The notes under the pieces are model-generated. The model saw only the letters and a list, made by a program, of their open reading frames with translations, made no database searches and had not been told where the DNA came from. Made by a program: the position numbers and the translations under genes. This document shows, piece after piece, positions 1-64,000 of a stretch of DNA of 64,000 nucleotides. Positions within the stretch are counted from its first letter, which is position 1, and each line of letters opens with the position of its first letter. Source of the DNA: Candidatus Dormiibacterota bacterium (lineage in GTDB: Bacteria > Chloroflexota > Dormibacteria > Aeolococcales > Aeolococcaceae); contig CAWKDT010000020.1 in assembly GCA_963848445.1 (NCBI GenBank), forward strand, positions 261,703 through 325,702. The letters are read 5' to 3'.

Positions 1-91
1 TGTGCTGGTTCGGGGGCTCGACGTGTTCGAGGGTCCACCGGGCTCCGGGCAGGAGCTCGTGCGCCCGCCGGAGCTCGACCTCTTCCGATGA
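1..91 (+). CDS. 3' end of an upstream gene (partial; frame 2 reads ...ELVRPPELDLFR*), its stop overlapping the cofD ATG (ATGA)
   Basis: Frame 2 is open from the window edge to TGA at 89-91; ATGA overlap with the next gene suggests an operon. Identity not determinable from 30 codons. Confidence 0.3.
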   Translation, partial: VLVRGLDVFEGPPGSGQELVRPPELDLFR

Positions 92-1017
92 AGGTCGCGC
101 TCCTCACCGGAGGGACGGGGGGCGCGCGGCTCGCCGCCGGCATGGCCGCGGTGCTCCCGGCCGGTGATCTGTCGGTGATCGTCAACACCGCCGACGACGA
201 GGAATTCTGGGGTCTGCTCGTGAGTCCGGACGTCGATGCGACCCTGTACCGCCTGTCCGGCCTGTTCAACGAGGCCTCGGGCTTCGGGGTCCGTGACGAC
301 ACGTTCAATGCGCTGGCGATGCTGGGAAGGCTGGGAGAGCCGACGTGGTTCCAGCTCGGCGACAGGGACATCGGCCTGCACCTCCAGCGCGCGCAGCTCC
401 TGCGCGACGGCCGCCGCCTCACCGACGCGGTCGCTCATATCGCGCGTCACCTCGGGATCAGTGCGGCGGTGCTCCCGATGAGCGACGACCCGGTGCGCAC
501 TCGCGTCATCACCGACGAGGGTGAGCTGAGCATGCAGGAATGGTTCGTCGGACGGCGGTGCGCCCCGCCCGTTCGCGCCCTGCGTTTTGCCGGCATCGAA
601 TCCGCACGTGCGGCGCCGGAAGCCGTGAGGGCGGTCACCAACGCGGACGTGGTGATCATCGGACCGTCCAACCCGCTGCTCAGCGTCGATCCGATCCTCG
701 CGCTGCTCGGCGACCAGATGGATCGCGAGCGTGTTGCCGCGGTCTCGCCGATCGTCGGCGGCCGTGCACTCAAAGGGCCGACTGTGGAGATGCTCCGTCA
801 GACGGGCGAGGATCCGAGCCCGTCCGGGGTGGCGCGACACTACGCCGGCATCGCGTCGACCTTCGTGATCGACCGCGCCGACGCGGGGATGCGGCAGTCG
901 ATCCGCGAGCTCGGGATGCGCGTGCTCGTCGACGACATCGTCATGGAGGACGCCGCCGGCGAGCGACGAATGGCGGCGACCCTGCTCCAGGAACTAGAGT
1001 TGCGCAATGGCGCATGA
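88..1017 (+). CDS. cofD: 2-phospho-L-lactate transferase (F420 biosynthesis, CofD/FbiA-type)
   Basis: N-terminus MKVALLTGGTGGARL... and overall CofD/YvcK-fold pattern (VIIGPSNPLLSVDPILAL...); 309 aa is typical. Confidence 0.85.
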   Translation: MKVALLTGGTGGARLAAGMAAVLPAGDLSVIVNTADDEEFWGLLVSPDVDATLYRLSGLFNEASGFGVRDDTFNALAMLGRLGEPTWFQLGDRDIGLHLQRAQLLRDGRRLTDAVAHIARHLGISAAVLPMSDDPVRTRVITDEGELSMQEWFVGRRCAPPVRALRFAGIESARAAPEAVRAVTNADVVIIGPSNPLLSVDPILALLGDQMDRERVAAVSPIVGGRALKGPTVEMLRQTGEDPSPSGVARHYAGIASTFVIDRADAGMRQSIRELGMRVLVDDIVMEDAAGERRMAATLLQELELRNGA

Positions 1018-1417
1018 GGCCGCGCTCGAATTCCTTCGACACAACCATCGCGCCCTGCTCGCGACCTACCGCAAGGACGGTCAGGTGCAGCTCTCGCCGG
1101 TCCTCGCCACCGTCGACTCCGAGGGCCGCGCGGTGGTCAGCACCCGCGCAGGAGCGATGAAGACGGTGAATCTCCGGCGCAAGCCCCGCGCCTCGCTCTG
1201 CGCGATCACGGAGCGGTTCTGGGGCGAGTGGCACACCGTCGAGGGCGACGTTGAGATCGTCGACCTTCCCGAGGCGATGGAGCCGCTCGTCGAGTACTAC
1301 CGGGCGACGTCCGGGGAGCATCCGGACTGGAACGAGTACCGCGCGGCGATGCAGAGCGAGGGCCGCGTGCTGTTGCGCATGACGGTCGATCGCAGCGGCC
1401 CGACGAGGCAGGGCTAG
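1007..1417 (+). CDS. PPOX-class/PNPOx-like putative F420-dependent enzyme
   Basis: 136 aa, LEFLRHNHRALLATYRKDGQVQLSPV... typical of the pyridoxamine-5'-phosphate-oxidase-like split-barrel family; overlaps the cofD stop. Confidence 0.6.
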   Translation: MAHEAALEFLRHNHRALLATYRKDGQVQLSPVLATVDSEGRAVVSTRAGAMKTVNLRRKPRASLCAITERFWGEWHTVEGDVEIVDLPEAMEPLVEYYRATSGEHPDWNEYRAAMQSEGRVLLRMTVDRSGPTRQG

Positions 1418-1470
1418 CGCCGCCGTTTCGCGACGCCGCGTCCCTACCGGCACCGGGCCGGCGTGCGTGC

Positions 1471-1812
1471 TCATTTCTTCACCACCGTTGATCCGCCGCT
1501 GACAGTCGTCGCGCTCGATGAGGTGCCTGCGGTCGCGGTGCCCGTCGAAAGCGTTGTGGTCGTGGTCTTGGTGACCGTGCCGTCATCGCCCGCCGACGTG
1601 ACCACTGTCACCGTGCGTGTGACCGGCGCCGTCGGTGACGCTGCGACCGTCGACACGGTCGCCTTGGTCGCGGCGTTCACCGCGATGAGGTAGCCGGCGG
1701 CGCCGACCGCGGTGACTCCGGTGGCCGCGGCGAGCGCGTTGATCTTGCGACGAAGTCTGAGCGCGCGATCGCGCCGCTCCACACGGTTTCGATCAGATGG
1801 CGTGCCGTTCAT
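1471..1812 (-). CDS. hypothetical single-pass membrane protein with Thr/Ser-rich extracytoplasmic tail
   Basis: ATG at 1812 (MNGTPSDRNRVERRDR...), basic N-terminus, one hydrophobic helix (AAATGVTAVGAAGYLIAV), then a T/S-rich low-complexity tail. Confidence 0.35.
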   Translation of the reverse strand: MNGTPSDRNRVERRDRALRLRRKINALAAATGVTAVGAAGYLIAVNAATKATVSTVAASPTAPVTRTVTVVTSAGDDGTVTKTTTTTLSTGTATAGTSSSATTVSGGSTVVKK

Positions 1813-1857
1813 GTGAGGGCTCCCTGGTTGTCGGAAATGACAACCACCACGGTGCAT

Positions 1858-2065
1858 TTCGCGTCTGAAGACCCGCTGCGCGGTTGCTCGGAGTCCGCTG
1901 TGAAAACGCTCGAGTGCGATCCCGACACGAATTCAGGTTTTGAAAGAACATCGGATCAGTTGTCACAGGAATATGGGATGCCGACCCGTATCCTGCCCGC
2001 GGCGGGACGCGACTTAGTGGCATGGATCCGGCGCCGTAGCGCGCCCACTACCTGGAGGACACGAT
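1858..2065. promoter_or_regulatory. divergent intergenic region, locally AT-richer, with a GGAGGA RBS 6 nt before a TTG start at 2066
   Basis: The only relatively AT-rich stretch in the first 3 kb (…gaattcaggttttgaaagaacatcgg…), lying between divergently oriented genes. Confidence 0.2.
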
Positions 2066-2431
2066 TTGCGCCCTCGTCATCGCCCCCGCTTCCTCACGAC
2101 CGCTACCCTCGTGGCGCTGTGCGGCGCCGTGACCGGCCTCGCGGCCGCCGGAGGCGTCGGCCCGTTCGCCTCGCTTGGAACGCCGGCGCAGCACACGGTC
2201 GCGGCCCATCTGCAGGGTGCCCCGTTGCGCGCGGACAGCCTGTTCCCGGTTCCCACGCGGCCCCCGGCCACCCACGAGGTCATCGAGGTCACCGACCCGC
2301 CCGTGCGCTCCGCCGCTCCATCGACGCCGTGGCCTCAGACAGCCGCGCCGGAGACGGCGGCACCGACATCGGCCTCGTCCCCGACCCCGACACCCTGTGA
2401 TGACGACTGCGGCGGCGGGGGTGACCACTGA
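2066..2431 (+). CDS. hypothetical secreted Pro-rich protein
   Basis: TTG start after GGAGGA; signal-peptide-like N-terminus (RPRHRPRFLTTATLVALCGAVTGLAAAGG); Pro/Thr-rich; ends CDDDCGGGGDH. The alternative frame (2175..) is Arg-rich junk. Confidence 0.4.
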   Translation: MRPRHRPRFLTTATLVALCGAVTGLAAAGGVGPFASLGTPAQHTVAAHLQGAPLRADSLFPVPTRPPATHEVIEVTDPPVRSAAPSTPWPQTAAPETAAPTSASSPTPTPCDDDCGGGGDH

Positions 2432-2432
2432 C

Positions 2433-2819
2433 ATGGCCGAGTACCGACCCTCCGACCGCGACAGCGCGTTCCGACGGGTCGCGTCGTGGACGACCGGCGG
2501 CGTCTCCGGTGTCATCGTCCTGACGGGCGCGCTCTCGGCCGCAAGCGCGGCCAGCTTCGCGGCGGCTGCCGCGTCCTCGAGCGCTCCCACGGCGCCGCCC
2601 ATTCCCCCGGAGACGGCCCCGGTGCAGGGTGTTCGCCCAACCCCGGCGGTGATCGTCCAGGTGGTCCACGTCCCTGCGTCGGCCGCGGGCTCGGCCGTGC
2701 GCTCGCGCGGAATCGCCGCGCCTCGCAAGCGGCCTTCGGGTGGCGGCAGCTCTTCGGCGCCACCCCCGCCACCCCCGCCACCCCCGGTCTGTCACTCGAC
2801 GCCCTCGCACCCGTGCTGA
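2433..2819 (+). CDS. hypothetical membrane-anchored protein with a poly-proline tract
   Basis: ATG at 2433; one TM helix (VSGVIVLTGALSAASAASFAAAAA); ends GGGSSSAPPPPPPPPPVCHSTPSHPC immediately upstream of apbE. Confidence 0.4.
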   Translation: MAEYRPSDRDSAFRRVASWTTGGVSGVIVLTGALSAASAASFAAAAASSSAPTAPPIPPETAPVQGVRPTPAVIVQVVHVPASAAGSAVRSRGIAAPRKRPSGGGSSSAPPPPPPPPPVCHSTPSHPC

Positions 2820-2839
2820 ACTCGGCTTCCTTCAGGGCC

Positions 2840-3733
2840 ATGGGCAGCACGGTGGTCGTGGCCGTGGAGGATCCTGCCGCCCTCGATCTCGCGATGTCCG
2901 CCGCTCGTTCGGTGGTGGCGTCGATCGACGCCACGTGCAGCCGCTTCCAAGCCGATTCCGAGCTGAGTCGGGTCAACGCCGCGGCGGGGGGCGGCTTCGT
3001 CGAGCTGTCCGAACTCCTCGACGAGGCGATCGGCGTGGCGCTCGAGGCAGCGGCAGCCACCGGAGGACTCGTCGATCCCACGATCGGAGCGCTCATCGAG
3101 CGCGCCGGATACACCGTGACCTTCAACGACCTGCCGCTCGACGGACCCGCGATCGACCTCGAGGTCCGATCCGCCCCCGGCTGGGAGACCGTGCGGCACG
3201 ATCGGCGCGCCCGTGCTCTGGCCCTGCCACATGGCGCGTCGCTCGATCTTGGCGCCGTCGGGAAGGCCTGGGCGTCGGACCGGGCCGCGCTCGCGGCGGC
3301 TCGGCGTATCGGCGCGAGCGCGCTCGTCGCGTGCGGCGGCGATGTGGCGGTTGCGGGCCCGGAACGCCCGGAGGGCTGGCGCGTCCGCGTGACGGAGTCC
3401 CCCGATGCCGGCGGGTGGCAGGACGTGCTCATGTTCGATGGCGGCCTCGCGACCTCCGGGACCGGGAGCAGGACGTGGCGGCGGGGCGGCGAGACCCTCC
3501 ACCACATCCTGGATCCGTCGACGGGCCTGCCCCCCGTCTCCCCATGGGTGATGGCAAGCGTCGCGGCTGCCACGTGCGCCGGAGCGAATGCGGCCGCCAC
3601 GGGGGCGATCGTCATGGGCGACGGGGCGCCGTCCTGGCTCGCCGCCCAGGGCCTGCCCGCCCGTCTCGTCCAGCGCGACGGGTCGGTGGTCACCGTCGGA
3701 CACTGGCCGGATCAGGCCGCGGCAGGATCGTGA
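2840..3733 (+). CDS. apbE: FAD:protein FMN transferase (ApbE family)
   Basis: ApbE hallmarks: MGSTVVVAV start, DATCSRF, GGLVDPTIGALIE, GAVGKAWASD, HHILDPSTG; about 298 aa. Confidence 0.8.
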   Translation: MGSTVVVAVEDPAALDLAMSAARSVVASIDATCSRFQADSELSRVNAAAGGGFVELSELLDEAIGVALEAAAATGGLVDPTIGALIERAGYTVTFNDLPLDGPAIDLEVRSAPGWETVRHDRRARALALPHGASLDLGAVGKAWASDRAALAAARRIGASALVACGGDVAVAGPERPEGWRVRVTESPDAGGWQDVLMFDGGLATSGTGSRTWRRGGETLHHILDPSTGLPPVSPWVMASVAAATCAGANAAATGAIVMGDGAPSWLAAQGLPARLVQRDGSVVTVGHWPDQAAAGS

Positions 3734-4740
3734 TGGTCGGAGCAGCTTCGACGGGACCGAGCCCGCTGTGGTTCGCGACGCGCGGCGCCGGAGTCATGAC
3801 CCTCGTGTGCCTGACCGTGGTCGTGATCCTCGGGATCTCGACCTCCCTCCGGGTGCAGGGCCGGCGCACGCCGCGCTTCGTGACGGCGGCGCTGCATCGG
3901 AACTTCGGCCTCTTCACCCTTGTCCTCCTCGCCGTCCACATCGTCACCTCGGTGCTCGATCCGTTTGCGGGCATCCGACCGGCGGACGCGGTGATCCCGT
4001 TTGCCGGCGCATACCGCACGGTCTGGCTCGGCCTCGGGGTGATCGCGGCCGAGGTGCTGGTGGCCGTCACGGCGACGAGCCTCCTTCGGGGGCGCATCGG
4101 ACCGCGGGTCTGGAAGCTCATCCACTGGGCCACGTACGCGTCATGGCCGATTGCGCTCGCCCACGGGCTCGGGACCGGCTCCGACGCCCAGGCGCCCTGG
4201 ATGCTCGGCCTCACCGCGGCCTGCATGGCTGCCGTCCTCGTCGCGCTCGCGCGACGGTTGCTCGCCGGACGGCTCCGCACCGCGCCGGTTCGGGTTGGAG
4301 CGGCCGGTGTGGCCGTGGTCGCAACGTACGCGCTCTGCGCGTGGGCGGCCGGTGGACCGCTGCAGCCCGGTTGGGCCGTGAAGGCCGGAACCCCGCGATC
4401 GATCCTGTCGTCGGGGTCGAGCACGCATCTGGCCCGATCCACGAGGAACGGATTCGCCGACCAGGTGATCGGCACCCTCACGAGCACCCCGGGGAACGTC
4501 GGGATCGCGCTGCGGGACACCGTGGACACGAGCCTCACCGTGGTGATCACCGAGCCCGGACCGACGCAGACGCTGCCGCAACTGACCGTCGCGCGCGACG
4601 GCAGGACGGTGTGCGCGAATGTCCCCGCGCGGGCCGGTGTCTCGTTCTACGCGGTCTGCGGCACGACGCGCCTGGTGATCACGCTGTACGGAACCGGGCC
4701 GTCGATCAGCGGTCGCATCGTCACCTCGGGGCCGCTGTGA
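3733..4740 (+). CDS. ferric-reductase-like (FRD/MsrQ-like) polytopic membrane protein with a C-terminal extracytoplasmic domain
   Basis: ATG overlaps the apbE stop (TGATG); 5–6 predicted TM helices with conserved His (VHIVTSVLDPF, LIHWATYASWPIALAHGLG); about 130-aa non-membrane C-terminus. Confidence 0.6.
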   Translation: MVGAASTGPSPLWFATRGAGVMTLVCLTVVVILGISTSLRVQGRRTPRFVTAALHRNFGLFTLVLLAVHIVTSVLDPFAGIRPADAVIPFAGAYRTVWLGLGVIAAEVLVAVTATSLLRGRIGPRVWKLIHWATYASWPIALAHGLGTGSDAQAPWMLGLTAACMAAVLVALARRLLAGRLRTAPVRVGAAGVAVVATYALCAWAAGGPLQPGWAVKAGTPRSILSSGSSTHLARSTRNGFADQVIGTLTSTPGNVGIALRDTVDTSLTVVITEPGPTQTLPQLTVARDGRTVCANVPARAGVSFYAVCGTTRLVITLYGTGPSISGRIVTSGPL

Positions 4741-6047
4741 CCCAGGCAACGCTGATCCGCACCGCGCCGGTACCACCGACGCTCGGCGCGCCCTCGCCCG
4801 ATCCGCGGCTGCTCGCGGGCCCCGCCCTGCACCGCGGTTCCGAGAGCTTCGCCGAGCACCGATCCCGGCTCGGCCGCCGCCCCGTCGGCGGCGAATGGCT
4901 GCTCGACGTCATCGAGCGTGGCGGGCTTCGCGGCCGGGGCGGGGCGTGGTTTCCCACGCACCGCAAATGGCGGTCCGTGCGCCGCCTCACCGGCCTTCGC
5001 GGACCGTCGGTCATGGTCGTCAACGCCTCGGAGGGCGAGCCGCTCTCCGCCAAGGACCGCGTCCTGGCCGAGCACCGCCCGCATCTCCTCATCGACGGTG
5101 CGCTGATCGCCGCCGAGACGGTCGGAGCCGACGAGGTGGTGATCTACCTGTCGCGGCCGTCGCGCGCCATGACCCGGAGCCTCAAGCAGGCGCTCGCGGA
5201 TCGGCACGGCGATGACGGCCGTGCGCTGCCGATCAGGATCGTCCATACCCAGCATCGGTACGTCGCCGGCAAGTCCTCCGCCGTCGTCCGCCGCCTCAGT
5301 GGCGGCCAGTCCAAACCGTCGTTCGCTCCACCGCACCCCTCGGAGCGCGGCGTCCTGGGCAGGCCGACCCTGGTGCAGAACGCCGAGACCCTCGCGCACG
5401 CCGCGCTCATCGCACGGTTCGGCGACGCGTGGTACCGCGAGCGCGGCACCGACGACGCGCCCGGCACGGGGTTGGTGACGATCACCGGCAACGTCGCGGA
5501 GCCCGGCGTCTACGAGGTCGACCTCGGCTCCGAGCTCGTCGCCGCCGTGGCTGGCGCCGGCGGTGTGCTCTCCAGGCCGATCGGCGTGCTGGTGGGCGGT
5601 TACTTCGGCACCTGGCTCGACGCCGAGCGGGGAGCCCGGGCGCGACTCACCCCTTCGGAGGTGTCGCTCGGGTGCGGGATCATCGGGATGCTCGGCGACG
5701 ACGCGTGCGGCATCGCCGAGTCCGCCCGGATCGTCCGCTATCTCGCTCGTGAGAGCGCTGGCCAGTGCGGGCCGTGCGTCTACGGCCTTCGTGACATCGC
5801 CGAGGCGATGACACGTCTCGCATCGGGCGATGCCGACAGGGGGGACGTGCACCGCATCCATCGATGGTCCGACCAGGTCGCCGGCCGGGGCGCCTGTCAC
5901 CATCCCGACGGAGCGATCCATAACCTCCGGAGCGCGCTCGAGGTCTTCGCGCCTGATGTGGAGCGGCACCTCGCGGGCCGGGCATGCTCGGGCAGGAGCC
6001 GCACGCCGCTCCCTCCGCCCCCTCGAATGCGGAGGGGATGGCGATGA
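4737..6047 (+). CDS. NuoF-like (complex I 51-kDa family) NADH-binding FMN/4Fe-4S flavoprotein, standalone
   Basis: GTG at 4737 overlaps the previous stop; motifs GRGGAWFPTHRKW (NADH), VNASEGEPLSAKDR (FMN), ESAGQCGPCVYG (4Fe-4S). Confidence 0.75.
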   Translation: MTQATLIRTAPVPPTLGAPSPDPRLLAGPALHRGSESFAEHRSRLGRRPVGGEWLLDVIERGGLRGRGGAWFPTHRKWRSVRRLTGLRGPSVMVVNASEGEPLSAKDRVLAEHRPHLLIDGALIAAETVGADEVVIYLSRPSRAMTRSLKQALADRHGDDGRALPIRIVHTQHRYVAGKSSAVVRRLSGGQSKPSFAPPHPSERGVLGRPTLVQNAETLAHAALIARFGDAWYRERGTDDAPGTGLVTITGNVAEPGVYEVDLGSELVAAVAGAGGVLSRPIGVLVGGYFGTWLDAERGARARLTPSEVSLGCGIIGMLGDDACGIAESARIVRYLARESAGQCGPCVYGLRDIAEAMTRLASGDADRGDVHRIHRWSDQVAGRGACHHPDGAIHNLRSALEVFAPDVERHLAGRACSGRSRTPLPPPPRMRRGWR

Positions 6048-6271
6048 GCGACCAGGACCCGCGCCTGCAGGTCAATCCGATCCTCTGCGACGGTGTGGGG
6101 TACTGCGCCGAGATCGTCCCGGAGCTCGTCGGGCTCGACGACTGGGGCTACCCGATGGTTTCGGCCGACCCGGTTCGCGATCCGGCGCTCCTGCGCATGG
6201 CCGAACGCGCCGTGAGCCAGTGCCCGAGGGTGGCGTTGCTCCTCAGCCGCCGGGCAGACCGCGCCGGCTGA
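6044..6271 (+). CDS. small mono-cluster ferredoxin
   Basis: 75 aa; CDGVGYC…CP cysteine pattern; GGAGGGG RBS 6 nt upstream; ATGA overlap with the NuoF-like gene. Confidence 0.6.
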   Translation: MSDQDPRLQVNPILCDGVGYCAEIVPELVGLDDWGYPMVSADPVRDPALLRMAERAVSQCPRVALLLSRRADRAG

Positions 6272-6275
6272 GGAT

Positions 6276-7013
6276 CTAGTTATCCGGCGGGGGGCTGCCA
6301 CCCGGCGAGGCCGAGCCCGAGTGATTGTCGTCGCTGCCACCGCCGCCGCCATCGGTCGGCCTTGGGCTGCGGCTCTGCGAGGACCGTGGGGTCTCACCGT
6401 TGCCGCCTGACGAGTCCGTCGGCTCCGGCTCCTTCTCCGTCTCGGTCGGACGCGGCGCCGGGCTACCGGCTGCCGGGATACGTTCGTCAGGCTCGAGGCC
6501 CGATTCGTCGGCTGTCAGTGTCGCTTCGTCCGTGTGATACCGGACCCACAGCGCGGACGTCCGGTCGGCGGGCAGCTCGGGCAACGCGGCCGCAAGCTCG
6601 CTCCTCGCGTCCGCGAGGCTCTGTTCGGGATCCACTCCGCCGTGCGCTTCGGCAAGCGATGCCTCAGCGAACTGCAGATGGAGCTCGGCGTCGTTGGATC
6701 CTGGAAGCTTGAGCATCACGCCCTGGCGCGCGGCACGGACCGCGAAGAGCGCCGACCCCGGCGCGGCGTTCCAGCCGGCTGCCGCCACGCCGACGGTCGC
6801 GGCGAGCGTCGCGGTGGCCGCGATGAGCCCGGCGTGCCGGAAGCGGAGCCGGAAGAGCGGCGCACGCGCGCGTGGAGCGGTGGCACTGGACGCCAGCGCC
6901 GCGAACATGGCGTCCTGGGCGCGCTCGCGCGCGTGACGGCGCGGCTCCCGGCGGCTCGTCCGGCGCCAGGCGCCGAGCTGCGCCGACAGGAGGGGATCGA
7001 TCACGTCGGTCAT
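6276..7013 (-). CDS. putative membrane-anchored anti-sigma factor
   Basis: Start overlaps the ECF sigma stop (ATGA); cytoplasmic N-terminus, single TM (LIAATATLAATVGVAAAGW), Pro/Gly/Ser-rich C-terminal tail. Confidence 0.5.
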   Translation of the reverse strand: MTDVIDPLLSAQLGAWRRTSRREPRRHARERAQDAMFAALASSATAPRARAPLFRLRFRHAGLIAATATLAATVGVAAAGWNAAPGSALFAVRAARQGVMLKLPGSNDAELHLQFAEASLAEAHGGVDPEQSLADARSELAAALPELPADRTSALWVRYHTDEATLTADESGLEPDERIPAAGSPAPRPTETEKEPEPTDSSGGNGETPRSSQSRSPRPTDGGGGGSDDNHSGSASPGGSPPPDN

Positions 7014-7594
7014 GCCGCCCTCCCGGCGTCGAGTGCGCGACGGAGTGACTCCAGCGCCCGGTGCTGCATCGATTTCACCGCGCCGAGGCTGCGCCTCGTG
7101 TTGAGCGCCACGTCCTCGATCGACTGGTCGAGGACGAATCGGCGCACGAGGATGTCCTGCTGCTCGTCGGTGAGCCGGACCATGGCGGCGCGTACCCGAT
7201 CGGACTCAAGGTTGATCTCGGCGATCGCGCTCGGATCCGGCGCGAGGGACTGTCCGGGGTTGACGGTGTTCGCGCGATATCGGACGGCCCGCCGGATGTG
7301 GTCGACGACCTTGTTCCGGCAGATGTGCAGAAACCATGCCTGCACCGCGGGTTCCCTCCGATCCCGAAGGTTTCGGATCGATGTCACTGCAGCTACGAAC
7401 ACGTCTTGTGCCACATCCTCAGCCGACGTCACGTCCCCGAGGCGCGCGAGCGCGTACGCATGCACGTCCGGGTAAAAGCGCTCGAACAGTGCGCTCCACC
7501 CGCGAGCCTCGCCGCGCTGTGCGGCCTCTACCGCCTGCGCGAGGCGGTTGGGATCTGCCAGGCTCTCGCCGCCTCGATCGCTTTCATCGAACAT
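7010..7594 (-). CDS. ECF-type RNA polymerase sigma-70 factor
   Basis: Region-2 (FERFYPDVHAYALARLGD…AEDVAQDVFV) and region-4 (LTDEQQDILVRRFVLDQSIEDVA…GAVKSMQHRALESLR) motifs; start chosen at MFDESDRGG. Confidence 0.85.
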   Translation of the reverse strand: MFDESDRGGESLADPNRLAQAVEAAQRGEARGWSALFERFYPDVHAYALARLGDVTSAEDVAQDVFVAAVTSIRNLRDRREPAVQAWFLHICRNKVVDHIRRAVRYRANTVNPGQSLAPDPSAIAEINLESDRVRAAMVRLTDEQQDILVRRFVLDQSIEDVALNTRRSLGAVKSMQHRALESLRRALDAGRAA

Positions 7595-8028
7595 CAAGTC
7601 GCTGGAACTCGCCTCCGGGATACGGGCAGGCGCCTCAACGGTGAAGGACGCAGGCCCGCCCGCCGCCGAACGTGGCGTCGCAGGTGTGCGACAGCCTGGA
7701 ACAGGGTAGAGCTCCACCAGCCCTGCGGGCGGGTGCGCCGGCGACACCGAGCTTCGACGGCACGAACCTCCCCGGGCAGACCGGGCACCCCGCGCGACCG
7801 GAGCCCTGCTCGCCACCGACACGTCAGCAGGACGGGTGCGATATGTGTACATGGCCGCGGGCGATGCGATCGCCCTGGCTGCGGGCAGCGACGGCACCGT
7901 GTATCTCGCGACACAGGGCAACGGGATCGCGGCCGCCACCGCCCCCTGAGGCGCACCGCGAAAGGCGCATACGCCGGTGCCGGCGCGGACGCGAAGCGCC
8001 CGTCCGGCGGGTCGGTCCATGTGGCAGC

Positions 8029-9135
8029 ATGGGACGGCTCATGGCGACGACGCCGCTGCTCATGATCCCCGGGCCGACGCCGGTTGCGCCCGACGTGCTA
8101 GCCGCGCTCGCCGAACCGGTGCGCAACCACACGGGCCCCGAGAACGCCGCCACGATGGTGCGCATCCAGGAGGGAATCCGCCGGCTGGCGGGCTCGAGCG
8201 AAGCGCGGGTGCACTGCTTCGCGGGATCCGGCACGCTCGCGATGGAAACCGCCCTGGTCAACCACGCGTCGCCCGGTGACCGTGTGCTCGTGGTCAGCCA
8301 CGGGTACTTCGGCGACCGGTTCACCGAGATCGCCGCGGCACTGGGGATGCGCCCCGAGGTACTGCACGTCGAGTGGGGAGCGCATGCCGACCCGGACGCG
8401 CTGCGCGACCTCATCGGCGGAGGCGACGCGCCGTCGCTCGTGTGCATGACCCACGTCGACACGAGCAGCGGCGTCCTCGCCGATTGCGCCGTCCTCGCGT
8501 CGACAGTGCGAGCGGCGGCGCCGGATGCGCTCATCGTGCTCGACGGCGTCTGCGCCACCGGTGGCATGGAGGAGCGCATGGACGAGTGGGGGGTCGACGT
8601 CGTGCTCACCGGTGCGCAGAAGGCGCTGAGCGTTCCGCCCGGGCTCGTCGTGCTCGCGGTGTCGGAGCGAGCGCGGCATCGCAGGGAATCGCTCGGCGGC
8701 ATCCGCGCGTACTACGCGGACCTGCGCCGTTGGGACGCGTCCGTCGACGATCCCCGCAAATACTTCTCGACGCATGCGGTGTCACTGCTGCGCGCGCTCG
8801 AGGTGTCCCTTGACGCCATCTTCGGCGAGGGGTTGCCCGCTCGATTCGAGCGGCATCGGCGCGTGGCTTCGATGGTGCGTGACGGCATGGGCGAGCTCGG
8901 GTTCGTGCCGCTCACCGAACAGCCGTACCTCGCGCCGACGCTGAGCGTGCTCGCGCTCCCCGAGGGCGTCGACGACGCGACGCTGCGCGCCGGGATGGCG
9001 GAGCGCGGCGTCGTGATCGCGGGCTGCCTTGGGCCGTGGGCGGGACGCGGCATCCGCATCGGCCACATGGGCACCACCGGCGAGGCGGAGGCTGCGCGCA
9101 CCATCGATGCGGCGGCCGCAGCGCTGGGGCGGTGA
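8029..9135 (+). CDS. class-V aminotransferase (serine/alanine–glyoxylate aminotransferase-like)
   Basis: LLMIPGPTPV N-terminus, GAQKAL PLP-lysine motif, about 365 aa; alternative ATG at 8041. Confidence 0.8.
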   Translation: MGRLMATTPLLMIPGPTPVAPDVLAALAEPVRNHTGPENAATMVRIQEGIRRLAGSSEARVHCFAGSGTLAMETALVNHASPGDRVLVVSHGYFGDRFTEIAAALGMRPEVLHVEWGAHADPDALRDLIGGGDAPSLVCMTHVDTSSGVLADCAVLASTVRAAAPDALIVLDGVCATGGMEERMDEWGVDVVLTGAQKALSVPPGLVVLAVSERARHRRESLGGIRAYYADLRRWDASVDDPRKYFSTHAVSLLRALEVSLDAIFGEGLPARFERHRRVASMVRDGMGELGFVPLTEQPYLAPTLSVLALPEGVDDATLRAGMAERGVVIAGCLGPWAGRGIRIGHMGTTGEAEAARTIDAAAAALGR

Positions 9136-9167
9136 CTTCCGGAACCAGGCGCACGCCGGTATGACGA

Positions 9168-10619
9168 GTGCTTGAGACGCCGGTCCTCGAACAGCTTCGC
9201 GCCGCCGTCGGCGCCGATGGGCTGATCACCGAGCCCGCGGCGCTGCGCACCTACGCGTGCGACGGGCTCACCGGACGGCGGGTCTCCCCCGCCGCGGTCG
9301 CGCTGCCCGCGACGACCGAGCAGGTGGCCGCCGTGGTGCGGAGTTGCGCGGCGGCCCGCGTTCCGTTCGTCGCCCGCGGCGCCGGCACCGGTCTGTCCGG
9401 CGGAGCACTCCCGGTCGCCGATGGCGTGGTCATCGGCCTCAGCAGGATGCGGTCGATCTTGAAGATCGACCTCGACAACCAGCAGGTCACCGTCCAACCC
9501 GGCGTGACCAACCTCGAGGTGAGCAAGGCGGTGCGACCGCTGGGATATTTCTACGCGCCGGATCCGTCGTCGCAGCAGGTGTGCACGATCGGCGGCAACG
9601 TCGCGGAGAACTCCGGCGGTGCGCACTGCCTCAAGTACGGGTTCACCACGCACCACGTGCTCGGTGCGACGTTCGTCACCGCCGACGGACGCATCGCCCG
9701 GCTCGGCGGCGCCGTGCGCGACTCCCCCGGCTACGACCTGCTCGGCGTCGTCATCGGCAGCGAGGGAACCCTCGGCATCGTGACCGAGGTCGTGCTGCGC
9801 ATCGTGCGCGTGCCGGAGTCCACGGAGACGATCCTCGCGGCGTTCTCGAGCATGGGTGATGCGGGTGAGGCCGTCTCGCGCATCATCGCCGCGGGGATGA
9901 CGCCGGCGGCAATCGAGATGATGGACCGGCTGGCGATCCAGGCGTGCGAGGAGACGGTGCACGCGGGCTATCCGGACTGCGGCGCCGCACTGGTCGTCGA
10001 GCTCGACGGTCCCGCTGTCGAGACCGTCGCGCTGCTCGCTCAGGTCACCGAGATCTGCACCGCGAGCGGCGCGACGAGCATCCGCGTCGCCGCCGATGAC
10101 TCGGAACGCGCGCTGATCTGGAAGGGGCGGAAGGCCGCGTTCGCCTCCATGGGAAGGATCAGTCCGGACTACTACGTGCAGGACGGCGTCATCCCTCGAA
10201 CGAGGTTGCGCGAGGTGCTTGAATCGATCGGCGACCTCTCCGCGGCGTACGGGTTGCGCGTGGCCAACGTCTTCCACGCCGGCGACGGCAACCTGCATCC
10301 CCTGGTGCTGTACGACGGCGCGGAGGCGGGGGCCGCGGAGCGCGCGCTCGAGCTGGCCGGCAAGATCCTCGGATCGTGCGTCGCCGCCGGGGGATCGATC
10401 ACCGGCGAGCACGGGGTCGGGTCGGACAAGGCCTGCCACATGCCCGCGATGTTCAGCCCCGAGTCGCTGTCGGTGATGGGCCGGGTGCGCGACGCGTTCG
10501 ACGATCGCGATCTCTGCAACCCGGGAAAGGCGCTGCCGACGCCGCGGCTGTGCGGCGAAGTTCCCGGCGTGTACCGCCCCCATGCCGCCGAGCTGGCGGG
10601 CCTGGCGGAGCGCATGTGA
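9168..10619 (+). CDS. glcD: glycolate oxidase FAD-linked subunit GlcD
   Basis: FAD-binding-4 domain (RGAGTGLSGGALP) plus C-terminal FAD-linked oxidase domain (GSITGEHGVGSDK); GTG start. Confidence 0.85.
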   Translation: MLETPVLEQLRAAVGADGLITEPAALRTYACDGLTGRRVSPAAVALPATTEQVAAVVRSCAAARVPFVARGAGTGLSGGALPVADGVVIGLSRMRSILKIDLDNQQVTVQPGVTNLEVSKAVRPLGYFYAPDPSSQQVCTIGGNVAENSGGAHCLKYGFTTHHVLGATFVTADGRIARLGGAVRDSPGYDLLGVVIGSEGTLGIVTEVVLRIVRVPESTETILAAFSSMGDAGEAVSRIIAAGMTPAAIEMMDRLAIQACEETVHAGYPDCGAALVVELDGPAVETVALLAQVTEICTASGATSIRVAADDSERALIWKGRKAAFASMGRISPDYYVQDGVIPRTRLREVLESIGDLSAAYGLRVANVFHAGDGNLHPLVLYDGAEAGAAERALELAGKILGSCVAAGGSITGEHGVGSDKACHMPAMFSPESLSVMGRVRDAFDDRDLCNPGKALPTPRLCGEVPGVYRPHAAELAGLAERM

Positions 10620-11839
10620 TGGTCGCCGCCGAGAGAGCCCTCGATGTGTTCGCCGCCATCGTCGGCGCCGATCAGGTCCGCGAGGCGCGACCCGCGGACG
10701 CGGTGGGCGGGGTGGTTCCGCGCGTCGTGGTGTCGCCCGCAGACGAGCCCGAGGTCGCGGCCGTGCTCGCCGCGGCAACCCGCGAACGCCTCGCGGTCGT
10801 GCCACGCGGCGGCGCAACCAAGCTCGGCTGGGGCATGCCGCCGCGGCGCTGCGACGTCGTGCTGTCGACGGCGCGCATCGCCGGGATCGTCGACCACGAG
10901 CCCGCCGACCTGGTCTGCGTGGTCCGCGCCGGAACACTGCTCGCGGCACTCCAGCGGACGCTCGCCTCGACCGCAGGCTTCCGCCAGCGGCTGATGCTCG
11001 ACCCCGCTCACGGGGATGCGGCGACCGTCGGCGGGGTCGTCGCGACCGCGGCGAGCGGACCGTTGCGCACCCGGTTCGGCACGCCGCGCGACCTCGTGAT
11101 CGGTGCCGCCTTCGTGCTCGCTGACGGCACGGCCGGCCGCAGCGGCGGGAAGGTCGTCAAGAACGTGGCCGGCTTCGATGTGGCCAAGCTCCTCGTCGGC
11201 TCGATGGGAACGCTCGCAGTGATCACCGAGGTCGCGGTGCGCCTGCACCCGCTCCCGGAGGCGTCGCGAACGGTGCTGCTCGAGTCGCGGTCCATCGACG
11301 ACCTGTGCTCATGTGCACGCGGTCTCGCGCGGCTTCAGGTGACGCCGAGCGTGGTCGATCTCCATCTGCCGGATGGCCTCGTGCTCGTGCGCTTCGACAG
11401 CTCCGAGCGCGGGGCGACGCTCCAGGCCGAGCGCGTGATCCGAGAGATCGGCGGCCGCATGGTGCGTGACGGCGAGGCGGCGTCACTGGCCAGCCGGTAT
11501 GAGCGGTCGCCGTGGTCGGAGGATGGCGCCGTCGCCGCGCTTGCGGTGCTGCCGGCACGCGTCGCGGAGCTCGTGACGTCGATCGCCGGTATGTGTGATG
11601 CCGTGGTGATGCGCCCCTTGCTCGGCACCGGAGAGGCGCGGTTCACGCCGGATGCCGCGGCGGCCGTTCGCGCCGCGGCGGAACGATGCGGCGGTCGCGT
11701 GACGGTGAGGCGCGGGCGCGCGGACGGCGAGCCCGAGGGCGGGATCGACGCCGTCGCCCTTGACCTCATGCGGTCGGTGAAGGGTCAGCTCGATCCGGCC
11801 GGAACGTTGAGTCCAGGCCGCCTGACCGGTGGCATCTGA
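10619..11839 (+). CDS. glcE: glycolate oxidase FAD-binding subunit GlcE
   Basis: TGATG overlap with glcD; FAD-binding-4 domain (VVPRGGATKLGWG, KNVAGFDVAKL). Confidence 0.75.
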   Translation: MVAAERALDVFAAIVGADQVREARPADAVGGVVPRVVVSPADEPEVAAVLAAATRERLAVVPRGGATKLGWGMPPRRCDVVLSTARIAGIVDHEPADLVCVVRAGTLLAALQRTLASTAGFRQRLMLDPAHGDAATVGGVVATAASGPLRTRFGTPRDLVIGAAFVLADGTAGRSGGKVVKNVAGFDVAKLLVGSMGTLAVITEVAVRLHPLPEASRTVLLESRSIDDLCSCARGLARLQVTPSVVDLHLPDGLVLVRFDSSERGATLQAERVIREIGGRMVRDGEAASLASRYERSPWSEDGAVAALAVLPARVAELVTSIAGMCDAVVMRPLLGTGEARFTPDAAAAVRAAAERCGGRVTVRRGRADGEPEGGIDAVALDLMRSVKGQLDPAGTLSPGRLTGGI

Positions 11840-13226
11840 GGTGACCGTCGGCAATGCCGGCCCTCCTCGGGCGATGGGTCACGCGCGTCACTCCGGCGCA
11901 TCGATGGCGTTCGACAAGCACCACCCGCCCGACGCGGCGCTCATCGCCGACTGCGTGCACTGCGGCTTCTGTCTTCCTGCATGCCCGACGTATCTCCTCT
12001 GGGGCGAGGAGATGGACTCGCCGCGGGGCCGCATCCTGCTCATGGACCTCGCCGAGCGCGGCGAGATCGGCATGGATCGCGAGGTCGTGCGCCACTGGGA
12101 CGCCTGCCTCGGCTGCATGGCATGCGTGGACTCGTGCCCCTCCGGGGTGCGGTACGACCGCCTCATCGAGCAGGTGCGCCCGCAGATCGAGCGACGTTTC
12201 ACGCGGGACTGGCGGTCGCGGGCGCAGCGCGCGCTCCTCTTCGCGGTGCTGCCGGATCCCAGGCGCATGCGACTCGTTGCCACCGCGGTCGGGCTCACCC
12301 ATGCGCTCGGGTTGCGCCAGGCGCTGCGGCGGCCCGCGCTGCAGCGTTTCGTCCCGCACACGCTCCGCCGCCTCGACGGCATGGCACCGCCGCTGCGCCT
12401 CGACGACCTGCGTCGGAAGACGCCGCGACGCATCGCACCGGCGGGGTCCCGCGTGCTGCGGGTCGCGCTGCTCACCGGGTGCGTGCAGGACGCGTTCTTC
12501 TCACACGTCAACCGGGCGACCGCGCGCGTGCTCGCCGCGCACGGCTGCGAGGTGCTCGTCCCGTCGCTGCAGAGTTGCTGCGGCGCGCTCGAGATCCACG
12601 CCGGGCGCGAACCCGCCGCGCTGCAGCACGCCCGCGCGGTCATCGCACAGATGGAACGGCTCGACGTCGACCGCATCGTGGTGAACGCCGCCGGCTGCGG
12701 ATCGACGATGAAGGACTACGGCGCGCTCTTCGCGGACGATCCGGTGTGGTCGGCCCGCGCCGCCTCCTGTTCGGCGAAGGTGCGAGACGTCACCGAGGTC
12801 CTCGGCGGTCTCGACCTCCAGCAACCCGCGAGCCTGCACGCGCTGCCGGTGCGCGTCGCGTACCACGACGCCTGCCATCTTGCCCACGCTCAGGGAGTGC
12901 GCGCCCAGCCCCGCGCGCTGCTCGGCCGCATCCCGGGCCTCGAGCTCGTCGACCTCACCGAGTCCGATGTGTGCTGCGGCAGCGCCGGCATCTACAACCT
13001 CGTCGCCGCGCAGACCGCCGATGATCTTGGCGATCGCAAGGCGCGCCACGTCATCGCGAGCGGGGCCGAGCTGCTCACCGCCGGCAACGGTGGGTGTCTC
13101 CTGCAGATTCAGGCGGCGCTGCGACGCGCCGGACATCCGCTGCCGGCGGTCCACCCCGTGGAGCTGCTCGACGCGTCGATCCGCGGTCTCCCGATGGCGA
13201 TGGTCCGCGAGCGTGCCGGCCGATGA
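11829..13226 (+). CDS. glcF: glycolate oxidase iron-sulfur subunit GlcF
   Basis: Two Fe-S Cys clusters (CVHCGFCLPACPTY, CLGCMACVDSCPSG) plus two CCG domains (LLTGCVQD, HDACHL); start ambiguous (GTG 11829 / GTG 11841 / ATG 11874 / ATG 11904). Confidence 0.8.
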   Translation: MASEVTVGNAGPPRAMGHARHSGASMAFDKHHPPDAALIADCVHCGFCLPACPTYLLWGEEMDSPRGRILLMDLAERGEIGMDREVVRHWDACLGCMACVDSCPSGVRYDRLIEQVRPQIERRFTRDWRSRAQRALLFAVLPDPRRMRLVATAVGLTHALGLRQALRRPALQRFVPHTLRRLDGMAPPLRLDDLRRKTPRRIAPAGSRVLRVALLTGCVQDAFFSHVNRATARVLAAHGCEVLVPSLQSCCGALEIHAGREPAALQHARAVIAQMERLDVDRIVVNAAGCGSTMKDYGALFADDPVWSARAASCSAKVRDVTEVLGGLDLQQPASLHALPVRVAYHDACHLAHAQGVRAQPRALLGRIPGLELVDLTESDVCCGSAGIYNLVAAQTADDLGDRKARHVIASGAELLTAGNGGCLLQIQAALRRAGHPLPAVHPVELLDASIRGLPMAMVRERAGR

Positions 13227-13300
13227 CCATCGAGGACATCGTGGCGTTCATACGCACGCAGAAGCTCGGCGTCGTCGGCTAGGGATCACAGTCGATCCAC

Positions 13301-14449
13301 ATGGGCCGTGATGCACCTGCGTCGGTGGTGGTGGTCGGCGCCGGTGCGGTCGGCCTTGCCGTCGCGCTGCAGCTGCGCAGGGCGGGCGTTGCCGGCGTCA
13401 TCGTGGTCGAGCGCAACGCGTCGCCGGGCATGGGTTCGACATGCAGGGCCAACGGCGGCGTCAGGGCGCAGTTCACCACGCCGATCAACATCGAGTTCTC
13501 ACGGTTCACGATCCGCGAGCTCCGGGCGCTGCACGCGGATGTGGGCTTTCGTGCCGTCGGCTACCTCTTCATGACGGGGACCGATGACGGAGCGGCGGCG
13601 CTGCGGCGCGCATGGGCGCTGCAGCGCGCCCACGGCGTCGAGGTCGAGTGGCTCGACCCGGCGGGCGTCGCCGAGCTCGCGCCGTTCGTGCGCACCGAGG
13701 GGTTGCGCGCAGGCACGTTCTTCGGCGGCGATGGGATCATCGACCCGAGCGGTGTGGTGAGCGCGTTCTCCGATGCCGCGCGCGAGCTCGGCGTGTCGAT
13801 CCGCTGCGACACCGCGGCGATCGACATCGGCGTCAGCGGTGGACGCCCCGTGGTGCACACGACGCGCGGCGACATCCCCACCGACCACGTCGTGAACGCC
13901 GCCGGGCCGTTCGCGCGGTCGGTCGCGGCGACGGCGGGCATCGACCTTCCGGTGACACCGCGGCGGCGCAACCTGGCGTGCACCGAGCCGGTCGCCGGCA
14001 TGCCCGACCCGATCCCGATGTGCGTCGACAACGACACCGGCGTGCTCATCCGCCGGGAGGCCGGTGGATTCCTCGTGGGGTATTCGGATCCGCACGACCC
14101 CGAGTCGATGGAGACCGGCTTCGATCCGGGTTTTCTCGATGTCATCGCGCGGCGCATCGGGCATCGGTTTCCCTTCCTGGAGGATGTGCCGATCAACGCG
14201 CGCAAGTGCTGGGCGGGCCTCTACCCGGAGACGAGCGACCATCACGCGATCATCGATGCGCCGACCGGCGCGCCCTGGTTCATCCAGTGCGCCGGGTTCG
14301 GAGGGCACGGCATCATGCACTCGCTCGCGGCGGGTCAGGCCGTGGCGGAGCTCATCCGCGACGGCAGGTGCACCACGTTCGACCTGCACCCGCTCCGTCT
14401 GAACCGCTTCGGCGAGCCGGGCGGGTCCGTCGAGACGGCGGTGCTGTGA
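13301..14449 (+). CDS. FAD-dependent oxidoreductase, DAO family (sarcosine/glycine/D-amino-acid oxidase-like)
   Basis: VVVVGAGAVGLAVALQL Rossmann motif at the N-terminus; DAO-like length (382 aa); C-terminal GFGGHGIM. Confidence 0.8.
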   Translation: MGRDAPASVVVVGAGAVGLAVALQLRRAGVAGVIVVERNASPGMGSTCRANGGVRAQFTTPINIEFSRFTIRELRALHADVGFRAVGYLFMTGTDDGAAALRRAWALQRAHGVEVEWLDPAGVAELAPFVRTEGLRAGTFFGGDGIIDPSGVVSAFSDAARELGVSIRCDTAAIDIGVSGGRPVVHTTRGDIPTDHVVNAAGPFARSVAATAGIDLPVTPRRRNLACTEPVAGMPDPIPMCVDNDTGVLIRREAGGFLVGYSDPHDPESMETGFDPGFLDVIARRIGHRFPFLEDVPINARKCWAGLYPETSDHHAIIDAPTGAPWFIQCAGFGGHGIMHSLAAGQAVAELIRDGRCTTFDLHPLRLNRFGEPGGSVETAVL

Positions 14450-14457
14450 CCGCTGCG

Positions 14458-15363
14458 TCAGCTCGCCGTCGCCGCCTCGAGCACTGCCAGGATCCCTGCC
14501 TCCCGATCGTCGATGAGCGCGTGCAGCGCCTGGCGCTGTGACGCGTTGAGCGTCTGCAGTGGCGGCCGCACCGCATCGTCGATCTCCACCCCGCGGCGGC
14601 GGAGGATGAACTTCAGCGCGGAGAGGAACGGGACCCGTTCGATCGAGTGGCGGATCCGCGCAGCGCGTGCGCTTGCGTCGGGCGTCCGCTCGGTGACCGC
14701 CGCGATCGTCAGCTCGGGAAGCGCCGCCGCGAGCCCGGAGACGGCGCCCGCCGCACCCAACGCCAGGCCCTGGTCGATGAGACCCTCGGCACCGATGAAC
14801 ACATCGAGGCCGGGGAGCAGGTATGGCTCGACGCGCTCGAACGGCGCGTCGGAGACCTTGAGCCCCGCAAGGTTCGGCGCGGTGGCTCGCAGCCGCTCCA
14901 CGACCGCGATCGGCACGGAGTACCCGCTCCGCGCGGCGAACTCATAGACGTAGAACGGCGTCGGAGCGCACGCGCTCGCCGCGGCGTCGAGGTGCCGCCA
15001 GATCGAGTCGGCGTCGAGGGCGAAGTACGGGGGAGGGATGACCGCGACGCCGGCGGCGCCGTTGCGCGCCGCGTGCTCGGCGAGCACGATCGTGTCCCGG
15101 GTGGTCTGCGCGCCGCAATGCACGATGATCGGGATGCGGTGCGCCGCCGTCGACAGGAAGCGCTCGGCCACACCGCGGCGCTCCTCCACCGAGAGCAGGA
15201 TCCCCTCGCCGGTGGTGCCGAGCGCGAGGAGGCCGTCGAGCCCGGACCTCACATAGAAGTCGACGAGGTCGCCGATCGCGTCGGCGTCCACGCCGGCGCC
15301 GCCCTCGCGCAGGGGCGTGACCGCGGCGGCCAGCGTGCCACGGAGCCGGGGTGCCGCGACCAT
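14458..15363 (-). CDS. DapA/DHDPS-family lyase (4-hydroxy-2-oxoglutarate aldolase or HypD-like candidate)
   Basis: ATG at 15363 (MVAAPRLRGTLAAAVTPL); TIM-barrel lyase motifs (GTTGEG, VIPPPYF); the long upstream extension of the ORF is Arg/Ser junk. Confidence 0.75.
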   Translation of the reverse strand: MVAAPRLRGTLAAAVTPLREGGAGVDADAIGDLVDFYVRSGLDGLLALGTTGEGILLSVEERRGVAERFLSTAAHRIPIIVHCGAQTTRDTIVLAEHAARNGAAGVAVIPPPYFALDADSIWRHLDAAASACAPTPFYVYEFAARSGYSVPIAVVERLRATAPNLAGLKVSDAPFERVEPYLLPGLDVFIGAEGLIDQGLALGAAGAVSGLAAALPELTIAAVTERTPDASARAARIRHSIERVPFLSALKFILRRRGVEIDDAVRPPLQTLNASQRQALHALIDDREAGILAVLEAATAS

Positions 15364-15385
15364 GTGCCCGCAGTCTACCCGGGCG

Positions 15386-16336
15386 TCACCAGCTCGCTGC
15401 GACGGCTCCCGCGATGAAGACGAGCGCGAGGTAGAGCAGGGAATAGTGGAAGAGCAGGGCCGCGGCACGGGACGACGCCTGCGCACGCGCCCACCATGCG
15501 AGCCCGAGGTACACGGCTCCGAGCGCCGCGACGGCCACGGCGTATCCCGCGCCGAGCGCGAGCCCGGGAATGAGGCTCGCGGCGACGAGCACGAGCGTGT
15601 ACAGCAGGATTCGACGGTGCGTGCGCGCGGTGCCGATGAGCACCGGGAGCATCGGGACCCGGGCCTTGCGGTAGTCGTCGCGGAGGAGGAGCGCCAGCGA
15701 CCAGAAATGCGGCGGCGTCCAGAAGAACACAACCACGAAGAGGGCGAACGCCGGCCATTCGATGTCGCCGCGCACCGCAGCCCATGCGACGAGCGGTGGG
15801 AACGCGCCGGCGGCGCCGCCGATCACGATGTTGAGCGGCGTGCTGCGCTTCAGGATCATCGTGTACACGAAGACGTAGAAGACTCCGCCGCCGAGCGCGA
15901 GCAGCGCGGCGAGCGCGTTGACCGCGATGGAGAACACGAGCACCGATGCGGCGATGAGTCCGACGCCGAAGGTCAGCGCCTGCCAGGGGTGGATGCGCCC
16001 GGACGGCAGCGGCCGGCCGCAGGTTCGCGCCATCAACCGGTCGATGTCGCGGTCGTACCAGCAGTTGATCGCGCCGGATCCTCCGGCCGCGAGGGCACCG
16101 CCGGCGGCTGCCCAGAGCATCAAGGCCACGGGCGGCAACCCGCGCGCGGCGATCACCATCGTCGCGACCTCGGTGAGGACGAGCAGGACGATGATCCGCG
16201 GCTTGGTGAGGCTCAGGTAATCACGAGCGATCGAGTGCGAACGCGAGAGCGAACGTTCCACCGCACGATGCTCGACCGGCACGTCGAGCGCACCCGCGGC
16301 GTCGGTCGGGATCATCACCTCCGCACTCGTCTGCAT
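15386..16336 (-). CDS. ctaB: protoheme IX farnesyltransferase (heme O synthase)
   Basis: UbiA-family membrane protein; YLSLTKPRIIVLL, WYDRDIDRLMARTCGRPLPSGRI, WTPPHFWSLALL motifs. Confidence 0.9.
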   Translation of the reverse strand: MQTSAEVMIPTDAAGALDVPVEHRAVERSLSRSHSIARDYLSLTKPRIIVLLVLTEVATMVIAARGLPPVALMLWAAAGGALAAGGSGAINCWYDRDIDRLMARTCGRPLPSGRIHPWQALTFGVGLIAASVLVFSIAVNALAALLALGGGVFYVFVYTMILKRSTPLNIVIGGAAGAFPPLVAWAAVRGDIEWPAFALFVVVFFWTPPHFWSLALLLRDDYRKARVPMLPVLIGTARTHRRILLYTLVLVAASLIPGLALGAGYAVAVAALGAVYLGLAWWARAQASSRAAALLFHYSLLYLALVFIAGAVAASW

Positions 16337-16345
16337 CTGCTCTCC

Positions 16346-16870
16346 TCAGGCGCTCCGTGTCTGCTTCGCCAAGAGCGTCGTGATCTCGGCGTTGAAGTCC
16401 TTGACGCTCATCGTGCCGAGCCCCCCGAGCACGACGTCGGCGGTGCCGCCCTTGGCGTCGAGGAAGACGATCGCCGGCGCTGCCGGAATCCGGTACTCGA
16501 CGGCGATGGTCGCCTGGCTGTCGGCGATGCTCTGGTAGGGCACCCGCAGCTGCGACTGAAAGGCGATCGCGTCCTTGTCCTGGTCGCGGAGGTCGATCCC
16601 GAGAAAGACAACCCCCTCGGGTGACCACTTCGCATATGCGGTGTTCAAGTCCGGCTGCTCGTCATGACACGGACCGCACCACGACGCCCAGAAGATGAGC
16701 ACCACGGGATGCCCGCGGAACGCGGTGATGCTCACGTCCTTCCCTGCCAGGGTCGGGCCGCCGGTCGCCGACACCGGGATCGGCGTATGCGCCGTCGACG
16801 CGTGCGGAGCGCCGCACGCGGTGAGACATGCCGCCGCGCAGATGAGCACGAGGCATCGTCTGCGGATCAC
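16346..16870 (-). CDS. TlpA/ResA-like thiol-disulfide oxidoreductase lipoprotein
   Basis: WASWCGPC thioredoxin motif; lipobox LTAC after a GTG start at 16870 that overlaps the CtaG stop (GTGA). Confidence 0.7.
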   Translation of the reverse strand: MIRRRCLVLICAAACLTACGAPHASTAHTPIPVSATGGPTLAGKDVSITAFRGHPVVLIFWASWCGPCHDEQPDLNTAYAKWSPEGVVFLGIDLRDQDKDAIAFQSQLRVPYQSIADSQATIAVEYRIPAAPAIVFLDAKGGTADVVLGGLGTMSVKDFNAEITTLLAKQTRSA

Positions 16871-17700
16871 CGTGGCGCAGTCGCCGGCGCACTCACGGTG
16901 CGGCCGTCTCGGTCGAACCACAGCGCTCCCAGCCAGACGAGCGCGAGGACGAAGGGCACGCTACCGGGCACCCACATGACCCCGGCGGCGATCTGCTGAT
17001 CCGTGAGGAGGTTGAGACCTCCGGCGGGGTAGGCATAGAGGGGTTGAGCGGCATACGCGATCAGCACGGCGAGACCCCAGCTCACGGCCATCCCACCCAG
17101 CACCGTCACGCCGCGTCCCAGCAGGGAGAGCCGTTCGCGGGCGTCGACGGCGCCGATGACCTGATCCCAGAAGAGCAGGCCAAGGCCGAAGAACATCGTG
17201 TGCTCCAGGTCGTGCACCGAGTCGAGGCGCAGCGTCGTGTTGTAGACCGGCGGAAGGTGCCAGAAGAGAAGGTTGACGCTGAACGCGACCACGACAACGG
17301 CCGCTGCTCGCGGCCCGGCGTGCAGCACGCGCATCGCCCTGGCGGGCCAGGTGTCCGCGATCGCGATCGCCCGCCCCTGAATGGCGAGGTAGCCGGCCCA
17401 CGCCGTTCGGAACGGGTCGCCGAGCAGGATGAGCGGGGGCGCCACCAGCAGCAGCAGCACGTGCTGCAGCATGTGGTCCCACTGGAGGGTGGTGTCGAAG
17501 TATGAAACCGGGGACACCAGCGCAAGCAGCAGCACGCCGAGCCCGGCGGTGAACGCCAGATCCCCGTTGTCCCAGCTCCGGCCTCTCCCCAATGCCATCG
17601 AGGCGGAGCGCCGCCCGCGCCAGTACAGGTACGCTCCGGCGGCAGCCCCGACGATCGGCACCGGGTCGAAGCTCCAGTCGAGCAGGGGGGCCCAGAGCAT
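16867..17700 (-). CDS. ctaG: cytochrome c oxidase assembly factor, Caa3-type CtaG-like membrane protein
   Basis: About 277-aa polytopic membrane protein with conserved His (MLQHVLLLLVAPPLILLG, FWHLPP); lies between ctaE and ctaB. Confidence 0.55.
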   Translation of the reverse strand: MLWAPLLDWSFDPVPIVGAAAGAYLYWRGRRSASMALGRGRSWDNGDLAFTAGLGVLLLALVSPVSYFDTTLQWDHMLQHVLLLLVAPPLILLGDPFRTAWAGYLAIQGRAIAIADTWPARAMRVLHAGPRAAAVVVVAFSVNLLFWHLPPVYNTTLRLDSVHDLEHTMFFGLGLLFWDQVIGAVDARERLSLLGRGVTVLGGMAVSWGLAVLIAYAAQPLYAYPAGGLNLLTDQQIAAGVMWVPGSVPFVLALVWLGALWFDRDGRTVSAPATAPR

Positions 17701-17709
17701 GGCCGTTGC

Positions 17710-18324
17710 TTACGTGACGAACTCGACGAGTGCGTACACGGCAAACGCGAGGACGGTGACGTACGACCACTGTTCCATGATTGCCCGAGCCTGGATGGTC
17801 GTGATCGGCGATGTCCCGCGGATGTGCCCCATCACGAGGCTCAACAGCCACAGGCCGAGGATGATGAACTCAGCCAGGACGACTCCGTACCACACCGTCG
17901 AGATGTCGATGTAGGTGCCGTTCGTCAGGTCCCATCCGAACTGGTACATCAGGAAGATCCGCACGGCGCCGGTGAGAACGACCGCCGCGACGGCGAGCCA
18001 GAGCAGCCCCTTGACCGAACCCACGGCGCTGCTTCTCGAAAGGCCCATCGACGCCGCCCACATCGCGAGCAGCGCGACGACCGGCACCAGGAGACCCACC
18101 AGCGCCAGCACCTCAGGAGGAGCGCTGACGCCGCTCGGGTGCCACATGCCCCCGAAGTTGTTGGTGCGAAGGTACAGGTAGGTGAAGAGGAACGTCAGCT
18201 GCAGTGTGGTGTTGGCGCCCATCAGCAGCCTCGAGCCGAAGAGGAGCGTGCGTTCGCCGCCTGCGATGTCCTCGACGGGCGTCAATCCGGTCGGGCTTGC
18301 GGTTCCGTCGATCATCTCAGGCAC
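17710..18324 (-). CDS. ctaE: cytochrome c oxidase subunit III
   Basis: 204 aa, 5-TM profile typical of short subunit III; sits directly downstream of ctaD. Confidence 0.8.
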   Translation of the reverse strand: MPEMIDGTASPTGLTPVEDIAGGERTLLFGSRLLMGANTTLQLTFLFTYLYLRTNNFGGMWHPSGVSAPPEVLALVGLLVPVVALLAMWAASMGLSRSSAVGSVKGLLWLAVAAVVLTGAVRIFLMYQFGWDLTNGTYIDISTVWYGVVLAEFIILGLWLLSLVMGHIRGTSPITTIQARAIMEQWSYVTVLAFAVYALVEFVT

Positions 18325-20236
18325 CGCTCAGCGCAGGCGTCGCCGGCCCGAGGTCGGTGGCCGGCTTGCCGGTGTCGTAGTCGTACGGCAGCGACCATGA
18401 TGTGGGGACCCTGTCGAAGTTGAACACGGGAACAGGGGTGGGGACCTGCCATTCGACCCCCAGCGACTCCCACGGGTTCGGCGCGGACTTCACCTGCTTG
18501 ACCGCAGTCCAGATGAGAATTCCGAGGAACCACGCCATCGAGGCACCCAGGCCGAAGGCGAACAGCGATGCGGAAACGTTGAGCGGTTGCAGGTAGGCCG
18601 CGTAACTGATCGCGCGGCGGGTCATCCCCATGATGCCGACGGCGATCAGTGAGAGGAACGTGCCGTTGAACGTGATGAACACGGCCCAGAATTGGTATCG
18701 CAGCTGTTTGGTGTCCATGTTGAGGCCGGTCATCTTCGGCAGGAAGTAGACGATGCCCGCCATGAGCGCGAACACCTCGCCTCCCATGATCGTGTAGTGG
18801 AAGTGCGCCTGGACGAAGTAGCTCGCATGGAGTGTGAAGTCGCTGGGCACGTCGGACAGGAAGACGCCCGTGAACCCTCCGATCAGGAAGTTGAAGAAGA
18901 ACGCGCAGATGAAGAGCATCGGTGTGCCGAAACGGATGCGCGCACGCCACATCGCCCCGAGTGCGACGAGGTAGATGATCCCGGTCGGCACCGAGATGAG
19001 CTCCGTCGAGAACATGTAGAAGGGGCGCAGCGACGGAGCGAGGCCGCTCACGAACAGATGGTGTTGCCAGACGGTGAAGCTCAGCAGGCCCACGCCCACC
19101 ATGCCTCCCACCGACACGCGGTACCCCCACAGGGGTCTCCGCGTGAACACAGGCAGCATCTCCATCACGAGACCGAACGCCGGGATGATGAAGATGTAGA
19201 CCTCGGGGTGCCCGAAGAACCAGAAGAGGTTCTCCCAGAGGAACGGTGAGCCGCCGCCTGCCGGCACGAAGAAGGTCGTCTGGTACGAGCGATCCATCGT
19301 CTCCAGCAGGATCGCCCCGACGAGCGCGGGCGCCGCCAGGAGTCCGAGGAACGACGTGACGAGCACCGACCAGACGAAGATCGGCATCTTGGTCATCGGC
19401 ATCCCCGGGGCGCGCTTGGTCATGATCGTCGCGATCATGTTGAAACCCGAGAGGCCGATCGAAAGGCCGATGAGCGCGAACGCCATCAGGTACGAGTCCA
19501 TGCCGAGCACGTTCTGGTCCGAGAGGGGCGCGTAGCCGGTCCAACCGGTGGTGAACCCACCGAGGAACACGGTCGAGAGCAGGATGAGCCCGGCGGGTGG
19601 CAGGAGCCAGAACGTGAGCGCTTCGACCCGGGGGAAGGCCATGTTGCGGGTGCCGATCATGATCGGCACGAAGTAGTTGCCGAAGGGGCCGATGATCGCG
19701 GCCGAGGCCATGAAGATCATCAGCGTGCTGTGCAGGCCGACAAGCGTCAGGTACGACTGCGGGGTGGCGACCGAGGGAACCGGCGTCAGCAGCTCGCTCC
19801 GGATGAACATCGCGCCCAGCCCGCCGATGAACAGGAAGGCCAGGATCATCATCAGGTACTGCATACCGATGACCTTGTGGTCGGTGGTCATCCGGAAGTA
19901 GCGGAGCAGACCGCCACTCTCGCCGTGCAGGTACGCGTTCTCCTCCTCCGTCGGCTTGGGCCGCCCGAGCAGGCGTCCGATCGGATAGTTGAGGAAGCCC
20001 ATTCCCGCGAGGAACCCGACGACTCCGAGGCTGTAGCCGAGCAGGATGCCCGGGTCGGATCCGAGTGAGTTGTCTTCACCGAGCGAGTACGCGATTGCAA
20101 CGCTGCCGATCGCCCATCCGACGATGAAGCCGATCACCGCACCCACCAAACCCAGCAGCAACCCCCAGTCCTGGAGCCGCCTCGAGAGCGTCGGTCCCGG
20201 CCGTATCGGCGCGCGTGCTGGGGCTACAGCATCCAC
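18317..20236 (-). CDS. ctaD: cytochrome c oxidase subunit I (heme-copper oxidase)
   Basis: TTDHKVIGMQYL, FFGHPEVYI, WQHHLF and HFHYTIMGG motifs; 639-aa ORF with an unusually long N-terminal extension carrying two extra predicted TM helices (alternative internal ATG at MGFLNYPIGRL). Confidence 0.9.
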   Translation of the reverse strand: MDAVAPARAPIRPGPTLSRRLQDWGLLLGLVGAVIGFIVGWAIGSVAIAYSLGEDNSLGSDPGILLGYSLGVVGFLAGMGFLNYPIGRLLGRPKPTEEENAYLHGESGGLLRYFRMTTDHKVIGMQYLMMILAFLFIGGLGAMFIRSELLTPVPSVATPQSYLTLVGLHSTLMIFMASAAIIGPFGNYFVPIMIGTRNMAFPRVEALTFWLLPPAGLILLSTVFLGGFTTGWTGYAPLSDQNVLGMDSYLMAFALIGLSIGLSGFNMIATIMTKRAPGMPMTKMPIFVWSVLVTSFLGLLAAPALVGAILLETMDRSYQTTFFVPAGGGSPFLWENLFWFFGHPEVYIFIIPAFGLVMEMLPVFTRRPLWGYRVSVGGMVGVGLLSFTVWQHHLFVSGLAPSLRPFYMFSTELISVPTGIIYLVALGAMWRARIRFGTPMLFICAFFFNFLIGGFTGVFLSDVPSDFTLHASYFVQAHFHYTIMGGEVFALMAGIVYFLPKMTGLNMDTKQLRYQFWAVFITFNGTFLSLIAVGIMGMTRRAISYAAYLQPLNVSASLFAFGLGASMAWFLGILIWTAVKQVKSAPNPWESLGVEWQVPTPVPVFNFDRVPTSWSLPYDYDTGKPATDLGPATPALSGA

Positions 20237-20273
20237 ATCTGCATCCTCTCGTGTGCTTGCGAATCAGACATCT

Positions 20274-21113
20274 TCATCCACCGTAGACCGGCGGTTGGGG
20301 CTCGTACGTGTGGCTGTACGGCACCAGGTACTTCATGATCGGGGCGTCCAGCGCGGTCTGCTGCTGGATCCAGGAGGCGAAGTCCGACTGACTGACGACC
20401 ATGGCGGTGTTGTCGGCCATGTTGCCGTGCCAGAGGCCGCAGAGCTCCGTGCACTGGACTCGGAACGTGCCGATCTGGGTGGGGGTCGCGAACTCGACGT
20501 TGTCGTTCAACGGGACCGCGTCCGCCTTGACACCGAGCGCGTAGAAGTTGAAGGAGTGCACGACGTCCAGCGATGTGACGTTGAACTCGATCTTCTGGTT
20601 GACCGGGAGCACCAGCTGAGCGGTCTCGATCCCGCCGTAGCTTGGATAGCGATACGTGAACCACCACTGCTGTGCGATGACCTGGACCTCGAGCGGCTGA
20701 TCCGTCGAACTGGGCTGCGGGAGCGCGGCCGACAGCGCCGGAACCCCGGCGCCCGGCTGCTCGATGGCGAGCTCGACGGTGCCGTAGGTCGCAAGGCAGA
20801 GCACCAGGACCACTGAGGTGACGATCCATGTCGCCTGGATGCGCGTGTTTCCGCGCAGCGATTGAGCGGAGATCTCACCCTGCAGGGGGGCCGTCCGGTT
20901 CACCACGAGCGAGAAGAGGATGGCCATCAGCACGCCGGCGAAGATCGGCCAGCCGGCCATGGCCAGGACCCTGATCACCGTGCTTTCGTCGGATGCGAGG
21001 TTGGACGCCTGTCCGGGAGGGATCGGCCCCAGGGCCAGCCCGATGTCGCCCGCGACAGCGAGCACGAGCCAGATCCCGGCGAAGAGGCGGATGGCGGTGG
21101 CCCTATTCCTCAT
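20274..21113 (-). CDS. ctaC: cytochrome c oxidase subunit II (CuA subunit; no cytochrome c domain)
   Basis: VVHSFNFYALGVKADAVPL … CTELCGLWHGNM CuA motif; two N-terminal TM helices; no CxxCH. Confidence 0.85.
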   Translation of the reverse strand: MRNRATAIRLFAGIWLVLAVAGDIGLALGPIPPGQASNLASDESTVIRVLAMAGWPIFAGVLMAILFSLVVNRTAPLQGEISAQSLRGNTRIQATWIVTSVVLVLCLATYGTVELAIEQPGAGVPALSAALPQPSSTDQPLEVQVIAQQWWFTYRYPSYGGIETAQLVLPVNQKIEFNVTSLDVVHSFNFYALGVKADAVPLNDNVEFATPTQIGTFRVQCTELCGLWHGNMADNTAMVVSQSDFASWIQQQTALDAPIMKYLVPYSHTYEPQPPVYGG

Positions 21114-21116
21114 CGC

Positions 21117-21746
21117 TCAACCCACATGGAGCTCGCCGGCCATATAGCCGAGCGTCTGCATCGGGCCGCCGTTGCCGTACAGCGTCCCCGCGGCGCATGG
21201 GACGAAGCACTGCCAGCGGTAGACCCCGGCCGTATCCGGCACGACGAAGTCGAACGTCACGACGATGGTGGCGCCGGCCGGCGCATTGTCGGCCACACCT
21301 TGCAGCGGAACGCTGAGACCCAGGTCGGGGATGGTGAAGGTATGCGCAGGGAGGCTTGGATCGATCGCCTTCATGACCTTCCCGTTGACGGTCATCTCAT
21401 TGTTGATCGTCCCGCGCACCAGGCCGAGGTACTCGTTCCGGAGGCCGGACGAGCCGTCCTGCTGATCGATGGTCATGTGGACCACCGCCCCCTTCGGAAC
21501 GCTCAGATACGTGGTCGGCAGGTATCCGACCCAGTTCGGGTGCTCACCGTGCCCCTGCCCCGCATCGCCGACCGCCGCGACCGTGGTGAGGGTGATGTTC
21601 ACCACCGGGCGCCCCTGGATGCTCGAGGACGTCGTGCTCGCGACGATCGTCGGGGGTGTGGGGTTCAGGAACCGCGTCACGAAGAAGCCGATGATCACGC
21701 CGGCCACGGCGAGGCCCGCCACGACGATCCAGGATCTCAATCGCAT
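21117..21746 (-). CDS. membrane-anchored CoxB-like cupredoxin-domain protein with degenerate CuA site
   Basis: N-terminal TM (WIVVAGLAVAGVIIGFFV); C-terminal part parallels subunit II (HTFTIPDLG…AGVYRWQCFVPC…GPMQ…M) but lacks the Glu and second His of the CuA ligand set. Confidence 0.55.
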   Translation of the reverse strand: MRLRSWIVVAGLAVAGVIIGFFVTRFLNPTPPTIVASTTSSSIQGRPVVNITLTTVAAVGDAGQGHGEHPNWVGYLPTTYLSVPKGAVVHMTIDQQDGSSGLRNEYLGLVRGTINNEMTVNGKVMKAIDPSLPAHTFTIPDLGLSVPLQGVADNAPAGATIVVTFDFVVPDTAGVYRWQCFVPCAAGTLYGNGGPMQTLGYMAGELHVG

Positions 21747-21762
21747 GCTTGCCTCACCCCTT

Positions 21763-21897
21763 TTATGAATGAGCGACGTCGTGAAAACAGTCGATCAGGG
21801 CGAGCGCCACTCCGGCCGAGACGCCGCACAGGGCGACGACGACCGCAGGCGCGCTCCGTCCAGCCCGTGACAGGGCGGGTGCCTTGGATCCGGGCAT
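21763..21897 (-). CDS. unlisted 44-aa small membrane protein (MPGSKAPALSRAGRSAPAVVVALCGVSAGVALALIDCFHDVAHS)
   Basis: Hand-translated; ATG preceded by GGAGAA; one hydrophobic helix; lies immediately upstream of the cupredoxin/cta operon; below the 60-aa ORF-track cutoff. Confidence 0.3.
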   Translation of the reverse strand: MPGSKAPALSRAGRSAPAVVVALCGVSAGVALALIDCFHDVAHS

Positions 21898-22034
21898 CCA
21901 GTTCTCCGCTCAACAGGATTGCCGGTAACAAAGTCGACATGATGGCTGTCTCAATAGGGAACGTCAAGACCTCCCCACAGTCATCCCTGGCTCAAAACGA
22001 CATTCGTCGCGCCGTGGCGCCGCCGGCGACCCTG

Positions 22035-24743
22035 TCAGCTGGGCCGGCGGCTGACATGATCGATGCCGCCCGAGCCCTGCGCCAGTGACGCGATGTCGTA
22101 CCGGTCGCGGGCACCCGTGCGGCGCAGCAGGAGGTCCGCGACGAGGCCGGTCCAGCCGGTCTGATGCGACGCGCCGAGCCCCCGGCCGGTGTCGGCGTGG
22201 AAGTACTCGTGGAACGGGATGAGCCCCGCGAGATCCGGCCGGGCGTAGAGGCCGGTGCCCGCGACGACCGGTCGCGTCCCCGTGGCGTCCTCCAGGAAGA
22301 GGCCGGTCAGCCGCCCGGCGATCGCATCGGCGACGGCGCCGAGGTGCTCCTGGCGGCCGGATCCGCTGGGGTATTCCACCGTCCAGTCGTCGCCGAGGAA
22401 CCGGTGGTAGCAATGGAGTGCCTCGACAATGAGGTGATTGACGGGGAACCAGACCGGCCCCCGCCAGTTCGAGTTCCCCCCGAAAAGGCGGGTCGTCGAT
22501 TCGGCGGGCTCGTAGTCGAGCCGCGCGATGGTCCCCTCGATGTCGAGCTCGAGCGGATGGTCAGCGTGGAATCGGGAGAGGGCGCGGAGCCCGTGCGGGC
22601 TCAGGAACTCCTCCTCGTCGAGCACGCGGTGGAGGATCCGCCGCAGACGGTCGGGATCGACGATGGCGAGCAGCCGGTTCTGGCGCTCGTTCGGTTCGAC
22701 GGCGAGCGCGATGGCGGCCGCAAAGCCTGGCTTGACCGCGACGAACCGGCGCAGCCGTTCGGCGAACTCAGGAAGCACCCCGAGTGTGTCGTGCCCGAGG
22801 GTGGTGGCCGCGCAGAGCGGGATGAGACCCACGATCGACCGCGCCGGGATCGGAATTCGCGATCCGTCGGCGAGGTGCAGGCTGTCGTAGTAGAAGCCCG
22901 AATCGTCGTCCCACAACCCCTGGTCGTTCATCGCGGTGGCGATGGCGGCGAAGTGCTCGAAGAACTTCGTCGCGACGTCCTCGTACGTGCGGTCGTATGC
23001 GGCGAGGATGAGCGCGGTCTCGAGAAGGTTCAGCGAGTACATCGCCATCCACGCGGTGCCGTCCGACTGCTCGAGGTGCCCGCCGGTGGGCGGCATCTCG
23101 GACCTGTTGAACGGGCCAATGTTGTCGAGCCCGAGAAATCCGCCTTCGAAGATGTTGTTGCCCTCGGCGTCCTCGCGGTTGACCCACCATGTGAAATTGA
23201 TGAGCAGCTTGTGGAAGACGCGCGCGAGAAACCGATGATCGGTCGCGCCGTCGATCTCGAACACGCGAAGCGCCGCCCACGCGTGCACCGGAGGGTTGAC
23301 GTCGTCGAAGGACCATTCGTATGCCGGCAGCTGGCCATCAACATGCATGTACCACTCACGGCACAGCAGGATGAGCTGCTGCTTGGCGAACTCGGGGTCG
23401 ACGTGGGCGAGGGCGACGCACTGAAACCCGAGGTCCCACGCCGCGAACCACGGGTACTCCCACTTGTCGGGCATCGAGATCACGTCGGCGGTGTCGACAT
23501 GCCGCCATCCGGCGTTGCGGCCGGTGAGACGCTGTGCCGGCGGCGTCGGTTCCTCGGGGTCACCGTCGAGCCAGCGGGCGACGTTGTAGTGATAGAACTG
23601 CTTCGACCACAGCATCCCCGCCAGCGCCTGGCGCGCGACAAGCCGCTCGTCCGGGGTGAGGGTCGCCGGGAGCACGGTCGCGTAGAACGCGTCGGCCTCA
23701 CTCCGGCGCCGGGCCAGCACGTCGCCGGTACCGGCGTCTCCCGGGGCATCGCGTCGACCGAGGCGGAGCCTGATCGCGGCGGTGCCGCCGGGCGTCACAG
23801 TCAGGACGTAGTGCAGCGCCGCCTTCGTGCCGGTGAGCGCCGGGTTGACCGTCGCCGCGCCGCCGACCACGTGGTCGTTGATCCCGTCCTTGGGATACGC
23901 GCTCCGGCCGGCCGATCCCCACAGTCGCATCGCGTTCGTCTCGTTGTCGCAGAACAAGGGCGTATGCGTCCCGTCGCCGGTGAGCGACCACCGGCCGAGG
24001 TCCGGGTGATCCGCGACGATGCTCTCCGCGTCCCACGCAAGCGATGGGACGATGCTGTCACGGTCCCACGCCCATGTGTTCCGGAACCACAGCGTCGGCA
24101 GCGCGTGCAGGATGGCAGTCTCGCTGCCGGCATTGCGCACGCGCAGCTCGCACACGATGTCGTCGGGGGACGTCTTCGCGTAGTCGACCGTGATGTCCCA
24201 GAACCCCGTGTCGAGCACGCCTGTGTCGGCGAGCTCGTACTCGGGGTCGAGCGTGGTGCGGCGCCCGTTCTCATCGACGAGATCCTGGTACGGAAACGGG
24301 CGCTGGGGGTAGAGGTATCGCCACCGCATCCATGAATGCGTCGGGGTCGAGTCGACGTACCACCAGTACTCCTTGGCGTCCTCACCGTGGTTGCCCTGAG
24401 GTCCCGTCAGCCCGAAGATTCGTTCCTTGAGGATCGGATCGACACCGTTCCAGAACGCAAAGGCCATGCAGAGCTGCTGATGATCGTCACAGATGCCGCC
24501 GAGCCCATCCTCGCTCCAGCGAAACGCCCGCGAGCGAGCATGGTCGTGGGGAAGGTAGTTCCACGCATCCCCGTTCTCGCTGTAGTCCTCACGCACGGTC
24601 CCCCACGCCCGCTCGCTGAGGTACGGGCCCCAGCGGCGCCAGGCAGCGGGATCGTCACGGAGCCGCCGGCGCTCAGGGTCCTCGTTGCTCACGTCCGGCG
24701 GCGACGATACCACCCCGGTCCCGACTGAATGCTCACACCGCAT
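22035..24743 (-). CDS. GH63-family glycoside hydrolase (processing α-glucosidase / mannosyl-/glucosyl-glycerate hydrolase-like (α/α)6 enzyme)
   Basis: About 900 aa; C-terminal FHEYFHADTGRGLGASHQTGWTGLVADLL and EWSFDDVNPPVHAWA motifs typical of GH63/MGH; start uncertain (ATG 24743 or GTG 24692) because a pseudogene remnant occupies the opposite strand here. Confidence 0.7.
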   Translation of the reverse strand: MRCEHSVGTGVVSSPPDVSNEDPERRRLRDDPAAWRRWGPYLSERAWGTVREDYSENGDAWNYLPHDHARSRAFRWSEDGLGGICDDHQQLCMAFAFWNGVDPILKERIFGLTGPQGNHGEDAKEYWWYVDSTPTHSWMRWRYLYPQRPFPYQDLVDENGRRTTLDPEYELADTGVLDTGFWDITVDYAKTSPDDIVCELRVRNAGSETAILHALPTLWFRNTWAWDRDSIVPSLAWDAESIVADHPDLGRWSLTGDGTHTPLFCDNETNAMRLWGSAGRSAYPKDGINDHVVGGAATVNPALTGTKAALHYVLTVTPGGTAAIRLRLGRRDAPGDAGTGDVLARRRSEADAFYATVLPATLTPDERLVARQALAGMLWSKQFYHYNVARWLDGDPEEPTPPAQRLTGRNAGWRHVDTADVISMPDKWEYPWFAAWDLGFQCVALAHVDPEFAKQQLILLCREWYMHVDGQLPAYEWSFDDVNPPVHAWAALRVFEIDGATDHRFLARVFHKLLINFTWWVNREDAEGNNIFEGGFLGLDNIGPFNRSEMPPTGGHLEQSDGTAWMAMYSLNLLETALILAAYDRTYEDVATKFFEHFAAIATAMNDQGLWDDDSGFYYDSLHLADGSRIPIPARSIVGLIPLCAATTLGHDTLGVLPEFAERLRRFVAVKPGFAAAIALAVEPNERQNRLLAIVDPDRLRRILHRVLDEEEFLSPHGLRALSRFHADHPLELDIEGTIARLDYEPAESTTRLFGGNSNWRGPVWFPVNHLIVEALHCYHRFLGDDWTVEYPSGSGRQEHLGAVADAIAGRLTGLFLEDATGTRPVVAGTGLYARPDLAGLIPFHEYFHADTGRGLGASHQTGWTGLVADLLLRRTGARDRYDIASLAQGSGGIDHVSRRPS

Positions 24744-25023
24744 CGAGATGCGCTTGACTCGCCGGACGGGACGCGGTATCTCGACTTCAACAGCCAGTTG
24801 GTGGGCGTGAACATCGGCCACGGGACAAGCGTGTCGTGGCGGCGATCGCACGCCAGGCCGAGCGACTCGCTTACATCAGCCCCTTCATTGCGCACGAGCC
24901 CCGGGCGCTGCTTGGAACGTGATGACCAACCCGCCGCTGCGCATCCCCGAAGAGCAGCTCGCAGCGGGATTCGCGGTCATCGACGAGGCTCTGGCGATCA
25001 CCGATCGATCCGTCAGGCCGTAG
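24729..25023 (+). pseudogene. decayed class-III (ω-)aminotransferase remnant (N-terminal about 60 aa + frameshift + C-terminal about 30 aa; the central about 330 codons are deleted)
   Basis: Frame 0: …GTRYLDFNSQLVGVNIGHG; +2 frame continues DKRVVAAIARQAERLAYISPFIAHEPRALLGT*; then a third fragment …NPPLRIPEEQLAAGFAVIDEALAITDRSVRP* ending at 25023. Confidence 0.6.
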
Positions 25024-25036
25024 AGTCTCCGGCGCC

Positions 25037-26017
25037 GTGGTCGAGTCGGAGGTTCTTGTCGGCGTGGTCGAGGGCGAGGAGCCCAGCAGCGGGCTGCTCG
25101 GCGCGCACCCGGGGGTGCGCTACACCTTCATCGACCCTTCAGAACCGACCGGTGCGGAGGCGTCGCATGCGGACGCGCTCTTCATCTGGAACGTCCGCGG
25201 CGGGTTCCTCCACCGGCAGTGGCACGAGTTCGACCGGCTGCGCTGGGTCCACACCGCGACCGCCGGCGTCGAGCATCTGCTGTTCCCCGAGTTGGTGACA
25301 AGTGACGTGGTGGTCACCAACTCACGCTTCCTGTTCGACCAGGCACTCGCCGAGTACACGATCGGGCTCATGCTCTGCCTGAGCAAGGACTTCGGCACGA
25401 CCATCCTCCATCAGACCCAGCACCGCTGGGACCAGCGCGGGACCGATACGCTCGCAGGCAAGGTCGCGGTCATGGTGGGGGTGGGGCCGATCGCGCGGCG
25501 GACCGCGCACATGGTGAAGGCGCTCGGCATGACGGTGCGCGGCGTCGGGCGCACGTCTCGTGACGGGGACCCCGACTTCGGCGACATCGTCGCGTCGACG
25601 CATCTCGTCGAGGCGCTCGCCGGGGCCGACTATGTCGTGGTGGTGCTGCCGGGCACGCCGTCGACCGCCGGCCTGGTCGACGCGGCGACGATCCGGTCGC
25701 TCAAGCCGACCGCGCGGCTGATCAACGTCGGACGCGCCGCAACCCTCGATCAGGACGCCCTGGCCGAGGCGCTGCGCGCGGGCCGTCTCGCCGGTGCGGC
25801 GCTCGATGTCGTCAGGCCCGAGCCACTGCCCGCCGACGATCCGCTCTGGGATGTCCCGAACCTCATCATCTCGCCGCACATGTCGGGCGATCACAAGGGC
25901 TGGCGCGACGAGGCCGTCGCGATCTTCGAGCGGAATCTCGAGCGGTGGCGCAGCGGTGAGCCGCTCCTCAATGTCATCGACAAGCACCTCGGCTATGCGC
26001 CTCGGGATAACCCCTGA
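25037..26017 (+). CDS. D-isomer-specific 2-hydroxyacid dehydrogenase (glyoxylate/hydroxypyruvate reductase-like)
   Basis: GTG start; NAD-binding GxGxxG (VGVGPIARRTAHMVKALGM); catalytic R/E/H region (NVGRAATLDQDAL…ISPHMSGD). Confidence 0.8.
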   Translation: MVESEVLVGVVEGEEPSSGLLGAHPGVRYTFIDPSEPTGAEASHADALFIWNVRGGFLHRQWHEFDRLRWVHTATAGVEHLLFPELVTSDVVVTNSRFLFDQALAEYTIGLMLCLSKDFGTTILHQTQHRWDQRGTDTLAGKVAVMVGVGPIARRTAHMVKALGMTVRGVGRTSRDGDPDFGDIVASTHLVEALAGADYVVVVLPGTPSTAGLVDAATIRSLKPTARLINVGRAATLDQDALAEALRAGRLAGAALDVVRPEPLPADDPLWDVPNLIISPHMSGDHKGWRDEAVAIFERNLERWRSGEPLLNVIDKHLGYAPRDNP

Positions 26018-26121
26018 GCTGACGTTGCGTCGTGCCGCATGCGCGGGCTGACCGCCCGAGGGCCGGCGTATGGTGGCAGCGAATCCTCAGCATCCAGACG
26101 ATCACGGGAGCAGACACACCG

Positions 26122-26511
26122 ATGCCGCACAGCGATCATCTCCAGCAGTCCATCTCCGTCGACGACATCGCACCGCTCGCACTGATGCACGGGGTCCGTG
26201 CCCGGCCGGTCCACGGTGAGCACATCACGCTGGCCGTCGTGGAGATCGATCGCAGCGCGGGGATGCCGGAGCATCACCACATGAGTGAGCAGGTCGGCAT
26301 CGTGGTCCGTGGGGAGTTCACCTTCACGATCGGTGGTGAGACCAGACTGCGCCGAACCGGCGACATGTGGGTCATTCCCGCGTCGGTTCCTCACACCGTC
26401 GAGGCCGCCGGGCCCGAGGGTTGCACCGTCCTCGAGTCGTTCTCACCTCCGCGCGCGGATTGGGCGGACATCACGCGCGAGCACCCATCACGAGGCCGCT
26501 GGCCCGGCTGA
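26122..26511 (+). CDS. cupin-domain protein
   Basis: His-containing cupin motif (HHHMSEQVGIVVRGEFTFTIGGE … MWVIPASVPH). Confidence 0.6.
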   Translation: MPHSDHLQQSISVDDIAPLALMHGVRARPVHGEHITLAVVEIDRSAGMPEHHHMSEQVGIVVRGEFTFTIGGETRLRRTGDMWVIPASVPHTVEAAGPEGCTVLESFSPPRADWADITREHPSRGRWPG

Positions 26512-26553
26512 GCTGCCGAGAGATCAGCGTGGCGGACCGAGTGCGGAGCGGCG

Positions 26554-27099
26554 TTATTCGTCCGGCCCGCTCTCGCCTTCGACGTTCTGTTGACGGGTGA
26601 GGAACAGCGCGACGGACAGGATGAGCACGACGCCCGCACTGGTCCCGAGCTCGACCAACGATTGTGGATATGGTGTCCCACCCGCACTGGCGCCTCCGGA
26701 CGACAGGGTGAGCTTGGTGGAGACCGCGAGGATGTCCCGCACCGCAGCGATGATGCCGATGACAAGAAACGGTCGAAACGGGAAGCTCCAGCCCTCGAGA
26801 TGCGTCAGCACCGTCCGCATGATGTCCACGAGGATGATCACCACAAGGACGCCGTCCACGGCGCTCACCAGCGTCTGCGGGTACCCACCCAGGGATGTGA
26901 TGAAGTCGACGAAGCTCCGCACCAGGACCACTCCGGCCAGGATGAGCAGGACCAGGGCGACGCCGTATTGAAGGAGGTCGATGAGCACCCTCACGGGGGT
27001 GCCTCGGCGGATCTCGGACCACGACCACGGCCGCATGCTGCGCGTGCCCGTGCTCTCCTGGGAAGCGGGACGGCGGCTCACGCTCGGCTGATCAGGCAT
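26554..27099 (-). CDS. PsiE-like (phosphate-starvation-inducible E family) small membrane protein
   Basis: 4 TM helices with the PsiE-like pattern (LLQYGVALVLLILAGVVLVRSF, VDGVLVVIILVDIMRT); N-terminal about 40-aa extension. Confidence 0.45.
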   Translation of the reverse strand: MPDQPSVSRRPASQESTGTRSMRPWSWSEIRRGTPVRVLIDLLQYGVALVLLILAGVVLVRSFVDFITSLGGYPQTLVSAVDGVLVVIILVDIMRTVLTHLEGWSFPFRPFLVIGIIAAVRDILAVSTKLTLSSGGASAGGTPYPQSLVELGTSAGVVLILSVALFLTRQQNVEGESGPDE

Positions 27100-27501
27100 C
27101 CGGTTCGGTCGAGTGTAGAGCGGTAACCCGCACTGTGCGCCAAAGGCATCACCCCGGAGTACTCGGGCACCGCAGCGGGGCGTTGCGCCGGTGCCGTGAC
27201 GCGTCGTTACGGGGTGATGCGGATCAACGCGGCCGGGTCAGCGTCCGAGGAGGGGTGAGCGCGGGCCGTCTCCAGTTCGCCCGCATGCCGTGGACGGCGC
27301 AGCCGCCGATCCCGGATGTCACGGCGGTGTGACGGCGCGGCGGTCGATTTCCGAAACGCCATGCCCGCCTATGACAGTGTTGGGCGCGGGTCACGTGCGG
27401 TCGCTCGCGGGTGACGGTTTCTTCGAACAGTGCGGGATGCGACGCTCGGATGCACCCTACGGGCGCGATGCTCCGATCATCAGATGGACACGCGACACAC
27501 C

Positions 27502-30500
27502 ATGACCCTCGGGCATCGCGCCTGGAACCTCAGGGGAAACCGGCGGCGGACCGGCTCCCGTACCGCGCGCCCGCTGACGGCCGCGCTCGCGGCGACAGCG
27601 ATCGCGCTGCTCTCCGGTGGTGTCGCCGGGCACGCCGTGGCCCTGTCGACGACGACGCTGGCATCGGGGCTCAACGCCTCGATCTACGGTCAGCCGGTCA
27701 CGTTCACCGCGACGATCACCCCGGTCTCGCCCGTTCCGACGGGTTCGGTCACCTTCCAGGACGGCGGCGCCAATATCGCGGGCTGTGTCAATCGTGCGGT
27801 CGCGGCGCGAGTCGCCGCCTGCACGGTGAGCACGCTGACCGCGGCCACCCACACGATCACCGCCGTGTACGGCGGGAACGGGACCTACGCGGGAAGCACG
27901 TCGATCGCGGTGATCCAGGTGGTGAACCCCGGCGACACGACGGCAGCCCTCGGCGCGTCGGCCGACCCGTCGGTGAGCGGGCAGACCGTGACCTATACCG
28001 CGACGGTGACAGCGATCGCACCGGCGTCCGGCACTCGGACGGGGACGGTGAACTTCGAGGATGGCGGCGTCACGATCACTGGATGCGGGGCGAAGGCCGT
28101 TGCGGCAGCGGGCACCGCCACGTGCGCCGCGGCGTATGCCGGACCGGGATCGCACTCGATCACCGCCACCTACAGCGGCGACGGCAACTTCGCGGGATCG
28201 ACCTCCGCAACGTTTGACCAGAACGTGAACCAGGGCGCGACCTCCACCGCGCTCGGATCATCGGTCAATCCCTCACGCACCGGCGCCAACGTCACCTTCA
28301 CCGCCACCGTGACGGCGACTGCGCCGGCATCGGGCACGCGGACGGGGGCCATGAACTTCCAGGCGGACGGCGTGACGATCACGGGGTGCGGCGCGCAAGC
28401 CGTCGCTGCCTCCGGGAAAGCGACCTGTGTCACCAATGGGCTCGCGGTGGGCACGACCGCCATCACCGCTGTCTACAGCGGGGACGCGAACTTCACGGGC
28501 TCGACATCGTCGACGCTGACGCAGGTGGTCAACCAGGGCGCCACGGCGACGACGCTCGCATCGTCCCTCAACCCCTCGAGCACCGGGGTGAACGTCACCT
28601 TCACCGCGACGGTGAAGGCGACCGCGCCCGCCTCGGGCACGCGGACCGGCACGGTCGACTTTCAGGACGGCGGCGTCGACATCGCAGGGTGCGGCGCCCA
28701 GGCGGTGGCGGCTGCCGGCACCGCGTCGTGCACCACCAATGCGCTCGTCGCCGGGTCGCACTCGATCACCGCGACATACAGCGGTGATGCGAACTTCGTG
28801 ACCAGCACCTCCGCACCACTCGCACAGACCGTCATGAGCACCACCTCGACCGTCGTGGCCTCGAGCGTGAACCCGTCAGTGCTCGGACAGGACGTTCAGT
28901 ACACGGCAACCGTGAACGGCGGACCGTCGGTGACCGGGACGATCACGTTCCGCGACGGCGGAGCGAGCATCGCAGGATGCGTCGCGGTGCCGGTGAGCGC
29001 CGGGATCGCATCGTGCACCGAGGCGCCGACCGTCGGCTCGCATGCGATCACCGCCGTCTACAGCGGCGATTCGGCCGACGCCGCGAGCACCTCGCCGGCC
29101 ATGTCGCAGGTCGTCGGCGCCGATGGCACCACGACCGTCATCACCACCGCCGTGAATCCTTCGGTGTATGGGCAGTCGGTGACGTTCACCGCCACGGTGA
29201 CCGCCAACGCCCCCGGTGCCGGGACTCCCACGGGCAAGGTGACGTTCCAGAGCGGGGGTGCCAACATCGCCGGGTGCGGCAACGTCACGATCGTCTCCGG
29301 ATCGGCGACCTGCACCGCGACCACGCTGAGCGTCGGACCCCATTCGATCGTCGGCGCCTACAAGGGCAGCACGAGCTTCCTGACCAGCACGTCGGGCGTC
29401 TTCACGCAGACGGTCGACCAGGGTGCCACCGCAACCGTGGTGGCGTCCACGGTGAACCCGTCCGTCACCGGTCAGGCGGTGGCGTACACCGCCACGGTCA
29501 GCGTGGTCGCTCCCGCAGCCGGGTCGCTGAGCGGAACGGTCGAATTCCAGGACGACGGCGTGACCATCGCCGGCTGCGGGGCTCAGTCACTGGTCGCCGG
29601 GGCCGCGAGCTGCACCGTCACCTACGCTGGTGCGGGTGACCATGCGATCACCGCCGTGTACAGCGGTAACACCAACTTTGCCGCCTCCACGTCGCCGAGC
29701 ATCACCCAGAGCGTCGATGGGGCATCGACGTCGATCGGGCTCGCGTCGCCGGTGAACCCGAGCGTCGCCGGTCAGGTCGTGACGATCACCGCCTCGGTGG
29801 CCGTGATCGCGCCGGGCGCCGGCACTCCGAGCGGCACCGTCGAGTTCCAGGACGGCGGCGTCGACGTCGCCGGCTGTGCGGCGCAGGCGCTGTCGGGATC
29901 GGGCAGCTCGAGCTGCACCACGTCGTTGGCGACCGCCGGCACACACTCGTTGACGGCGATCTACAGCGGCGATGCGAACTTCGCCGGTTCCGCGTCCCTG
30001 AGCATCGACCAGACCGTCATCCAGGCGTCTACCGGCACTGCATTCGCTGCTTCGCTGAACCCGTCGGTGACCGGTGAGGTCGTGACCATCACCGCGACGG
30101 TGACCGTCAGCGCGCCGGGGGCGGGAACGCCGACCGGCACGATCGACTTCCAGGACGGCGGCGCCACGATCGCAGGATGCGGCCCGGTGCCGTTGTCAGG
30201 GCCCGGGAGCGCGACATGCGTGACGTCGTTCCCGACCGCCGGCGCGCATCTCATCACCGCGGTCTACAGCGGCGACGCCGACTTCGACAGTTCGACATCG
30301 CCGGCGCTCGCGCAGACCGTCGCGCAGGGAGCCACCACGACCACGATGGCGTCGTCGTCGAATGGCCTCGTCGTCGCGGGGTACGAGGTCACGCTCACCG
30401 CCGCAATCACACCGGCGTCGCCCGCGAGCGGCGCTCCGACCGGCGCCGTGGAGTTCATGGACGGCACCACGCCGGTCAGCGGGTGCACCGCGCAGCCGCT

Positions 30501-30759
30501 GGTCGCCGGCGTCGCGCGGTGCAGCGTCGCCTACGCAGCCGCGGGGGTCCATGCGGTGAGCGCTGCGTACAGCGGCGACCACGACTTCACGGGCTCGACA
30601 TCGCCGAGCCTCACCCTGACTGTGAGCCTGGATCCGTTGGTGCCGGACACCGGCGCGCATTCGACACCGTCGGTGTGGGGTGGCATCGCGGTCCTCGGTG
30701 GATTCCTGCTGCTGTGCCTGGGGATATTCGTCCGCCGGCGGGGTCGTTCAGCGGCGTAG
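27502..30759 (+). CDS. cell-surface protein with about 11 tandem bacterial Ig-like repeats and a sortase-type C-terminal sorting signal
   Basis: Signal peptide; about 95-aa repeats each with NPSxxGQxVTxTATV…GTVxFQDGGxxIxGCG…A.C…HSITAVYSGDxNFxxSTS; C-terminus LVPDTG + hydrophobic helix + RRRGRSAA. Confidence 0.8.
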   Translation: MTLGHRAWNLRGNRRRTGSRTARPLTAALAATAIALLSGGVAGHAVALSTTTLASGLNASIYGQPVTFTATITPVSPVPTGSVTFQDGGANIAGCVNRAVAARVAACTVSTLTAATHTITAVYGGNGTYAGSTSIAVIQVVNPGDTTAALGASADPSVSGQTVTYTATVTAIAPASGTRTGTVNFEDGGVTITGCGAKAVAAAGTATCAAAYAGPGSHSITATYSGDGNFAGSTSATFDQNVNQGATSTALGSSVNPSRTGANVTFTATVTATAPASGTRTGAMNFQADGVTITGCGAQAVAASGKATCVTNGLAVGTTAITAVYSGDANFTGSTSSTLTQVVNQGATATTLASSLNPSSTGVNVTFTATVKATAPASGTRTGTVDFQDGGVDIAGCGAQAVAAAGTASCTTNALVAGSHSITATYSGDANFVTSTSAPLAQTVMSTTSTVVASSVNPSVLGQDVQYTATVNGGPSVTGTITFRDGGASIAGCVAVPVSAGIASCTEAPTVGSHAITAVYSGDSADAASTSPAMSQVVGADGTTTVITTAVNPSVYGQSVTFTATVTANAPGAGTPTGKVTFQSGGANIAGCGNVTIVSGSATCTATTLSVGPHSIVGAYKGSTSFLTSTSGVFTQTVDQGATATVVASTVNPSVTGQAVAYTATVSVVAPAAGSLSGTVEFQDDGVTIAGCGAQSLVAGAASCTVTYAGAGDHAITAVYSGNTNFAASTSPSITQSVDGASTSIGLASPVNPSVAGQVVTITASVAVIAPGAGTPSGTVEFQDGGVDVAGCAAQALSGSGSSSCTTSLATAGTHSLTAIYSGDANFAGSASLSIDQTVIQASTGTAFAASLNPSVTGEVVTITATVTVSAPGAGTPTGTIDFQDGGATIAGCGPVPLSGPGSATCVTSFPTAGAHLITAVYSGDADFDSSTSPALAQTVAQGATTTTMASSSNGLVVAGYEVTLTAAITPASPASGAPTGAVEFMDGTTPVSGCTAQPLVAGVARCSVAYAAAGVHAVSAAYSGDHDFTGSTSPSLTLTVSLDPLVPDTGAHSTPSVWGGIAVLGGFLLLCLGIFVRRRGRSAA
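27650..30620. repeat. in-frame tandem array of about 285-bp units (about 10.5 copies) encoding the Ig-like domains
   Basis: The same about 95-aa protein unit recurs across 27.65–30.62 kb; copies are diverged but clearly periodic. Confidence 0.7.
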
Positions 30760-32070
30760 GGAATCGCGGCGGTCCACGACGCGCTGGAGCTTGCCGGACG
30801 ATCGTTCCAGGGTTCCCGGATCGACGACCTCGATGCCCGCGGTGACGCCCACGCGACCCTTCACCGCGTGGGCCAGCTCCCGGGACGCAACCTCGCGTCG
30901 CTCGGGCGCGCAGTCGGGGCGAGCCTCGACACGCACCGTCAAGGTGTCCAGGCGGCCCTGACGTTCGAGCACGAGCTGGAAATGTGGCGCGAGCCCCTCC
31001 GTGCGCACCACGATCTCCTCGAGCTGCGTCGGGAAGACGTTCACCCCGCGAAGGATGATCATGTCGTCGGTGCGCCCCATCACCTTTGCCATGCGGCGAA
31101 AGCCGGGTCGCGCGGTGCCCGGCATCAGCGTCGTCAGGTCGCGGGTGCGGTAGCGGATGATCGGCAGCGCCTGCTTCGTCAACGATGTGAAGACGAGCTC
31201 GCCGATCTCGCCGTCGGGGAGCACCTCACCGGTCTTCGGATCGATCACCTCGGGATAGAAGTGATCCTCCCAGATGTGCAGCCCGTCCTTGGTCTCGACG
31301 CACTCCTGGGACACGCCGGGCCCCATGACCTCGGACAGGCCGTAGATGTCGACGGCATGCATGTCGAGCCGATCCTCGATCTCCGCGCGCATCGCCTCGG
31401 TCCACGGCTCCGCGCCGAAGATCCCGACCTGCAGTGAGGATGCTCTCGGATCGAGCCCCTGACGCTCGAACTCGTCGAGCAGCGCGAGCATGTACGACGG
31501 CGTGACCATGATGATCGACGGCTGGAAGTCGCAGATCAGCTGCACCTGGCGCTCGGTCATGCCGCCGGACACGGGCACCACCGTGCAACCAAGCCGCTCC
31601 GCGCCGTAGTGCGCGCCCAGGCCACCGGTGAACAGCCCGTATCCGTATGCCACGTGCACGATGTCGCCGCGGCGCCCGCCCGCGGCGCGGATCGACCGTG
31701 CCATCAGGTCGGACCAGATGTCGAGGTCCTCCTGCGTGTATCCGACCACGGTCGCTCGACCGGTCGTCCCGCTGGATGCGTGGACGCGGCGCACGTCCGT
31801 CCGCGGCACCGCGAACATGCCAAAGGGGTAGTTGTCGCGGAGATCACCCTTGGTGGTCAAGGGGAATCTCGCGAGATCGCTGAGCGATCGGCAGTCGTCC
31901 GGCGTCACTCCCGCCGCATAGAAGGCGCGCCGGTAGTGCGGCACATTGGTGTATGCGTGCTGCAGCGACCAGCGCAGCCGGCTGAGTTGCAGATCGAGGA
32001 CCTGGTCCCTGGTCAGCCGCTCCCCCGGGTCGAGCTCATCCGGACGCGGCGCAACCCCAAGCCGGGTCAC
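30748..32070 (-). CDS. paaK: phenylacetate-CoA ligase
   Basis: GTG 32070 (VTRLGVAPRPDELD…); adenylate-forming motifs (ASSGTTGRATVVGYT, YGLSE, FTSLTKQALPIIRYRTRD); about 440 aa. Confidence 0.85.
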   Translation of the reverse strand: MTRLGVAPRPDELDPGERLTRDQVLDLQLSRLRWSLQHAYTNVPHYRRAFYAAGVTPDDCRSLSDLARFPLTTKGDLRDNYPFGMFAVPRTDVRRVHASSGTTGRATVVGYTQEDLDIWSDLMARSIRAAGGRRGDIVHVAYGYGLFTGGLGAHYGAERLGCTVVPVSGGMTERQVQLICDFQPSIIMVTPSYMLALLDEFERQGLDPRASSLQVGIFGAEPWTEAMRAEIEDRLDMHAVDIYGLSEVMGPGVSQECVETKDGLHIWEDHFYPEVIDPKTGEVLPDGEIGELVFTSLTKQALPIIRYRTRDLTTLMPGTARPGFRRMAKVMGRTDDMIILRGVNVFPTQLEEIVVRTEGLAPHFQLVLERQGRLDTLTVRVEARPDCAPERREVASRELAHAVKGRVGVTAGIEVVDPGTLERSSGKLQRVVDRRDSLRR

Positions 32071-32071
32071 G

Positions 32072-32470
32072 TCACGCCGTCTCGCGCTCGATCGTCCGGC
32101 TCGTGCCGCGGAACTCGGCGATGATGTCATCGCCGCGCCGAACCGTGACGTCATACACGCCGGAGCGCCCGAACCGGGTGCGCTCCTCGGCGCGCGCCTC
32201 GAGCAACTCCCCTGCGTACGACGGCGTGATGAAGGTGATGTGCACGGAGGCCGCCACCGCGACCGGGCCACGGCTGTTGCACGCGCACGCGAACGCCGTG
32301 TCGGCGACGGCGAAGACGAACGCGCCGTGGGTGATGCCGTGGCCGTTGACCATGTCGGGGCGCACCCGCATGGTCGCCGTGGCGCTTCCCTCCCCCACCT
32401 TCGTCACCACGATGCCCATCGCCCGCGATGCCTCGTCCCCGGACATCATCCGGGACGTCGAATCGGTCAC
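32072..32470 (-). CDS. paaI: PaaI-type hotdog-fold thioesterase
   Basis: 132 aa; NGHGITHGAFVFAVADTAFACA hotdog motif; stop abuts the paaK GTG (GTGA-type coupling). Confidence 0.7.
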   Translation of the reverse strand: MTDSTSRMMSGDEASRAMGIVVTKVGEGSATATMRVRPDMVNGHGITHGAFVFAVADTAFACACNSRGPVAVAASVHITFITPSYAGELLEARAEERTRFGRSGVYDVTVRRGDDIIAEFRGTSRTIERETA

Positions 32471-32531
32471 ATCATCTCCCAGTGGCCGGCGGCGGCGACG
32501 CGTCCCATGATGCCAGGGTCGTCACAGCGCA

Positions 32532-33885
32532 TTACGGACGCTCGACCCACAGGAAGCTGGTGAAGTTCTCGCCCAGGTCCTGCAGGTTGTCCTCGATGAC
32601 GCGCAGCCCGTGGAGGTCGGCGAGGACGCTGCTCCCCATGGTCGCGATGCTCGGGGCGAGGTCCCCCCGGGCGAGGAGCTCGGCCACCTTCGCGTGGTCG
32701 ATGAGGTCGCCCTCGCCGCTCGTCTGACGGAGGTGCGGGTACTTCCGGCGCAGCGTTTCCTGGCACTGTGCGAGGACCTGCGGATGGGTCATCACGGTGT
32801 CGACGCCCTCGAGGTCGGCGGAGCTCGCAACCATCAGGGCGTGCGCGATCTTGATGGCGAACTCCTCGACGATGGCGAACCGGTACCTGGCCATGGCGGA
32901 CACCAACTCGCCGACCATGCCGCCGACGGAGTTGTGGATCGCGAACTGACCGCGATCGACCGCGCCCTCGTGGAGCGCGCGCAGCACGTGCTCGGTGGTG
33001 TGCAGGTACACAAGCTCATACGCGACGTCCGGCGTCCGGCTCATGTACTGGCGTGCCGCTTCCTCGTTGAAGCTGCCACGCCCTCCCTGGATGCCGACGA
33101 GCAGGCGGTCGCTGACGATGCGGTTGGGCAGGAGCTGGTCGAAGACGCTGTCCTGCGCATGCGAGAGGCGAACCCGCATCGCGCTCGTGTAGGGGTTGCG
33201 CGTCTGCAGGTCGACAAAGAGCTGCTCGGTGTCGTGGGTCACCTGCGCGGTGATCTCGTGGAGCATCCGTGTTCCCAACGTATCGATCGGGGTCGGTGCG
33301 AAACCGAAGCGTTCCAACGTCCGCCCGACGAAATGGGTGACTCCCTGGCTCTCGGCGGCGAGGCGGTCATGCTCGTCGGCGGTCATGACGACGACGTTCA
33401 AACCCCGGCTCGCGAAGTAGTCCTTCCACCGCTCGAACGCCGGGCCGGGCATCCGGTAGCGATCGAGCACGATGGTCTGCCCGGCGAGGCCACCGACCGC
33501 CACGCTGTCCGGGCCGAACATCGGATGCGTCAGCATCGCGTGGTACGGAGGGCGGAAGGTGGCGACCGAAGACCGCGCGGGGGTGCACCTTGACGGAGAG
33601 CACGTCGACGAGCGTTCGCTCCCCGCCGAGCTCGGCGAAGAGCGGCACATGTTCGGCGAGCGTCGCCTCGAACACGGAGATCGGGACGCAGTAGAAGATC
33701 ACGTCCGCGGACAGCGCCTCCCGCAGGGACACGCAGGTGAATCCCTGCGCGACGGCCTGCTCGCGCAGGACATCGGCCACCTCGTGCACGAGCACGGTCG
33801 TGTCCTCGCGGAGCATCGACGCCCAGAGCCGGCCGAAGCGGCCGAACCCGATCACCGCAGCTGTCGACGCCGGAAACACGGGCAT
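32532..33885 (-). CDS. prephenate dehydrogenase (TyrA) fused to a prephenate-dehydratase-like domain without ACT domain; apparent +1/−1 frameshift near 33545
   Basis: N-terminal frame: MPVFPASTAAVIGFGRFG…RAVFGRHLPPSV; continues in another frame as YHAMLTHPMFGPDS…; downstream PDT-like domain (LVGIQGGRGSFNEEAA … THPQVLAQCQETL … NFTSFLWV) ends with no ACT domain. Confidence 0.6.
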
Positions 33886-33893
33886 GGGCGGCG

Positions 33894-34487
33894 CTACAGG
33901 GTGAACGTCGTCCGCCCGAGGGCTGCCAGCGCCTCGGGGTCGCCGTCGACTGTGACCTGCGCCGCGGTGCGCCGGCCACTGAGGAAGAGCGTGAGCTCCG
34001 TGGCAGGGCCGCGCATCAGCGCCCGCGGCCCCGAACCGAACGCTCGGCGGACGCCGTCGGGCCTCACCAGCTCGAGGCTGTACGGACCGAGCCTGCGGAC
34101 GAGCCGTTTCGCGCTGTAGCCGGTGAGCCGCCACGCAAGCGCGTCGACGTCGGGGATGCCGGTGCGCGGCCCGCGGCCGTTGGCCCTGCGGACGTCCTCG
34201 TGGTGGATGAAGAATTCCAGGCCGTTCAGCACGTTGCGGAGGCGGGGCAGGCGCCACGGGATGAGCGGAGCCCCGGCTCGCAGGCGCGCGACCAGCGCGG
34301 GAAATCCCTTCGCCTTCTCGGCAGCCAGGCGCGGTGCCGGCCACCGATGGAAGTGCTCGCGGAGGACCAGATGTGCGGCGATGTCCGCCGCCGTCCACCC
34401 CTCACAGAGGGTGGGGGCGTCAGGGCCCACCTCGATGAGCAGGTCACAGAGCTCACGGCGTTCCCGGACGTCGATGGGCTCGCTCAC
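33894..34487 (-). CDS. MDMPI-N / DinB_2-like protein (mycothiol-dependent maleylpyruvate isomerase N-terminal-domain family, TIGR03083/03085-like)
   Basis: CEGWTAADIAAHLVLREH motif and 197-aa size typical of this actinobacterial family. Confidence 0.5.
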   Translation of the reverse strand: MSEPIDVRERRELCDLLIEVGPDAPTLCEGWTAADIAAHLVLREHFHRWPAPRLAAEKAKGFPALVARLRAGAPLIPWRLPRLRNVLNGLEFFIHHEDVRRANGRGPRTGIPDVDALAWRLTGYSAKRLVRRLGPYSLELVRPDGVRRAFGSGPRALMRGPATELTLFLSGRRTAAQVTVDGDPEALAALGRTTFTL

Positions 34488-34769
34488 GCCGGCTCCGCCG
34501 GCGACATGACGTGCTCGACCGCGCTGGGATGCGGAGCAGCATCCCCTGGCGCCGCGAGGAAGCCAGGCAGTGACGCTGATCGCGACGGGAAGGTGACGTT
34601 CATGGACGTCGAGGGTAGCGGGGTGGCCGGATCCAGCCGTCGCCCGGGGCGCATCGAGTTCATCGACACTCGAGGGATCGGCGATATTTGGCGACCTCGG
34701 GTTGTGGGTACGGTAGTTGTGAAGCCTGGCGAGGCTGCGCGGCAGCGTTTCCGGGTGCAGAGACAGAGG

Positions 34770-35561
34770 ATGTCTGAGGACGCGGTTCGAGGTGTGGCCC
34801 AGATGGCTTCACGGGCGGCTCGAGATGAACATGGCGGTGCGGGAACCGCCACGAATCGGCTGCTCGGCGCCTTGCCCGATGGTTGTCGTGAGCGAATTAC
34901 CGGGTTGCTGAGTCCCGTCGCGCTGAGCCTCAGGAGTGTGGTCTTCGAGCCGGGGCAGACCATCAATTCGGTCGACTTCCCACGCGACTGCGTCGAGTCA
35001 CTCGTCACCCCCGTCGCGGACGGCCGCACGGTCGAGGTGGCGGCCACGGGCAATGACGGGATCGTCGGAGTCCCGCTCGTGCCGGGCGGCTCCCTCACCG
35101 TCCGTGCGGTCTGCTCGGTCCCGGGGATCGTCGATCGCATCGATGCGACGGCGTTCGATGAGCAGATCAAGAGCGACCCCCATCTGCGTGAGCTGGTGGA
35201 CGACTACGAGCAATCCCTCATCAACCGGCTCTCGATCGCGGTCGCCTGCAATCGGCTGCACTCGACGACGGAGCGGCTCGCGCGGTGGCTGCTCACCAGC
35301 AGCGATCAGACGGGTGGGATGACCTTCGCCACCACGTTCGCATTCCTCGGGGAGCTGCTCGGCTGCAGCGAGACTTCGGTTGGGCGAAGCGCCCAGTCGC
35401 TGCAGGATGCGGGGCTCATCCGCCATGAGCGCGGGCGCATCACGATCGTGGATCCCGCAAACCTCCGGATGGCGGCGTGCGAGTGCTACGCGCTGATCAA
35501 GCGGGAAGCAGACGGAGTGATCCAGAAGGCGCTGGTCCGCACGCTCGTGCTCACTGACTGA
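34770..35561 (+). CDS. Crp/Fnr-family transcriptional regulator (cNMP-binding + HTH)
   Basis: AGAGGA RBS + ATG 34770; cNMP-binding β-barrel (VVFEPGQTINSVDFPRDCVESLV) and C-terminal HTH (FLGELLGCSETSVGRSAQSLQDAGLI). Confidence 0.8.
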   Translation: MSEDAVRGVAQMASRAARDEHGGAGTATNRLLGALPDGCRERITGLLSPVALSLRSVVFEPGQTINSVDFPRDCVESLVTPVADGRTVEVAATGNDGIVGVPLVPGGSLTVRAVCSVPGIVDRIDATAFDEQIKSDPHLRELVDDYEQSLINRLSIAVACNRLHSTTERLARWLLTSSDQTGGMTFATTFAFLGELLGCSETSVGRSAQSLQDAGLIRHERGRITIVDPANLRMAACECYALIKREADGVIQKALVRTLVLTD

Positions 35562-36036
35562 CGATCGGCGGCCCGCGGCGCGGGACCGGCGAGGCGTTGA
35601 CGATCGATGTCGTCGTCTCCCCGAACACGAGGAAGCGGTCCAGCAGCGCGCTGAGATCGTCGATGGAGCGCAGGTGGACCTTGAGGTAGAAGCAGTCCTC
35701 GCCGGTGATGCGATGACACTCGCTGACCTCGGGAATCCGCGCTGCCAGCTCCTGAATCCGGCCGAGCTGTCCGCCGACGGGCTTGACCCGGATGATGGCC
35801 GTCAGCTGGTAGCCGAGGGCGCGGGGATCGACCTCGGCCCGGTACCCGGTGATCACTCCCGCCTGCTCGAGACGCCGGACGCGCTCGGCGACGGCGGGCG
35901 ACGAGAGGTTCACCCGGCGTCCGAGCACGGCGAACGGGACCCGTCCGTCGACCATCAGCTCACCGATGATCTTGCGGTCGATCGTGTCGAGCCGTGGGTA
36001 TTGGGTAGCTGCTGACGCTGAAATTCCGTTATTCAT
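35551..36036 (-). CDS. Lrp/AsnC-family transcriptional regulator
   Basis: HTH_AsnC (LDTIDRKIIGELMVDGRVPFAVLGRRVNLSSPAVAERVRRLE) + RAM domain; divergent from a DMT exporter (classic arrangement). Confidence 0.8.
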   Translation of the reverse strand: MNNGISASAATQYPRLDTIDRKIIGELMVDGRVPFAVLGRRVNLSSPAVAERVRRLEQAGVITGYRAEVDPRALGYQLTAIIRVKPVGGQLGRIQELAARIPEVSECHRITGEDCFYLKVHLRSIDDLSALLDRFLVFGETTTSIVNASPVPRRGPPIVSQ

Positions 36037-36069
36037 TTCGCCGTTCGACCATATCACCTTCGATCATGC

Positions 36070-37092
36070 ATGTCCATTCGAGGGCGCTCTCGCTACGATG
36101 CCCGCATGGCCCTCACGGTCGTGTCACCGGCTCCCGGCAGCACCTCGACAGCGCCGCGGAGCGAGGGCGTGCCGCCGCACGCGTACTTCGTCGGCAGCGC
36201 GGTCTTTCACTACCTCGGCCCGTCATTTGCCGTCCTGCTCTTCGCGCGCGTCGACGTTCTCGGCGTCGCCTGGCTCCGGATCGCAACCGCCGGCCTGCTC
36301 TTCGCCATCTGGCGCCGGCCCTGGCGTGCCTTCGTGCGTCTGGATCGCGACGGCCGCGTCTTGATCATCGGTCTGGGGGCGGTGCTGGCCGTGATGAACG
36401 CGTGCTTCTACCTGGCGATCAGCCGCCTGCCGCTCGCCACGGTCGCCGCGATCGAGTTCATCGGCCCCATCGTGCTCGCTGCGATCGGCGCCCGGGTGCC
36501 TCGCAACGTCATGGCAGTCGCTGTCGCGGTCGCGGGCGTGTACCTGCTGACGCACGTCCGGTTCGTCGGTGACCCGCTGAGCATCGGCTTCGCCCTCGCG
36601 AATGCCGCGTTGTTCGCGCTGTACATCGTCCTGGCCCACCGCATCGCCCGGCGCTCCTCCATGGGTGGTGTCGACGGCCTGGCCGCGGCCATGATGTTCG
36701 CGTTCGTGTTCGTCTCGCCGATCGGTCTGGGTGGCGCGCTGCGCGTTTTCACCGACCCGGTTGCCCTCGCCGCGGGCGCCGGCGTCGGTGTGACCTCCTC
36801 CGTGATCCCGTACGTGTGCGATCAGCTGGCGATGGCGCGTCTTCCGCGCGCCACCTACGCCCTGTTCGTGGCGTTGCTTCCCGCCACCGCGACGGTGATC
36901 GGGGTCGTCGTGCTGCGACAGTTCCCATCCATCACTGACCTTGCCGGCATCGTGCTCGTGATGATCGGCGTGGGAATGCATCGCGCCCACCCGGACGACG
37001 TCGCGGAACGCCGGCACGATCACTCAACCACATCGCCTTCTCGGACACTCGCGCCGCCGGACTCCGTCGATCGCGCCACCGGGATTTCTTGA
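36070..37092 (+). CDS. DMT-superfamily (EamA/RhtA-like) transporter
   Basis: 10 TM helices, two EamA-like halves; start may be the internal ATG at 36106. Confidence 0.75.
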   Translation: MSIRGRSRYDARMALTVVSPAPGSTSTAPRSEGVPPHAYFVGSAVFHYLGPSFAVLLFARVDVLGVAWLRIATAGLLFAIWRRPWRAFVRLDRDGRVLIIGLGAVLAVMNACFYLAISRLPLATVAAIEFIGPIVLAAIGARVPRNVMAVAVAVAGVYLLTHVRFVGDPLSIGFALANAALFALYIVLAHRIARRSSMGGVDGLAAAMMFAFVFVSPIGLGGALRVFTDPVALAAGAGVGVTSSVIPYVCDQLAMARLPRATYALFVALLPATATVIGVVVLRQFPSITDLAGIVLVMIGVGMHRAHPDDVAERRHDHSTTSPSRTLAPPDSVDRATGIS

Positions 37093-37219
37093 CGGACTCG
37101 TGCGCCGGCCGCGGAGGCGCGCCGCTGTGCTCGTGGCGATGGGCGACCATACGTCGGATGGACCTGGTCTTTGGGACCGACGCTCCCTTTCGCCGCCGTC
37201 CCTGAGGCGCTGCCGCCGC

Positions 37220-38497
37220 ATGCAGATACAGTGGACTTGGCGACGGGTGCTCCTCGTCGTCCTGCTCGTCGCCGGCGCGGCGTACTTCGTGGTGGCGGCG
37301 GTGAAGGAGATGCGAGCCCCCGAGGCCGGCGTCCACGATTTCGGTGTCTACTACCGCGCCGCCGTCGCCATCACTCACGGCGGGCGCCTGTACGCGACCC
37401 CACCCGCGTGCTGCTTCAACGTCGCGGCGATGACCGGCTACACCTACCCGCCCGTCTTCGCCGCGCTCTTGATTCCGTTGACGTGGCTGCCCGTCGACGA
37501 TGCGGGCCGCGTGTGGCTGGTCGTCTGCTACGTGTCGCTGCTGGTCGTGCTGCTCGCGGGAGTGCGCGCGGCACCGCAACCGCTCGACCGCGAGTCGATC
37601 CTGTGGCTCGGTGTCGTATTCCTCGTCGCGGGCTCGGTGGCATTCGCGCTCTACGAGATGCAGGCCACGCCGCTCGTCGTCGCACTCGAGGCGATCTTCG
37701 CGCTGTGCGTCATCCGCAACAGGTTCGTCTTCGTCGGAGGACTCTGCCTTGCGCTCGCCGCGGCGTTCAAGGTGTCACCGATCCTGATTGCGCCGGCCAT
37801 CCTCCTGCTGCCGCGGCCAGGCTCGTATCGGGCGCTCGCGGGGTTGATCGGTGGGCTGGTGGCGACAGGACTGCTGAGCCTCGCGCTCACCCACGAGGCA
37901 ACGGACTATGTATTTCACGTGTTGCCCAGCTTCTCGGGTGGTGTCGTGTCGCTGAACAATCTCTCGCTGCCCGGGGTGATCCTGCGCGCGCTCGTCGCCG
38001 CCGGCCTGCATCCGGCGGCCTCACTGGACATCCCCTTCCTGACACTCGAGATCGCCGCGCTCGTTGCGACGTGGCTGTTGTGCCGGGGGATCGGCGGCGC
38101 CGCCGGCCGCGCGTTGATGATCGCCGGGCTCCTCGCCGTGGTCCCGATCGTGCAGGGCGTCACCTGGGATCACCACCTGATCGCCGACATCCTGGTGCTG
38201 ATCCTGATGGTGCCGTACCTTCGCACCTGGTCGCCGGCGTGGGTCCTCGCCGTCGGCGGTACGATCGTCGCAACCGCGAACCAGCACGTCCTCGAGAACT
38301 GGCTTGCCACCCACGGTGTCGCGGCCCCCTACAACGCGTTCACCTACGCGGCCTTCGTGGCTGCGGCGTCCTGCAACCTCATCGGCATGTGCGGGCTCTG
38401 GATCGCGGTGGTGATCACCGCGCGCCGGATGCGCGCCGGTGCTGCTGCCGATCCCAGGCCCGGCGTGCGCGTATCGCGGCCCGCGGTAACGACCTGA
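37220..38497 (+). CDS. GT87 / DUF2029-family polytopic membrane glycosyl(mannosyl)transferase
   Basis: Multi-TM protein with the GT-C/DUF2029 pattern (YTYPPVFAALLIPLTWL, FKVSPILIAPAILLLP). Confidence 0.6.
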   Translation: MQIQWTWRRVLLVVLLVAGAAYFVVAAVKEMRAPEAGVHDFGVYYRAAVAITHGGRLYATPPACCFNVAAMTGYTYPPVFAALLIPLTWLPVDDAGRVWLVVCYVSLLVVLLAGVRAAPQPLDRESILWLGVVFLVAGSVAFALYEMQATPLVVALEAIFALCVIRNRFVFVGGLCLALAAAFKVSPILIAPAILLLPRPGSYRALAGLIGGLVATGLLSLALTHEATDYVFHVLPSFSGGVVSLNNLSLPGVILRALVAAGLHPAASLDIPFLTLEIAALVATWLLCRGIGGAAGRALMIAGLLAVVPIVQGVTWDHHLIADILVLILMVPYLRTWSPAWVLAVGGTIVATANQHVLENWLATHGVAAPYNAFTYAAFVAAASCNLIGMCGLWIAVVITARRMRAGAAADPRPGVRVSRPAVTT

Positions 38498-38754
38498 CGA
38501 TCGCCAGGCCGGTCTTGACAGGGGCTGGCGCGACGCGCTACCGGGTGCCGGTCATCGCATGGTTGCCGGCGGCCGGAATTTCGTGACGGATGGCCCTGTT
38601 GGGCCGGCCGAAGCCGATCGCAGCATGAAGCCGTGAGACCGAACGTCGGTGACCTTGCGGCGGCCGGGCGCCCACGCAGTGTCGACCCGGATCGGAGGGC
38701 GGCGTAGCGGCCGCCCTCCGCCCACGAGCCGGCACCGAGCAGAAGGAGCGCAGC

Positions 38755-39285
38755 ATGAGCACCCTCATCGCCTACGCGAGCAAGCACGGTTCCACCGCGG
38801 AGATCGCTGAACGGATTGCGGCGGCGATTCGCGGCGAAGGACATGACGTGCAGGCGCTGCGGGCATCGGCCGTGCGAGACGTCACCGGCTTCGGAGCGGT
38901 GGTCGCCGGCAGTGCCGTGTACATGGGTCACTGGATGAAGGATGCGACCGAATTCATCAGCCGCCGGCGGTCTCAGCTCGGGTCGCGGCCCCTCTGGCTC
39001 TTCAGCAGCGGCCCGGTGGGCCCCAGAGCGCTGCCCGAAGCCGCGGAGATCGCGATCTACCGCAAGCAGTTCGATGTCAAAGACCACCGCACCTTCGACG
39101 GCGCCCTCGACAAGAAGGAGTTGTCCCTGTCGGAGCGAATGATGATCAGAGCGGTGAAGGCCCCCTACGGTGACTACCGGAAGTGGGAGGACATCGACGC
39201 GTGGGCGATGGCGATCGCCACGTGGTTGGCGCTCGCAGCGCAGTCTCCTGAGCCGGTGACCGCGGGTGCAGGGCCGTGGCAGTAG
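38755..39285 (+). CDS. flavodoxin-like protein
   Basis: N-terminus MSTLIAYASKHGSTAEIAERIA (flavodoxin phosphate-binding loop T/SxxGxT-like) and α/β pattern. Confidence 0.7.
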   Translation: MSTLIAYASKHGSTAEIAERIAAAIRGEGHDVQALRASAVRDVTGFGAVVAGSAVYMGHWMKDATEFISRRRSQLGSRPLWLFSSGPVGPRALPEAAEIAIYRKQFDVKDHRTFDGALDKKELSLSERMMIRAVKAPYGDYRKWEDIDAWAMAIATWLALAAQSPEPVTAGAGPWQ

Positions 39286-39476
39286 CGGAGCGGCCCGTGA
39301 GGGTCACGGTTCACGACGCATCATCCCCGTCGACCCGCGCCGGCGACTGGTCGTTCCGGGTCGACCGGCATCGAGACGCGGTCGCGACAGCGTTCCCCGC
39401 GCTTGCAGCCTGGATTGTTGCGGGCTGCGTCACTACCGCGTGGGTGATCGGCCGCCGCCGCTGATCCGTCGGCGGC

Positions 39477-42413
39477 CTACTGAAACCAGCCCTCGATATC
39501 GATCACGGCGTTGACCGTGCCCGCGCTGTTGAAGAGCCCCACATCGCCGTCATGCGCGTCGGCGGTGGTATCGAGCTGCACCACCGCGAGGTTGGGCAGG
39601 ACCTGGTTCGCCGCGAGGTTGAGATCCGACGCGTGGGGATGGCTCAGGTTCGCCGGGTACAGCACGAGGTAGGTCGGCTGCGTCGAGAGGATCCCGGTCA
39701 GGTTGGCGATCACGGCGACCGCCGGAGTCCCGGCGGAGGTGGGCGGCACCCCACCCACACCCGCGACGCCGACGGTGCGGATCGTGCCCGCGCCCAATGT
39801 CTGTCCGGCGCATGGCAGATGCGATCCAGGCCGGGTGTCGCAGATGCGACTTGGCCCGATCGCCTGGTACTGCGATCCTGCCACCGCAGACGCGTCACCG
39901 AACCAGCCATTGGCATCGAGGATCACATTGATCGTGCCCGCGGCATTGTAGACGCAGACGGACGTGGCGTTGCCACCGGGGGCGGACGGCCCGAGCGCAA
40001 CCATGACGCGATTCGCCACCACGGCTCCGGCCGCGAGGTTGAGCGTCGAAAATGGCGGCGCATGAGTCCCGACGTACGTGCATGCGCCACTCGCGTTGGT
40101 AGGGAAAACGCTCAGGAACGTCGGCGAAGTCCCTGCCACACCCGTTAGATTGAGCACTGCAGCCTGCGCGGTGCCATCGCCTGGGATCCCGCTCGCTCCC
40201 GTCACCGCGACCCTGATGGCCGTGCCCGCATGCAATGCGGCGTTGGAACCGCAGCCACCGCGCGTATCGCACACTCGCACCGGGGCGATCGGATGAAACT
40301 CGCCGGCTGCGGTGCTCGATGCCGGGGGCTCGAAATACCCCTCGACGTCCGCGACGACGTTGACCGTCCCGAGCGCGTTGTAGATGCTCACCTCGCGCTG
40401 GCTGTCCGAGGCGCCGCTCTGGCCCAGCGTGACGGTCACGAGATTCGCGCTAGCCGTGTGTGCAGCGAAGTTGAGGTTCGACGCCTGCGGGCGTCCCGTC
40501 CCGTTGGGAAACACCGTCAGCAGGCTGAACGAGTTGTCAAAGACCGCAGTGGTGTTGATCACGACAGCCGTCGCATCAGCGGGGATCGGGTCTGTGCCGC
40601 CTGGCAGACCGGTGACGCCCGTGATCTGCAGGGTCCGCGTGGCTCCGGGCCCCAGCGCCCCCGGACCGCACTGGATACATGAGCCCGAGCGAGTGTCGAG
40701 GATGCGGAACGGCGTGACCGGCACGTAGTTGGCGAGGCTCGTGTAGATGTACCCGGCGCCGGCGGTGAGCGGGCTCGTGCCAAGCGTGTCGGACACCTGC
40801 ACGCTCACATAGCCGGCGGGGCCAGGCGGTGTCGTGAACGTGAACGTGGTGCCGGTGATCGAGGCGGGGGTGACGGAGACGCTACCGATCGTTGCCGTCA
40901 TCCCTGACTTGAACCCGACCCCCGAGACGGTCACCGTCTGACCGCCGGCGATCGGACCGGCGGCGGGCGTGACGGCGGTGATGTTGGGGCCGGACGGCAC
41001 GGCGTTCACCCGGTCACCGCCCTCCACGAAGATCATCCCGTTGGATGCGGACGGCGACGTGAAGTGATTGCTGCCGCTGATCGAGTAGCCGGCGAGCATG
41101 TTCCCGGTGCCGGCGTCGTACTGGTACAGCGTGTCGCTCACTGCGCTGACCGCCCAGACGCCGCCACCGACCACGATCGGTGGCTTGTCCGACGCCTGGC
41201 TCGTGTTGTGCCAGCCGAGGGAGAAGTTGTTGTTCGAGGCGGCGATCTGCACCGCCCGCAGCCCGTCACTGCATCCTACGAACACGGTCTCCACGCCGCC
41301 GACCATCGCGTACGCGAGGCTGCCGAAGGCCGCGTCGCTCGTCGCCGAGCACACCCGGTGGGACGCGATCCCGCCGCTGATGTGTCCGAGGGATGTGCTG
41401 TCGAGCAGGTAGCCCATGCCGCTCTTGCCCACCTCGAACACGCGGTTGGACGGGAGCTGCAGCGGCGTGGTCGATCCAAGATCGGCGTCGCTCGCGTTGT
41501 CCTCCCACCATGTGGGGCCGCCGCCGTGGTTTGCGTCGGTGACGCCGCTCGGAGCGAAGTAGTCGGCGACACTCAGCGTGGTGGGCGTGAGCTCGACGAC
41601 CGCATCGCTGTCGTCGTAGGCGTCGGTGCTGTTGGTGTGATTGCTATTACCGGTCGCGACGTACACGTCCCCGCCGGCGTCGATCGATGCGCCGCCGGCT
41701 GCCCACACGCCGGCCTCCATGTCCGTCGAGTTGTCCGCCGCGGACGCCCACCACTGCACCGTCCCGCTGCCCGTCTCCGGATACGACATGACGTAACCGC
41801 GATATCCGTCGGTGGCATTGTTCGGGTTGGTGCAGTCCCCGGCGAGGCCTCCCAGCGTCGCGTACACCTCGCCGCCGGCGACGGTCAGGGCGCCGCGCTG
41901 CTGCTGGTAGTTGGCGTCGAAGTTGATCCCGCTGCGGTTGCCGGGGTCGATGTTCACCTGCCGCGTGACCGCCCCGGCGAGCGTCAGCGTGACGAGGTCG
42001 AACTCGAAGTGCGTCGGACTGTCCTGGATCTCGGCGACCACGTAGATGTTGCCGGCGTCGATAACCGGCGTTCCGGTGATGCCCAGCGGCATGATGTCGC
42101 CACACGGGAAGTTGGCGGTGCGTGGTGTTCCGATGTGTTTGGTCCACTGAACCTGGCCCGTCGTCGCGTTGAGGGAATACACGGTGTCGTTCTCGGTGGC
42201 GACGACCACCTGGTTCCCCACGATCAGGGGCTGGCCGTAGAGCTGGCCGTCCAGCGCCGGAGAGGTCCACGGCGCCGTGCCGGCAAGGGCCTGGTCCGTG
42301 GTGTCGTCGCCCTGACGGGTGTTGTTCCCGTGATAGGTCGTCCAGTCCGCGGCGGCCTGCGTCAAGGCCAGCAGCGGCGCCACGGCCGCCAGGATGATCG
42401 GGAACCGGCGCAC
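39477..42413 (-). CDS. large secreted protein: PQQ-like β-propeller + IPT/TIG domain + three C-terminal about 110-aa repeats (xPxRxxDTR… type)
   Basis: GTG 42413 gives signal peptide MRRFPIILAAVAPLLALTQAAA|DW; propeller blades (TVYSLNATTGQVQWTK, LYQYDAGTGNMLAGY); IPT (PNITAVTPAAGPIAGGQTVTVSGVGF); 3 repeats each starting …P(V/I)xP(F/V/S)R(I/V)(L/C)DTR and ending …GWF/GYF. Confidence 0.7.
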   Translation of the reverse strand: MRRFPIILAAVAPLLALTQAAADWTTYHGNNTRQGDDTTDQALAGTAPWTSPALDGQLYGQPLIVGNQVVVATENDTVYSLNATTGQVQWTKHIGTPRTANFPCGDIMPLGITGTPVIDAGNIYVVAEIQDSPTHFEFDLVTLTLAGAVTRQVNIDPGNRSGINFDANYQQQRGALTVAGGEVYATLGGLAGDCTNPNNATDGYRGYVMSYPETGSGTVQWWASAADNSTDMEAGVWAAGGASIDAGGDVYVATGNSNHTNSTDAYDDSDAVVELTPTTLSVADYFAPSGVTDANHGGGPTWWEDNASDADLGSTTPLQLPSNRVFEVGKSGMGYLLDSTSLGHISGGIASHRVCSATSDAAFGSLAYAMVGGVETVFVGCSDGLRAVQIAASNNNFSLGWHNTSQASDKPPIVVGGGVWAVSAVSDTLYQYDAGTGNMLAGYSISGSNHFTSPSASNGMIFVEGGDRVNAVPSGPNITAVTPAAGPIAGGQTVTVSGVGFKSGMTATIGSVSVTPASITGTTFTFTTPPGPAGYVSVQVSDTLGTSPLTAGAGYIYTSLANYVPVTPFRILDTRSGSCIQCGPGALGPGATRTLQITGVTGLPGGTDPIPADATAVVINTTAVFDNSFSLLTVFPNGTGRPQASNLNFAAHTASANLVTVTLGQSGASDSQREVSIYNALGTVNVVADVEGYFEPPASSTAAGEFHPIAPVRVCDTRGGCGSNAALHAGTAIRVAVTGASGIPGDGTAQAAVLNLTGVAGTSPTFLSVFPTNASGACTYVGTHAPPFSTLNLAAGAVVANRVMVALGPSAPGGNATSVCVYNAAGTINVILDANGWFGDASAVAGSQYQAIGPSRICDTRPGSHLPCAGQTLGAGTIRTVGVAGVGGVPPTSAGTPAVAVIANLTGILSTQPTYLVLYPANLSHPHASDLNLAANQVLPNLAVVQLDTTADAHDGDVGLFNSAGTVNAVIDIEGWFQ
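39480..40515. repeat. three in-frame tandem repeats (about 330 bp each) encoding the C-terminal 'DTR' domains
   Basis: The same about 110-aa module occurs three times at the C-terminus of the 39477–42413 protein. Confidence 0.5.
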
Positions 42414-42684
42414 TCGAGCATTTTCACCCTTGACCGGCCGCGGGGATGGCGTTCCCGTCACGGCGCACCGCTCCTCGACCGCCGGTCGGCTTCGGCCGGC
42501 GGCTCTCAGGCGAGGAGCGGTCCGACTTTCGCGGCAGCCTGCCGGTCGCAGAGTAGGATCGCCTGATGGCAACGCCGCTCCGCCAGGATGCACGGAACAC
42601 CGCCGCGGTGACCGGGCGTTAGCAGTCTCACGTTTCCGAGGCACGAGGCGGTAGTGCCTCGTCCTCCAGGCGACCGGTAGACCG

Positions 42685-45081
42685 TTGCGCATCGCGTTCG
42701 TCTCGTCCGCCGTGCCCCGCCGTTGCGGCATCGCCACCTTCTCCGCCGACCTCATCGCCGCGGTGCATGCAAGCGATCACACAGTGACGTGCCGCATCGC
42801 CGCGATCGAGGAGCCGGCCGTGCTCCGGCCGTATGGATCGGACGTCCGGTGGCGGATACGGCAGGGCGATCCGGAGAGCTACCGCGCCGCGGCGCGGGCG
42901 ATCAACACCTCGAACGCGGACGTGGTGAATGTGCAACACGAGTTCGGTCTCTACGGCACGTGGACGCAACCCAAATTCGTCGCGGGCCGGTGGACCGAGA
43001 GCGTCTATGACGACTGTCTCCAGCCGTTCCTCGAGGAGCTGCGCAAACCCGTCGTCGTGACCATGCACACCGTGCTGCCGCAGCCGACTCCCTCGATTCG
43101 AGCGACGGTTCGCGCCATCGCCGAGCGCTGCGACGAACTCATCGTGATGGCATCGACCGCTGTTGATCTGCTCGCGAACGACTACGAGCTCGTGAAGCCT
43201 CCTCGGGTCATCCCCCACGGGATGCCGGTGATCGAGCCGCATGGACGTCTGCGATTCAAGGACAAGCTCGGGGTCAAGGGGCGCACGATCATCTCGACCT
43301 TCGGTCTTGTGGACCCACGCAAAGGGCTCCAGTACATGATCGAAGCCATGTCCCGGGTGATCGCTGAGCACCCGGACGCCCTTTACCTCATTGCCGGACA
43401 GACCCATCCGGATCTTCTGCGCGCGCAGGGCGAGGAGTACCGGAATTCGCTGGTCGCGCAGATACGGTCGCTGCAACTCGACGATCACGTCGCGTTCATC
43501 GACACCTACATGACCCAGCGCGACATCATCGAACTGCTGCTCGCGACCGACGTCTATGTGACGCCGTACCTCGACCCCAACCAGATCACGAGCGGCACCC
43601 TTTCGTACGCCCTGGGCGCCGGAAAGGCGGTCGTCTCGACCCGGTACCTGCACGCTGCCGAGGCGCTGAGCGATGGCCGCGGTGTGCTCGTCGACTTCCG
43701 TGATGCGGGACAGCTGGCACATGCGGTGACGGCCATCCTCGGCGACACGATCGCGAAGAAAGCGCTGGAGGATGCGGCGTTCGCATATGCGCATAACGCG
43801 ACATGGCCTCGATCAGCCCAGGCCTTCCTGGGGGTGATGAGCGAGGCCGCAACGATGCGGAAATCTCGTGGCGTCTCGCCGGCGGTGGCCACGCACGACA
43901 TGGGTCGGCGCTCGAATGAGAATCCGATCCTCTCAGCAGCCGACGTTCGCCCGTCACTCCCCGGTCTCGAGGTCATCTCGGTGTTCAACGCCGCGGCGGC
44001 GCGGGTCGGCGACGAGGTGGTGCTGCTCATCCGTGTCGGTGAGCGACCGAGCCTCGGCGTGGTCCCTCCGGCCGACGCCCTCACGCTCGACCTGACGCGC
44101 CCCGAGCCCGAGATCAAGCCGCTCGGTCCCGGCCACGGAGCCGACGACGTCATCGGAATCGCCTTCCTGGACGCCAAGCAGGAGCCGGCGCGCGTCGTGG
44201 AGGTGTTCATCCCGAGGGACACGCCCGGGCTCGACCTCAGCGATCCGCGTGCGATTCGCTATCGCAATCTCACCGGCGGTTTCACGGCCGCGGCGGACGA
44301 CGTCAGCGACTTCCTCACCCAGATGTCGCACCTGCGCGTCGCGCGCAGCCACGACGGCATCCACTTCGAAGTCGAGAACGAGCCCGCGGTGGTGCCGGCA
44401 AATCGTTTCGAGGAGTACGGCTGCGAGGATCCGCGGGCCACGCTCATCGACGGCGTCTGGCATATCACCTATGTCTCCGTGAGCCGGATCGGCATCAGCA
44501 CCAGCCGGCTCACGACCACGGACTTCCGCTCATTCGAACGGCACGGGGTCATGTTCCTGCCCGATCACAAGGACGTCGTGCTGCTTCCCGGCCGGGTCGG
44601 AGGACGGTACGCAGCGCTGACGCGGCCGATGCCCCAGTCGTTCGGCCGCGTGCTCGGCATCTGGATCGCGTTCTCCGACGATCTGGTCCACTGGGGTGAG
44701 CACGCGCCGCTTGCACTGCCGCGGCCCGGCATGTGGGATGAGCTGCGTACCGGGGCGAGCGCCGTCCCATTCCGCGTCGAACAAGGCTGGCTCGAGATCT
44801 ACCACGGCGTCGATCGCAACACGCGGTATGCGCTCGGCGGCCTGCTGCTCGACGGCGACGACCCGAGCCGGGTGATCGCCCGGTCCCCGGAGCCGATCCT
44901 CGTGCCGACCGCGCCATACGAGCGCGACGGCCTCTACAACGACGTCGTGTTCACCTGCGGGCACGTCCCGCTCGATCCCGAGGGGAAGGACATCCGTGTC
45001 TACTACGGTGCCGCCGACAGCTGCCTCGCGGTGGCGGACTTCACCGTTCGAGACATTCTTGACCAAATGACTCCGTGCTGA
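42685..45081 (+). CDS. bifunctional-looking fusion: N-terminal GT4 glycosyltransferase + C-terminal GH130-family (mannoside phosphorylase/β-mannosidase-like) domain
   Basis: GT4 region MRIAFVSS…VTPYLDPNQITSGTLSYALGAGKAVVST (EX7E-like); GH130 5-bladed-propeller motifs in the C-terminal 330 aa (WHITYVSV, EIYHGVD, VVFTCGHV, YYGAADSCLAVADF). Confidence 0.75.
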   Translation: MRIAFVSSAVPRRCGIATFSADLIAAVHASDHTVTCRIAAIEEPAVLRPYGSDVRWRIRQGDPESYRAAARAINTSNADVVNVQHEFGLYGTWTQPKFVAGRWTESVYDDCLQPFLEELRKPVVVTMHTVLPQPTPSIRATVRAIAERCDELIVMASTAVDLLANDYELVKPPRVIPHGMPVIEPHGRLRFKDKLGVKGRTIISTFGLVDPRKGLQYMIEAMSRVIAEHPDALYLIAGQTHPDLLRAQGEEYRNSLVAQIRSLQLDDHVAFIDTYMTQRDIIELLLATDVYVTPYLDPNQITSGTLSYALGAGKAVVSTRYLHAAEALSDGRGVLVDFRDAGQLAHAVTAILGDTIAKKALEDAAFAYAHNATWPRSAQAFLGVMSEAATMRKSRGVSPAVATHDMGRRSNENPILSAADVRPSLPGLEVISVFNAAAARVGDEVVLLIRVGERPSLGVVPPADALTLDLTRPEPEIKPLGPGHGADDVIGIAFLDAKQEPARVVEVFIPRDTPGLDLSDPRAIRYRNLTGGFTAAADDVSDFLTQMSHLRVARSHDGIHFEVENEPAVVPANRFEEYGCEDPRATLIDGVWHITYVSVSRIGISTSRLTTTDFRSFERHGVMFLPDHKDVVLLPGRVGGRYAALTRPMPQSFGRVLGIWIAFSDDLVHWGEHAPLALPRPGMWDELRTGASAVPFRVEQGWLEIYHGVDRNTRYALGGLLLDGDDPSRVIARSPEPILVPTAPYERDGLYNDVVFTCGHVPLDPEGKDIRVYYGAADSCLAVADFTVRDILDQMTPC

Positions 45082-46133
45082 GGCAGATCGCACGTCTCGG
45101 TCGCTCCGTAGCCTTCGCCGGGCCTCGAGCCATCGCCATCGCGGTGTACGCGGATGAACGCGACCAGCTGATACGGGCGCAGGAGGCCGGCTACGAAGGC
45201 GTCGCCTGCGTGGATGATGCGGCCCGCGCCCTCGAGCTGTACTGCGACCTCTGGGAGGCGACGCGGCTGCCGTGGGTGATGCGCTGGTGCGAGGGGCTTC
45301 TCGACTTCGTGCTTGCGATGCAGGAGCCGGACGGGCGCTGGCTGAACTTCATCCGCGACTGGGACGGAACGCCCAACCGCGGAGGCCGCACCTCCGTTGC
45401 GGGGGGCGGCTTCTGGCAGGCCCGCGCGTTGATGGCGCTCATTCGCGCGTCAGCAGTCCTCGATGACCGGCGCATCGGGATTGCCGTGGCGCATGCCGTG
45501 CCCCATATCCGTGCGGCGACCGCCGTGCCGGCTGACGTCCGCGCCCTGCATATCAGGGCCGCCCTCGCGACCCTCGGCAGCGCGGACGATCATGGTCTTG
45601 TCGAGATCCTGCCCGAATGGGTCGAGGAACTCCTGAGCTGCCGGGAGGGCGACGTGCTCATGAACTCACCCGACGAGCGAGGCCGCCCTCACCTGTGGGG
45701 TCATATCCAGGAAGGCGTCCTCGCCGACGTCGCCGCGCGCATGAATCGCGATGAGGTGCTCGAGGTCGCGCGGCGAAGCGCCGAGCTGGTGTTCACAGGT
45801 GTGGTCACCGGTGGGTTCCGCGAGCCGCACGTTCAGCCGTACGACGTCGCCTCCTCCGTCTATTCGCTGGGTAGGCTTGCGGAGGTGACCGGTGCACCGG
45901 CCTATCGCGCACTCGCCGGCGACGCATGCGCATGGTTTCTCGGGCGCAACCCCGCCGGTGCGCCGATCTACGACGAGGCTTCCGGACGGGTACACGACGG
46001 TGTCGACGAAGGACGCGTGAACGCACACTCGGGCGCCGAGTCCAACATCGTCGGTGCCCAGGCGCTCTTCGACGTGGCGACCGCGGTTGCCCGCCGACTC
46101 ACCGTTGCCGAGGGTCTCCCCGGCTCAGCCTGA
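45075..46133 (+). CDS. hypothetical protein, possibly (α/α)6-barrel (AGE/epimerase-like) carbohydrate-active enzyme
   Basis: GTG overlaps the previous stop; no confidently recognisable motif, fold guess only (GVACVDDAARALELY, PDGRWLNFIRDWDG). Confidence 0.45.
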   Translation: MLRQIARLGRSVAFAGPRAIAIAVYADERDQLIRAQEAGYEGVACVDDAARALELYCDLWEATRLPWVMRWCEGLLDFVLAMQEPDGRWLNFIRDWDGTPNRGGRTSVAGGGFWQARALMALIRASAVLDDRRIGIAVAHAVPHIRAATAVPADVRALHIRAALATLGSADDHGLVEILPEWVEELLSCREGDVLMNSPDERGRPHLWGHIQEGVLADVAARMNRDEVLEVARRSAELVFTGVVTGGFREPHVQPYDVASSVYSLGRLAEVTGAPAYRALAGDACAWFLGRNPAGAPIYDEASGRVHDGVDEGRVNAHSGAESNIVGAQALFDVATAVARRLTVAEGLPGSA

Positions 46134-46224
46134 TCCGGTTTTCCGTCGAGATTGGCGGATACAATCCAGGCCATCCACGCGAGGAGACGGCGACTCGCGA
46201 CCACCGTCCGCCTGAGGATTCCCG

Positions 46225-47490
46225 ATGCCACACATCAACGCGGGGGACACTGCGTTCGTCCTGATCGGTGCAGCCCTCGTCTGCCTCATGACCCCCGGCC
46301 TGGCCTTCTTCTATGGAGGATTGGTCCGCCGCAAGAATGTCCTGACGATCATGATGCAGAGCTTCATCTCGATGGGTGTTGTCACCATCATCTGGGTGGC
46401 GTTCGGCTTCAGCCTGGCGTTCGGCGGCACCGACCCGGTCACCCACCATCAGTGGGCGCTCAACGGCCTCATCGGCAACTTCGACTACGTCTTCCTGCAC
46501 AACGTCGGAGTCGCCCCCAGTCCTCTCTACAGCTCCACCATCCCGTTCCTTGCCTTCTTCGCGTTCCAGGAGATGTTCGCGATCATCACGCCGGCGCTGA
46601 TCACCGGGGCCTTCGCTGACCGCGTGTCGTTCAAGAGCTATCTGCTGTTCCTGGTGGGTTGGAGCGTCCTGATCTACATCCCGTTCGCACACTGGGTCTG
46701 GGGCGGCGGGTTCCTGATGCAGTGGGGCCTCAAGGACTTCGCGGGGGGCATCGTCGTTCACCTCAGCGCGGGGTTTGCGGCACTCGCCTCGGTGTTCGTC
46801 GTGGGCAAGCGCGTCCTCCAACCCGGGGAGAAGCTCGCCCCGCACAACATCGCGTTCGTGGCGCTGGGTACGGGCCTGTTGTGGTTCGGGTGGTTCGGGT
46901 TCAACGCCGGAAGCGCGGGGGCCGCGAACGGCCAGGCAGCCATTGCCTTCGTCAATACCGACATCGCTGCTTCCTTCGGCATGCTGACCTGGCTCTTCCT
47001 CGCCTGGTACAAGGACAAGAAACCCGGCATGACCGGGGCCATGGTCGGAGCGGTCGCCGGGCTCGCCTGCGTGACGCCGACGGCCGGCTTCATCGACCCG
47101 TGGGCGGCCGCCGTCGTCGGCGTGGCGGCCGGGTCGATCTGCTACGGCGCCGTCCTGTTCCGAGCGAGGATGGGATGGGATGACGCGCTCGACGTCTGGG
47201 GGTGCCACGGCGTGGGCGGAGCGCTCGGCATCGTGCTCACCGGCGTGTTCTCGGTCGGAGCGTACGCCGGGATCGCCGGACCTGGCCTCATCGGCGGCCG
47301 CCTGCATCTCTTCGGGGTTCAGGTCGCCGGAGCGGCGATCACGATCGTCTACTCGTTTGCGGTCACGTGGCTCATCCTGAAGTTCGTGAACATCTTCGTT
47401 CAGGTGCGTGTGAGCCCTGAGGAGGAGCTGCTGGGGCTGGACGCGATGGAGCATGGGGAGATGGCGTACGCGGGCCTGGATGCCGGTTGA
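46225..47490 (+). CDS. amt: ammonium transporter (Amt family)
   Basis: 11-TM Amt signature (GGLVRRKNVLTIMMQSF, DFAGGIVVHLSAGFAALA, WFGWFGFNAGS). Confidence 0.9.
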   Translation: MPHINAGDTAFVLIGAALVCLMTPGLAFFYGGLVRRKNVLTIMMQSFISMGVVTIIWVAFGFSLAFGGTDPVTHHQWALNGLIGNFDYVFLHNVGVAPSPLYSSTIPFLAFFAFQEMFAIITPALITGAFADRVSFKSYLLFLVGWSVLIYIPFAHWVWGGGFLMQWGLKDFAGGIVVHLSAGFAALASVFVVGKRVLQPGEKLAPHNIAFVALGTGLLWFGWFGFNAGSAGAANGQAAIAFVNTDIAASFGMLTWLFLAWYKDKKPGMTGAMVGAVAGLACVTPTAGFIDPWAAAVVGVAAGSICYGAVLFRARMGWDDALDVWGCHGVGGALGIVLTGVFSVGAYAGIAGPGLIGGRLHLFGVQVAGAAITIVYSFAVTWLILKFVNIFVQVRVSPEEELLGLDAMEHGEMAYAGLDAG

Positions 47491-47581
47491 CGACTGACCT
47501 CGTAGCCTTGCGCCAAAGGTCCTGAATGTTCGGCGACATTCGGCACTGGGCGAAGCCCGCTCTGCGGCGGACGCTGCCGTC

Positions 47582-47815
47582 ATGGAACCTGATCGACTGT
47601 TCGTGATGCTCGACCCGGCCACGGATCAGATCGTCTCGATGTGCGAAGGCCCCACCGACGACGGGCGCTGCCCTCGCACCGACACGCCGCCGTACCTCTG
47701 CCAGGGGCTGCACCTCGTCGGTGCGCACGGCACGCCCGAGTACCGCGTGTCCATGACGGTGACGGAGATGGTCCCCGGCCGCTGCCCGCTCGCCTTCATC
47801 GACGAGGCCCGCTAA
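47582..47815 (+). CDS. small hypothetical Cys-containing protein (77 aa) in the position where glnB is usually found
   Basis: ORF only; 4 Cys (C21, C30, C40, C68); no family recognised. Confidence 0.25.
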   Translation: MEPDRLFVMLDPATDQIVSMCEGPTDDGRCPRTDTPPYLCQGLHLVGAHGTPEYRVSMTVTEMVPGRCPLAFIDEAR

Positions 47816-48624
47816 CCTCGGATCGTCGCGAGCCCGAGGGTGCCCTGCCGCGCGCGCCGGTCGGCGCGCCAGCACCCTGCACGCATCGGCACGGGGATCG
47901 CATCCTCACCCGAAAACCACGTGCGCAATGCCTGCCGCGCGCGACCCAGCCCGGCGGCACGTGCGGCCGGGTCAGCCATGATCACCCGGCTGTGGGTCGC
48001 CAGCGCGTCGACGAGGTCGTCGATCGTCATGGTGACGGTGAAGGCGAACGATCTCGCCTCCACGTGGTTGAAGGGCGCGTCCCCGGGGAGCAGCAGCCCG
48101 GTCATCTGCCGCCGCAGGACGGCAATATCGGCATTCGCCGGCGGGTGCTCGGGCGTGGCGATTCGCAGCCGGTCGAGCTCCCGTATCCAGCCCACCTCAC
48201 GGTCGCGGCCGGCCCACACGACGCCGAACCGCCCGTGATCGCGGAGGACGCGCGCGACCTCGGGGAGCGCCCGGTCCGGGTCCATCCAATGCCAGGCGGA
48301 GGAGACGAGCACCGCGTCCTGGGACGCGTCGGGCAGCGGAATCGCCTCTGCACGCCCGTCGATGGCGCGCACCCCCGGCGTGCGAGCGATGAGCACCGCT
48401 CGCATCCGGTCGTCGGGTTCGACCGCGGTGACGTTCGCGACGCTGCCGGCGAGCGCCCGCGTGAACAGTCCGGTGCCGGCTCCGAGATCGACCGCGCTCT
48501 CGCAGTGCCGCGGCAGCAGCCACCTGACCGCAGGCGGCGGCGGTGCGGTACGGAGCCGGTCGTAATCTTCGGCGATTGCCCCGAACGACGTTGCCAGCGG
48601 GTCGTCACGAGCCACGCGACCCAT
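47812..48624 (-). CDS. class-I SAM-dependent methyltransferase
   Basis: Motif I VDLGAGTGLFTRALA and post-I/II acidic residues; ATG 48624. Confidence 0.7.
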   Translation of the reverse strand: MGRVARDDPLATSFGAIAEDYDRLRTAPPPPAVRWLLPRHCESAVDLGAGTGLFTRALAGSVANVTAVEPDDRMRAVLIARTPGVRAIDGRAEAIPLPDASQDAVLVSSAWHWMDPDRALPEVARVLRDHGRFGVVWAGRDREVGWIRELDRLRIATPEHPPANADIAVLRRQMTGLLLPGDAPFNHVEARSFAFTVTMTIDDLVDALATHSRVIMADPAARAAGLGRARQALRTWFSGEDAIPVPMRAGCWRADRRARQGTLGLATIRG

Positions 48625-48640
48625 GGTATGCAGTCCGCCG

Positions 48641-49781
48641 ATGAACGATCTCTTCGATCGGACCGCATGGGTGCTCGACCCGGAGACCCTCCACCTCAAC
48701 CACGGATCGTTTGGCGCGGTCACCAAGGTGGTGCGGCGCGAGCAGGATCGATGGCGCCGCATTGCTCAGGCGAACCCGAATGGGTTCTTCACGCGCGTGC
48801 TCGTCGACGCCCTGGACGCGGTGCGCATCAGGGTCGCGGATTTCGTCCGGGCCGATCCATCGACCCTGCTGCTGCAGCCCAACGTGACGTGGGCCGTATC
48901 GACGGTGCTGGCGTCGTTCCCGCTCCGGCCCGGGGACGAGGTGCTCATCACCGATGACACGTACGCTGCGGTTCGCGCCGCCGCGAGCGACACGTGCGCG
49001 AGGAGCGGCGCGCAGCTGGTGCAGGCGGCCCTTCCCGCATTCGACGAGCGCGATGCCGCGGACATCGTCACGGCGCTGGAGGACCGGCTCACGGCGCGGA
49101 CGCGCCTCGCCATCGTCGACCACATCACATCGCCGACCGCAACGCCGGTCGACCCGTCCGCCATCGTCGAGCGCTGCCGCGCCAACGGCACCGCCGTGCT
49201 CATCGACGGAGCGCACGCACCGGGGATGCTCAGCCTCGACGTCCGCGCGATCGGCGCGGACTTCTACACTGGCAACTTCCACAAATGGTGCTGCGCACCA
49301 TGGGGCTCCGCGTTCCTCACGGTGGCGCCACCGTGGCAGGACGCCCTGCGGTCCGCGGTGCCCGGATCGGAGGCACACCAAGGGTTCCCCGCCGGCCTGG
49401 AGTGGTGGGGCACCGCCGACTACTCCGCGCTGCTCGCGACGCCGTTCGCCCTCGACGTGCTCAAGGAAGTCGGCGTCGAGGCATTGCTCCAACGCAACAT
49501 CGCGCTGGTCAACCAGGGGGCGGCGCTCGTCGCCGCAGCTCTCGGACAGCCGGCCTCCCGCACCGAGCTCGATCGCCATGACGTGCCTCTCACTGCCGCG
49601 CACCATGGCCTGGGACGCCGAGAGCGCTCGCGCGCTGCGCCGGCGTGTTGCCGATGACATCGGCGCGGAGATCATGACGACCATGGCACGTGGCAGCGCC
49701 GTGCTGCGGCTGTCGGCTCACGCGTACAACCGCCTCGACGATTACGAGCGTCTCGCCGCCGACCTGAGCGCGCTGCGGTGA
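48641..49781 (+). CDS. class-V aminotransferase (isopenicillin-N-epimerase/cysteine-desulfurase-like) with apparent 1-nt frameshift near 49610
   Basis: LNHGSFGAV … FYTGNFHKWCCAPWGSAFL; C-terminal 55 aa (DAESARALRRRVADD…YNRLDDYERLAADLSALR) are in a different frame from the body. Confidence 0.6.
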
Positions 49782-49788
49782 GGTGACG

Positions 49789-50838
49789 TCACTGCGCCAG
49801 GCGCAGCAGCCCGATGATCCCCACCGCATAGAAGGCGACCGCCACGATCGAATCCGGCCCCAGGCGCCTCGGCCGTGACGGCCTGACGATGACACCACCG
49901 ACATAGATGGCGGTGAGTGACAGGCTCAGCGCCGCCAGCCATGCGTTGGCGATCCCGGTGCTCGGCAGCGTCGGTTTCGCAGCGACGAGATCCGCGATCA
50001 CGAAGAGGCACAGCTGGAATGCATTGCCGCCGAAGACATCGCCCATTGCAAGCTGATGGTCACCGAGACGGACGGCCTCGATGCCCGAGCTGATCTCCGG
50101 GAGCGCTGTTGCGAGCGCCAGCACCGTCGCACCGAACACCACACCGTCGATCCCTGCGCGATGTGCCAGCTCGCTCCCGGTGATCTCGAGCACGACTCCC
50201 GCAGCAAGTGTCACGAGCGACGCGACGACGAAAACCGTGACGACGCGCGCCGTCGAGTGCGTCGCGCGCGACGCGTCAGCGACAAGATGACGCACGCGGC
50301 GATGCGGGCGACCGGGTTGCGCGCCCTCCATCACCACCTTCCACCTCGGATGCGCGCGCACGCGATTGAGCACCCACACGCCAGAGACCCAGACGGCGAC
50401 GATCACCAGCGAGGCCGGGCTGACCCGGCCGCCGATCGTCACCGAGGTGGGGAGCAGCGCACCCATCAACACAGCCGCCACCGTCAGCACCACGAGCAAC
50501 CCCTCGAGCACCGGCACCAGCGACCCGACGAGATACGTGAGCGGTCGTGGCGCGAAGAGGTCGCAGATGACGAGCACCATCGTTGCGGTGGCGATGCCGC
50601 CGATCAGGTTTCCCGCCGCAAGGTCGAGATGACCCGATGCAGCCGCGGAAATCGTGATCGCCAGTTCCGGGAGGCTGCCCGCGATTGCGAGGAGCACCAT
50701 GCCCCCGAGCGCGTCACCGATTCCGAGCCGCCGGTCGAGCTCGTCGGTCGATCGGGACAGCTCGATGCCCGCTGCCCAGGTGGCGGCGGACGCGACGACG
50801 AAGAGGCCCACGACCAGCAGGACCGGCAGCGAGGACAT
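49789..50838 (-). CDS. CaCA-family cation (Ca2+/Na+ or Ca2+/H+) antiporter-like membrane protein
   Basis: Two α-repeat motifs (GDALGGMVLLAIAGSLPELAITISAA; GATVLALATALPEISSGIEAV); ATG 50838. Confidence 0.65.
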   Translation of the reverse strand: MSSLPVLLVVGLFVVASAATWAAGIELSRSTDELDRRLGIGDALGGMVLLAIAGSLPELAITISAAASGHLDLAAGNLIGGIATATMVLVICDLFAPRPLTYLVGSLVPVLEGLLVVLTVAAVLMGALLPTSVTIGGRVSPASLVIVAVWVSGVWVLNRVRAHPRWKVVMEGAQPGRPHRRVRHLVADASRATHSTARVVTVFVVASLVTLAAGVVLEITGSELAHRAGIDGVVFGATVLALATALPEISSGIEAVRLGDHQLAMGDVFGGNAFQLCLFVIADLVAAKPTLPSTGIANAWLAALSLSLTAIYVGGVIVRPSRPRRLGPDSIVAVAFYAVGIIGLLRLAQ

Positions 50839-50845
50839 CAGCGGG

Positions 50846-51532
50846 TTAGCGCCAGCGATTCGGCCGGGCGGCGAAGCGCGTGATCGCTTCTGCGATGCGC
50901 TCCTCGAGCGATTGATAGAAGAGATGGCGCTCGTCGCGGTCGATCGTCGAGTCGAAGGGCAGGCCTTCGCGACGGCGCGCGATCCAGGGTGGGATCTCGT
51001 CCGCCACCACGTCGGCGCCGACTGTGACGTGCACCAGCGCATCGTCCTCATCGGAGATGTGCACGGTCACCTTGAGCACGATCCCCGTGCTTTCGACGAT
51101 CCGCCAGCTGCGCTCCCAGCGCGACGCGCGGGATCGGTCGCGGGCAAGACGAACCGCGTCGTCGACGACGACGCTTTCGCCTGGGCGGGCTGCACCGGCG
51201 AGCATTGCGCGGATCTTCTCGTCCAGGTCGCGCGAGACCCAGTTGACCAGTGATGGTGTGCGGTCGTCGATGTCCGGGAGTCCGTTGGGATCGAACGCCG
51301 CTTCACCGATCGCCTGAATCGTGCTGGCGTGCCGTCGGCAGTACGGGACACCGGCGACGGTCACCCGGTGATCCGGACAGAACACCGCGTCGCATCCTCT
51401 TCCCCGGCGGTCGCGATATGCGCATGGGAGCGCGGTGTCGTTCAGACACCCGGGCATCCCGCACCTGATCCCGGTGGACACCGGCTCGGCCTCAACCTCT
51501 TCCTGACGGCGGCGGCGGAAGAGGCTGCTCAT
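50846..51532 (-). CDS. hypothetical protein with N-terminal Cys/His-rich (zinc-ribbon-like) region
   Basis: CGMPGC…C…C…CDAVFCPDH…CRRH cluster in the first 70 aa; divergent from the sigma-70 gene. Confidence 0.4.
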
Positions 51533-51720
51533 CGTCGGCGCTCCACGGTGCGCCCATCCTACGCCCGGGTGCGTATTCGCACCTGCGTCGGGCGGCCGAT
51601 CTCCTTTGCAGAGCGGGCTCTTCGGCGCCGCGATGTTTGAGAGTGCCGAGCCTCAGGTACCGTACGAAGGTGCAGACCCCGAGCGGGGCGATCCGAACAC
51701 GTACTCACCCTGGGGTCGTC

Positions 51721-52827
51721 ATGACAGCGAACGCGCGAGTGACAGCGGCTCCCTGGAGAGCGGACGATGAGCTCGTCAGTGCCGCTGAGATCCTGATTCT
51801 CCGTGGCAAGGAGCTCGGTCACCTCACGCCCGACGAGATCGTGCAGGGCCTCCCTGCCGTCGAGGCCGACCCGGATCAACTCGAACGCGTCTTCCGGGCC
51901 TTCAGAGAGCTGGGGATCGAGGTCGGTGACGGCGAGGGGGACGTCGTCGACGGCCACGAGCCGGACGACCTGCTGGAGGCGGAACCCGCCGACACGTATG
52001 CGTTTGACGACCCGGTGAGGATGTATCTCAAGGAGATCGGTCGAGTCTCGCTGCTGCGCAAAGAGCAGGAGGTCGAGTACGCGATGCGCATCGAGCTCGG
52101 CGATGAGGAGGCGCGCGACAAGCTCACCGAGGCCAACCTCCGCCTCGTCGTTTCCATCGCCAAGAAGTACCTCGGCCGAGGGATGCCCTTCCTCGATCTC
52201 ATCCAGGAAGGCAACACGGGGCTGATGCGCGCCGTCGCGAAGTTTGACTACCGGCGGGGCTACAAGTTCTCGACGTACGCGACGTGGTGGATCCGCCAGG
52301 CGGTGACGCGAGCGCTCGCCGACCAGTCACGCACCATCCGCATCCCGGTGCACATGACCGAGGTCATCAACAAGCTCACCCGAGTGTCGAGGCGGCTGTT
52401 TCAGGAGCTCGGACGCGAGCCTGATGACGAGGAGATCGCCGAGGAGATGGGCCTCACACCGGACCGGGTGCGCGAGGTCGTGAAGATGTCGCGCGAGCCG
52501 GTGTCGCTGTCGAGCCCGGTCGGCGAGGACGGCGACGCCGAGTTCGGTGACTTCATCGAGGACAAGGACGCGACCACGCCGGTGCAGGCCGCCTCATTGA
52601 CCCTGCTTCGCTCGGAGGTCGAGGACGCGCTCGATTCCTTGACCCCGCGCGAACGCCGCGTGGTGCAACTGCGCTACGGCCTCGTCGACGCCCGCCAGCT
52701 GACGCTGGAGGAGGTCGGCAAGCGATTCGGGGTCACCCGGGAACGCATCCGTCAGATCGAGGCGAAGGCGCTGCGCAAGCTGCGCCACCCGTCCCGCAGC
52801 AAGCGGCTGACAGACTTCCTCGAGTAG
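51721..52827 (+). CDS. RNA polymerase sigma-70 factor, group 1/2 (HrdB/SigB-like)
   Basis: Regions 1.2–4 all present ([51 protein letters not shown], region 4 [15 protein letters not shown]…[20 protein letters not shown]). Confidence 0.9.
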
Positions 52828-52834
52828 CGCCGCC

Positions 52835-53131
52835 TCAGAGCAGGCGCTGCACCGCCCCCACTTTCCGCTGCATCTCGCCCGAATCATTCCCGGCGCGATC
52901 GTCGATCTTGATGACGGTGCTTGTGCGCCGCACGCCCGCCGCGGTGGCGAGAGTCTCGTGGCAGCGCGCGAGCATGGCGAACACCCGGTCGCGCGGTCCC
53001 TCAACCTCGGTCCCCATAGCGCCGAGGCGGAAGGACAGGCCGCTCTCCTCGATGATCCGGATGGCGGCGGCCACGTGCTTCGAGTACGAGCCGGTGCCGT
53101 CGTCGGGGGCGATGCTGAACCAGGCAATCAC
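52835..53131 (-). CDS. MTH1187/YkoF-family small ligand-binding protein
   Basis: GTG start after GGAGGG; 98 aa IAWFSIAPDDGTGSYSKHVAAAIRIIEESGL… ferredoxin-like ACT fold pattern. Confidence 0.55.
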   Translation of the reverse strand: MIAWFSIAPDDGTGSYSKHVAAAIRIIEESGLSFRLGAMGTEVEGPRDRVFAMLARCHETLATAAGVRRTSTVIKIDDRAGNDSGEMQRKVGAVQRLL

Positions 53132-53244
53132 GCTCAGGCCCTCCTGTTGCTGTCTGATGTCAAACAGAATGACGCGTGAGCTGATGGCGCGGCCCTCACC
53201 TTCCCCGGTACCCTCACGGTCCGAGTAACAATCTGGGAGCCGGC

Positions 53245-56200
53245 ATGCGCTGTTCGAACTGTGGCGCCGAGAACCGTCCTGGCAGCAAGTTCTGCTCGGA
53301 ATGCGGGACGGCGCTTGCCCGCACCTGCCCTTCGTGCTCGACCCCAGTCCGTCCGGACGCGAAGTTCTGCGACGAGTGCGGCGCGCCGCTGTCGGAGAGC
53401 GCGACGCCCGCGATGGCGCGAGTCGCGACGCCAGCGCCCGTGCTCGACAGCGCCACAACCGCGGAGCGCCGCCTCGTCTCGATCCTGTTCGCGGATCTCG
53501 TGGGCTTCACCGCGCTCTCCGAGAAACGGGACGCCGAGGAGGTGCGGGAGCTGCTGACCCGGTACTTCGACACGTGCCGCGCGGTGGTCACCCGGTACGG
53601 CGGCGTGGTGGAAAAGTTCATCGGGGACGCGGTGATGGCCGTGTGGGGCGCGCCCTCCGCTCACGAGGACGATGCCGAGCGCGCGGTGCGCGCAGCGCTC
53701 GAGCTGATCGAGGCCGTGTCGCTGCTCGGTGGCGAGGTCGGTGAGCCGGCGCTGCAGGCGCGTGCCGGCGTGCTCACCGGTGCCGCGGCGGTCACCTTCG
53801 GCGCCGACGCCCAGGGCATGGTGGCCGGCGACCTGGTCAATACCGCGTCGCGGATCCAGTCGGAGGCGACCCCCGGAGCAGTGCTCGTCGGCGACGCCAC
53901 CCGAAGCGCAACCGAGGCTGCGGTCGTCTACGCGGACGCGGGGGAGCGTTCGCTCAAAGGCAAGGCGGAGCCCGTGCGGCTCTGGCGGGCGCTGCGCGTG
54001 GTGGCGATGGTCGGCGGTAGGCAGAAGTCGGAGGGGCTCGAGGCGCCGTTCGTCGGGCGCGACCGTGAGCTGCAACTCATCAAGGATCTGTTCCATGCCA
54101 GCGCCGAGCAGCGCAAGGCACACCTCGTGTCGGTCGTGGGCATCGCCGGGATCGGCAAGTCGCGGCTGTGCTGGGAGTTCCACAAGTACATCGATGGCAT
54201 CGCCGAGCTGGTCTACACCCATCGCGGCCGGTGTCTGGCGTATGGCGAGGGCGTGACGTACTGGGCGCTCGCCGAGATGGTCCGGATGCGTGCCGGGATC
54301 ACCGAGGCCGAAGACTCCGCATCGGCGCTCGTCAAGCTGCAGGCATGTCTGGACGAGTTCGTCCCGGACGCGGACGAGCGCCGGTGGGTGGAACCCCGGC
54401 TCGCCCAACTCCTGGCGCTCGAGGAGCGCGCAACCCAGGAACGCGAGGACCTCTTCAGTGCCTGGCGGCTGTTCTTCGAGCGGCTCGCCGACCGGCATCC
54501 GACGGTCCTGGTCTTCGAGGACATGCAGTGGGCGGACACCTCGCTGCTCGAGTTCGTGGAATACCTGCTCGAATGGTCGCGCAACCACGCGATCTACGTG
54601 GTGACCGCCGCGAGACCGGAGCTCGTCGACCGGCATCCCACGTGGGGTGCGGGCAAGCGCAACTTCACATCGGTCTTCCTCGAGCCACTCGCGGCGACCG
54701 CCATGGAGCTGCTGCTCGATGGACTGGTTCCCGGGTTGCCCGACGAGCTTCGGGAGCAGATCCTGCAGCGCTCGGAGGGCGTGCCGCTCTACGCGGTGGA
54801 GACCGTTCGAATGCTGCTCGACCGGTCGCTGCTCGAGCGTGCCGGCAGCGTGTACCGGCTGACCGGCGCCGTCGAGGACCTCGAGGTCCCGCAAAGCCTC
54901 CACGGGCTGATCGCCGCGCGATTGGACGGGTTGCGACCCGAAGCTCGCCATGTGCTTCAGGACGCGGCGGTGCTCGGGAAGACGTTCACGGTCGCGTCGC
55001 TCGTGGCGGTGAGCGGTGTCCAGGCGTCCGAGTTGCAGCCGCTGCTCGCGGAGCTGGTGCGCAAAGAGGTGCTTTCCGTACAGGCTGATCCGCGCTCGCC
55101 GGAGCGAGGCCAGTACGGGTTTCTGCAGGATCTCGTGAAACGCGTTGCGTACGAGACGCTCTCGAAGCGTGATCGCAAGGAGAAACACCTTGCCGTGGCG
55201 GCATGGTACGAGCAGTCGTGGGGCGGCGAAGAGGGTGACGTCGTCGAGGTGATCGCCGCGCACTATCTGGAGGCGTACAACCTCGCCCCGCAGGACCCGG
55301 ATGCGGACCAGGTCAAGGATCGAGCGGCGGACGTGCTCTTTCAGGCCGGTGAGCGCGCTGCGTCACTCGCGGCCAACCTCGAGGCGGAGCGCTACTTCGA
55401 GCAGGCATCACTGCTGGTGCCCGATTCGGCGCGGCAGGCCGAGATGCACGAGCGCGCCGGGCAGATGGCCGCGCGCACCGGTCGCAACGCCGTCGCGACC
55501 GCGCACCTCGAGCGGGCGATCACCCTGTACGAGAGCGAGCATCTCCCGCATCCCGCTGCACGCGCGCTGTCCCGGCTCGGCATGGTCGAGGCGGTGAGTG
55601 GCCAGCTCGACCGCTCCATTCAGCGAATGGAGGGCGCCTTTGCGGTGCTCGCCAACGACACGCCGGACGAAGATCTCGCGTCGCTCGCGGTGCGTCTCGG
55701 GTCGTTGCTGCACTTCAAAGGCGAGACCGAAGCCGCGAGGATGCGCCTCGAGATGGGCCTGGATATCGCCGAGAGGCTCGGACTCTCCGAGCTCGTTTCG
55801 CAAGCGCTGAACGTCAGCGCGATGCTTGCCATGCAACGGCGGCACACCGAGGAGGCGATGGCGCTCTTTGCGCACGCTTTGAAGATCGGTGTTGACAACG
55901 ACCTCCCGACAGCCACGGTTCGCGCCCATTTCAACCTCGCGGACCTGCTGTGCCACCGTGACCGCTACTTCGAGGCGCTCGATCACTATCGGAGCGCGCT
56001 CGCACTCACCCGGAAGATCGGGGACCGATCATATGAGCGGAGCACGCTCGCCGAGCTCGCGTTCAATCTCGTGCGAGTCGGCGAGTGGGATGAGGCCGCT
56101 GAGTTCGCGGGGGGGCTTCCCGAAGATGAGGTGCGCAGCGCGCCGGCTGATGTCCTGTCGCTCCTTGCCTTCGGCGAGATGCCGGTCGAACGCGGTCATG

Positions 56201-56799
56201 TCGAGGAGTTCGAGCTCCTGCTGACATGGATGGCGCCACTGGCGTCGTCGGATGACTGGCAGGCAGGCTCATGCTTCCTCGCGAGCCGCGCGTGCTTGCG
56301 ATGCGCTGAGGGCAGGTATGGCGAGGCCCTGGAGGATGCCGAGGCCGCGATCACCCTCGCCGCCCGGCTGGGCGGTGCGAGTCACCAGAGCGTCAAAGCC
56401 GGCTACCGGGCGGCGTGCGAAGCCGCATTCGCGCTGAGCGACCTGACAAAGGTCGAGGAACTGCTGGTGTTCGTCGAGCGGCTCGGAGCGGGCGAACGGC
56501 CACCGTATCTCCATGCGCAGAAAGAGCGATTTCGCGCCCGGCTCGCCGCCATCAGAGGCAGGGCCGCCGATGTCGAACCGTCCTTCATCGAGGCGGAGGA
56601 AACCTTCAAGCAGCTCGGGATGCCGTTCTGGCACGCCGTCACGCAGATCGAGCACGCGGAGTGGCTGATCGCGCAGGGAAGGCCGGCCGCGGCGCAGCCC
56701 ATGCTCACCGAGGCCGGGAGGGTGTTCGAGCGCCTCAAGGCGCGCCCGTGGCTGGACCGGGTGCAGCAGACGGCACCCGGAGCGGTGACCGCTTCCTGA
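53245..56799 (+). CDS. multidomain adenylyl cyclase: double zinc-ribbon + class-III cyclase (CHD) + STAND/AAA_16 NTPase + C-terminal TPR-like helical array (paralog 1)
   Basis: CSNCGAENRPGSKFCSECG…CPSCSTP…CDECG; CHD with all catalytic residues (FADLVGFT, EKFIGDAVMAVWG, VNTASRIQSE); P-loop VVGIAGIGKSRL, Walker B VLVFEDMQWAD; about 600-aa helical C-terminus; no HTH. Confidence 0.85.
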   Translation: MRCSNCGAENRPGSKFCSECGTALARTCPSCSTPVRPDAKFCDECGAPLSESATPAMARVATPAPVLDSATTAERRLVSILFADLVGFTALSEKRDAEEVRELLTRYFDTCRAVVTRYGGVVEKFIGDAVMAVWGAPSAHEDDAERAVRAALELIEAVSLLGGEVGEPALQARAGVLTGAAAVTFGADAQGMVAGDLVNTASRIQSEATPGAVLVGDATRSATEAAVVYADAGERSLKGKAEPVRLWRALRVVAMVGGRQKSEGLEAPFVGRDRELQLIKDLFHASAEQRKAHLVSVVGIAGIGKSRLCWEFHKYIDGIAELVYTHRGRCLAYGEGVTYWALAEMVRMRAGITEAEDSASALVKLQACLDEFVPDADERRWVEPRLAQLLALEERATQEREDLFSAWRLFFERLADRHPTVLVFEDMQWADTSLLEFVEYLLEWSRNHAIYVVTAARPELVDRHPTWGAGKRNFTSVFLEPLAATAMELLLDGLVPGLPDELREQILQRSEGVPLYAVETVRMLLDRSLLERAGSVYRLTGAVEDLEVPQSLHGLIAARLDGLRPEARHVLQDAAVLGKTFTVASLVAVSGVQASELQPLLAELVRKEVLSVQADPRSPERGQYGFLQDLVKRVAYETLSKRDRKEKHLAVAAWYEQSWGGEEGDVVEVIAAHYLEAYNLAPQDPDADQVKDRAADVLFQAGERAASLAANLEAERYFEQASLLVPDSARQAEMHERAGQMAARTGRNAVATAHLERAITLYESEHLPHPAARALSRLGMVEAVSGQLDRSIQRMEGAFAVLANDTPDEDLASLAVRLGSLLHFKGETEAARMRLEMGLDIAERLGLSELVSQALNVSAMLAMQRRHTEEAMALFAHALKIGVDNDLPTATVRAHFNLADLLCHRDRYFEALDHYRSALALTRKIGDRSYERSTLAELAFNLVRVGEWDEAAEFAGGLPEDEVRSAPADVLSLLAFGEMPVERGHVEEFELLLTWMAPLASSDDWQAGSCFLASRACLRCAEGRYGEALEDAEAAITLAARLGGASHQSVKAGYRAACEAAFALSDLTKVEELLVFVERLGAGERPPYLHAQKERFRARLAAIRGRAADVEPSFIEAEETFKQLGMPFWHAVTQIEHAEWLIAQGRPAAAQPMLTEAGRVFERLKARPWLDRVQQTAPGAVTAS

Positions 56800-58576
56800 T
56801 CAGTCCCCGCTTGTCTGCCCGAAGGTGAGCGAGGCCGACGGATGCGTCCGTGCCAACCGCGCCTGCGCGCTCCCCAGTGCGGTGGGTGAGAGGTTGGCGA
56901 CCGTCATGGCGTTGACGAAGTCGTCTCCGTTGATGCGGTAGATCGCGCACGGTGCCACGGTCTTCACCGTCGCGGTCCGAGCGCGATGCTCGAGCAATCC
57001 GATCTCGCCGAAATAGTTGGGTGGGCCAAGCACGCCGAGGGACTTCTCGACTCCCGCCTCGCCGGCCGCCAGGATCTCGACCTGACCGTCGGTGAGGACG
57101 AAGAAATCGTCCGCATCTGCGCCCTCGCGAATAAGCACCGTGCCGGCCTCGACCTTCTCCTCCACCGCCGCTCTGGCGATGCGCTCCAACGCCGCGCGAG
57201 TCGCGCCGGCGAAGATGTCGAGGCTCTGCAGCACGAGCGATGCGCGGTTCGATCGCGGAGAGCTCGCGCAGTGCTCGCAGGTCGAGGACGCGGATCCACG
57301 GATACGCGCAGATGCAGAGCGCGGGAATCGCGAATCCCATGATGAGGAGTGTCGCGGTGAATCCCACGCTGCCGAGCAGGATGGGCATGAGCAGCGCGCC
57401 GAGCGAGATGGCGGACAGCACGAGCGCGAAGAAGACTCCGAAGACTCGCGCGACGACCTCGGGTTTCACGAGGCGCTGCAACGCCGTGATCGCGAGCACG
57501 TCGACGACGATGGTCCCCGCGCCGCGCACCACCTCGAGCACGAACGCGATCCACGGCGAGTGCACGATCGTCAGGAGGGATGTCGGCAGGCAGTACACCG
57601 CCATCCCGATGACGATGATCCGCCCGAGCCGGCCGGCGGATGCGACTCGATTCATGAATCCGGCGATCAGGATCCCTCCGACCCCGAGTGCAGCGAGCAG
57701 GTAGCCATATCCGCTGCTGCCGGTTCCCAGCTGATTCTTGCTGATGACCACGAAGAGCACCGTGTCCGTCCCGTAGACGAAGCTCGCGAGGATGCTGAAA
57801 CCCGCAAGGAGCGTGACGCTCGGCGACGACACGAATGCGCGGAAGCCGACTCCCATCTGCTTGAGCGGTCCCGCGGTGCCGCCCTCGGTGATGTCCGTGG
57901 GATGGCTTCTGGTGCGCATCCGGCTGACCACCAGTGCCGAGAACCCGAACGTCGCGGCGTTGACACCGAACACGACCGCCGGCGGGCTGAAGAGCAGCAG
58001 CACGCCCGCGATCGCGGGCCCGACGATGATGGACAGGTTCTCGACCACCGATTGCGCGCTGTTGGCGGCCGCGAGGTGCTCCTCACCGACGATGATCGGT
58101 GTCGTCGCGCGGGCGGCAGGGTCGTATGAGGACGTTGTGATCGAGGTGAGCGCAGCGAGCACGATCGCCAGCACCACGGGCCCGTTCAGCGCCGCGACGA
58201 CGGCCAGACCGGTCTGGAACGCGAGCGCAAGCGAATCGAGACTCACCATCAAACGCACGCGCTCCATCCGATCGGCGATCAATCCACCGATGGGGCTGGT
58301 GACGAGCGCCGTGAGGAAGCGCGTCATCGACGCCGCCGCAACCCACGCCGGTGAGTGCGTCGCGTTGAACACGAAGACCACGAGGGCGACGTTGTAGGCC
58401 CACGATCCGCTCATCGAGATGGTCAGCCCGCTGAACAGCAGCCGGTAGTCGCGGTTGCGGAACAGCGAGCGGTAGCCCACCCGGGGCGTCGCGTCATCAG
58501 GGCTCCGGCCGGTCAGCCGCGCGAGGAGACGGCGCCTGACCGAGGGCTTCGGCTCCGCTGCGACCTGCGTGCTCAT
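56800..58576 (-). CDS. MFS transporter fused to a C-terminal cyclic-nucleotide-binding (CNB) domain; apparent frameshift at the junction (about 57235)
   Basis: 12-TM MFS body (MSTQVAAEP… to …CICAYPWIRVLDLRALRELSAIEP), then in the +1 frame LQSLDIFAGATRAALERIARAAVEEKVEAGTVLIREGADADDFFVLTDGQVEI…YFGEIGLL (canonical CNB); the MFS frame continues as Arg-rich junk. Confidence 0.7.
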
Positions 58577-58657
58577 GCGTCGCCGCGCGCGGCGCGGAAA
58601 CCCCTGACCCTGCGATTCACGCGCGGAAGCGTACTCGCCGCCGATACCCTATGGGAC

Positions 58658-59541
58658 ATGCGGCTGCGGCTCTGCGGCACGAGGGGATCCACGCCCGCGC
58701 CGGGCGTCGACTACACCCGGTACGGCGGTCAGACATCGTGTGTGGCGGTGGTGTCGGACGGCGGCGAGTGCCGTCTCATCCTCGACGCGGGCACCGGCCT
58801 GCGCAGGCTGCCCGCGGCGCTGGACGGCGCGCCGTTCAGCGGCAGCATCCTCCTCACCCACCTCCACTGGGACCACACGCACGGCCTGCCGTTCTGCCCG
58901 TCCGTCGACAACCCCGGCGCGCGGACGGCCCTCTACATCCCCGAGCAGCCGGGCGGTGACGCCGAGGAGATCCTCGCCCGCGCGATGTCGCCGCCGCATT
59001 TCCCGATCCGCCCGCGCGAGATGCGCGGATCGTGGCAGTTCGAGCACCTCAGCCCGGGCGAGCATCGCATCGAGGGCTTCGACGTCCTGGCGCTCGAGAT
59101 CCCTCACAAGGGCGGGCGCACATTTGGGTACCGGGTCTCCGACGGTCACACATCCATCGCGTACATGCCGGACCATGCGCCGATCGCCCTCGGCCCCGGG
59201 CCGGACGGGTTCGGCCCGTACCACGAGGCGGCCGTGCAGCTCACCCAGGGTGTCGACCTGCTCCTCCACGATTCGCAGTACACGAGCGAGGAATTCCCCG
59301 CGCGGGCGCATTTCGGGCATTCGAGCATCGACTACGCCGTCGGCCTTGCCGCACACGCCGGCGTGCGGCGGCTCGTGCTCTTCCATCACGATCCCTGGCG
59401 ATCGGACGAGCAGCTCGACGGCATCGTCGCGCGCTGGTCCGATGCGCCGGTGCCCGTGAGCGCCGCGATCGAGTGGGATGTGCTGGACGTCGGCGGCGCC
59501 TCCGACCCACGGGTCGAGCGGCAGCAAAGTACGCTCCGCAC

Positions 59542-59545
<4 letters not shown>
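58658..59545 (+). CDS. MBL-fold metallo-hydrolase
   Basis: HxHxDH motif (LLTHLHWDHTHGLPF) plus downstream His/Asp ligands (HDSQY…GHSS…FHHD); TGA overlaps the GTG start of the next cyclase gene. Confidence 0.75.
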
Positions 59546-63150
<3,605 letters not shown>

Positions 63151-63256
63151 CCGGCGCGACACGTCGCCGGCGATGGTGCATCCTCGCTTTCCCGGACTTG
63201 GGTAGTCGTCGCCGGATTCCCGATCTGAACTCGCGAACCAGTAAGCTCCTCTGGCG

Positions 63257-64000
63257 ATGAACTGCCCTGCCTGCGGAGCAGAGGTCCGCGCCGGACGCCG
63301 CTTCTGCCCGAAGTGCGGCGCCGCACTTGCGCTGGCATGCATCTCCTGTGGAGCCCCGTATGAGGAGGGCGACGCCTTCTGCGGTGAGTGCGGCGCGGCG
63401 CTCGCCGCCGGGGTTGCCGCACCCCCGCCGCCACCGGCCCCGATCCTGCTCGTGGCTCCCGAACGTGCCGGGCTGACCGAGCGGCGGCACGTTTCGGTGC
63501 TCTTCGCCGACCTCGTCGGCTTCACCGCCCTCTCCCAGCAGCGCGATGCGGAGGACGTGCGCGAGCTGCTGACCCGGTACTTCGACACCGCTCGCACCGT
63601 GATCAGGCGGTACGGCGGCACCGTCGAGAAGTTCATCGGCGACGCCGTGATGGCAGCGTGGGGCGTCCGCGAGATTCAGGAGAACGACGCGGAGCGGGCC
63701 GTGCGCGCCGCGCTCGAGCTCGTCGATGCCGTGGCCGCCTTCGGCGAGCAGGCGGGCATCCCCGGGCTCCAGGCACGGGCCGGGGTCCTCACGGGCGAGG
63801 CGGCGGTCAACCTCGGCGCGACCGACGAGGCGCTCCTTGCGGGCGACGTCGTGAACACCGCGAGCCGGGTGCAGGCGGAGGCCGAGCCTGGCACCGTCCT
63901 CGTCGGCGAGAGCACCCGCAACGCCAGCGACGCCGCCATCGAGTACGCGGACGCGGGGACACGTCACCTCAAGGGCAAGACGGAGCCGATCCGGCTCTGG
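63257..64000 (+). CDS. multidomain adenylyl cyclase–STAND–TPR protein (paralog 3, 5' part only; continues beyond the window)
   Basis: MNCPACGAEVRAGRRFCPKCG…CISCG…CGECG zinc ribbons; CHD FADLVGFT/EKFIGDAVMAAWG/VNTASRVQAE. Confidence 0.8.
   Translation, partial: MNCPACGAEVRAGRRFCPKCGAALALACISCGAPYEEGDAFCGECGAALAAGVAAPPPPPAPILLVAPERAGLTERRHVSVLFADLVGFTALSQQRDAEDVRELLTRYFDTARTVIRRYGGTVEKFIGDAVMAAWGVREIQENDAERAVRAALELVDAVAAFGEQAGIPGLQARAGVLTGEAAVNLGATDEALLAGDVVNTASRVQAEAEPGTVLVGESTRNASDAAIEYADAGTRHLKGKTEPIRLW

What the first reader, a model, noticed from the sequence alone, without database searches (positions are those of the whole stretch)
2840..6271. apbE – ferric-reductase-like membrane protein – standalone NuoF-like flavoprotein – ferredoxin operon
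Four tightly coupled genes (overlaps TGATG, GTGA and ATGA) encode:
- an FMN-transferase (ApbE);
- a heme-type FRD/MsrQ-like membrane protein with a roughly 130-aa extracytoplasmic C-terminal domain;
- a soluble complex-I 51-kDa-family protein with complete NADH, FMN and 4Fe-4S motifs but no NuoE/NuoG partners;
- a mono-cluster ferredoxin.
This is a plausible modular trans-membrane electron-transfer chain: cytoplasmic NADH → NuoF-like FMN/Fe-S → ferredoxin → membrane di-heme → extracytoplasmic (possibly flavinylated) acceptor. In effect it would be a NOX-like reductase split into separate polypeptides, with ApbE supplying covalent FMN on the outside.
I do not recognise this gene combination as a described system.
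Basis: partly seen in the sequence, partly recalled or inferred. Interest (0 to 1): 0.7.

Follow-up and report, generated by a model that had tools for sequence, protein, structure and literature searches.

The report
Split NOX-like reductase with flavin-tag proteins

Summary
The four overlapping genes exist as described: ApbE, a di-heme ferric-reductase-like (FRD) membrane protein, a NuoF-like flavoprotein and a 3-Cys ferredoxin. The host is a Dormibacterota relative, not an actinobacterium. The gene order is kept in 61 of 80 related loci across Dormibacterota, Chloroflexota and some Actinomycetota.

The combination is not undescribed. Méheust et al. 2021 defined "MsrQ-like" flavinylation-associated systems and noted 31 clusters with a NuoF-like gene.

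- ApbE has no signal peptide in any locus, and a conserved active-site Asp is always Asn.
- The FRD C-terminal domain is an 8-stranded beta-barrel, not an FMN-binding domain, and is lineage-specific.
- The NuoF-like protein lacks one of the four canonical cluster cysteines.

A better candidate substrate emerged. A family of small single-pass membrane proteins sits next to apbE in most loci (window 1471-1812, minus strand). They end in [AG]H[VA][ST][TS]GGS, close to the 7-residue ApbE motif D-x-x-[S/T]-G-A-[S/T].

Verdict: a new variant of a known kind. The flavin-tag idea is inference and is directly testable.

The parts
1471..1812 (-). Small single-pass membrane protein (113 aa), the candidate ApbE substrate. 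It has a basic N-terminus (DRNRVERRDRALRLRRK), one TM helix, a Thr/Ser-rich tail, and ends ...ATTVSGGSTVVKK.
   Evidence: A profile built from the N-terminal part of 47 tag-type small ORFs in related loci hits this ORF at E 8.5e-6 among 676 window ORFs. By tblastn it is homologous to the small genes directly upstream of apbE in L028, L070, L079, L055 and others (E 1e-11 to 1e-4), and it is conserved in L001-L006, L013 and L014. Database homologues keep 'T[VA][ST]GGSTVV'. It has no Pfam hit.
1489..1509 (-). Flavinylation-like motif T-T-V-S-G-G-S (residues 102-108). Ser108 is the predicted attachment site by analogy with the known motif.
   Evidence: The motif family consensus is [AG]H[VA][ST][TS]GGS. 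The published ApbE motif is D-x-x-[S/T]-G-A-[S/T].
2066..2431 (+). up1: a small protein with an N-terminal hydrophobic anchor or signal, a Pro/Thr-rich tail, and a C-terminal CDDDCGGGGDH.
   Evidence: The GC3 phase supports coding. It is conserved upstream of the cassette in L001-L016. JGI gene callers independently call an equivalent gene in L084 and L085. It has no Pfam hit.
2400..2819 (+). up2: a small single-pass membrane protein (alternative start ATG 2433) with a poly-Pro tail ending VCHSTPSHPC. Its N-terminal part is homologous to the tag-type small proteins.
   Evidence: The small-protein profile hits it at E 2e-4. The C-terminus C-H-S-T-P-[ST]-[HRKL]-P-C is conserved in 18 loci and in L084/L085. 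Neither Pfam nor NCBIfam gives a hit.
2813..3733 (+). ApbE-family FAD:protein FMN transferase homologue. It starts at GTG 2813 or ATG 2840, has no signal peptide, and carries Ser206-His222-Asn250 where V. cholerae ApbE has Ser241-His257-Asp285.
   Evidence: Pfam PF02424 hits at E 2e-48. The N-termini of all homologues were examined. The motif 'AN[ATIG]A[AS]T' replaces 'ADAxxT' in every locus. The residue spacing was checked against the review text.
3733..4740 (+). Ferric-reductase-domain (MsrQ-like) di-heme membrane protein of 335 aa with 6 TM helices. His55/His69 and His131/His144 are the candidate heme ligands. The N-terminus and the C-terminal domain are predicted outside.
   Evidence: Pfam PF01794 scores 38.3 bits. 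The AlphaFold2 model has mean pLDDT 84. Foldseek matches SpNOX, STEAP1/2, NOX5 and DUOX1. Invariant residues are listed. Loop K+R counts are 2.7-3.8 on one side and 0.1-1.4 on the other.
4354..4737 (+). Extracytoplasmic C-terminal domain of the FRD protein. It has the linker motif GPLQPGWAxxAGTP followed by an 8-stranded beta-barrel with two invariant Cys.
4737..6047 (+). Stand-alone NuoF-like flavoprotein of 436 aa. It has an FMN loop (GRGGAWFP), a degenerate NADH motif (AGKSS), and a cluster motif SAGQCGPC...GACHHPDG with only 3 of the 4 canonical Cys.
   Evidence: Pfam hits are PF01512, PF10531 and PF10589. TIGR01959 scores 216 bits against a cutoff of 558.65.
6044..6271 (+). Mono-cluster ferredoxin of 75 aa with Cys15, Cys21 and Cys60 (C-x5-C...CP), probably of the [3Fe-4S] type.
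   Evidence: Pfam Fer4_15 hits at E 8e-7. The three Cys are invariant in 66-70 homologues, and the middle position of C-x2-X-x2-C is never Cys.

Best explanation
This is a conserved transmembrane electron-transfer cassette of the 'MsrQ-like' flavinylation-associated class. In effect it is a NOX-type reductase split into separate polypeptides.

**Proposed electron path (inferred)**
1. NAD(P)H is oxidised by the soluble NuoF-like flavoprotein, which carries FMN and one Fe-S cluster.
2. Electrons pass through the 3-Cys ferredoxin to the cytoplasmic-side heme b of the FRD membrane protein.
3. They cross the membrane to the outer heme b.

**Proposed role of ApbE (inferred)**
- ApbE most likely attaches FMN to a short flavin-tag-like motif near the C-terminus of a small single-pass membrane protein encoded beside the operon.
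- In the window this is ...TTVSGGS..., in the gene at 1471-1812 on the minus strand.
- In relatives the protein ends in [AG]H[VA][ST][TS]GGS.
- It does not modify the FRD C-terminal domain.
- The FMN would sit on a long Thr/Ser-rich tether and serve as the extracytoplasmic electron acceptor or shuttle of the outer heme.
- ApbE lacks any export signal, so flavinylation would have to occur in the cytoplasm before the tail is translocated.

**What is shown**
- Gene identities and gene order.
- Family-wide motif conservation.
- Absence of a signal peptide on ApbE.
- The predicted fold of the FRD protein and of its C-terminal barrel.
- The statistical association of tag-bearing small ORFs with the cassette.

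**What is inferred**
- Every electron-transfer step.
- Flavinylation of the tag, and the side of the membrane on which it happens.
- The terminal acceptor, which remains unknown.
For: **The cassette**
- The full order apbE-frd-nuoF-fd is kept in 61/80 species-level loci from three phyla. Nine more loci are consistent but cut by contig ends.
- Independent JGI/NCBI gene calls give the same cassette with no FMN_bind neighbour.
- Méheust et al. 2021 proposed the same general logic for MsrQ-like clusters with NuoF-like genes.

**The FRD protein**
- It has a bis-His heme motif, and its predicted fold resembles NOX and STEAP.
- Its topology follows the positive-inside rule.
- One 5-TM FRD is fused to a NuoF-like protein, P0342.

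**The small tag proteins**
- 57/86 loci carry at least one profile-matched small ORF with [ST]G[GAST][ST] in its last 12 residues. Only 1.1% (87/8069) of other ORFs do.
- The last 8 residues are strongly conserved while the rest of the tail is variable low-complexity sequence.
- The gene usually lies immediately upstream of apbE.
- The tag gene and the apbE-frd pair stay together even where nuoF and fd are absent.
- The window has its own copy.

**Published precedent**
- The ApbE motif is only 7 residues, D-x-x-[S/T]-G-A-[S/T].
- It works best at a protein terminus.
- It tolerates loss of the Asp.
- Ser is accepted as the attachment residue.
- Cytosolic ApbEs exist.
Against: - No experiment bears on any step.
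- The tag has Gly where the canonical motif has Ala, and His or Thr where it has Asp.
- In the window clade the tag is not at the extreme C-terminus.
- The second small protein, up2, ends in CHSTPSHPC, which is not a flavinylation motif.
- ApbE has Asn at the position of the conserved Asp285, so its activity may be altered.
- The topology conflicts with the model. The tail is predicted outside (basic N-terminus, tail lacking K/R in most Chloroflexota copies) while ApbE is predicted inside. I know of no precedent for flavinylation followed by Sec-type export.
- The N-terminal motif is not a convincing Tat signal.
- I could not confirm that the 31 published NuoF-like clusters are this same cassette, because the supplement was truncated in the library.
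Confidence: 0.5

Rival explanations
1. ApbE acts outside the cell and flavinylates the roughly 130-aa C-terminal domain of the FRD protein, which becomes the extracytoplasmic FMN acceptor.
For: The C-terminal domain is predicted to be extracytoplasmic and well folded. apbE and frd are translationally coupled.
Against: ApbE has no signal peptide in any locus. The domain has no FMN_bind or DUF2271 hit and no [S/T]GA[S/T] motif. Its predicted fold is an 8-stranded beta-barrel, unlike FMN_bind. Most Chloroflexota homologues lack the domain entirely, having a 190-205 aa 5-TM FRD, yet keep apbE.
Confidence: 0.05
2. ApbE has a purely cytoplasmic job in this cassette. It might load or covalently fix FMN on the NuoF-like protein or on a cytoplasmic loop of the FRD. 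It might act as an FAD pyrophosphatase or FAD-binding subunit. Under this reading the small proteins are unrelated accessory, regulatory or envelope proteins.
For: ApbE lacks an export signal. Cytosolic ApbEs that serve cytoplasmic flavoenzymes are known. The Asp-to-Asn change at a conserved active-site position hints at altered chemistry. The window clade's up2 tail lacks the tag.
Against: No [S/T]G[AG][S/T]-type motif is conserved in the NuoF-like, FRD or ferredoxin proteins. The apbE-frd pair persists without nuoF and fd in 7 loci. This reading does not explain the strict conservation of a flavinylation-like heptapeptide on the adjacent small proteins.
Confidence: 0.22
3. The physiological outer-face partner is a lipocalin-like or YceI-like beta-barrel that holds a lipophilic redox ligand such as an isoprenoid quinone. 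The cassette would then resemble a cytochrome b plus YceI pair, with the flavin tag only accessory.
Confidence: 0.12
4. It is an ordinary MsrPQ methionine-sulfoxide repair system whose MsrQ happens to lie next to unrelated redox genes.
For: Automatic annotations call the homologues 'sulfoxide reductase heme-binding subunit YedZ'.
Against: No MsrP (molybdopterin) gene was found among the roughly 45 window proteins scanned against Pfam or in the annotated relatives. The partner genes are conserved and translationally coupled.
Confidence: 0.02

Closest known systems
MsrQ-like flavinylation-associated electron-transfer systems (Méheust et al. 2021, eLife, PMC8238504)
   Same: Both have a PF01794 di-heme membrane protein clustered with apbE. 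A subset of 31 published clusters has a NuoF-like (PF10589) gene proposed as the NAD(P)H-oxidising input. [quoted passage not shown]
   Different: The published class 'typically' includes an FMN-binding-domain gene and was filtered for signal peptides or lipidation sites. Here there is no FMN_bind gene and ApbE has no signal peptide. ApbE has Asn at the Asp285 position. The candidate substrate is a small membrane protein with a terminal heptapeptide tag. The system has not been characterised experimentally.
NADPH oxidases and STEAP reductases (NOX2/NOX5/DUOX, SpNOX, STEAP1-4)
   Same: They share the ferric-reductase transmembrane fold with two stacked b hemes on two His pairs (spacing 14 and 13), and they draw electrons from cytoplasmic NAD(P)H.
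   Different: There is no fused FAD/NAD(P)H dehydrogenase domain. The donor module is a separate NuoF-like protein plus ferredoxin. The core has 5 TM helices with the N-terminus outside. ApbE and tag proteins are added.
E. coli MsrPQ with the flavin reductase Fre ('two-component NOX-like system', Juillan-Binard et al. 2017, cited in PMC8238504)
   Same: A stand-alone FRD-family cytochrome b is reduced by a separate soluble cytoplasmic flavoprotein.
   Different: There is no MsrP. The donor is NuoF-like protein plus ferredoxin rather than Fre. ApbE and small tagged proteins are present.
Engineered 'flavin-tag' (Tong et al. 2021, as described in the JBC 2025 review PMC12052999)
   Same: A 7-residue unstructured motif ending in Ser or Thr, placed at a protein terminus, is enough for ApbE to attach FMN. 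The natural small proteins end in a 7-8 residue motif of the same pattern.
   Different: The natural motif is H-x-x-[ST]-G-G-S rather than D-x-x-[ST]-G-A-[ST]. Its flavinylation is untested.
Listeria monocytogenes extracellular electron transfer (Ndh2, EetA/B, FmnB, PplA)
   Same: In the proposed model both use an ApbE-type enzyme and a membrane-tethered flavinylated carrier outside a monoderm-type envelope that is fed from cytoplasmic NADH.
   Different: Listeria uses a quinone pool, an exported FmnB and folded FMN_bind domains on a lipoprotein, with FAD export by an ECF transporter (abstract). Here a di-heme FRD crosses the membrane, ApbE has no export signal, and the carrier would be a bare peptide tag.
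Klebsiella pneumoniae cytoplasmic ApbE and soluble fumarate reductase
   Same: An ApbE without a signal peptide acts in the cytoplasm.
   Different: Its substrate is a folded FMN_bind domain of a soluble cytoplasmic enzyme, not a membrane-protein tail.

Membership tests
ApbE (FAD:protein FMN transferase) | ApbE domain (Pfam PF02424) | tested here: met
   E 2e-48, 165.6 bits against a cutoff of 25.6, covering profile positions 1-258 of 266. PDB ApbE/Ftp structures match at E 1e-23 to 1e-12.
ApbE (FAD:protein FMN transferase) | Conserved active-site residues Ser241, His257 and Asp285 (V. cholerae numbering, per review PMC12052999) | tested here: not met
   Ser206 and His222 are present, but Asn250 replaces the Asp with identical spacing of +16 and +28. 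Asn is found in every homologous locus.
ApbE (FAD:protein FMN transferase) | N-terminal signal peptide or lipobox, typical of extracytosolic ApbE | tested here: not met
   Only 5-20 hydrophilic residues precede the domain. In-frame stops lie 9-12 codons upstream in L066 and L060. Called genes are 295-304 aa.
Ferric reductase domain (FRD) superfamily | Ferric_reduct TM domain with two His pairs for two b hemes | tested here: met
   PF01794 scores 38.3 bits against a cutoff of 28. His55/69 and His131/144 are invariant. Foldseek gives probability 0.97-1.0 to SpNOX, STEAP1 and STEAP2, although E-values exceed 0.001. Heme binding itself was not tested.
MsrPQ | Partner MsrP (molybdopterin oxidoreductase) gene | tested here: not met
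   No Oxidored_molyb hit was found among the roughly 45 window proteins scanned against Pfam or in the annotated relatives.
NADPH oxidase (NOX) | Fused FAD-binding and NAD(P)H-binding dehydrogenase domain | tested here: not met
   No such Pfam domain occurs in the window protein or in 10 long family members.
NuoF (complex I 51-kDa subunit) | Equivalog-level similarity, four-Cys N3 cluster motif, and NuoE/NuoG partners | tested here: not met
   TIGR01959 scores 216 bits against a cutoff of 558.65. The first Cys of CxxCxxC is Ala in all homologues. No NuoE or NuoG is adjacent. The Pfam domains of the 51K family are present.
MsrQ-like flavinylation-associated system (operational definition of Méheust et al. 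2021) | A PF01794 gene in a cluster with an ApbE, FMN-bind, DUF2271 or DUF3570 gene, at least one of which carries a signal peptide or lipidation site | tested here: inconclusive
   PF01794, ApbE and the PF10589 neighbour are present. No FMN-bind, DUF2271 or DUF3570 gene is present, and ApbE has no signal peptide. It therefore fits the concept but not the published filter.
ApbE substrates | Motif D-x-x-[S/T]-G-A-[S/T] | tested here: inconclusive
   The window small protein has T-T-V-S-G-G-S. The family consensus is H-[VA]-[ST]-[TS]-G-G-S. The core [S/T]-G-x-[S/T] is kept, while the Asp and Ala are not. Published mutagenesis shows Asp-to-Ala has a minor effect and changes at the Gly or Ala positions reduce flavinylation to about 50%. 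Flavinylation itself cannot be tested with these tools.
FMN_bind domain (for the FRD C-terminal domain) | FMN_bind fold and sequence with a flavinylation motif | tested here: not met
   No Pfam hit at E of 0.1 or below. The predicted fold is an 8-stranded beta-barrel.
Mono-cluster ferredoxin (Fer4_15) | C-x2-X-x2-C...C-P cluster motif | tested here: met
   PF13459 scores 30.1 bits against a cutoff of 22.4. Three Cys are invariant and X is never Cys, so a [3Fe-4S] type is inferred.

The most novel reading that the evidence does not exclude
A new class of natural ApbE substrate would exist: small single-pass membrane proteins carrying a bare 7-8 residue 'flavin tag' at the end of a long Thr/Ser-rich tether. 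A signal-less, Asn-type ApbE would flavinylate the tag in the cytoplasm before export. The tethered FMN would then act as the extracellular electron carrier of a split NOX-like reductase (NuoF-like protein, [3Fe-4S] ferredoxin, di-heme FRD) in Dormibacterota, Chloroflexota and some Actinomycetota.
Probability: 0.3. Interest if true: 0.8.

Novelty: new variant of a known kind. Interest (0 to 1): 0.6.

Why it matters
Dormibacterota and soil Chloroflexota are abundant and almost entirely uncultured, and how they exchange electrons with their surroundings is largely unknown.

If the model holds, this cassette gives them a compact route from NAD(P)H to the outside. That route would not need a quinone pool, multi-heme cytochromes or folded FMN-binding domains.

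It would also show three further things:
- Nature already uses the minimal 'flavin-tag' that protein engineers devised.
- The list of ApbE substrates would grow. About 4% of apbE genomes were still 'orphan' in Méheust et al. 2021.
- It would raise a new cell-biology question: whether flavinylation can precede export.

Even on the conservative reading, the work corrects the published picture for this subfamily. There is no FMN_bind partner, the ApbE is cytoplasmic and carries an Asp-to-Asn active-site change, and the NuoF-like cluster has a changed ligand set.

Tried and rejected
- **FRD C-terminal domain as FMN_bind.** Pfam and NCBIfam gave no FMN_bind, DUF2271 or any other hit. The predicted fold is a beta-barrel. 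Rejected as the flavinylation target.
- **Small protein fused to ApbE by frameshift or readthrough.** This would export ApbE. The frame relation between the small-ORF stop and apbE varies among loci (worked out). Rejected.
- **Apparent ApbE-FRD fusion proteins.** L078, P0278, P0341, P0367 and P0390 contain Arg-rich out-of-frame stretches at the junction. They look like indel or gene-merge artefacts of MAG assemblies. They were not used as topology evidence.
- **Tat signal on the small proteins.** The motif 'RRLRxΦTΦG' is not invariant; some copies have ARLR, KR or RS. Not convincing.
- **Flavinylation-type motifs in the NuoF-like, FRD-loop or ferredoxin sequences.** None is conserved.
- **Promoter and terminator scan of 1400-6600.** No sites were found, which is uninformative at 72% GC.
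- **Supplement of Méheust et al.** It was searched for the 31 NuoF-like clusters, but the file is truncated in the library.
- **Exact-sequence contig look-up of the window FRD.** Not on record.
- **Structure prediction on cropped locus sequences.** It was redone with the window crop plus full-length database homologues.
- **Literature search for a natural terminal flavin-tag or for Dormibacterota ApbE.** Nothing was found in the held library.

Full report

Yes. On the + strand the window carries four genes:

| Gene | Coordinates | Size |
|---|---|---|
| ApbE | ATG 2840 (or GTG 2813) to 3733 | 297 or 306 aa |
| Ferric-reductase-domain (FRD) membrane protein | 3733-4740 | 335 aa |
| NuoF-like protein | 4737-6047 | 436 aa |
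| Small ferredoxin | 6044-6271 | 75 aa |

- Pfam confirms each assignment: ApbE at E 2e-48; Ferric_reduct at 38.3 bits against a cutoff of 28; Complex1_51K, SLBB and NADH_4Fe-4S; and Fer4_15.
- Third-position GC phase supports these frames.

**2. Where does it come from, and is the arrangement conserved?**

- The nearest genomes are Candidatus Dormibacterota MAGs, at up to 88% identity for the FRD protein.
- I compared the window proteins by tblastn with 80 species-level loci:
  - 61 loci keep the full order apbE-frd-nuoF-fd.
  - 9 more loci are consistent but cut by contig ends.
  - 1 locus is rearranged.
  - 7 loci have apbE-frd without nuoF and fd.
- The loci come from Dormibacterota, Chloroflexota (Limnocylindrales, Chloroflexia) and some Actinomycetota (Gaiellaceae, Dermatophilaceae).
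- Independent JGI and NCBI gene calls show the same cassette with no FMN_bind neighbour.
- The FRD core defines a sizeable family: 301 clusters at 50% identity with E of 1e-30 or better, and 2209 with E of 1e-10 or better.

**3. The membrane protein**

- The AlphaFold2 model has mean pLDDT 84. It shows six TM helices followed by a beta-rich domain.
- His55/His69 in TM2 and His131/His144 in TM4 are invariant. Their spacing is 14 and 13 residues, as in NOX TM3 and TM5 (the NOX spacing is from established knowledge).
- Foldseek finds SpNOX, STEAP1/2, NOX5 and DUOX1 with probability up to 1.0, though the E-values are weak.
- Across 70 homologues the loops after TM1, TM3 and TM5 carry 2.7-3.8 Lys+Arg on average. 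The N-tail and the TM4-5 loop carry about 0.1, and the TM2-3 loop 1.4.
- The N-terminus is therefore predicted outside, and the segment after TM5 inside.
- One 5-TM FRD fused to a NuoF-like protein (P0342) agrees with that.

That C-terminal domain (residues 208-335) behaves as follows:
- It has no Pfam hit.
- Modelled alone, its folded part has block-mean pLDDT of 88-97.
- It is an eight-stranded up-and-down beta-barrel.
- This is not the FMN_bind fold, and there is no [S/T]GA[S/T] motif.
- The domain is lineage-specific. Most Chloroflexota homologues are 190-205 aa 5-TM proteins without it. Actinomycetota homologues carry a different C-terminal domain.
- apbE is kept in all these lineages, so the barrel cannot be the general ApbE substrate.

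**4. ApbE**

- In every locus only about 5-20 hydrophilic residues precede the conserved 'W/F-R-A-[LM]-G-T' domain start.
- In L066 and L060 an in-frame stop lies 9-12 codons upstream.
- There is no signal peptide or lipobox, so the enzyme is predicted to be cytoplasmic.
- Cytosolic ApbEs are known, for example in Klebsiella.
- The subfamily has a signature change. V. cholerae ApbE has the conserved Ser241-His257-Asp285 (review PMC12052999). The window protein has Ser206-His222-Asn250 with identical spacing.
- Asn occupies this position in all homologous loci, as 'AN[ATIG]A[AS]T'.

**5. The NuoF-like protein and the ferredoxin**

- Alignment to complex I NDUFV1 and to the homologues shows the FMN loop is kept (GRGGAWFP).
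- The NADH-site 'GEE' motif is kept in most relatives as GE[ES]. In the window it reads GKS.
- The first Cys of the N3 'CxxCxxC' motif is Ala in every member ('SA[GA]QCGPC').
- Two features are invariant: a Cys 18 residues upstream and a His two residues after the last Cys ('CxHPDG'). Either could be the fourth ligand.
- 'Complete motifs' is therefore an overstatement.
- The protein falls far below the NuoF equivalog cutoff, at 216 against 558.65 bits.
- The ferredoxin has three invariant Cys (C-x5-C...CP). The middle position is never Cys, which suggests a [3Fe-4S] type.

**6. What was missed: small tag proteins**

- The operon does not start at apbE. Two small genes lie immediately upstream, at 2066-2431 and 2400/2433-2819. 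They are coding by GC3 phase and are conserved in the closest relatives. JGI calls them independently.
- In most Chloroflexota and Gaiellaceae loci the gene directly upstream of apbE encodes a small protein with four parts:
  - a basic N-terminus ('DRDRAVxRLR');
  - one TM helix;
  - a Thr/Ser/Ala/Pro-rich tail of 50-100 residues with almost no Lys or Arg;
  - a strikingly conserved end.
- The consensus end is [AG]-H-[VA]-[ST]-[TS]-G-G-S-COOH.
- A profile of the N-terminal part of 47 such ORFs finds two ORFs in the window: up2 at E 2e-4, and a divergent minus-strand gene at 1471-1812 at E 8.5e-6.
- The minus-strand product ends ...ATTVSGGSTVVKK. It is homologous by tblastn to the Chloroflexota proteins at E down to 1e-11.
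- Its relatives keep 'T[VA][ST]GGSTVV'.
- Over 86 loci, 57 have at least one profile-matched small ORF with [ST]G[GAST][ST] in the last 12 residues. Only 1.1% of 8069 other ORFs do. Several further window-clade loci were detected by tblastn only.
- Many Chloroflexia loci have a second copy after a downstream response-regulator and histidine-kinase pair.
- The tag gene, apbE and frd stay together even where nuoF and fd are missing.

**7. Why this points to flavinylation**

The published facts about the ApbE recognition motif are these:
- It is only seven residues: D-x-x-[S/T]-G-A-[S/T].
- It ends at the modified Ser or Thr.
- It works best at a protein terminus.
- It tolerates Asp-to-Ala.
- It accepts Ser as the attachment residue.

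H-x-x-[ST]-G-G-S-COOH has the same pattern. The FMN_bind partner that MsrQ-like clusters 'typically' have is absent here. The tag protein is therefore the best candidate substrate.

This is inference from motif similarity, strict conservation and gene linkage. No tool here can show a covalent flavin.

**8. Open problems**

- *Topology.* The tail is predicted outside and ApbE inside. Either the tag is flavinylated before the tail is translocated, for which I know no precedent, or one of the two predictions is wrong.
- *up2.* In the window clade up2 ends in a Cys-flanked 'CHSTPSHPC' and up1 ends in 'CDDDCGGGGDH'. Their roles are unknown.
- *Terminal acceptor.* It is unknown. There are two hints of an outer-face small-molecule partner: the fused beta-barrel, and a Pfam YceI-domain protein directly upstream of apbE in L036 and L048.

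**9. Comparison with what is known**

- Méheust et al. 2021 defined MsrQ-like flavinylation-associated systems as mostly actinobacterial and typically carrying apbE plus an FMN-binding gene. They noted 31 clusters with a NuoF-like gene as a probable NAD(P)H input.
- Their pipeline removed genes lacking a signal peptide or lipidation site. None of the known substrate domains is present here.
- I could not check whether their 31 clusters are this cassette.
- No paper in the held library describes a natural terminal flavin tag. That library covers open-access papers only.
- No MsrP, FMN_bind or second ApbE was found among the roughly 45 window proteins scanned against Pfam. An ordinary MsrPQ system is excluded.

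**10. Verdict**

- It is wrong on the role and location of ApbE and on the flavinylated target.
- The system is a new variant of a known kind.
- Its most interesting and testable feature is the candidate natural flavin-tag protein paired with a signal-less, Asn-type ApbE.

Noticed in passing
L033, L046, L052, L071, L074, L075; also L023, L036, L056, L067, L079 (about 8000-10600 in locus coordinates): In Chloroflexota loci an OmpR-type response regulator and a histidine kinase follow the cassette, or follow apbE-frd directly when nuoF and fd are absent. A second tag-type small protein gene often comes after them.
   Followed up: partly
L036:4242-5051, L048:4107-5051 (also L032): A Pfam YceI-domain protein (E about 1e-19) lies directly upstream of apbE in these Chloroflexia loci. 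YceI is an 8-stranded barrel, like the domain fused to the Dormibacterota FRD.
   Followed up: partly
P0326 (661 aa) and P0342 (637 aa), from the representative search: One FRD family member carries a C-terminal type I phosphodiesterase / nucleotide pyrophosphatase domain (25.9 bits). Another is a 5-TM FRD fused to a complete NuoF-like protein.
   Followed up: partly
window 4737-6047 (residue 179): The window NuoF-like protein has Lys in the NADH-site motif (AGKSS). All close relatives have Glu (AGE[SL]S). This could be a real substitution or a sequencing error.
   Followed up: no
L078, L013, L063, L068, L073, L077; P0278, P0341, P0367, P0390: Several MAG loci and database proteins show split hits or apparent ApbE-FRD fusions with Arg-rich out-of-frame junctions. 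These are probably indel errors at the 4-nt gene overlap.
   Followed up: partly
window 88-1417: CofD (2-phospho-L-lactate transferase, F420 biosynthesis) overlaps a PNPOx/PPOX-family protein just upstream of the locus.
   Followed up: no
window 6276-8020 (minus strand): A 245-aa protein with no Pfam hit is translationally coupled to a sigma-70-family factor (regions 2 and 4). The pair is convergent with the cassette and may be a sigma / anti-sigma pair.
   Followed up: no
window 9168-15468 and 16346-21746: The first region holds glycolate-oxidase-like genes (two FAD_binding_4/FAD-oxidase_C proteins and a CCG/Fer4 protein), a DAO-family oxidase and a DHDPS-family protein. The second holds a heme-copper oxidase operon (COX1, COX2, CtaG, a thioredoxin-like protein), which points to an aerobic lifestyle.
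   Followed up: no
window 53245-56799 and 59542-63150: There are two paralogous proteins of about 1200 aa. Each combines a double zinc ribbon, an adenylate/guanylate cyclase domain, an AAA_16 ATPase and TPR repeats. A cNMP-binding protein lies between them at 56800-57234.
   Followed up: no
window 2066-2431 and 2400-2819: Both upstream small proteins end in Cys pairs on Pro-rich tethers (CDDDCGGGGDH and VCHSTPSHPC). Both have short conserved internal segments: 'LRADSLFPxPT...HExIxVTDPP' in up1 and 'APVQ...PAVIVQVVHVP' in up2. Their function is unknown; they may be redox-active or metal-binding.
   Followed up: partly

Follow-up and report, generated by a model that had tools for sequence, protein, structure and literature searches.

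We found, on the minus strand of the window (the whole 64,000-nucleotide stretch of DNA that was analyzed), a gene in which a TyrA dehydrogenase is joined directly to a prephenate dehydratase-like domain (PDT') that lacks an ACT domain. The best explanation overall, and one that we consider probable from the sequences compared here, is that this gene encodes a bifunctional tyrosine/phenylalanine enzyme of primary metabolism and that the break in its reading frame is an assembly indel. The locus appears to encode one 450-residue, two-domain TyrA/PDT-like protein and seems not to belong to any natural-product pathway.

A homology search returned 1144 hits and 262 genome loci. We counted neighboring genes in 80 related loci and measured residue conservation in 79 aligned family members. 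The taxa with fusions include Dormibacterota, Melainabacteria/Obscuribacterales, Patescibacteria, Bdellovibrionales, and others; in Dormibacterota and Melainabacteria the gene usually has this fused form, and several Patescibacteria have it too. In our literature search, no natural TyrA-PDT fusion lacking an ACT domain was found to have been described. The nearest cases were E. coli pheA-tyrA deletion strains and the four-domain TyrA-AroQ-PheA-ACT fusion of Archaeoglobus fulgidus (Song et al. 2005, PMC1173090), which was the sole described natural case that we found of a TyrA dehydrogenase and a PDT in one chain. However, the A. fulgidus protein has a chorismate mutase between TyrA and PDT and keeps its ACT domain, whereas here TyrA and PDT' are joined directly and ACT is absent. 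[quoted passage not shown]

Reading frames of the fusion gene and the nature of the break

The features of the locus are as follows.

34487-33894, minus strand: gene for a TIGR03085/maleylpyruvate-isomerase-family (MDMPI-like, DinB-like) metal-binding protein (NCBIfam/Pfam profiles)
33885-32532, minus strand: TyrA-PDT' fusion gene (reading-frame translation)
33885-33883, minus strand: ATG of the fusion gene (translation)
33546..33885, minus strand: 5' portion in frame A, covering residues 1 to ~113 of the fusion protein (translation; Pfam PDH_N; invariant columns)
33546..33552, minus strand: frameshift site, CCCTCCG, one extra base (nucleotide alignment with intact relatives)
32535..33545, minus strand: 3' part of the fusion gene, frame B, residues 114-450 (translation, Pfam, alignment)
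32538-33098, minus strand: PDT' domain, residues 263-449 (Pfam, alignment)
32931-32936, minus strand: H317-N318 (alignment)
32553-32561, minus strand: T442-S443-F444, the TSF motif (alignment)
32534-32532, minus strand: stop codon of the fusion gene (translation)
32470-32072, minus strand: paaI, hotdog-fold hydroxyphenylacetyl-CoA thioesterase (TIGR02286, 140 bits versus a cutoff of 118.9)
32070-30748, minus strand: paaK, phenylacetate-CoA ligase (TIGR02155, 706 bits versus a cutoff of 646.3)

The profile matches and coordinates agree with the minus-strand order given in the original prediction, which ran from an MDMPI-like gene through the fusion to paaI and paaK. That prediction also placed a frame break at about 33545 between two TyrA motifs (GRHLPPSV and YHAMLTHPMFGP), and both are seen in the translations: frame A reads MPVFPAS...GRHLPPSV, and frame B reads ...YHAMLTHPMFGP... 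through to the C-terminal NFTSFLWVERP. The break lies between the codons for the invariant Pro111 (33555-33553) and Tyr114 (33545-33543). There are 7 bases (33552-33546) where two codons are expected; therefore, one base is extra. Nucleotide alignment confirmed this, with a single-base gap opposite the break in the intact relatives L091 (CCGCCGGC-GTAC) and L005 (CCGCCGAAA-TAC). When the extra base was removed in silico, the protein was 450 aa long and aligned end to end with intact 450- to 452-aa orthologs, gap-free at the break, with 66 to 91% identity and E values down to 1e-273.

The likeliest origin of the extra base at 33546-33552 is an indel in the long-read assembly, with the gene intact in the organism, because a near-identical ortholog from short reads is intact and other long-read assemblies, from the same or sister lineages, are broken at other positions or in neighboring genes. 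The short-read ortholog (P0126, a 450-aa protein on a Logan contig) is ~98% identical to the repaired protein and has an identical gene order. The gene call of the source genome is a truncated 334-aa product (P0051), whose 90% cluster includes the intact P0126 and P0123. Two other long contigs have the break elsewhere in the fusion gene, between TLG and TRMLHE. In the sister assemblies L005 and L091, the fusion gene is intact and paaK is split, and L005 additionally has a split TIGR03085 gene. The copies of the fusion gene in L064 and L082 are likewise broken. It could be argued from these broken copies, and from the truncated gene call of the source genome itself, that the frameshift is real and that the fusion gene became a pseudogene very recently in the source strain. 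We consider this unlikely: both frames are intact save for the extra base, as is P0126, and the sister assemblies break different genes of the block. Since the break positions differ, the pattern is that of random or systematic assembly indels and not of shared decay. These observations support an indel error, which the original prediction had named as one possible cause. We also rejected a programmed +1 frameshift, as near-identical and distant orthologs are single-frame and there is no stop or slippery context at the site. Using the ORFs of relatives to seek further frameshifts in the window gave mostly noise (the relatives' own errors and shadow ORFs).

The TyrA half

The N-terminal half of the repaired protein matches Pfam PDH_N with an E value of 2e-11 (44 bits versus a cutoff of 26.5). 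Its nucleotide-binding domain contains an LSVK motif and the nucleotide loop GFGRFG (residues 13-18), in which G13, G15, and G18 are kept in 77 to 78 of the 79 members. The catalytic His of THPMFGP, H120 (33525-33527), is kept in 78 of 79, and a C-terminal helical domain (PF26213, TYRAAT1_C) is a precomputed match in all orthologs. We found that the best match of the N-terminal 255 residues was soybean PDH1 (profile E value of 1e-40, ~29% identity). The predicted structure points the same way, with a TM score of 0.87 and an rmsd of 2.5 Å between the model and soybean PDH. The fusion shares the GFGxFG loop, the catalytic His of HPMFGP, and a C-terminal domain of the TYRAAT1_C type with the group formed by plant-type arogenate dehydrogenases/GmPDH1 (5T9E/5T9F/5WHX) and bacterial clade-I TyrAa enzymes, such as Spirochaeta SsTyrA. 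However, the characterized members of that group do not have a C-terminal PDT-like domain.

The plant-type C-terminal helical domain carries Asp218 (33231-33233), which aligns to residue 222 of soybean PDH1 and is kept in all 79 family members. In TyrAs of plants and bacteria, it is an acidic residue at plant position 222 that makes the enzyme specific for arogenate (PMC5681985). PDH1 is a legume offshoot of the plant-type arogenate dehydrogenases (TyrAa), and its residue 222 is N in the wild type and D in the 5T9F mutant. Because Asp218 is the counterpart of plant Asp222, arogenate is the predicted substrate and tyrosine the predicted product, and the TyrA half is predicted to be a plant-type, arogenate-specific dehydrogenase. 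The residue after beta-2 is E35 here and Asp in most relatives, whereas the NADP-preferring soybean enzyme has Ser-Arg-Ser at this point. This acidic residue suggests that NAD+ is the cofactor of the TyrA half.

The PDT' half

The C-terminal half matches PF00800 (PDT) with an E value of 3.6e-35, the alignment running from position 1 to position 178 of the 181-position profile. The protein stops 1 residue past the match, so the ACT domain is absent, and the TyrA-PDT-like architecture without ACT that was originally predicted is correct. The C terminus lies 6 residues beyond TSF; the canonical PheA proteins of the same loci run ~100 residues further and contain the Phe-binding motif ESRP. Without the ACT domain that canonical PheA has, the fusion also lacks a Phe-binding feedback site.

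PDT' shares the PDT fold with canonical PheA (Chlorobium 2QMX, Brucella 6VH5) and the E. coli P-protein (~190 aligned residues, rmsd of ~3.4 Å). By Foldseek, an AlphaFold model of the ortholog P0001 matched 6VH5 and 2QMX over ~190 columns with an rmsd of 3.4 to 3.7 Å. This model has a pTM of 0.55, and the relative placement of its domains is uncertain; therefore, we drew no inference from the domain interface. The motifs common to canonical PheA and PDT' are GxxGS/A-F/Y, xNSxGG, HPQxLxQC, and NxTxF, the last of which contains the TRF-motif Thr. Mutagenesis of the E. coli P-protein has shown that this Thr (T278) is essential and catalytic and that N160 and Q215 are important. PDT' retains Q373-C374 and F444 along with N318 and T442, and Thr442, Asn318, and Gln373 are each kept in 77 to 78 of the 79 members (Thr442 in 77). 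However, where canonical PheA has PIENS and TRF, PDT' has AIHNS and TSF. The Glu of ENS, present in 100% of 28 canonical PDTs, is His317 in 76 of 79 members, and the Arg of TRF, also present in 100% of the 28, is Ser443 in 72 of 79. Both changes are thus nearly fixed in the fusion family, and they could be a source of altered substrate or chemistry.

PDT' is 24 to 27% identical to canonical PDTs versus 35 to 53% identical to a clade of ACT-less stand-alone proteins. These stand-alone proteins are among its closest relatives together with AroQ-PDT' fusions, in which an AroQ chorismate mutase is attached as in the E. coli P-protein (AroQ-PDT-ACT). One chorismate-mutase-fused relative stands in the row DAHPS, CM-PDT', pheS, pheT, and one stand-alone copy lies ~4 kb from pheT/pheS. 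Members of the subfamily are also found in small-genome Patescibacteria beside pheS and pheT. Judging from these motifs and relatives, PDT' is most likely an ACT-less, unregulated dehydratase acting on prephenate or arogenate and forms part of a distinct "TSF" subfamily. It is possible, if doubtful, that a domain with TSF and HNS is not an ordinary prephenate dehydratase and would instead be specialized for arogenate or have a new chemistry or a sensing role.

Gene neighborhoods and the proposed role

The conserved neighbors of the fusion across phyla are genes of primary aromatic amino-acid synthesis. DAHP synthase is near the fusion in 34 of the 80 loci and canonical PheA with ACT in 28; a class-I aminotransferase gene abuts the fusion in 6, and aroA and aroB are likewise among the neighbors. 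The 28 loci in which canonical PheA adjoins the fusion are all from Dormibacterota, and a second dehydratase therefore looks redundant there. The original prediction had raised separate tyrA and full-length pheA genes in orthologs as a counter-test, and the outcome was mixed: the fusion is kept in orthologs, but many genomes also have a full-length pheA with ACT adjoining it.

The product of the TIGR03085 gene matches TIGR03083 (74 bits, cutoff of 50), falls just below the cutoff for TIGR03085 (136.1 versus 138.85 bits), and has weak Pfam MDMPI_N/C matches. Among the relatives, only the closest ones (L005, L091, and the P0126 contig) have this gene adjoining the fusion. In the window, an 8-nt gap separates its end from the start codon of the fusion gene, and paaI lies 61 nt downstream of the fusion. 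The likely GTG start of paaK, at 32070, is 1 nt past the paaI stop codon, and the spacing is equal on the P0126 contig. Such tight spacing of the four genes (8, 61, and 1 nt) would allow cotranscription in this lineage. A scan of 30400-35000 found no promoter or terminator, and where the window is annotated, it contains no other paa genes (paaABCDE, paaFGHJ). The paaI and paaK genes are downstream of the fusion in 5 of the 80 loci, all of them close Dormibacterota relatives, and in 4 of these 5 they are separated from the fusion by ~1.3 kb with a conserved opposite-strand ORF. We therefore rejected a conserved paaK-paaI operon as a feature of the family; paaI and paaK are lineage-specific neighbors and not its defining partners.

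The original prediction held that the ACT-less PDT' is a nonaromatizing prephenate decarboxylase of the BacA/AerD/SalX type and that, with TyrA, PaaI, and PaaK, it makes or activates an aryl- or dihydro-aryl-acetate in a small natural-product pathway. Like BacA, AerD, and SalX, PDT' has a PDT fold of ~200 residues with PF00800 only and no ACT domain. It also differs from canonical dehydratases at two active-site positions, and paaI and paaK lie close downstream on the same strand in the window and in the nearest relatives. However, with the PDT' of the window as the query, phmmer matched 28 of 28 canonical dehydratases (30 to 51 bits) and 0 of 53 BacA-family proteins (the decarboxylase group that this comparison covered) at an E value of ≤10, which speaks against membership in the BacA clade. 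The 53 were gathered with a BacA reference sequence that we checked to be 99% identical to annotated BacA proteins; NCBIfam has no BacA-specific model. None of the matches to a profile of stand-alone PDT' proteins carries a name that refers to a decarboxylase, AerD, or SalX. BacA lacks the NxT[RS]F motif and has the C terminus ...IPMSWSLFGKG, whereas PDT' keeps the TRF-motif Thr and ends with the TSF motif region. By source name, the BacA relatives that we found belong to Bacillus, Paenibacillus, Streptomyces, and a small number of enterobacteria, while PDT' lies beside genes of the primary aromatic pathway, including pheS/pheT in Patescibacteria. Given these results and the rarity of paaI/paaK linkage, neither the decarboxylase nor the aryl-acetate pathway is borne out, and we regard this reading as very unlikely.

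It has also to be considered that PDT' is a nonenzymatic regulatory or scaffolding domain of TyrA that binds a ligand (prephenate, arogenate, or Phe), with phenylalanine made by a canonical PheA next door or elsewhere. The cooccurrence with canonical PheA in 28 of the 80 loci would fit this, as would the loss of the TRF-motif Arg. The PDT fold is of the periplasmic-binding-protein type and lends itself to the sensing of ligands, and one protein with this fold (GqqA, 7AM0) has an activity of another kind. Regulatory domains such as ACT and REG have been gained by TyrA enzymes through fusion (PMC1173090). Against this, PDT' is conserved throughout, and its candidate catalytic residues (N318, Q373, and T442) show almost no variation between phyla. 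The subfamily also occurs alone, or joined to chorismate mutase in the vicinity of DAHPS and pheST, an arrangement resembling that of the P-protein. Thus, a purely sensing or scaffolding role seems improbable.

The reading that we prefer is that the fusion is a single polypeptide of primary aromatic amino-acid biosynthesis from a large and strongly conserved family. The TyrA half would convert arogenate to tyrosine, with NAD+ as the putative cofactor. The PDT' half, to judge from its catalytic residues and context, would carry out the usual decarboxylating dehydration to phenylpyruvate or phenylalanine. Together with a neighboring or distal aminotransferase, one chain could then supply both branches below prephenate. 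The paaI-paaK pair may be cotranscribed here but would stand outside the defining role of the family.

For annotation, neither "pseudogene" nor "truncated hypothetical protein" describes the gene as well as a single 450-aa, likely bifunctional TyrA/PDT does, and the gene is unsuitable as a seed for a biosynthetic gene cluster. The fusion is a simple case of how the Tyr/Phe branch can be organized and regulated without the usual Phe-sensing ACT domain. If PDT' is specialized for arogenate, the protein would be a single-chain branch-point enzyme that splits arogenate to Tyr and Phe without ACT feedback. In that case, or if PDT' has a new chemistry or a sensing role, the fusion and its stand-alone or chorismate-mutase-fused relatives in Patescibacteria would represent an unrecognized way in which several candidate phyla organize the last steps of aromatic amino-acid synthesis. 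There may also be implications for the bacterial ancestry of plant-type TyrA enzymes, and the fusion family brings new lineages in which to search for the origin of arogenate-specific TyrA.

The fusion gene and its frame break

In the window, whose GC content is about 69%, the fusion is read from two minus-strand frames. Frame 1 starts at the ATG at 33885 and runs from MPVFPASTAAVIGFGRFGRLW to VFGRHLPPSV, with nonsense thereafter, while frame 2 runs through ...YHAMLTHPMFGPDSV... to ...ENFTSFLWVERP and the stop codon at 32534-32532. Pfam searches matched PDH_N in the N-terminal piece and PDT (PF00800; E value of 3.6e-35, profile positions 1 to 178 of 181) at the C terminus. The protein ends 1 residue past the PF00800 match, and therefore the ACT domain is absent. 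These frames and matches confirm the original prediction of a TyrA and PDT-like gene without ACT, and the gene order was also as it had stated.

8 nt upstream of the fusion: TIGR03085/MDMPI-like gene
61 nt downstream of the fusion: paaI, thioesterase gene
1 nt past the paaI stop codon: start of paaK, phenylacetate-CoA ligase gene
27430-30759, plus strand: gene convergent with paaK (gene ends overlapping by 12 nt) for a 1109-aa protein with an N-terminal signal-like segment, numerous Ig-like repeats (Big_3_5 in its ortholog at related locus L091), and a C-terminal hydrophobic anchor

No further paa genes were found in the annotated regions of the window.

The frame break predicted at about 33545 was located between the codons of invariant Pro111 (33555-33553) and Tyr114 (33545-33543), where the 7 bases CCCTCCG stand in place of two codons. 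Nucleotide alignment with two intact relatives revealed exactly 1 surplus base. Removal of one base restores a 450-residue protein that aligns end to end, gapless at the break, with intact proteins of 450 to 452 residues (66 to 91% identity, E values down to 1e-273). Three members of one 90%-identity cluster bear on the break.

P0051: the window's own gene call, truncated, 334 aa, from a 348-kb contig
P0126: intact, 450 aa, about 98% identical (two sequences compared by eye), from a short-read Logan contig
P0123: intact, 450 aa, from a 732-kb contig

The P0126 contig has the same order as the window (Crp regulator, TIGR03085-like gene, fusion, paaI, paaK). The cluster also includes fragments encoded on two other long contigs, where the break lies elsewhere in the gene (between TLG and TRMLHE). 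The fusion is intact in the sister assemblies L005, where paaK and the TIGR03085 gene are split, and L091, where paaK is split; it is broken in the metagenome-assembled genomes (MAGs) L064 and L082 too. Across related long-contig MAG assemblies, frameshifts hit paaK, the TIGR03085 gene, or the fusion gene at varying positions (L005, 9806-9810 and 12759-12781; L091, 7850-9138; L064 and L082, near 10001-11340), which suggests a noticeable indel error rate. One L005 open reading frame (ORF) matches window positions 25728-26508 (plus strand) in two different frames, one running over the end of the 2-hydroxyacid dehydrogenase gene at 24926-26017 and the other over the cupin gene at 26113-26508; the explanation may be a frameshift in either assembly or an artifact from a shadow ORF.

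Because the breaks differ in gene and position among near-identical long-contig assemblies, and because a short-read assembly carries the intact gene, the data point to an assembly indel as the source of the extra base. This favors the indel error that had been offered as one account of the break. It is unlikely that the frameshift is real and the fusion a true pseudogene. Neither shared decay nor programmed frameshifting would produce such a scattered pattern.

Family spread and genomic neighborhood

A protein search with the fusion gave 1144 matches, of which the best 120 had PDH_N, TYRAAT1_C, and PDT or were truncated copies of that arrangement. A genome scan found 262 fusion loci, in Dormibacterota, Melainabacteria/Obscuribacterales, several Patescibacteria lineages, Bdellovibrionales, and a few proteobacterial MAGs; some MAG labels at 70 to 77% identity to Dormibacterota probably reflect misbinning. 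We clustered every ORF within 6 kb of the gene at 80 loci and found that its conserved partners are aromatic amino acid genes: DAHP synthase at 34 loci, canonical PheA with ACT at 28, and an adjoining class I aminotransferase at 6. Loci of Patescibacteria, Dormibacteria (L042), and Bdellovibrionales have aroA and aroB near the fusion. In another Dormibacterota clade (L001 to L004), a class V aminotransferase gene (Aminotran_5; 6908-7963) ends 38 nt 5' of the fusion start codon at 8001, where the window has the TIGR03085 gene.

The original prediction had set the fusion in a paaK-paaI operon, which did not hold as a family feature: paaI and paaK lie downstream at only 5 of the 80 loci, all from close Dormibacterota relatives, and in 4 of these the fusion and paaI lie about 1.3 kb apart, with a conserved ORF on the opposite strand in between. 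The tight spacing in the window lineage allows cotranscription, and a hypothetical link through aryl-acid metabolism is possible there.

In Dormibacterota, the canonical PheA form is one polypeptide of about 690 aa (e.g., L008 11341-13401, minus strand) in which canonical PDT and ACT, with TRF and ESRP motifs, are joined to a type I-beta DAHP synthase. Its gene is convergent with the fusion gene and lies 12 to 45 nt downstream, an arrangement shared by 28 of the 80 loci. The PDT-ACT part might act as a module that senses Phe and regulates the first enzyme of the pathway.

Predicted activities of the two halves

The closest solved structures to the TyrA half were those of soybean PDH1 (profile E value of 1e-40), on which the AlphaFold model of the intact ortholog P0001 (pLDDT of 82) superimposed with a TM score of 0.87 and an rmsd of 2.5 A. 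In an HMMER alignment, Asp218 of the fusion, present in 79/79 aligned family members, fell on PDH1 residue 222. Wild-type PDH1, which uses prephenate, has Asn there, whereas plant arogenate dehydrogenases and the N222D mutant have Asp. Schenck et al. showed for TyrAs of plants, spirochaetes, and alphaproteobacteria that arogenate specificity goes along with an acidic residue here and that mutating this residue flips substrate preference (PMC5681985). Given this rule and the conservation of Asp218, we predict from sequence that the TyrA half is an arogenate dehydrogenase. NAD+ is the likely cofactor, as suggested by the acidic residue that follows beta-2 (Glu35 in the window copy, Asp in most relatives).

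Compared with 28 canonical PDT domains, most of them encoded at these loci, the PDT-like half of the fusion (PDT') keeps Asn318, Gln373-Cys374, Thr442, and Phe444. PIENS has become AIHNS (His317 in 76/79) and TRF has become TSF (Ser443 in 72/79), and the chain ends 6 residues past the TSF motif. With PDT' alone as the query, an exhaustive HMMER search found 5328 relatives. The nearest are of three kinds, all with NxT[ST/E/F]F instead of TRF: stand-alone, ACT-less proteins of about 190 to 210 aa; AroQ chorismate mutase (CM_2)-PDT' proteins of about 285 to 293 aa; and TyrA-PDT' proteins of about 445 aa. By source names, the first two are mostly from Patescibacteria (examples are L089 6208-10915, L087/L088 7001-7630, P0136, P0142, P0147, P0150, and P0424). 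The few source names among stand-alone profile matches, from Patescibacteria, Dojkabacteria, and Roizmanbacteria, were "prephenate dehydratase (domain-containing protein)"; none of the matches was named a decarboxylase. One CM-PDT' gene stands in the row DAHP synthase, CM-PDT', pheS, pheT, an arrangement like that of the P-protein but unregulated, and one stand-alone PDT' gene lies about 4 kb from pheT/pheS.

A natural-product prephenate decarboxylase of the BacA/SalX/AerD type had been proposed for PDT'. With the window PDT' as the query, we ran phmmer on a local set in which 53 BacA-family proteins alone represented the decarboxylases, alongside 28 canonical PDTs and 150 PDT' relatives. The BacA sequence used is 99% identical to BacA-annotated proteins and 87% identical to a Bacillus "prephenate decarboxylase." Every canonical PDT matched (30 to 51 bits), as did every PDT' relative (91 to 321 bits), whereas none of the 53 BacA-family proteins matched at an E value of 10 or less. 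The Thr of the TRF motif, the essential catalytic residue of the Escherichia coli P-protein by mutagenesis, is retained. With two active-site positions changed, a different chemistry is conceivable; however, because of this split, the kept Thr, and the aromatic amino acid setting, a decarboxylase is very unlikely. PDT' is unlikely to act in sensing or as a scaffold, although the canonical PheA adjoining the fusion in Dormibacterota leaves room for such a role, as it does for a division of substrates between arogenate and prephenate. GqqA (PDB 7AM0), described as a quorum-quenching acylase, has the PDT fold and was a structural neighbor of PDT' (model mb44fa19388a2). Its activity is unrelated, so the function of PDT' cannot be read from the fold alone.

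A probable bifunctional enzyme of primary metabolism

We consider it probable that the fusion is intact and serves primary metabolism as a bifunctional enzyme. The TyrA half would act as a plant-type arogenate dehydrogenase leading to Tyr, and PDT' would act as an unregulated dehydratase leading to phenylpyruvate or Phe; the window copy would be intact in the organism, with a break that exists only in the assembled sequence. Among described natural proteins, we found just one that combines TyrA with PDT, the Archaeoglobus TyrA-AroQ-PheA-ACT fusion; it differs in domain order, in TyrA class, and in retaining ACT (PMC1173090). We found no description of an ACT-less TyrA-PDT fusion in the literature, and family members carry generic database names (prephenate/arogenate dehydrogenase family proteins). 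[quoted passage not shown]

Follow-up and report, generated by a model that had tools for sequence, protein, structure and literature searches.

The gene analysed lies on the reverse strand of a 64,000-nucleotide stretch of DNA (the window) from Candidatus Dormiibacterota, an uncultured soil bacterium. It encodes a secreted protein of four parts: a signal peptide, a β-propeller, a TIG domain and three C-terminal repeats (Table 1). The preliminary description had recognised this architecture correctly. Two in-frame GTG codons could start the protein. The upstream codon is preceded by GAGGAG at a distance of 9 nt, and a database protein (P0121) that is 99% identical to the gene product has exactly the 994 residues expected from that codon. 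This upstream GTG is no less probable a start than the downstream one. The gene was said to lie between a flavodoxin gene and a GT4-GH130 fusion gene, and Pfam upheld both neighbours. These flanks are kept only in the closest relative (locus L001) and are absent at nine other loci having the same propeller (74-80% identity). As the neighbourhood differs among orthologues, location beside the flavodoxin and GT4-GH130 genes carries no functional information and was dropped as a functional clue. Neither Rfam nor tRNA scans found anything in the window.

Table 1 Features of the gene and its immediate neighbours (positions in the window)
Feature	Coordinates	Strand	Remarks
Flavodoxin gene	38755-39285		Neighbour, Pfam-confirmed
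CDS, secreted protein	39477..42413	-	GTG start at 42413, 978 aa plus stop
Alternative GTG start, in frame	42461	-	Gives 994 aa
Sec-type signal peptide, residues 1-22	42348..42413	-	Inspection only
BamB/PQQ_2-type β-propeller, ~residues 25-470	41004..42341	-	Pfam PQQ_2 match
IPT/TIG Ig-like domain, residues 476-543	40785..40988	-	Pfam PF01833
Repeat 1, residues 563-705 including linker	40299..40727	-	Motif and repeat alignment
Repeat 2, residues 706-848	39870..40298	-	Position-specific Arg in 'ANRV'
Repeat 3, residues 849-978	39480..39869	-	Position-specific Asp in 'ASDLN'
GT4-GH130 fusion gene	42685-45081		Neighbour, Pfam-confirmed

The signal peptide (MRRFPIILAAVAPLLALTQAAA, followed by DW) has AAA at positions -3 to -1 with cleavage after AAA, as judged by inspection only, in agreement with the AxA cleavage described earlier. 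The propeller matched PQQ_2 (PF13360) with 46.0 bits (cutoff 27.6) in two stretches, the best being 45-186. The BamB matches among PDB sequences were weak (E 8e-5), and BamB models were the only NCBIfam matches for the whole protein. A PQQ-dependent alcohol or glucose dehydrogenase was rejected, since PF01011 scored 14 bits (below its cutoff of 26.7) over 37 residues; with PF01011 below cutoff, the JGI label 'polyvinyl alcohol dehydrogenase' carried by homologues is also without support. The TIG domain (PF01833) scored 46.2 bits (cutoff 20.9; E 4.6e-12).

Each repeat contains one DTR motif (residues 573, 716 and 859) and one G[YW]F (residues 692, 836 and 975), as had been reported for the start and end of the unit. 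The spacing of these motifs gives a period of 143 aa and a domain of ~130 aa, so that the three copies stand whereas their earlier size of ~110 aa does not. The repeats are 38-42% identical to one another, with pairwise BLASTP E values of 4e-20 to 3e-23, far beyond chance. A model of repeat 3 alone (pLDDT 96.9) has a predicted jelly-roll fold. The paired Cys residues noted previously are present in these repeats but are no feature of the family: in a broad sample Cys immediately precedes DTR in 18% of units, and in 85 of the 86 units having this Cys a second Cys lies no more than 16 aa downstream. The pairs are an optional, lineage-specific disulfide rather than a family signature.

The repeat was said to fall outside the named families, and the library searches bear this out. 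The three repeats gave no Pfam-A match at E≤10, 51 triplets gave only scattered noise and NCBIfam had no match to the repeat. DUF7709 gave a sub-threshold match in one homologue (32.2 bits versus 33.3). By Pfam, neither repeat nor triplet matched SLH (PF00395) or CWB2 (PF04122), the predicted fold being a jelly-roll, and CBM profiles matched neither repeats nor triplets. Searched against PDB sequences, the repeat profile returned only two chance-level matches, both TAXI TRAP solute-binding proteins (E 0.43), a relation that we rejected; Foldseek found nothing in the PDB at E≤1e-3. The same profile retrieved 37,301 representatives of 50% identity clusters at E≤1e-3 and 27,938 at E≤1e-10. Note that the alignment was built from a single-repeat homologue search that gave only fragments of at most 251 aa, and that the related-locus search, done with a 3-sequence alignment, gave only close relatives. 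Based on these searches, the repeat is a new and very common domain family that is not named in Pfam-A or NCBIfam. The cluster names of 10 representatives were 'hypothetical protein' or none, and PGAP and JGI name carrier proteins 'hypothetical' or after the partner domain. Literature searches turned up nothing of relevance on a DTR motif or on a new actinobacterial wall-binding module.

The preliminary description had counted three repeats of ~110 aa. Exactly three copies were found in ~135 of the 150 best of the 37,301 representatives (the remainder having six, that is two triplets, five or four) and in 59 of 75 complete ORFs from 67 genome loci, although both samples lean to multi-copy proteins because they were ranked by summed score or found by a triplet query. 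Most one- and two-copy ORFs at the 67 loci adjoin another partial ORF, as expected if they are triplets split by frameshifts. The copies are also distinguishable by position, since position-specific HMMs assigned the correct repeat index to 152 of 201 units versus 33% by chance. A model of the triplet had a pLDDT of 92.9 and a pTM of 0.92 over 419 aa, which supports a rigid, compact assembly. The copies seem to form a single compact head, for which we infer pseudo-threefold geometry. In the BIDG sheet (strands were assigned by strand order) both strand faces are hydrophobic, and the CHEF strands alternate. The invariant residues of the repeat are R8, D11, R13, N56, T58, N93 and D124. The sheet that bears the conserved R-x-x-D-T-R seems buried between domains, and the motif may stabilise the assembly instead of touching a ligand. 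Moreover, Arg at profile position 90 in repeat 2 and Asp at position 78 in repeat 3 vary together: both were present in 178 cases, neither in 106, and 4 were discordant. Fisher's test gave 2e-74 (4e-33 among representatives at ≤50% identity) and a neighbour-joining tree implied about 8-9 switches of the pair, figures that tree error and shared ancestry may inflate. The copy number of three, the compact triplet model and the Arg/Asp covariation all favour the triplet, and it is three repeats together, not one ~110-aa repeat, that make up the functional unit.

The earlier account had asked whether the repeat is always C-terminal and always extracellular. In 268 proteins the triplet was C-terminal in 169 but N-terminal in 50, internal in 9 and the whole protein in 40; a hydrophobic N-terminal segment was present in 160 of 247 carriers. 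Among the partners are three unrelated peptidoglycan hydrolase folds, CHAP (7 proteins), Peptidase_M23 (4) and GH25 (1), in which the triplet is the sole non-catalytic module. These hydrolases make up ~10% of the 120 partner proteins listed, the majority being propellers, Ig-like arrays, proteases or unannotated sequence. None of the listed partner proteins contains LysM, SH3b, SLH or PG_binding. The triplet is also fused to a sortase, and in a Paenarthrobacter Rhs protein it lies between the signal peptide and the RHS repeats. This layout is that of the wall-associated Bacillus protein WapA. The named hosts (Dormibacterota, Chloroflexia, Acidimicrobiales, Streptomyces, Arthrobacter and Curtobacterium) are all Terrabacteria lineages. 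Together with other monoderms, Chloroflexota has been assigned to the 'Terrabacteria' superphylum, and its closest lineage is Dormibacterota (PMC10608941). A search of 50,697 phage records gave no match, and an origin from a phage receptor-binding protein or endolysin was dropped.

The explanation that best accommodates these data, although we see it as evenly poised, is that the triplet acts as a single-chain pseudo-trimeric anchor that binds the cell wall non-covalently. The propeller would be the working part of a secreted surface protein and the TIG domain a spacer between it and the C-terminal anchor. The three tandem ~130-aa jelly-rolls of the anchor would fold into one compact pseudo-threefold head, so that one chain would look like the homotrimeric tip of a fibre or like a TNF/C1q head. 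By binding peptidoglycan or a wall-linked polymer non-covalently, the head would keep the propeller on the cell surface. The same block recurs at one end or the other of many different secreted proteins in Dormibacterota, Chloroflexota and Actinomycetota. That CHAP, M23 and GH25 hydrolases and a sortase all carry the triplet suggests the wall as its ligand, although possibly that of a competitor; that the target is the cell's own wall and not a foreign one we infer. The module had earlier been suggested to bind a ligand, the cell wall or carbohydrate; a binding or wall role does best fit the partner domains, but this rests on association. Against an anchor, peptidoglycan hydrolases are a minority of the partners, and the nearest folds (the Bd2133 tip and the CBMs discussed below) bind foreign surfaces or substrates, not the own wall.

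The triplet could instead be a lectin- or adhesin-like head that targets an enzyme, toxin or propeller to foreign material, such as a polysaccharide substrate, the surface of another cell or soil polymers, instead of fixing it to the wall of its producer. In favour of this, a cutinase, GH18, GHL15, S8 and kumamolisin proteases and an Rhs toxin are among the partners, and the inter-strand loops differ in length and sequence, as specificity loops would. However, carbohydrate-active enzymes are not the majority of partners, the hydrolase and sortase fusions indicate a wall ligand (again, perhaps a competitor's) and the phage records, in which receptor-binding tips and lysin binding domains abound, gave no match. 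We regard this reading as rather unlikely, though far from negligible.

A structural role is less probable still. As a rigid stalk end or a self-associating unit of a lattice or oligomer, the triplet would need no specific small ligand, which is consistent with its compact model, the conserved polar residues on an apparently buried sheet, the frequent adjacency of TIG or fn3 domains and the 40 of 268 proteins that are hardly more than the triplet. Such a role leaves unexplained why the triplet is the sole extra module of unrelated hydrolases and of a sortase, and why it is placed terminally, as wall-binding modules usually are. A signal for export or sorting, like the C-terminal β-sandwich domains read by dedicated secretion systems, would account for C-terminal placement in 63% of the sampled proteins and for the highly diverse cargo, but in 19% the triplet is N-terminal, right behind the signal peptide, and with three domains and ~400 aa it is far above the size of known sorting domains. 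No dedicated export machinery is apparent, because the gene neighbourhood is not conserved, and we give this last reading very little credence.

Whatever its role, the domain occurs in tens of thousands of protein clusters, yet it is unnamed in Pfam-A and NCBIfam and resembles no solved structure in sequence. If the triplet is the wall anchor of Actinomycetota and their relatives, it would allow surface-displayed proteins to be predicted by a simple sequence rule in Streptomyces, Arthrobacter, Chloroflexota and uncultured Dormibacterota, explain the targeting of their CHAP, M23 and GH25 wall hydrolases and serve as a compact tag for displaying proteins on the surface or directing enzymes to the wall. 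Wall anchors with exactly three copies about a common axis would then number three independent cases, this one made of jelly-rolls. A broader proposal, which is possible but which we would sooner doubt than affirm, is that this TNF/C1q-like single-chain pseudo-trimer of jelly-rolls constitutes a general and so far unrecognised means of anchoring proteins to the wall in Actinomycetota, Chloroflexota and Dormibacterota, the counterpart of SLH and CWB2 in Firmicutes. In that case the ligand would point to a wall component conserved in the three phyla, whose surface proteome, that of uncultured Dormibacterota included, would be defined by the domain.

The SLH and CWB2 wall anchors have three tandem motifs each, folded as a pseudo-trimer or trefoil (PMC8056022). 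In Bacillus and Paenibacillus the SLH triplet lies at the terminus of varied secreted proteins, wall enzymes included, and attaches them to the wall non-covalently (PMC8056022). Like SLH, the block described here has three tandem copies and is terminal in many different secreted proteins, but there is no sequence match, and it is built of 130-aa jelly-roll sandwiches whereas SLH motifs are short. SLH motifs bind pyruvylated wall polysaccharide via conserved positive residues. In Clostridioides difficile three non-redundant CWB2 copies form a trefoil or triangular prism, a block common to ~29 surface proteins that differ in their enzymatic domains (PMC8056022). The present triplet resembles CWB2 in being one block of three tandem copies common to varied proteins, but the two have no relation in sequence or fold. 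CWB2 has a toprim-like fold and binds the polymer PSII.

Other likenesses are of fold. CBM6, CBM35 and CBM36 share the jelly-roll predicted for the repeat; however, they act singly or in variable number and accompany glycoside hydrolases, whereas the triplet has a fixed three copies and mostly other partners. Among the closest folds to the repeat is the C-terminal tip of the Bdellovibrio bacteriovorus MAT fibre Bd2133 (PDB 8OK3 and 8OND), for which identity is 6-12%, so that homology is unproven. Bd2133 is a homotrimer of three chains on a β-helix fibre, whereas the triplet has its three copies in one chain. Trimeric heads of the TNF/C1q type arrange jelly-roll protomers about a threefold axis, and engineered single-chain versions of such heads (PDB 5HZF and 4ZCH) align with the triplet model over 187-194 residues.

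The C-terminal part of the secreted propeller-TIG-repeat protein (the window protein) consists of three tandem repeats that are 38-42% identical to one another (pairwise BLASTP E values of 4e-20 to 3e-23). No other gene of the 64-kb window encodes the repeat domain, making this protein its sole carrier there. The preliminary description of a four-part protein was essentially correct and the feature is real, but the repeat length of ~110 aa proposed there was too short. DTR was found at residues 573, 716, and 859, with G[YW]F following at residues 692, 836, and 975, a spacing that gives a period of 143 aa composed of a domain of ~130 aa plus a linker of ~10 aa. The failure to place the repeat in a named family was borne out, as neither units nor triplets matched a Pfam family. 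Residues 563-978 had no coverage in Pfam or NCBIfam, the three repeats gave no Pfam matches at E≤10, and 51 triplets gave scattered noise and no family. A single repeat of the five-copy homologue P0241 (residues 631-669) scored 32.2 bits against DUF7709, just below the cutoff of 33.3, and no other unit matched DUF7709; the P0241 match could be noise or could mean that DUF7709 is distantly related to the family. Of 1.84 billion cluster representatives, 37,301 proteins matched a profile of 40 single units (alignment A2) at E≤1e-3, and 27,938 did so at E≤1e-10. This is a very large, new domain family, unnamed in Pfam and NCBIfam, whose job is probably of a known kind.

Features of the window gene and of the remainder of the window
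Feature	Coordinates	Strand	Details
CDS of window protein	39477-42413	-	ORF end at 39477; GTG at 42413 gives 978 aa
PQQ_2	window protein		Pfam 46.0 bits (cutoff 27.6)
TIG	residues 476-543		Pfam 46.2 bits
EamA transporter and GT87-family membrane glycosyltransferase	36070-38497	+	back to back, 8 nt apart
GT4-GH130 fusion	42685-45081	+	Pfam Glycos_transf_1 and Glyco_hydro_130
352-aa ORF	45075-46133	+	no Pfam match; 7-nt overlap with end of GT4-GH130
Large regulator, 1184 aa	53245-56799	+	double zinc ribbon, adenylate/guanylate cyclase, AAA_16 ATPase, TPR; unrelated to triplet
DHDPS-family enzyme and cytochrome oxidase subunit I	within 14000-22000	-	
GH63/MGH1-like hydrolase	22035-24851		just past the 14000-22000 region

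In this family the working unit is compact and comprises exactly three copies. Exactly three were present in ~135 of the best 150 of the 37,301 representatives and in 59 of 75 complete ORFs from 67 genome loci, both large samples being biased towards multi-copy proteins. The remainder of the best 150 had six copies (two blocks of three with a gap between them), five or four, and the Rhs and cutinase proteins of cultured strains discussed below had exactly three. Most one- or two-copy ORFs of the 67 loci adjoin another partial ORF of the same locus, as would frameshift-split triplets. At the MAG loci L011, L014, L016, L025, L030, L062, and L063 (mostly MFD-series assemblies) the triplet is divided (1+2 or 1+1) between two neighbouring ORFs that differ in frame. 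Such split triplets probably reflect frameshift errors or pseudogenes, and not true proteins with one or two copies. HMMs specific for the first, second or third repeat correctly placed 152 of 201 held-out units versus 33% expected by chance, indicating that the three positions are old and partly differentiated.

AlphaFold2 modeling of repeat 3 with the A2 alignment gave an eight-strand sandwich (pLDDT 96.9, pTM 0.89), and the domain is thus predicted to be a jelly-roll. The 419-aa triplet model (pLDDT 92.9) had a pTM of 0.92, a value unexpected for flexibly linked domains and suggestive of one body, for which we infer a threefold axis. Strands 1, 3, 6, and 8 (the BIDG sheet, assigned by strand order) have hydrophobic runs on both faces, which fits packing of this sheet against another domain; strands 2, 4, 5, and 7 show an alternating pattern. 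Profile position 90 is Arg in repeat 2 and Leu in repeats 1 and 3, and position 78 is Asp in repeat 3 and Asn in repeats 1 and 2. Across 288 triplets, 178 had both the Arg and the Asp, 106 had neither, and 4 were discordant (Fisher's test, 2e-74; 4e-33 among representatives at ≤50% identity). A rough neighbour-joining tree built without the two columns gave ~8-9 changes per state, which argues for an inter-repeat salt bridge over a single old split. The repeat-2 Arg and the repeat-3 Asp are both present in the window protein (ANRV and ASDLN, respectively).

R-x-x-D-T-R was found in 93% of units. P6, R8, A52, G117, D124, and G127 were invariant in A2, and D11, T12, R13, N56, T58, S81, N84, N93, and N114 nearly so. 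The majority of the conserved polar residues lie on the strands assigned by order to the BIDG sheet, and hence may form the core between domains and not a site for a ligand. The paired Cys residues of the preliminary description were only partly upheld as a feature of the repeat. Cys directly precedes DTR in 18% of units and a second Cys lies ≤16 residues away in 85 of these 86, a pattern that indicates an optional disulfide and not a family signature.

A second in-frame GTG at 42461, with GAGGAG 9 nt upstream (42459-42476, - strand), would add 16 residues (VTGTPSPRPVKGENAR) to give 994 aa, which is the length of the 99% identical homologue P0121; the start at 42413 is preceded by the weaker AAGGGTG. 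Residue numbers are counted from the start at 42413. By inspection, residues 1-22 (MRRFPIILAAVAPLLALTQAAA, followed by D) resemble a Sec signal peptide in which AAA precedes the cleavage point. Judged from sequence comparisons the propeller is BamB-like, since it exceeded the PQQ_2 cutoff, fell below that of PF01011 and gave weak matches to BamB among PDB sequences. A true PQQ dehydrogenase was rejected (PF01011, 14 bits; cutoff 26.7). In the homologue P0151 the TIG plus triplet block follows another N-terminal domain, GHL15, at 55-58% identity, and in other homologues the same propeller carries an FG-GAP, dockerin or PF26607 tail in place of the triplet. These swaps indicate that the window protein is assembled from exchangeable modules.

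NCBI names of full-length homologues (70-99% identity) derive from Candidatus Dormibacterota MAGs. Loci with close relatives are mostly from Dormibacterota, often several per genome, and also from Chloroflexia and Acidimicrobiales. In cultured Actinomycetota the triplet is found on plasmids of Streptomyces, Arthrobacter, Paenarthrobacter, Curtobacterium, and Aeromicrobium, where PGAP names the proteins "hypothetical" or by the partner domain (LamG-like, cutinase, PKD, RHS). No match was found among 50,697 phage records. The named hosts all belong to Terrabacteria lineages, the superphylum in which Chloroflexota, with Dormibacterota as closest lineage, are grouped with other monoderms (PMC10608941). 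Triplet genes were also seen on contigs labelled Candidatus Saccharimonadales, Binatia, and Acidiferrales: L002, L065 (DATLRB01...), L048, L055 (DASPQV01...), and L057 (DATLRX01...). L002 encodes a full-length orthologue (76% identical to the window protein in repeat 1, 80% in the propeller), and identity to repeat 1 is 43-54% at the loci labelled Binatia and Acidiferrales. The taxonomic labelling of these SMAG bins seems unreliable.

The flanking genes are a flavodoxin and the GT4-GH130 fusion, as first stated, with GT87 and EamA membrane proteins farther away. This arrangement was retained only in the closest relative, L001, and was missing from nine other loci having the same propeller at 74-80% identity, so the neighbourhood gives no functional clue. 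The overlap of GT4-GH130 with the 352-aa ORF suggests translational coupling, and the pair is divergent from the propeller gene. AT skew is strongly negative (-0.32) across the EamA-GT87 segment, as expected for membrane-protein genes, and the 14000-22000 region has lower G+C (0.64-0.68), positive AT skew and ordinary genes. Scans for RNA genes and tRNAs across the whole window gave none.

The preliminary description raised the questions of whether the repeat is always extracellular and always C-terminal. As far as can be judged it is extracellular, a hydrophobic N-terminal segment being present in 160 of 247 proteins with ≥30 aa ahead of the first repeat. Of the 268 proteins carrying three or more copies, 169 have the triplet at the C-terminus, which is thus the usual but not the only position, and 50 have it ≤100 aa from the N-terminus; it makes up about the whole protein in 40 and is almost never internal (9). 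Partners in 54 large representatives included TIG (14), fn3 (7), PQQ, SGL, NHL, FG-GAP, RCC1, and Kelch propellers, S8 and kumamolisin peptidases, PKD, He_PIG, NosD, and GH18. A triplet profile search gave 120 shorter proteins with CHAP (7), Peptidase_M23 (4), GH25 (1), sortase (1), CAP (8), DUF3761 (6), and fn3, ~70 lacking any Pfam domain; the CHAP, M23, GH25, sortase, and CAP assignments held up when the proteins were scanned directly. P0434 has a membrane-anchor-like N-terminus, the triplet and then a sortase catalytic domain, a combination for which no description was found.

These partners point to the cell wall. LysM, SH3b, SLH, and PG_binding were absent from all of the listed partner proteins, and the triplet is the sole accessory module of three unrelated peptidoglycan hydrolase classes, which argues for a wall anchor. 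We give an even chance that the window protein would be a surface-displayed propeller, with a pseudo-trimeric jelly-roll anchor holding it on the wall. In the main rival reading the triplet would be a lectin-like head that recognizes foreign surfaces or substrates. The closest folds (the Bd2133 tip and CBMs) favour this rival, as do partners such as cutinase, chitinase, and proteases. A purely structural role and a sorting role are both less likely.

In a Paenarthrobacter plasmid protein a signal peptide and the triplet (70-448) precede RHS repeats, and in a Curtobacterium protein they (triplet, 47-418) precede cutinase. The layout of the Rhs protein is similar to that of WapA, a wall-associated Bacillus protein. 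The wall-anchor reading also draws on the non-covalent wall anchors SLH and CWB2, with which the triplet shares a terminal block fixed at three copies and its use on diverse secreted proteins. In both anchors, three motifs in tandem fold together as a pseudo-trimer or trefoil (PMC8056022).

Follow-up and report, generated by a model that had tools for sequence, protein, structure and literature searches.

A GT4-GH130 fusion gene of Dormibacterota, its (α/α)6-barrel partner and a possible mannoside synthesis and recycling module

Phosphorylases of family GH130 reside in the cytoplasm, where their substrates are short free oligosaccharides, and in a 2018 CAZy census more than 99% of GH130 proteins were monomodular, the only combinations being GH130-GT81 and GH130-GH130 (PMC7660257). 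In Thermoanaerobacter sp. X-514, the genes Teth514_1785-1789, which form an operon in a cluster studied by experiment, encode two β-1,2-mannoside phosphorylases, a Man-1-P guanylyltransferase, a GT4 and a hypothetical protein (PMC4264767). As in the locus described here, a β-1,2-type GH130 occurs there with a GT4 (annotated as α-mannosyltransferase) and with a hypothetical protein of ~340 aa adjoining the GT4; according to names and BLAST scores in the tables of PMC4264767, which are circumstantial, this Teth514_1785 protein probably belongs to the family of the partner gene described below. However, the Teth514 genes are separate, their GH130s are GH130_6, and an ABC transporter and a GH5 are present, whereas the module here has GT4 and GH130 in one polypeptide, and no ABC transporter, GH5 or Man-1-P guanylyltransferase gene was found in the window (the whole stretch of 64,000 nucleotides analysed) or in the other Dormibacterota loci.

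The mannogen cycle of Leishmania relies on dual-activity mannosyltransferase/phosphorylases of family GT108 (Sernee et al. 2019, as relayed by PMC8950772 and PMC10913872). As far as these relayed accounts go, it has in common with the model proposed here the cytoplasmic synthesis of β-1,2-mannosides out of an activated donor, phosphorolysis to Man-1-P and a GH130-like β-propeller. In the same accounts, a GT108 enzyme carries out the two reactions at a single active site, and its chains are long, whereas the module here has a separate retaining GT4 and an (α/α)6 protein, and its GH130 lid predicts short products. To our knowledge, no bacterial mannogen has been demonstrated.

The fusion gene and its two halves

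Re-derivation of the ORFs in the window returned the fusion gene on the forward strand, at the coordinates of the first-pass annotation (Table 1). Long ORFs arise by chance at ~68% GC, so ORF length by itself is no proof of a gene; a 388-aa antisense ORF overlapping the fusion gene is an example. Pfam placed PF13439 on residues 15 to 180, PF00534 (Glycos_transf_1) on residues 193 to 364 (E = 1.3e-16) and PF04041 (Glyco_hydro_130) on residues 549 to 795 (E = 1.8e-46; 159 bits, cutoff 26), and according to matches to PDB sequences the GH130 domain already starts at residue ~405. Full-length homologs of ~800 aa form more than 120 clusters (63 to 98% identity), each with both Pfam domains, and 41 fused loci came from other assemblies, mostly titled Dormibacterota. 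AlphaFold2 gave both halves with confidence (mean pLDDT, 84.4), only residues 394 to 402 between them being disordered. Because the domain matches, the homologs, the fused loci and the confident halves agree, the presence of GT4 and GH130 in one polypeptide is genuine and conserved, and an artefactual join of two genes, a possibility raised at first, is ruled out by full-length homologs in many assemblies. The fusion was also rightly called unusual, since the 2018 CAZy census has no GT4-GH130 combination (PMC7660257). Literature searches on GT4-GH130 fusions, YPO2471 and GH130 in Dormibacterota returned nothing relevant.

Table 1. Features of the fusion gene and its partner (positions in the window).
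Feature	Position	Strand	Description	Basis
GT4-GH130 fusion gene	42685..45081	+	798 aa, TTG start, TGA stop	Pfam and NCBIfam matches
GT4 (GT-B, retaining-type) domain	42685..43863	+	residues 1-393	GT4 model matches above threshold, GT-B fold
Inter-domain linker	43864..43896	+	residues ~394-404	poorly conserved, predicted disordered
GH130 five-bladed β-propeller domain	43897..45078	+	residues ~405-798, predicted β-1,2-mannoside phosphorylase type, nearest GH130_4	
Extended lid region of GH130 domain	44050..44298	+	residues ~456-538	lid-length comparison
Start/stop overlap of fusion and partner genes	45075..45081	+	7 nt, GTGCTGA	
Partner gene, YPO2471 family	45075..46133	+	352-aa (α/α)6-barrel protein, predicted cytoplasmic	

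At the 5' end, two loci (L006 and L007) have ATG in place of the TTG start codon. Upstream of the TTG, no Rfam match above noise pointed to a regulatory RNA or leader, and there was no conservation past close relatives; neither a promoter nor a terminator consensus of note turned up, and a 635-nt insertion downstream had no clear terminal repeats. The two halves are tethered by a flexible stretch of ~10 residues, which has pLDDT values below 50 (residues 394 to 402) and an undefined consensus in the alignment of fusion homologs; the standalone GH130 genes of unfused loci start at this very position (L034, 5995-7200). The AlphaFold2 model contains no confident fixed interface between the halves (whole-model pTM, 0.56), and physical channelling is therefore unsupported.

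The GH130 half folds as a five-bladed β-propeller that superimposes on solved GH130 enzymes. Residues R450, R522, E581, D582, K629, R647 and R688 of the fusion correspond to R47, R88, E136, D137, K184, R202 and R242 of Uhgb_MS, whose roles, including β-1,2 specificity and the lid, have been described (PMC12814180), and each of the seven is either invariant or kept in at least 90% of 52 fused homologs. Thus the catalytic Asp (D582), the β-1,2 specificity residues of the +1 subsite (R450 and E581) and the phosphate-binding K629, R647 and R688 are all kept; in GH130_3 hydrolases, carboxylates replace the basic phosphate-binding residues (PMC12814180, PMC4599007). Of the phosphorylase and hydrolase alternatives left by the first-pass annotation, which had correctly recognised the GH130 domain, these basic residues point to the phosphorylase. 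Judged by alignment, the half falls within the clade of β-1,2-mannoside phosphorylases (GH130_4-like), with that activity predicted, and carries all residues that β-1,2-mannoside phosphorolysis is expected to need. Against NF050092, the NCBIfam equivalog for β-1,2-mannobiose phosphorylase, the fusion scored 350.5 bits, below the cutoff of 550; an unfused Dormibacterota ortholog scored 351 and the Paenibacillus protein 531.

The GH130_4 enzymes Lin0857 (PDB 5B0P) and Uhgb_MS (PDB 9EQQ/9ERH) are monomodular and have ~350 aa, whereas here the GH130 domain sits behind a GT4 and differs at the L2-loop positions that have been linked to GDP-mannose binding (Q651, S652 and V656). GH130_4 has a subfamily-specific lid loop of ~48 to 54 residues, in which an Arg (Uhgb_MS R88) closes the pocket (PMC12814180). 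The fusion has a lid and R522, but this lid is diverged and exceeds that of standalone relatives, Lin0857 and Uhgb_MS included, by ~30 aa; its stretch from ERP to SDPR has ~63 aa against ~29 to 36 aa in standalone GH130_4 relatives. The HMMER match to Lin0857 breaks into two stretches with the lid between them, and residues 531 to 538 of the lid have low pLDDT.

The GT4 half had been called canonical, a description that did not hold. In typical GT4 enzymes, one glutamate of the EX7E motif contacts the nucleotide ribose. Here, alignment of PimA GGESFGIVLVEAMA with DPNQITSGTLSYAL of the GT4 half puts the two glutamates on N299 and Y308, so that both are lost and a conserved QITSGTL-x-Y motif stands instead; donor use may therefore be atypical. 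The motifs of this half are PRRCGIATF, QHEFG, IPHGMP, AGQTHP and QITSGTLSYALGAG, the last in place of EX7E. QITSGTL-x-YA-x-G-x-G and several other motifs recur, at 34 to 40% identity, in Dormibacterota, Paenibacillus, Omnitrophota and a PVC-group MAG, which argues that the half is under selection and not decayed. The PRKG motif of PimA-type diphosphate binding is kept in Dormibacterota, its Lys being invariant, and the nearest solved sequence relatives are PimA and PimB (E = 4e-9; PimA identity, ~21%). On these motifs, the GT4 half represents an uncharacterised GT4 subfamily.

The partner gene and other arrangements of the three parts

The partner gene was found in 51 of 52 loci, and its 7-nt start/stop overlap is identical in 49 of the 50 scorable loci, fused or unfused, which implies translational coupling of the two genes. 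Homology at both the sequence and the structure level places the partner in the family of YPO2471 (PDB 7TEM), a structural-genomics protein of Yersinia pestis for which a literature search yielded no described function. YPO2471 is labelled a "putative exported protein", whereas the partner here is apparently cytoplasmic and is linked to GT4 and GH130; inspection by eye revealed no signal peptide or transmembrane features in the fusion or the partner, whose N termini form structured parts of their folds, and both are predicted to be soluble. Relatives in the YPO2471 family carry CBM9, sugar-binding-protein and secretion-tail modules, and the fold neighbours of the partner are AGE, GH9, GH76, GH8 and GH15 enzymes. 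From these fused modules and fold neighbours, the family would be carbohydrate-active.

The first-pass annotation took this adjacent ORF for a possible epimerase-like (α/α)6 protein; the barrel stood and the epimerase did not. The fold is common to the AGE superfamily (N-acylglucosamine 2-epimerase, cellobiose 2-epimerase, mannose isomerase), whose AGE, CE and YihS enzymes use a pair of conserved catalytic histidines, and in the breakdown of mannan, cellobiose 2-epimerase acts together with GH130_1 phosphorylases. However, neither Pfam nor profile searches matched the partner to AGE, and the cross-phylum alignment has no His in any invariant or near-invariant column, H210 being confined to Dormibacterota. 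Because no His is invariant in the family, the partner keeps no two-His epimerase centre, and an AGE-type mechanism was rejected. The residues invariant across phyla are D48, R51, N91, R156, W208, W287, F288, N292, D308 and E322, and D47-D48 was considered as a candidate GH76-like catalytic Asp-Asp pair.

The barrel gene is the real partner of the fusion and its one invariant neighbour, the flanks of the module being unrelated between Dormibacterota genomes. A wider mannoside theme had been read from a GH63 gene (22035-24851; MGH1-like, 18 kb from the fusion on the opposite strand) and a GT87 gene (37100-38497; 5 kb upstream). Both domains are real; however, both genes are missing from around the fusion in loci whose flanks differ (L002, L003 and L004), so neither is a conserved neighbour, the theme fails, and the two were rejected as functional context.

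Other arrangements of the same parts occur. In unfused Dormibacterota loci, GH130 and the partner are still coupled, with an orthologous GT4 1 to 3 kb off in varying position. GT4-partner fusions occur in Omnitrophota and a PVC-group MAG; L079 and L080 each encode a GT4 and a partner-like region in one protein, beside two to three GH130 genes. The partner-like regions of L068, L079 and L080 reached hhalign probabilities of 88 to 96% over the C-terminal 60 to 110 residues only, with ~20 to 23% identity to the partner in full-length alignment. Separate genes in the order GMPP-GT4-partner-PMM-GH130 make up the Paenibacillus operon, and GT4 and partner share operons with a Man-1-P guanylyltransferase and a PGM/PMM-family mutase or PMI in Paenibacillus, Geobacillus and Effusibacillus. 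Within the flanks examined, no GH130 gene lies near the operons of the latter two genera, and GH130 may therefore be accessory. GT4, GH130 and the barrel protein are thus genomically linked in several phyla, and different pairs of them occur as fusions. No GDP-mannose supply gene was found in the window or in any Dormibacterota locus, the one exception being a PMI-like gene that L015 and L017 carry ~2.6 kb downstream.

A proposed mannoside cycle and its rivals

We propose, with a probability of about 0.45, that the fusion is part of a conserved two-gene, three-domain cytoplasmic module that makes and recycles a small soluble mannoside. The GT4 domain would transfer an α-mannosyl residue from GDP-mannose onto a soluble acceptor or primer; GDP-mannose as donor is supported indirectly by the guanylyltransferase, PGM/PMM-family and PMI genes co-operonic with its Bacillota orthologs. 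The GH130 domain would then catalyse the reversible reaction α-Man-1-P + acceptor ⇌ β-1,2-mannoside + Pi, with the long lid presumably keeping the chains short, and the barrel protein, with its invariant carboxylates D48, D308 and E322 and no invariant His, may hydrolyse or transfer the product. Together, these steps would amount to a mannogen-like reserve or compatible-solute cycle that stores mannose and regains it as Man-1-P at no ATP cost, and fusion together with translational coupling would fix the stoichiometry of the three activities. It is possible, if doubtful, that GT4, GH130 and the YPO2471-family barrel make up a new and widespread bacterial mannogen-like system, with a short intracellular β-1,2-mannoside on an α-mannosyl primer and phosphorolytic recycling, that the barrel founds a new CAZyme family (e.g., an α-mannoside hydrolase, transglycosylase or phosphorylase), and that the pairwise fusions reflect a physical complex of three enzymes.

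Several points speak against the cycle: the pathway of the GT4 subfamily and the YPO2471 family is read from genomic context, phosphorylases are usually catabolic in vivo, and the Dormibacterota loci lack GDP-mannose supply genes. The replaced EX7E glutamates, the Geobacillus and Effusibacillus operons devoid of GH130, the lack of a confident inter-domain interface and the limited similarity of the partner-like regions count against it as well. The catabolic habit and the intact phosphate site of GH130 would suit a salvage route, in which imported β-1,2-mannooligosaccharides (e.g., from fungal mannan) are converted by GH130 to Man-1-P and on to GDP-mannose, the GT4 spends it on an unrelated glycoconjugate, and the fusion merely co-regulates the first and last steps; such a pathway was proposed for the Teth514_1785-1796 cluster with its GH130, GT4 and guanylyltransferase (PMC4264767). 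We consider this unlikely here, since the Dormibacterota loci have no adjoining ABC transporter, GH5 or guanylyltransferase and no related flanks, the two fused activities are not consecutive steps, and the invariant (α/α)6 partner, the GT4-partner fusions and the GT4-partner operons devoid of GH130 are left unexplained. The missing GDP-mannose genes would instead fit a nucleotide-independent relay, in which the GT4, like GT4 trehalose phosphorylases, acts as a retaining phosphorylase-type transferase and uses the α-Man-1-P released by GH130; the fusion would then make an α-mannoside out of a β-1,2-mannoside, and phosphate would serve as a catalyst. One domain's product would be the other's donor, both EX7E glutamates including the nucleotide-ribose contact are replaced, and GT4 does include phosphorylases (PMC8950772). 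Nevertheless, the relay seems distinctly improbable, because the guanylyltransferase genes co-operonic with the Bacillota GT4 orthologs imply a GDP-mannose donor, the PRKG Lys is invariant and no fixed inter-domain interface is predicted; the same Bacillota genes disfavour the Man-1-P channelling entertained in the first-pass annotation.

Mannosylglycerate and mannosylglucosylglycerate, proposed initially as products, are α-linked. The GH130 half is of the β-1,2 type and is therefore not expected to act on them. That the fusion builds and trims these solutes with the GH63 (MGH-like) hydrolase is thus scarcely credible: GpgS, MpgS and phosphatase genes are absent nearby, and the GH63 gene, although present in the window, is distant, lies on the opposite strand and is not retained alongside the module. 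In favour of the idea, the MGPG synthase MggA belongs to the GT4 α-mannosyltransferases (PMC3736172) and GH130-GT81 fusions exist in CAZy (PMC7660257). The kinship to PimA and PimB and the upstream GT87 gene would also accommodate an envelope glycoconjugate or lipoglycan, with a PimA-like GT4 working on a lipid or wall acceptor, aided by GT87, and GH130 trimming the product. This is very unlikely, given that GT87 is unlinked to the fusion in non-syntenic genomes, that identity to PimA is so low, that the module has no membrane-associated, flippase or lipid-carrier genes, and that GH130 phosphorylases work in the cytoplasm on free oligosaccharides (PMC7660257).

Implications for GH130 and Dormibacterota

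The biochemistry of GH130 β-1,2-mannoside phosphorylases has been characterised, and their physiological substrates in free-living bacteria are the gap addressed here; the authors of a 2025 study of dual activity could not say whether synthesis by GH130 enzymes has a physiological role (PMC12814180). The genomic evidence that this role is anabolic or cycling is strong: the fusion to a glycosyltransferase is conserved, the partner is obligate, and alternative fusions of the same parts occur in other phyla. The fusion and its partner form a minimal system of two genes open to expression and assay, cultured strains of Geobacillus and Paenibacillus offer tractable hosts for the module, and the structural-genomics family of YPO2471 gains a genomic context. 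For Dormibacterota, an uncultured soil phylum, the module may point to a carbon-reserve or stress-protectant pathway.

A GT4-GH130 fusion gene

The first-pass annotation placed a GT4 glycosyltransferase and a GH130 domain in one polypeptide, and this fusion is genuine, encoded by a real gene. Both domains are recognized by Pfam (see the table), full-length homologs of about 800 aa carrying both domains form more than 120 clusters at 63 to 98% identity, and a scan of species-representative genomes for the same fusion recovered dozens of fused loci. The window has a G+C content of about 64 to 74%, and long ORFs therefore occur on several frames; in two homologous loci (L006 and L007), the corresponding start codon is ATG. 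Among NCBIfam models, NF050092 (β-1,2-mannobiose phosphorylase equivalog) scored best, at 350 bits, under its 550-bit cutoff. Solved GH130 enzymes match the protein over two stretches (residues 409 to 456 and 512 to 795); therefore, the GH130 domain begins near residue 405, and a diverged insertion separates the two matches. In the AlphaFold2 model, both halves are folded (mean pLDDT 84.4; pTM 0.56) and residues 394 to 402 are disordered, which fits a pair of independent modules joined by a flexible tether.

A hairpin-like repeat lies about 20 nt upstream of the start; it had no match in Rfam, and conservation is limited to the closest relatives. The fusion and the downstream partner gene exist only as fragments (257 aa; 266 and 82 aa) in one 2.2-Mb ENA contig (clusters of P0001 and P0121). 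Near-identical copies of these genes are intact elsewhere, and the fragmentation suggests indel errors of long-read assembly rather than real disruption.

Features of the fusion, its surroundings and related loci (window positions unless stated)
Feature	Position	Strand	Remark
Fusion gene	42685-45081	+	ORF call, TTG start, 798 aa
Glyco_transf_4	fusion residues 15-180		Pfam
Glycos_transf_1	fusion residues 193-364		Pfam, E 1.3e-16
Glyco_hydro_130	fusion residues 549-795		Pfam, E 1.8e-46
β-1,2 specificity	R450, E581		Uhgb_MS R47, E136
Catalytic Asp	D582		Uhgb_MS D137
Phosphate/diphosphate binding	K629, R647, R688		Uhgb_MS K184, R202, R242
Lid Arg	R522		Uhgb_MS R88
Partner gene	45075-46133	+	352 aa
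Start/stop overlap	45075-45081		GTGCTGA
Inverted repeat	42638-42666		GAGGCAC-N9-GTGCCTC
GH63/MGH1-like gene	22035-24851	-	real domain
GT87 gene	37100-38497		real domain
PQQ-like β-propeller/TIG gene	39477-42755	-	large, secreted type
Ammonium transporter gene	46225-47490		directly downstream of partner
Class-V aminotransferase gene	48623-49778		two frames, 48623-49507 and 49569-49778
Insertions relative to L001	34484-34589; 47875-48508		~106 nt; ~635 nt
L079 (Omnitrophota MAG)	5938-11178		GT4 + partner-like fusion, GH130 genes
L080 (PVC-group MAG)	501-4644		GT4 + partner-like fusion, GH130 genes
L084 (Geobacillus thermodenitrificans, CP017690)	5790-10476		operon
L085 (Effusibacillus lacus)	5787-10226		operon

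Active sites of the two halves

Residue roles reported for the GH130_4 mannoside synthase Uhgb_MS (PMC12814180) were mapped onto the fusion. Each mapped residue in the table is either invariant or conserved in at least 90% of 52 fused homologs, leaving the β-1,2 phosphorylase site intact. GH130 hydrolases carry carboxylates in place of the basic phosphate-binding residues (PMC4599007, PMC12814180); since these basic residues are kept here, the prediction for the GH130 half is phosphorolysis of β-1,2-mannosides rather than hydrolysis. In characterized GH130_4 enzymes, the lid restricts products to DP 2-3 (PMC12814180). The ERP-to-SDPR lid spans about 63 residues in the fusion but about 29 to 36 in standalone GH130_4 relatives. 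The fusion also differs from the characterized enzymes at the L2-loop residues that have been implicated in using GDP-mannose (Q651, S652 and V656 in the fusion).

The GT4 half had been described as canonical, but alignment with PimA showed that both EX7E glutamates are substituted (N299 and Y308). It keeps the PRKG and His motifs. In place of EX7E stands QITSGTL-x-YA-x-G-x-G, a motif shared by orthologs from Dormibacterota (fused and unfused), Paenibacillus, Omnitrophota and the PVC-group MAG, along with PR(R/K)CG(I/L)ATF, QHE(F/Y)G, IPHG-x-P and AG-x-THP. Because these motifs persist at only 34 to 40% cross-phylum identity, this half represents an atypical GT4 subfamily that is functional rather than decayed.

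The partner protein and the neighborhood

The partner was found in 51 of 52 Dormibacterota-type loci with sufficient downstream sequence, and in all but one of the 50 scorable loci (49 of 50) an overlap of exactly 7 nt joins its start to the upstream stop, implying that the two genes are translationally coupled. It has no match in Pfam or NCBIfam, and its more than 1,400 homologs are all labelled hypothetical; its profile matches 1,264 clusters (50% identity) at E ≤ 0.001 and the Yersinia pestis structure 7TEM at the sequence level (E 1.7e-21). AlphaFold2 confidently models an (α/α)6 barrel (pLDDT 93.5). Longer family members bear CBM9, sugar-binding-protein or Por-secretion modules, as expected of a carbohydrate-active catalytic domain. 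In the cross-phylum alignment, D48, R51, N91, R156, W208, W287, F288, N292, D308 and E322 are invariant and D47 and D257 nearly so, with no invariant histidine; the earlier description as epimerase-like is thus correct for the fold alone. Its conserved carboxylates instead suggest a glycosidase, transglycosylase or phosphorylase center.

A mannoside theme had also been read from the nearby GH63 and GT87 genes. Both are real, but they are missing from L002, L003 and L004, homologous loci whose flanks are unlike the window; the only neighbor these loci share with the window is the 352- to 356-aa ORF directly downstream of the fusion. Unrelated genes (an EamA transporter, Crp-type regulators and the PQQ/TIG protein) separate GH63 and GT87 from the fusion. 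The PQQ/TIG protein has three C-terminal repeats with a common P-x-R-x-x-DTR-x-G motif; its mechanical start overlaps the fusion start and is probably over-extended, the counterpart in L001 (syntenic, 98% identical) being called at 994 aa. An amt-PII-glnA set lies about 8 kb upstream of the module in L004, and the proximity of ammonium genes there and in the window is probably coincidence. The insertions relative to L001 were located by blastn, and the longer one lacks clear repeats at its ends, whether inverted or direct. The aminotransferase gene, intact in L001, looks frameshifted in the window (a pseudogene or an assembly indel); the split explains why the ORFs there have no Pfam match.

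Recurrent linkage and a possible mannoside cycle

GH130 is a standalone gene of about 400 aa in the Dormibacterota loci L034-L036, L038, L039 and L042, coupled to the partner wherever downstream sequence exists (L039 ends too early to score). The orthologous GT4 (61 to 65% identity) lies at a distance of 1 to 3 kb, on the opposite strand where it is upstream and on the same strand where it is downstream. In a neighbor-joining tree without support values, the unfused genes fall within the fused group, and the unfused loci may have arisen by fission or rearrangement. L079 and L080 instead encode a protein of about 750 aa, in which a GT4 domain precedes about 365 aa without a Pfam match that align full-length with the partner family and bear its C-terminal signature (hhalign probability 88%); two or three tandem β-1,2-type GH130 genes adjoin. 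A B12-binding radical-SAM gene follows in L080. Fusion of the parts in different pairs, combined with conserved clustering of their genes, is the classic signature of proteins that work in one pathway or complex.

In Paenibacillus naphthalenovorans (L068), one operon holds, in this order, a Man-1-P guanylyltransferase-type nucleotidyltransferase, GT4, a partner-like protein (hhalign probability 95.7%), a PGM/PMM-family mutase and GH130. The tight operons of the cultured Bacillota L084 and L085 run Man-1-P guanylyltransferase, GT4, partner, then a PGM/PMM-family mutase or PMI, with no GH130 found in the flanks examined. Their partner is named "glycosyl transferase" by NCBI and "YyaL/SSP411" or "YesR" by JGI, names for which we found no experimental basis. 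A Thermoanaerobacter cluster that has been studied by experiment comprises two β-1,2-mannoside phosphorylases, a guanylyltransferase, GT4 and an adjacent hypothetical protein of about 340 aa (PMC4264767); one homolog of the latter is annotated "glycosyltransferase," like NCBI's label for the Bacillota partners, which is circumstantial evidence for membership in the partner family.

We favor a cytoplasmic mannoside cycle, in which the GT4 half would make an α-mannosyl primer or product, the GH130 domain would reversibly add or remove β-1,2-mannose via Man-1-P and Pi, and the barrel partner would process the product. Because GDP-mannose supply genes are co-operonic in Bacillota, we infer GDP-mannose to be the GT4 donor. 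The product would be soluble and cytoplasmic, secretion or membrane features not being apparent by eye. Its chains would be short because of the GH130 lid. In its overall logic, the proposed cycle resembles the Leishmania mannogen cycle (PMC8950772, PMC10913872). Four rival readings compete with it: salvage of imported β-1,2-mannosides, a relay of Man-1-P that needs no nucleotide and runs through a phosphorylase-like GT4, envelope glycoconjugate synthesis, and production of mannosylglycerate-type solutes.

Dormibacterota metagenome bins commonly contain the GT4-GH130 architecture, which automatic annotation calls "glycosyltransferase" or "glycosidase," and our literature search found no paper on the fusion, on the partner family or on the module of three parts. 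According to a 2018 census, more than 99% of GH130 proteins are monomodular, and the only fusions are to GT81 or to GH130 itself (PMC7660257). Each catalytic domain comes from a known family; what is new is their combination, the atypical GT4 subfamily, the extended lid and the obligate uncharacterized partner.
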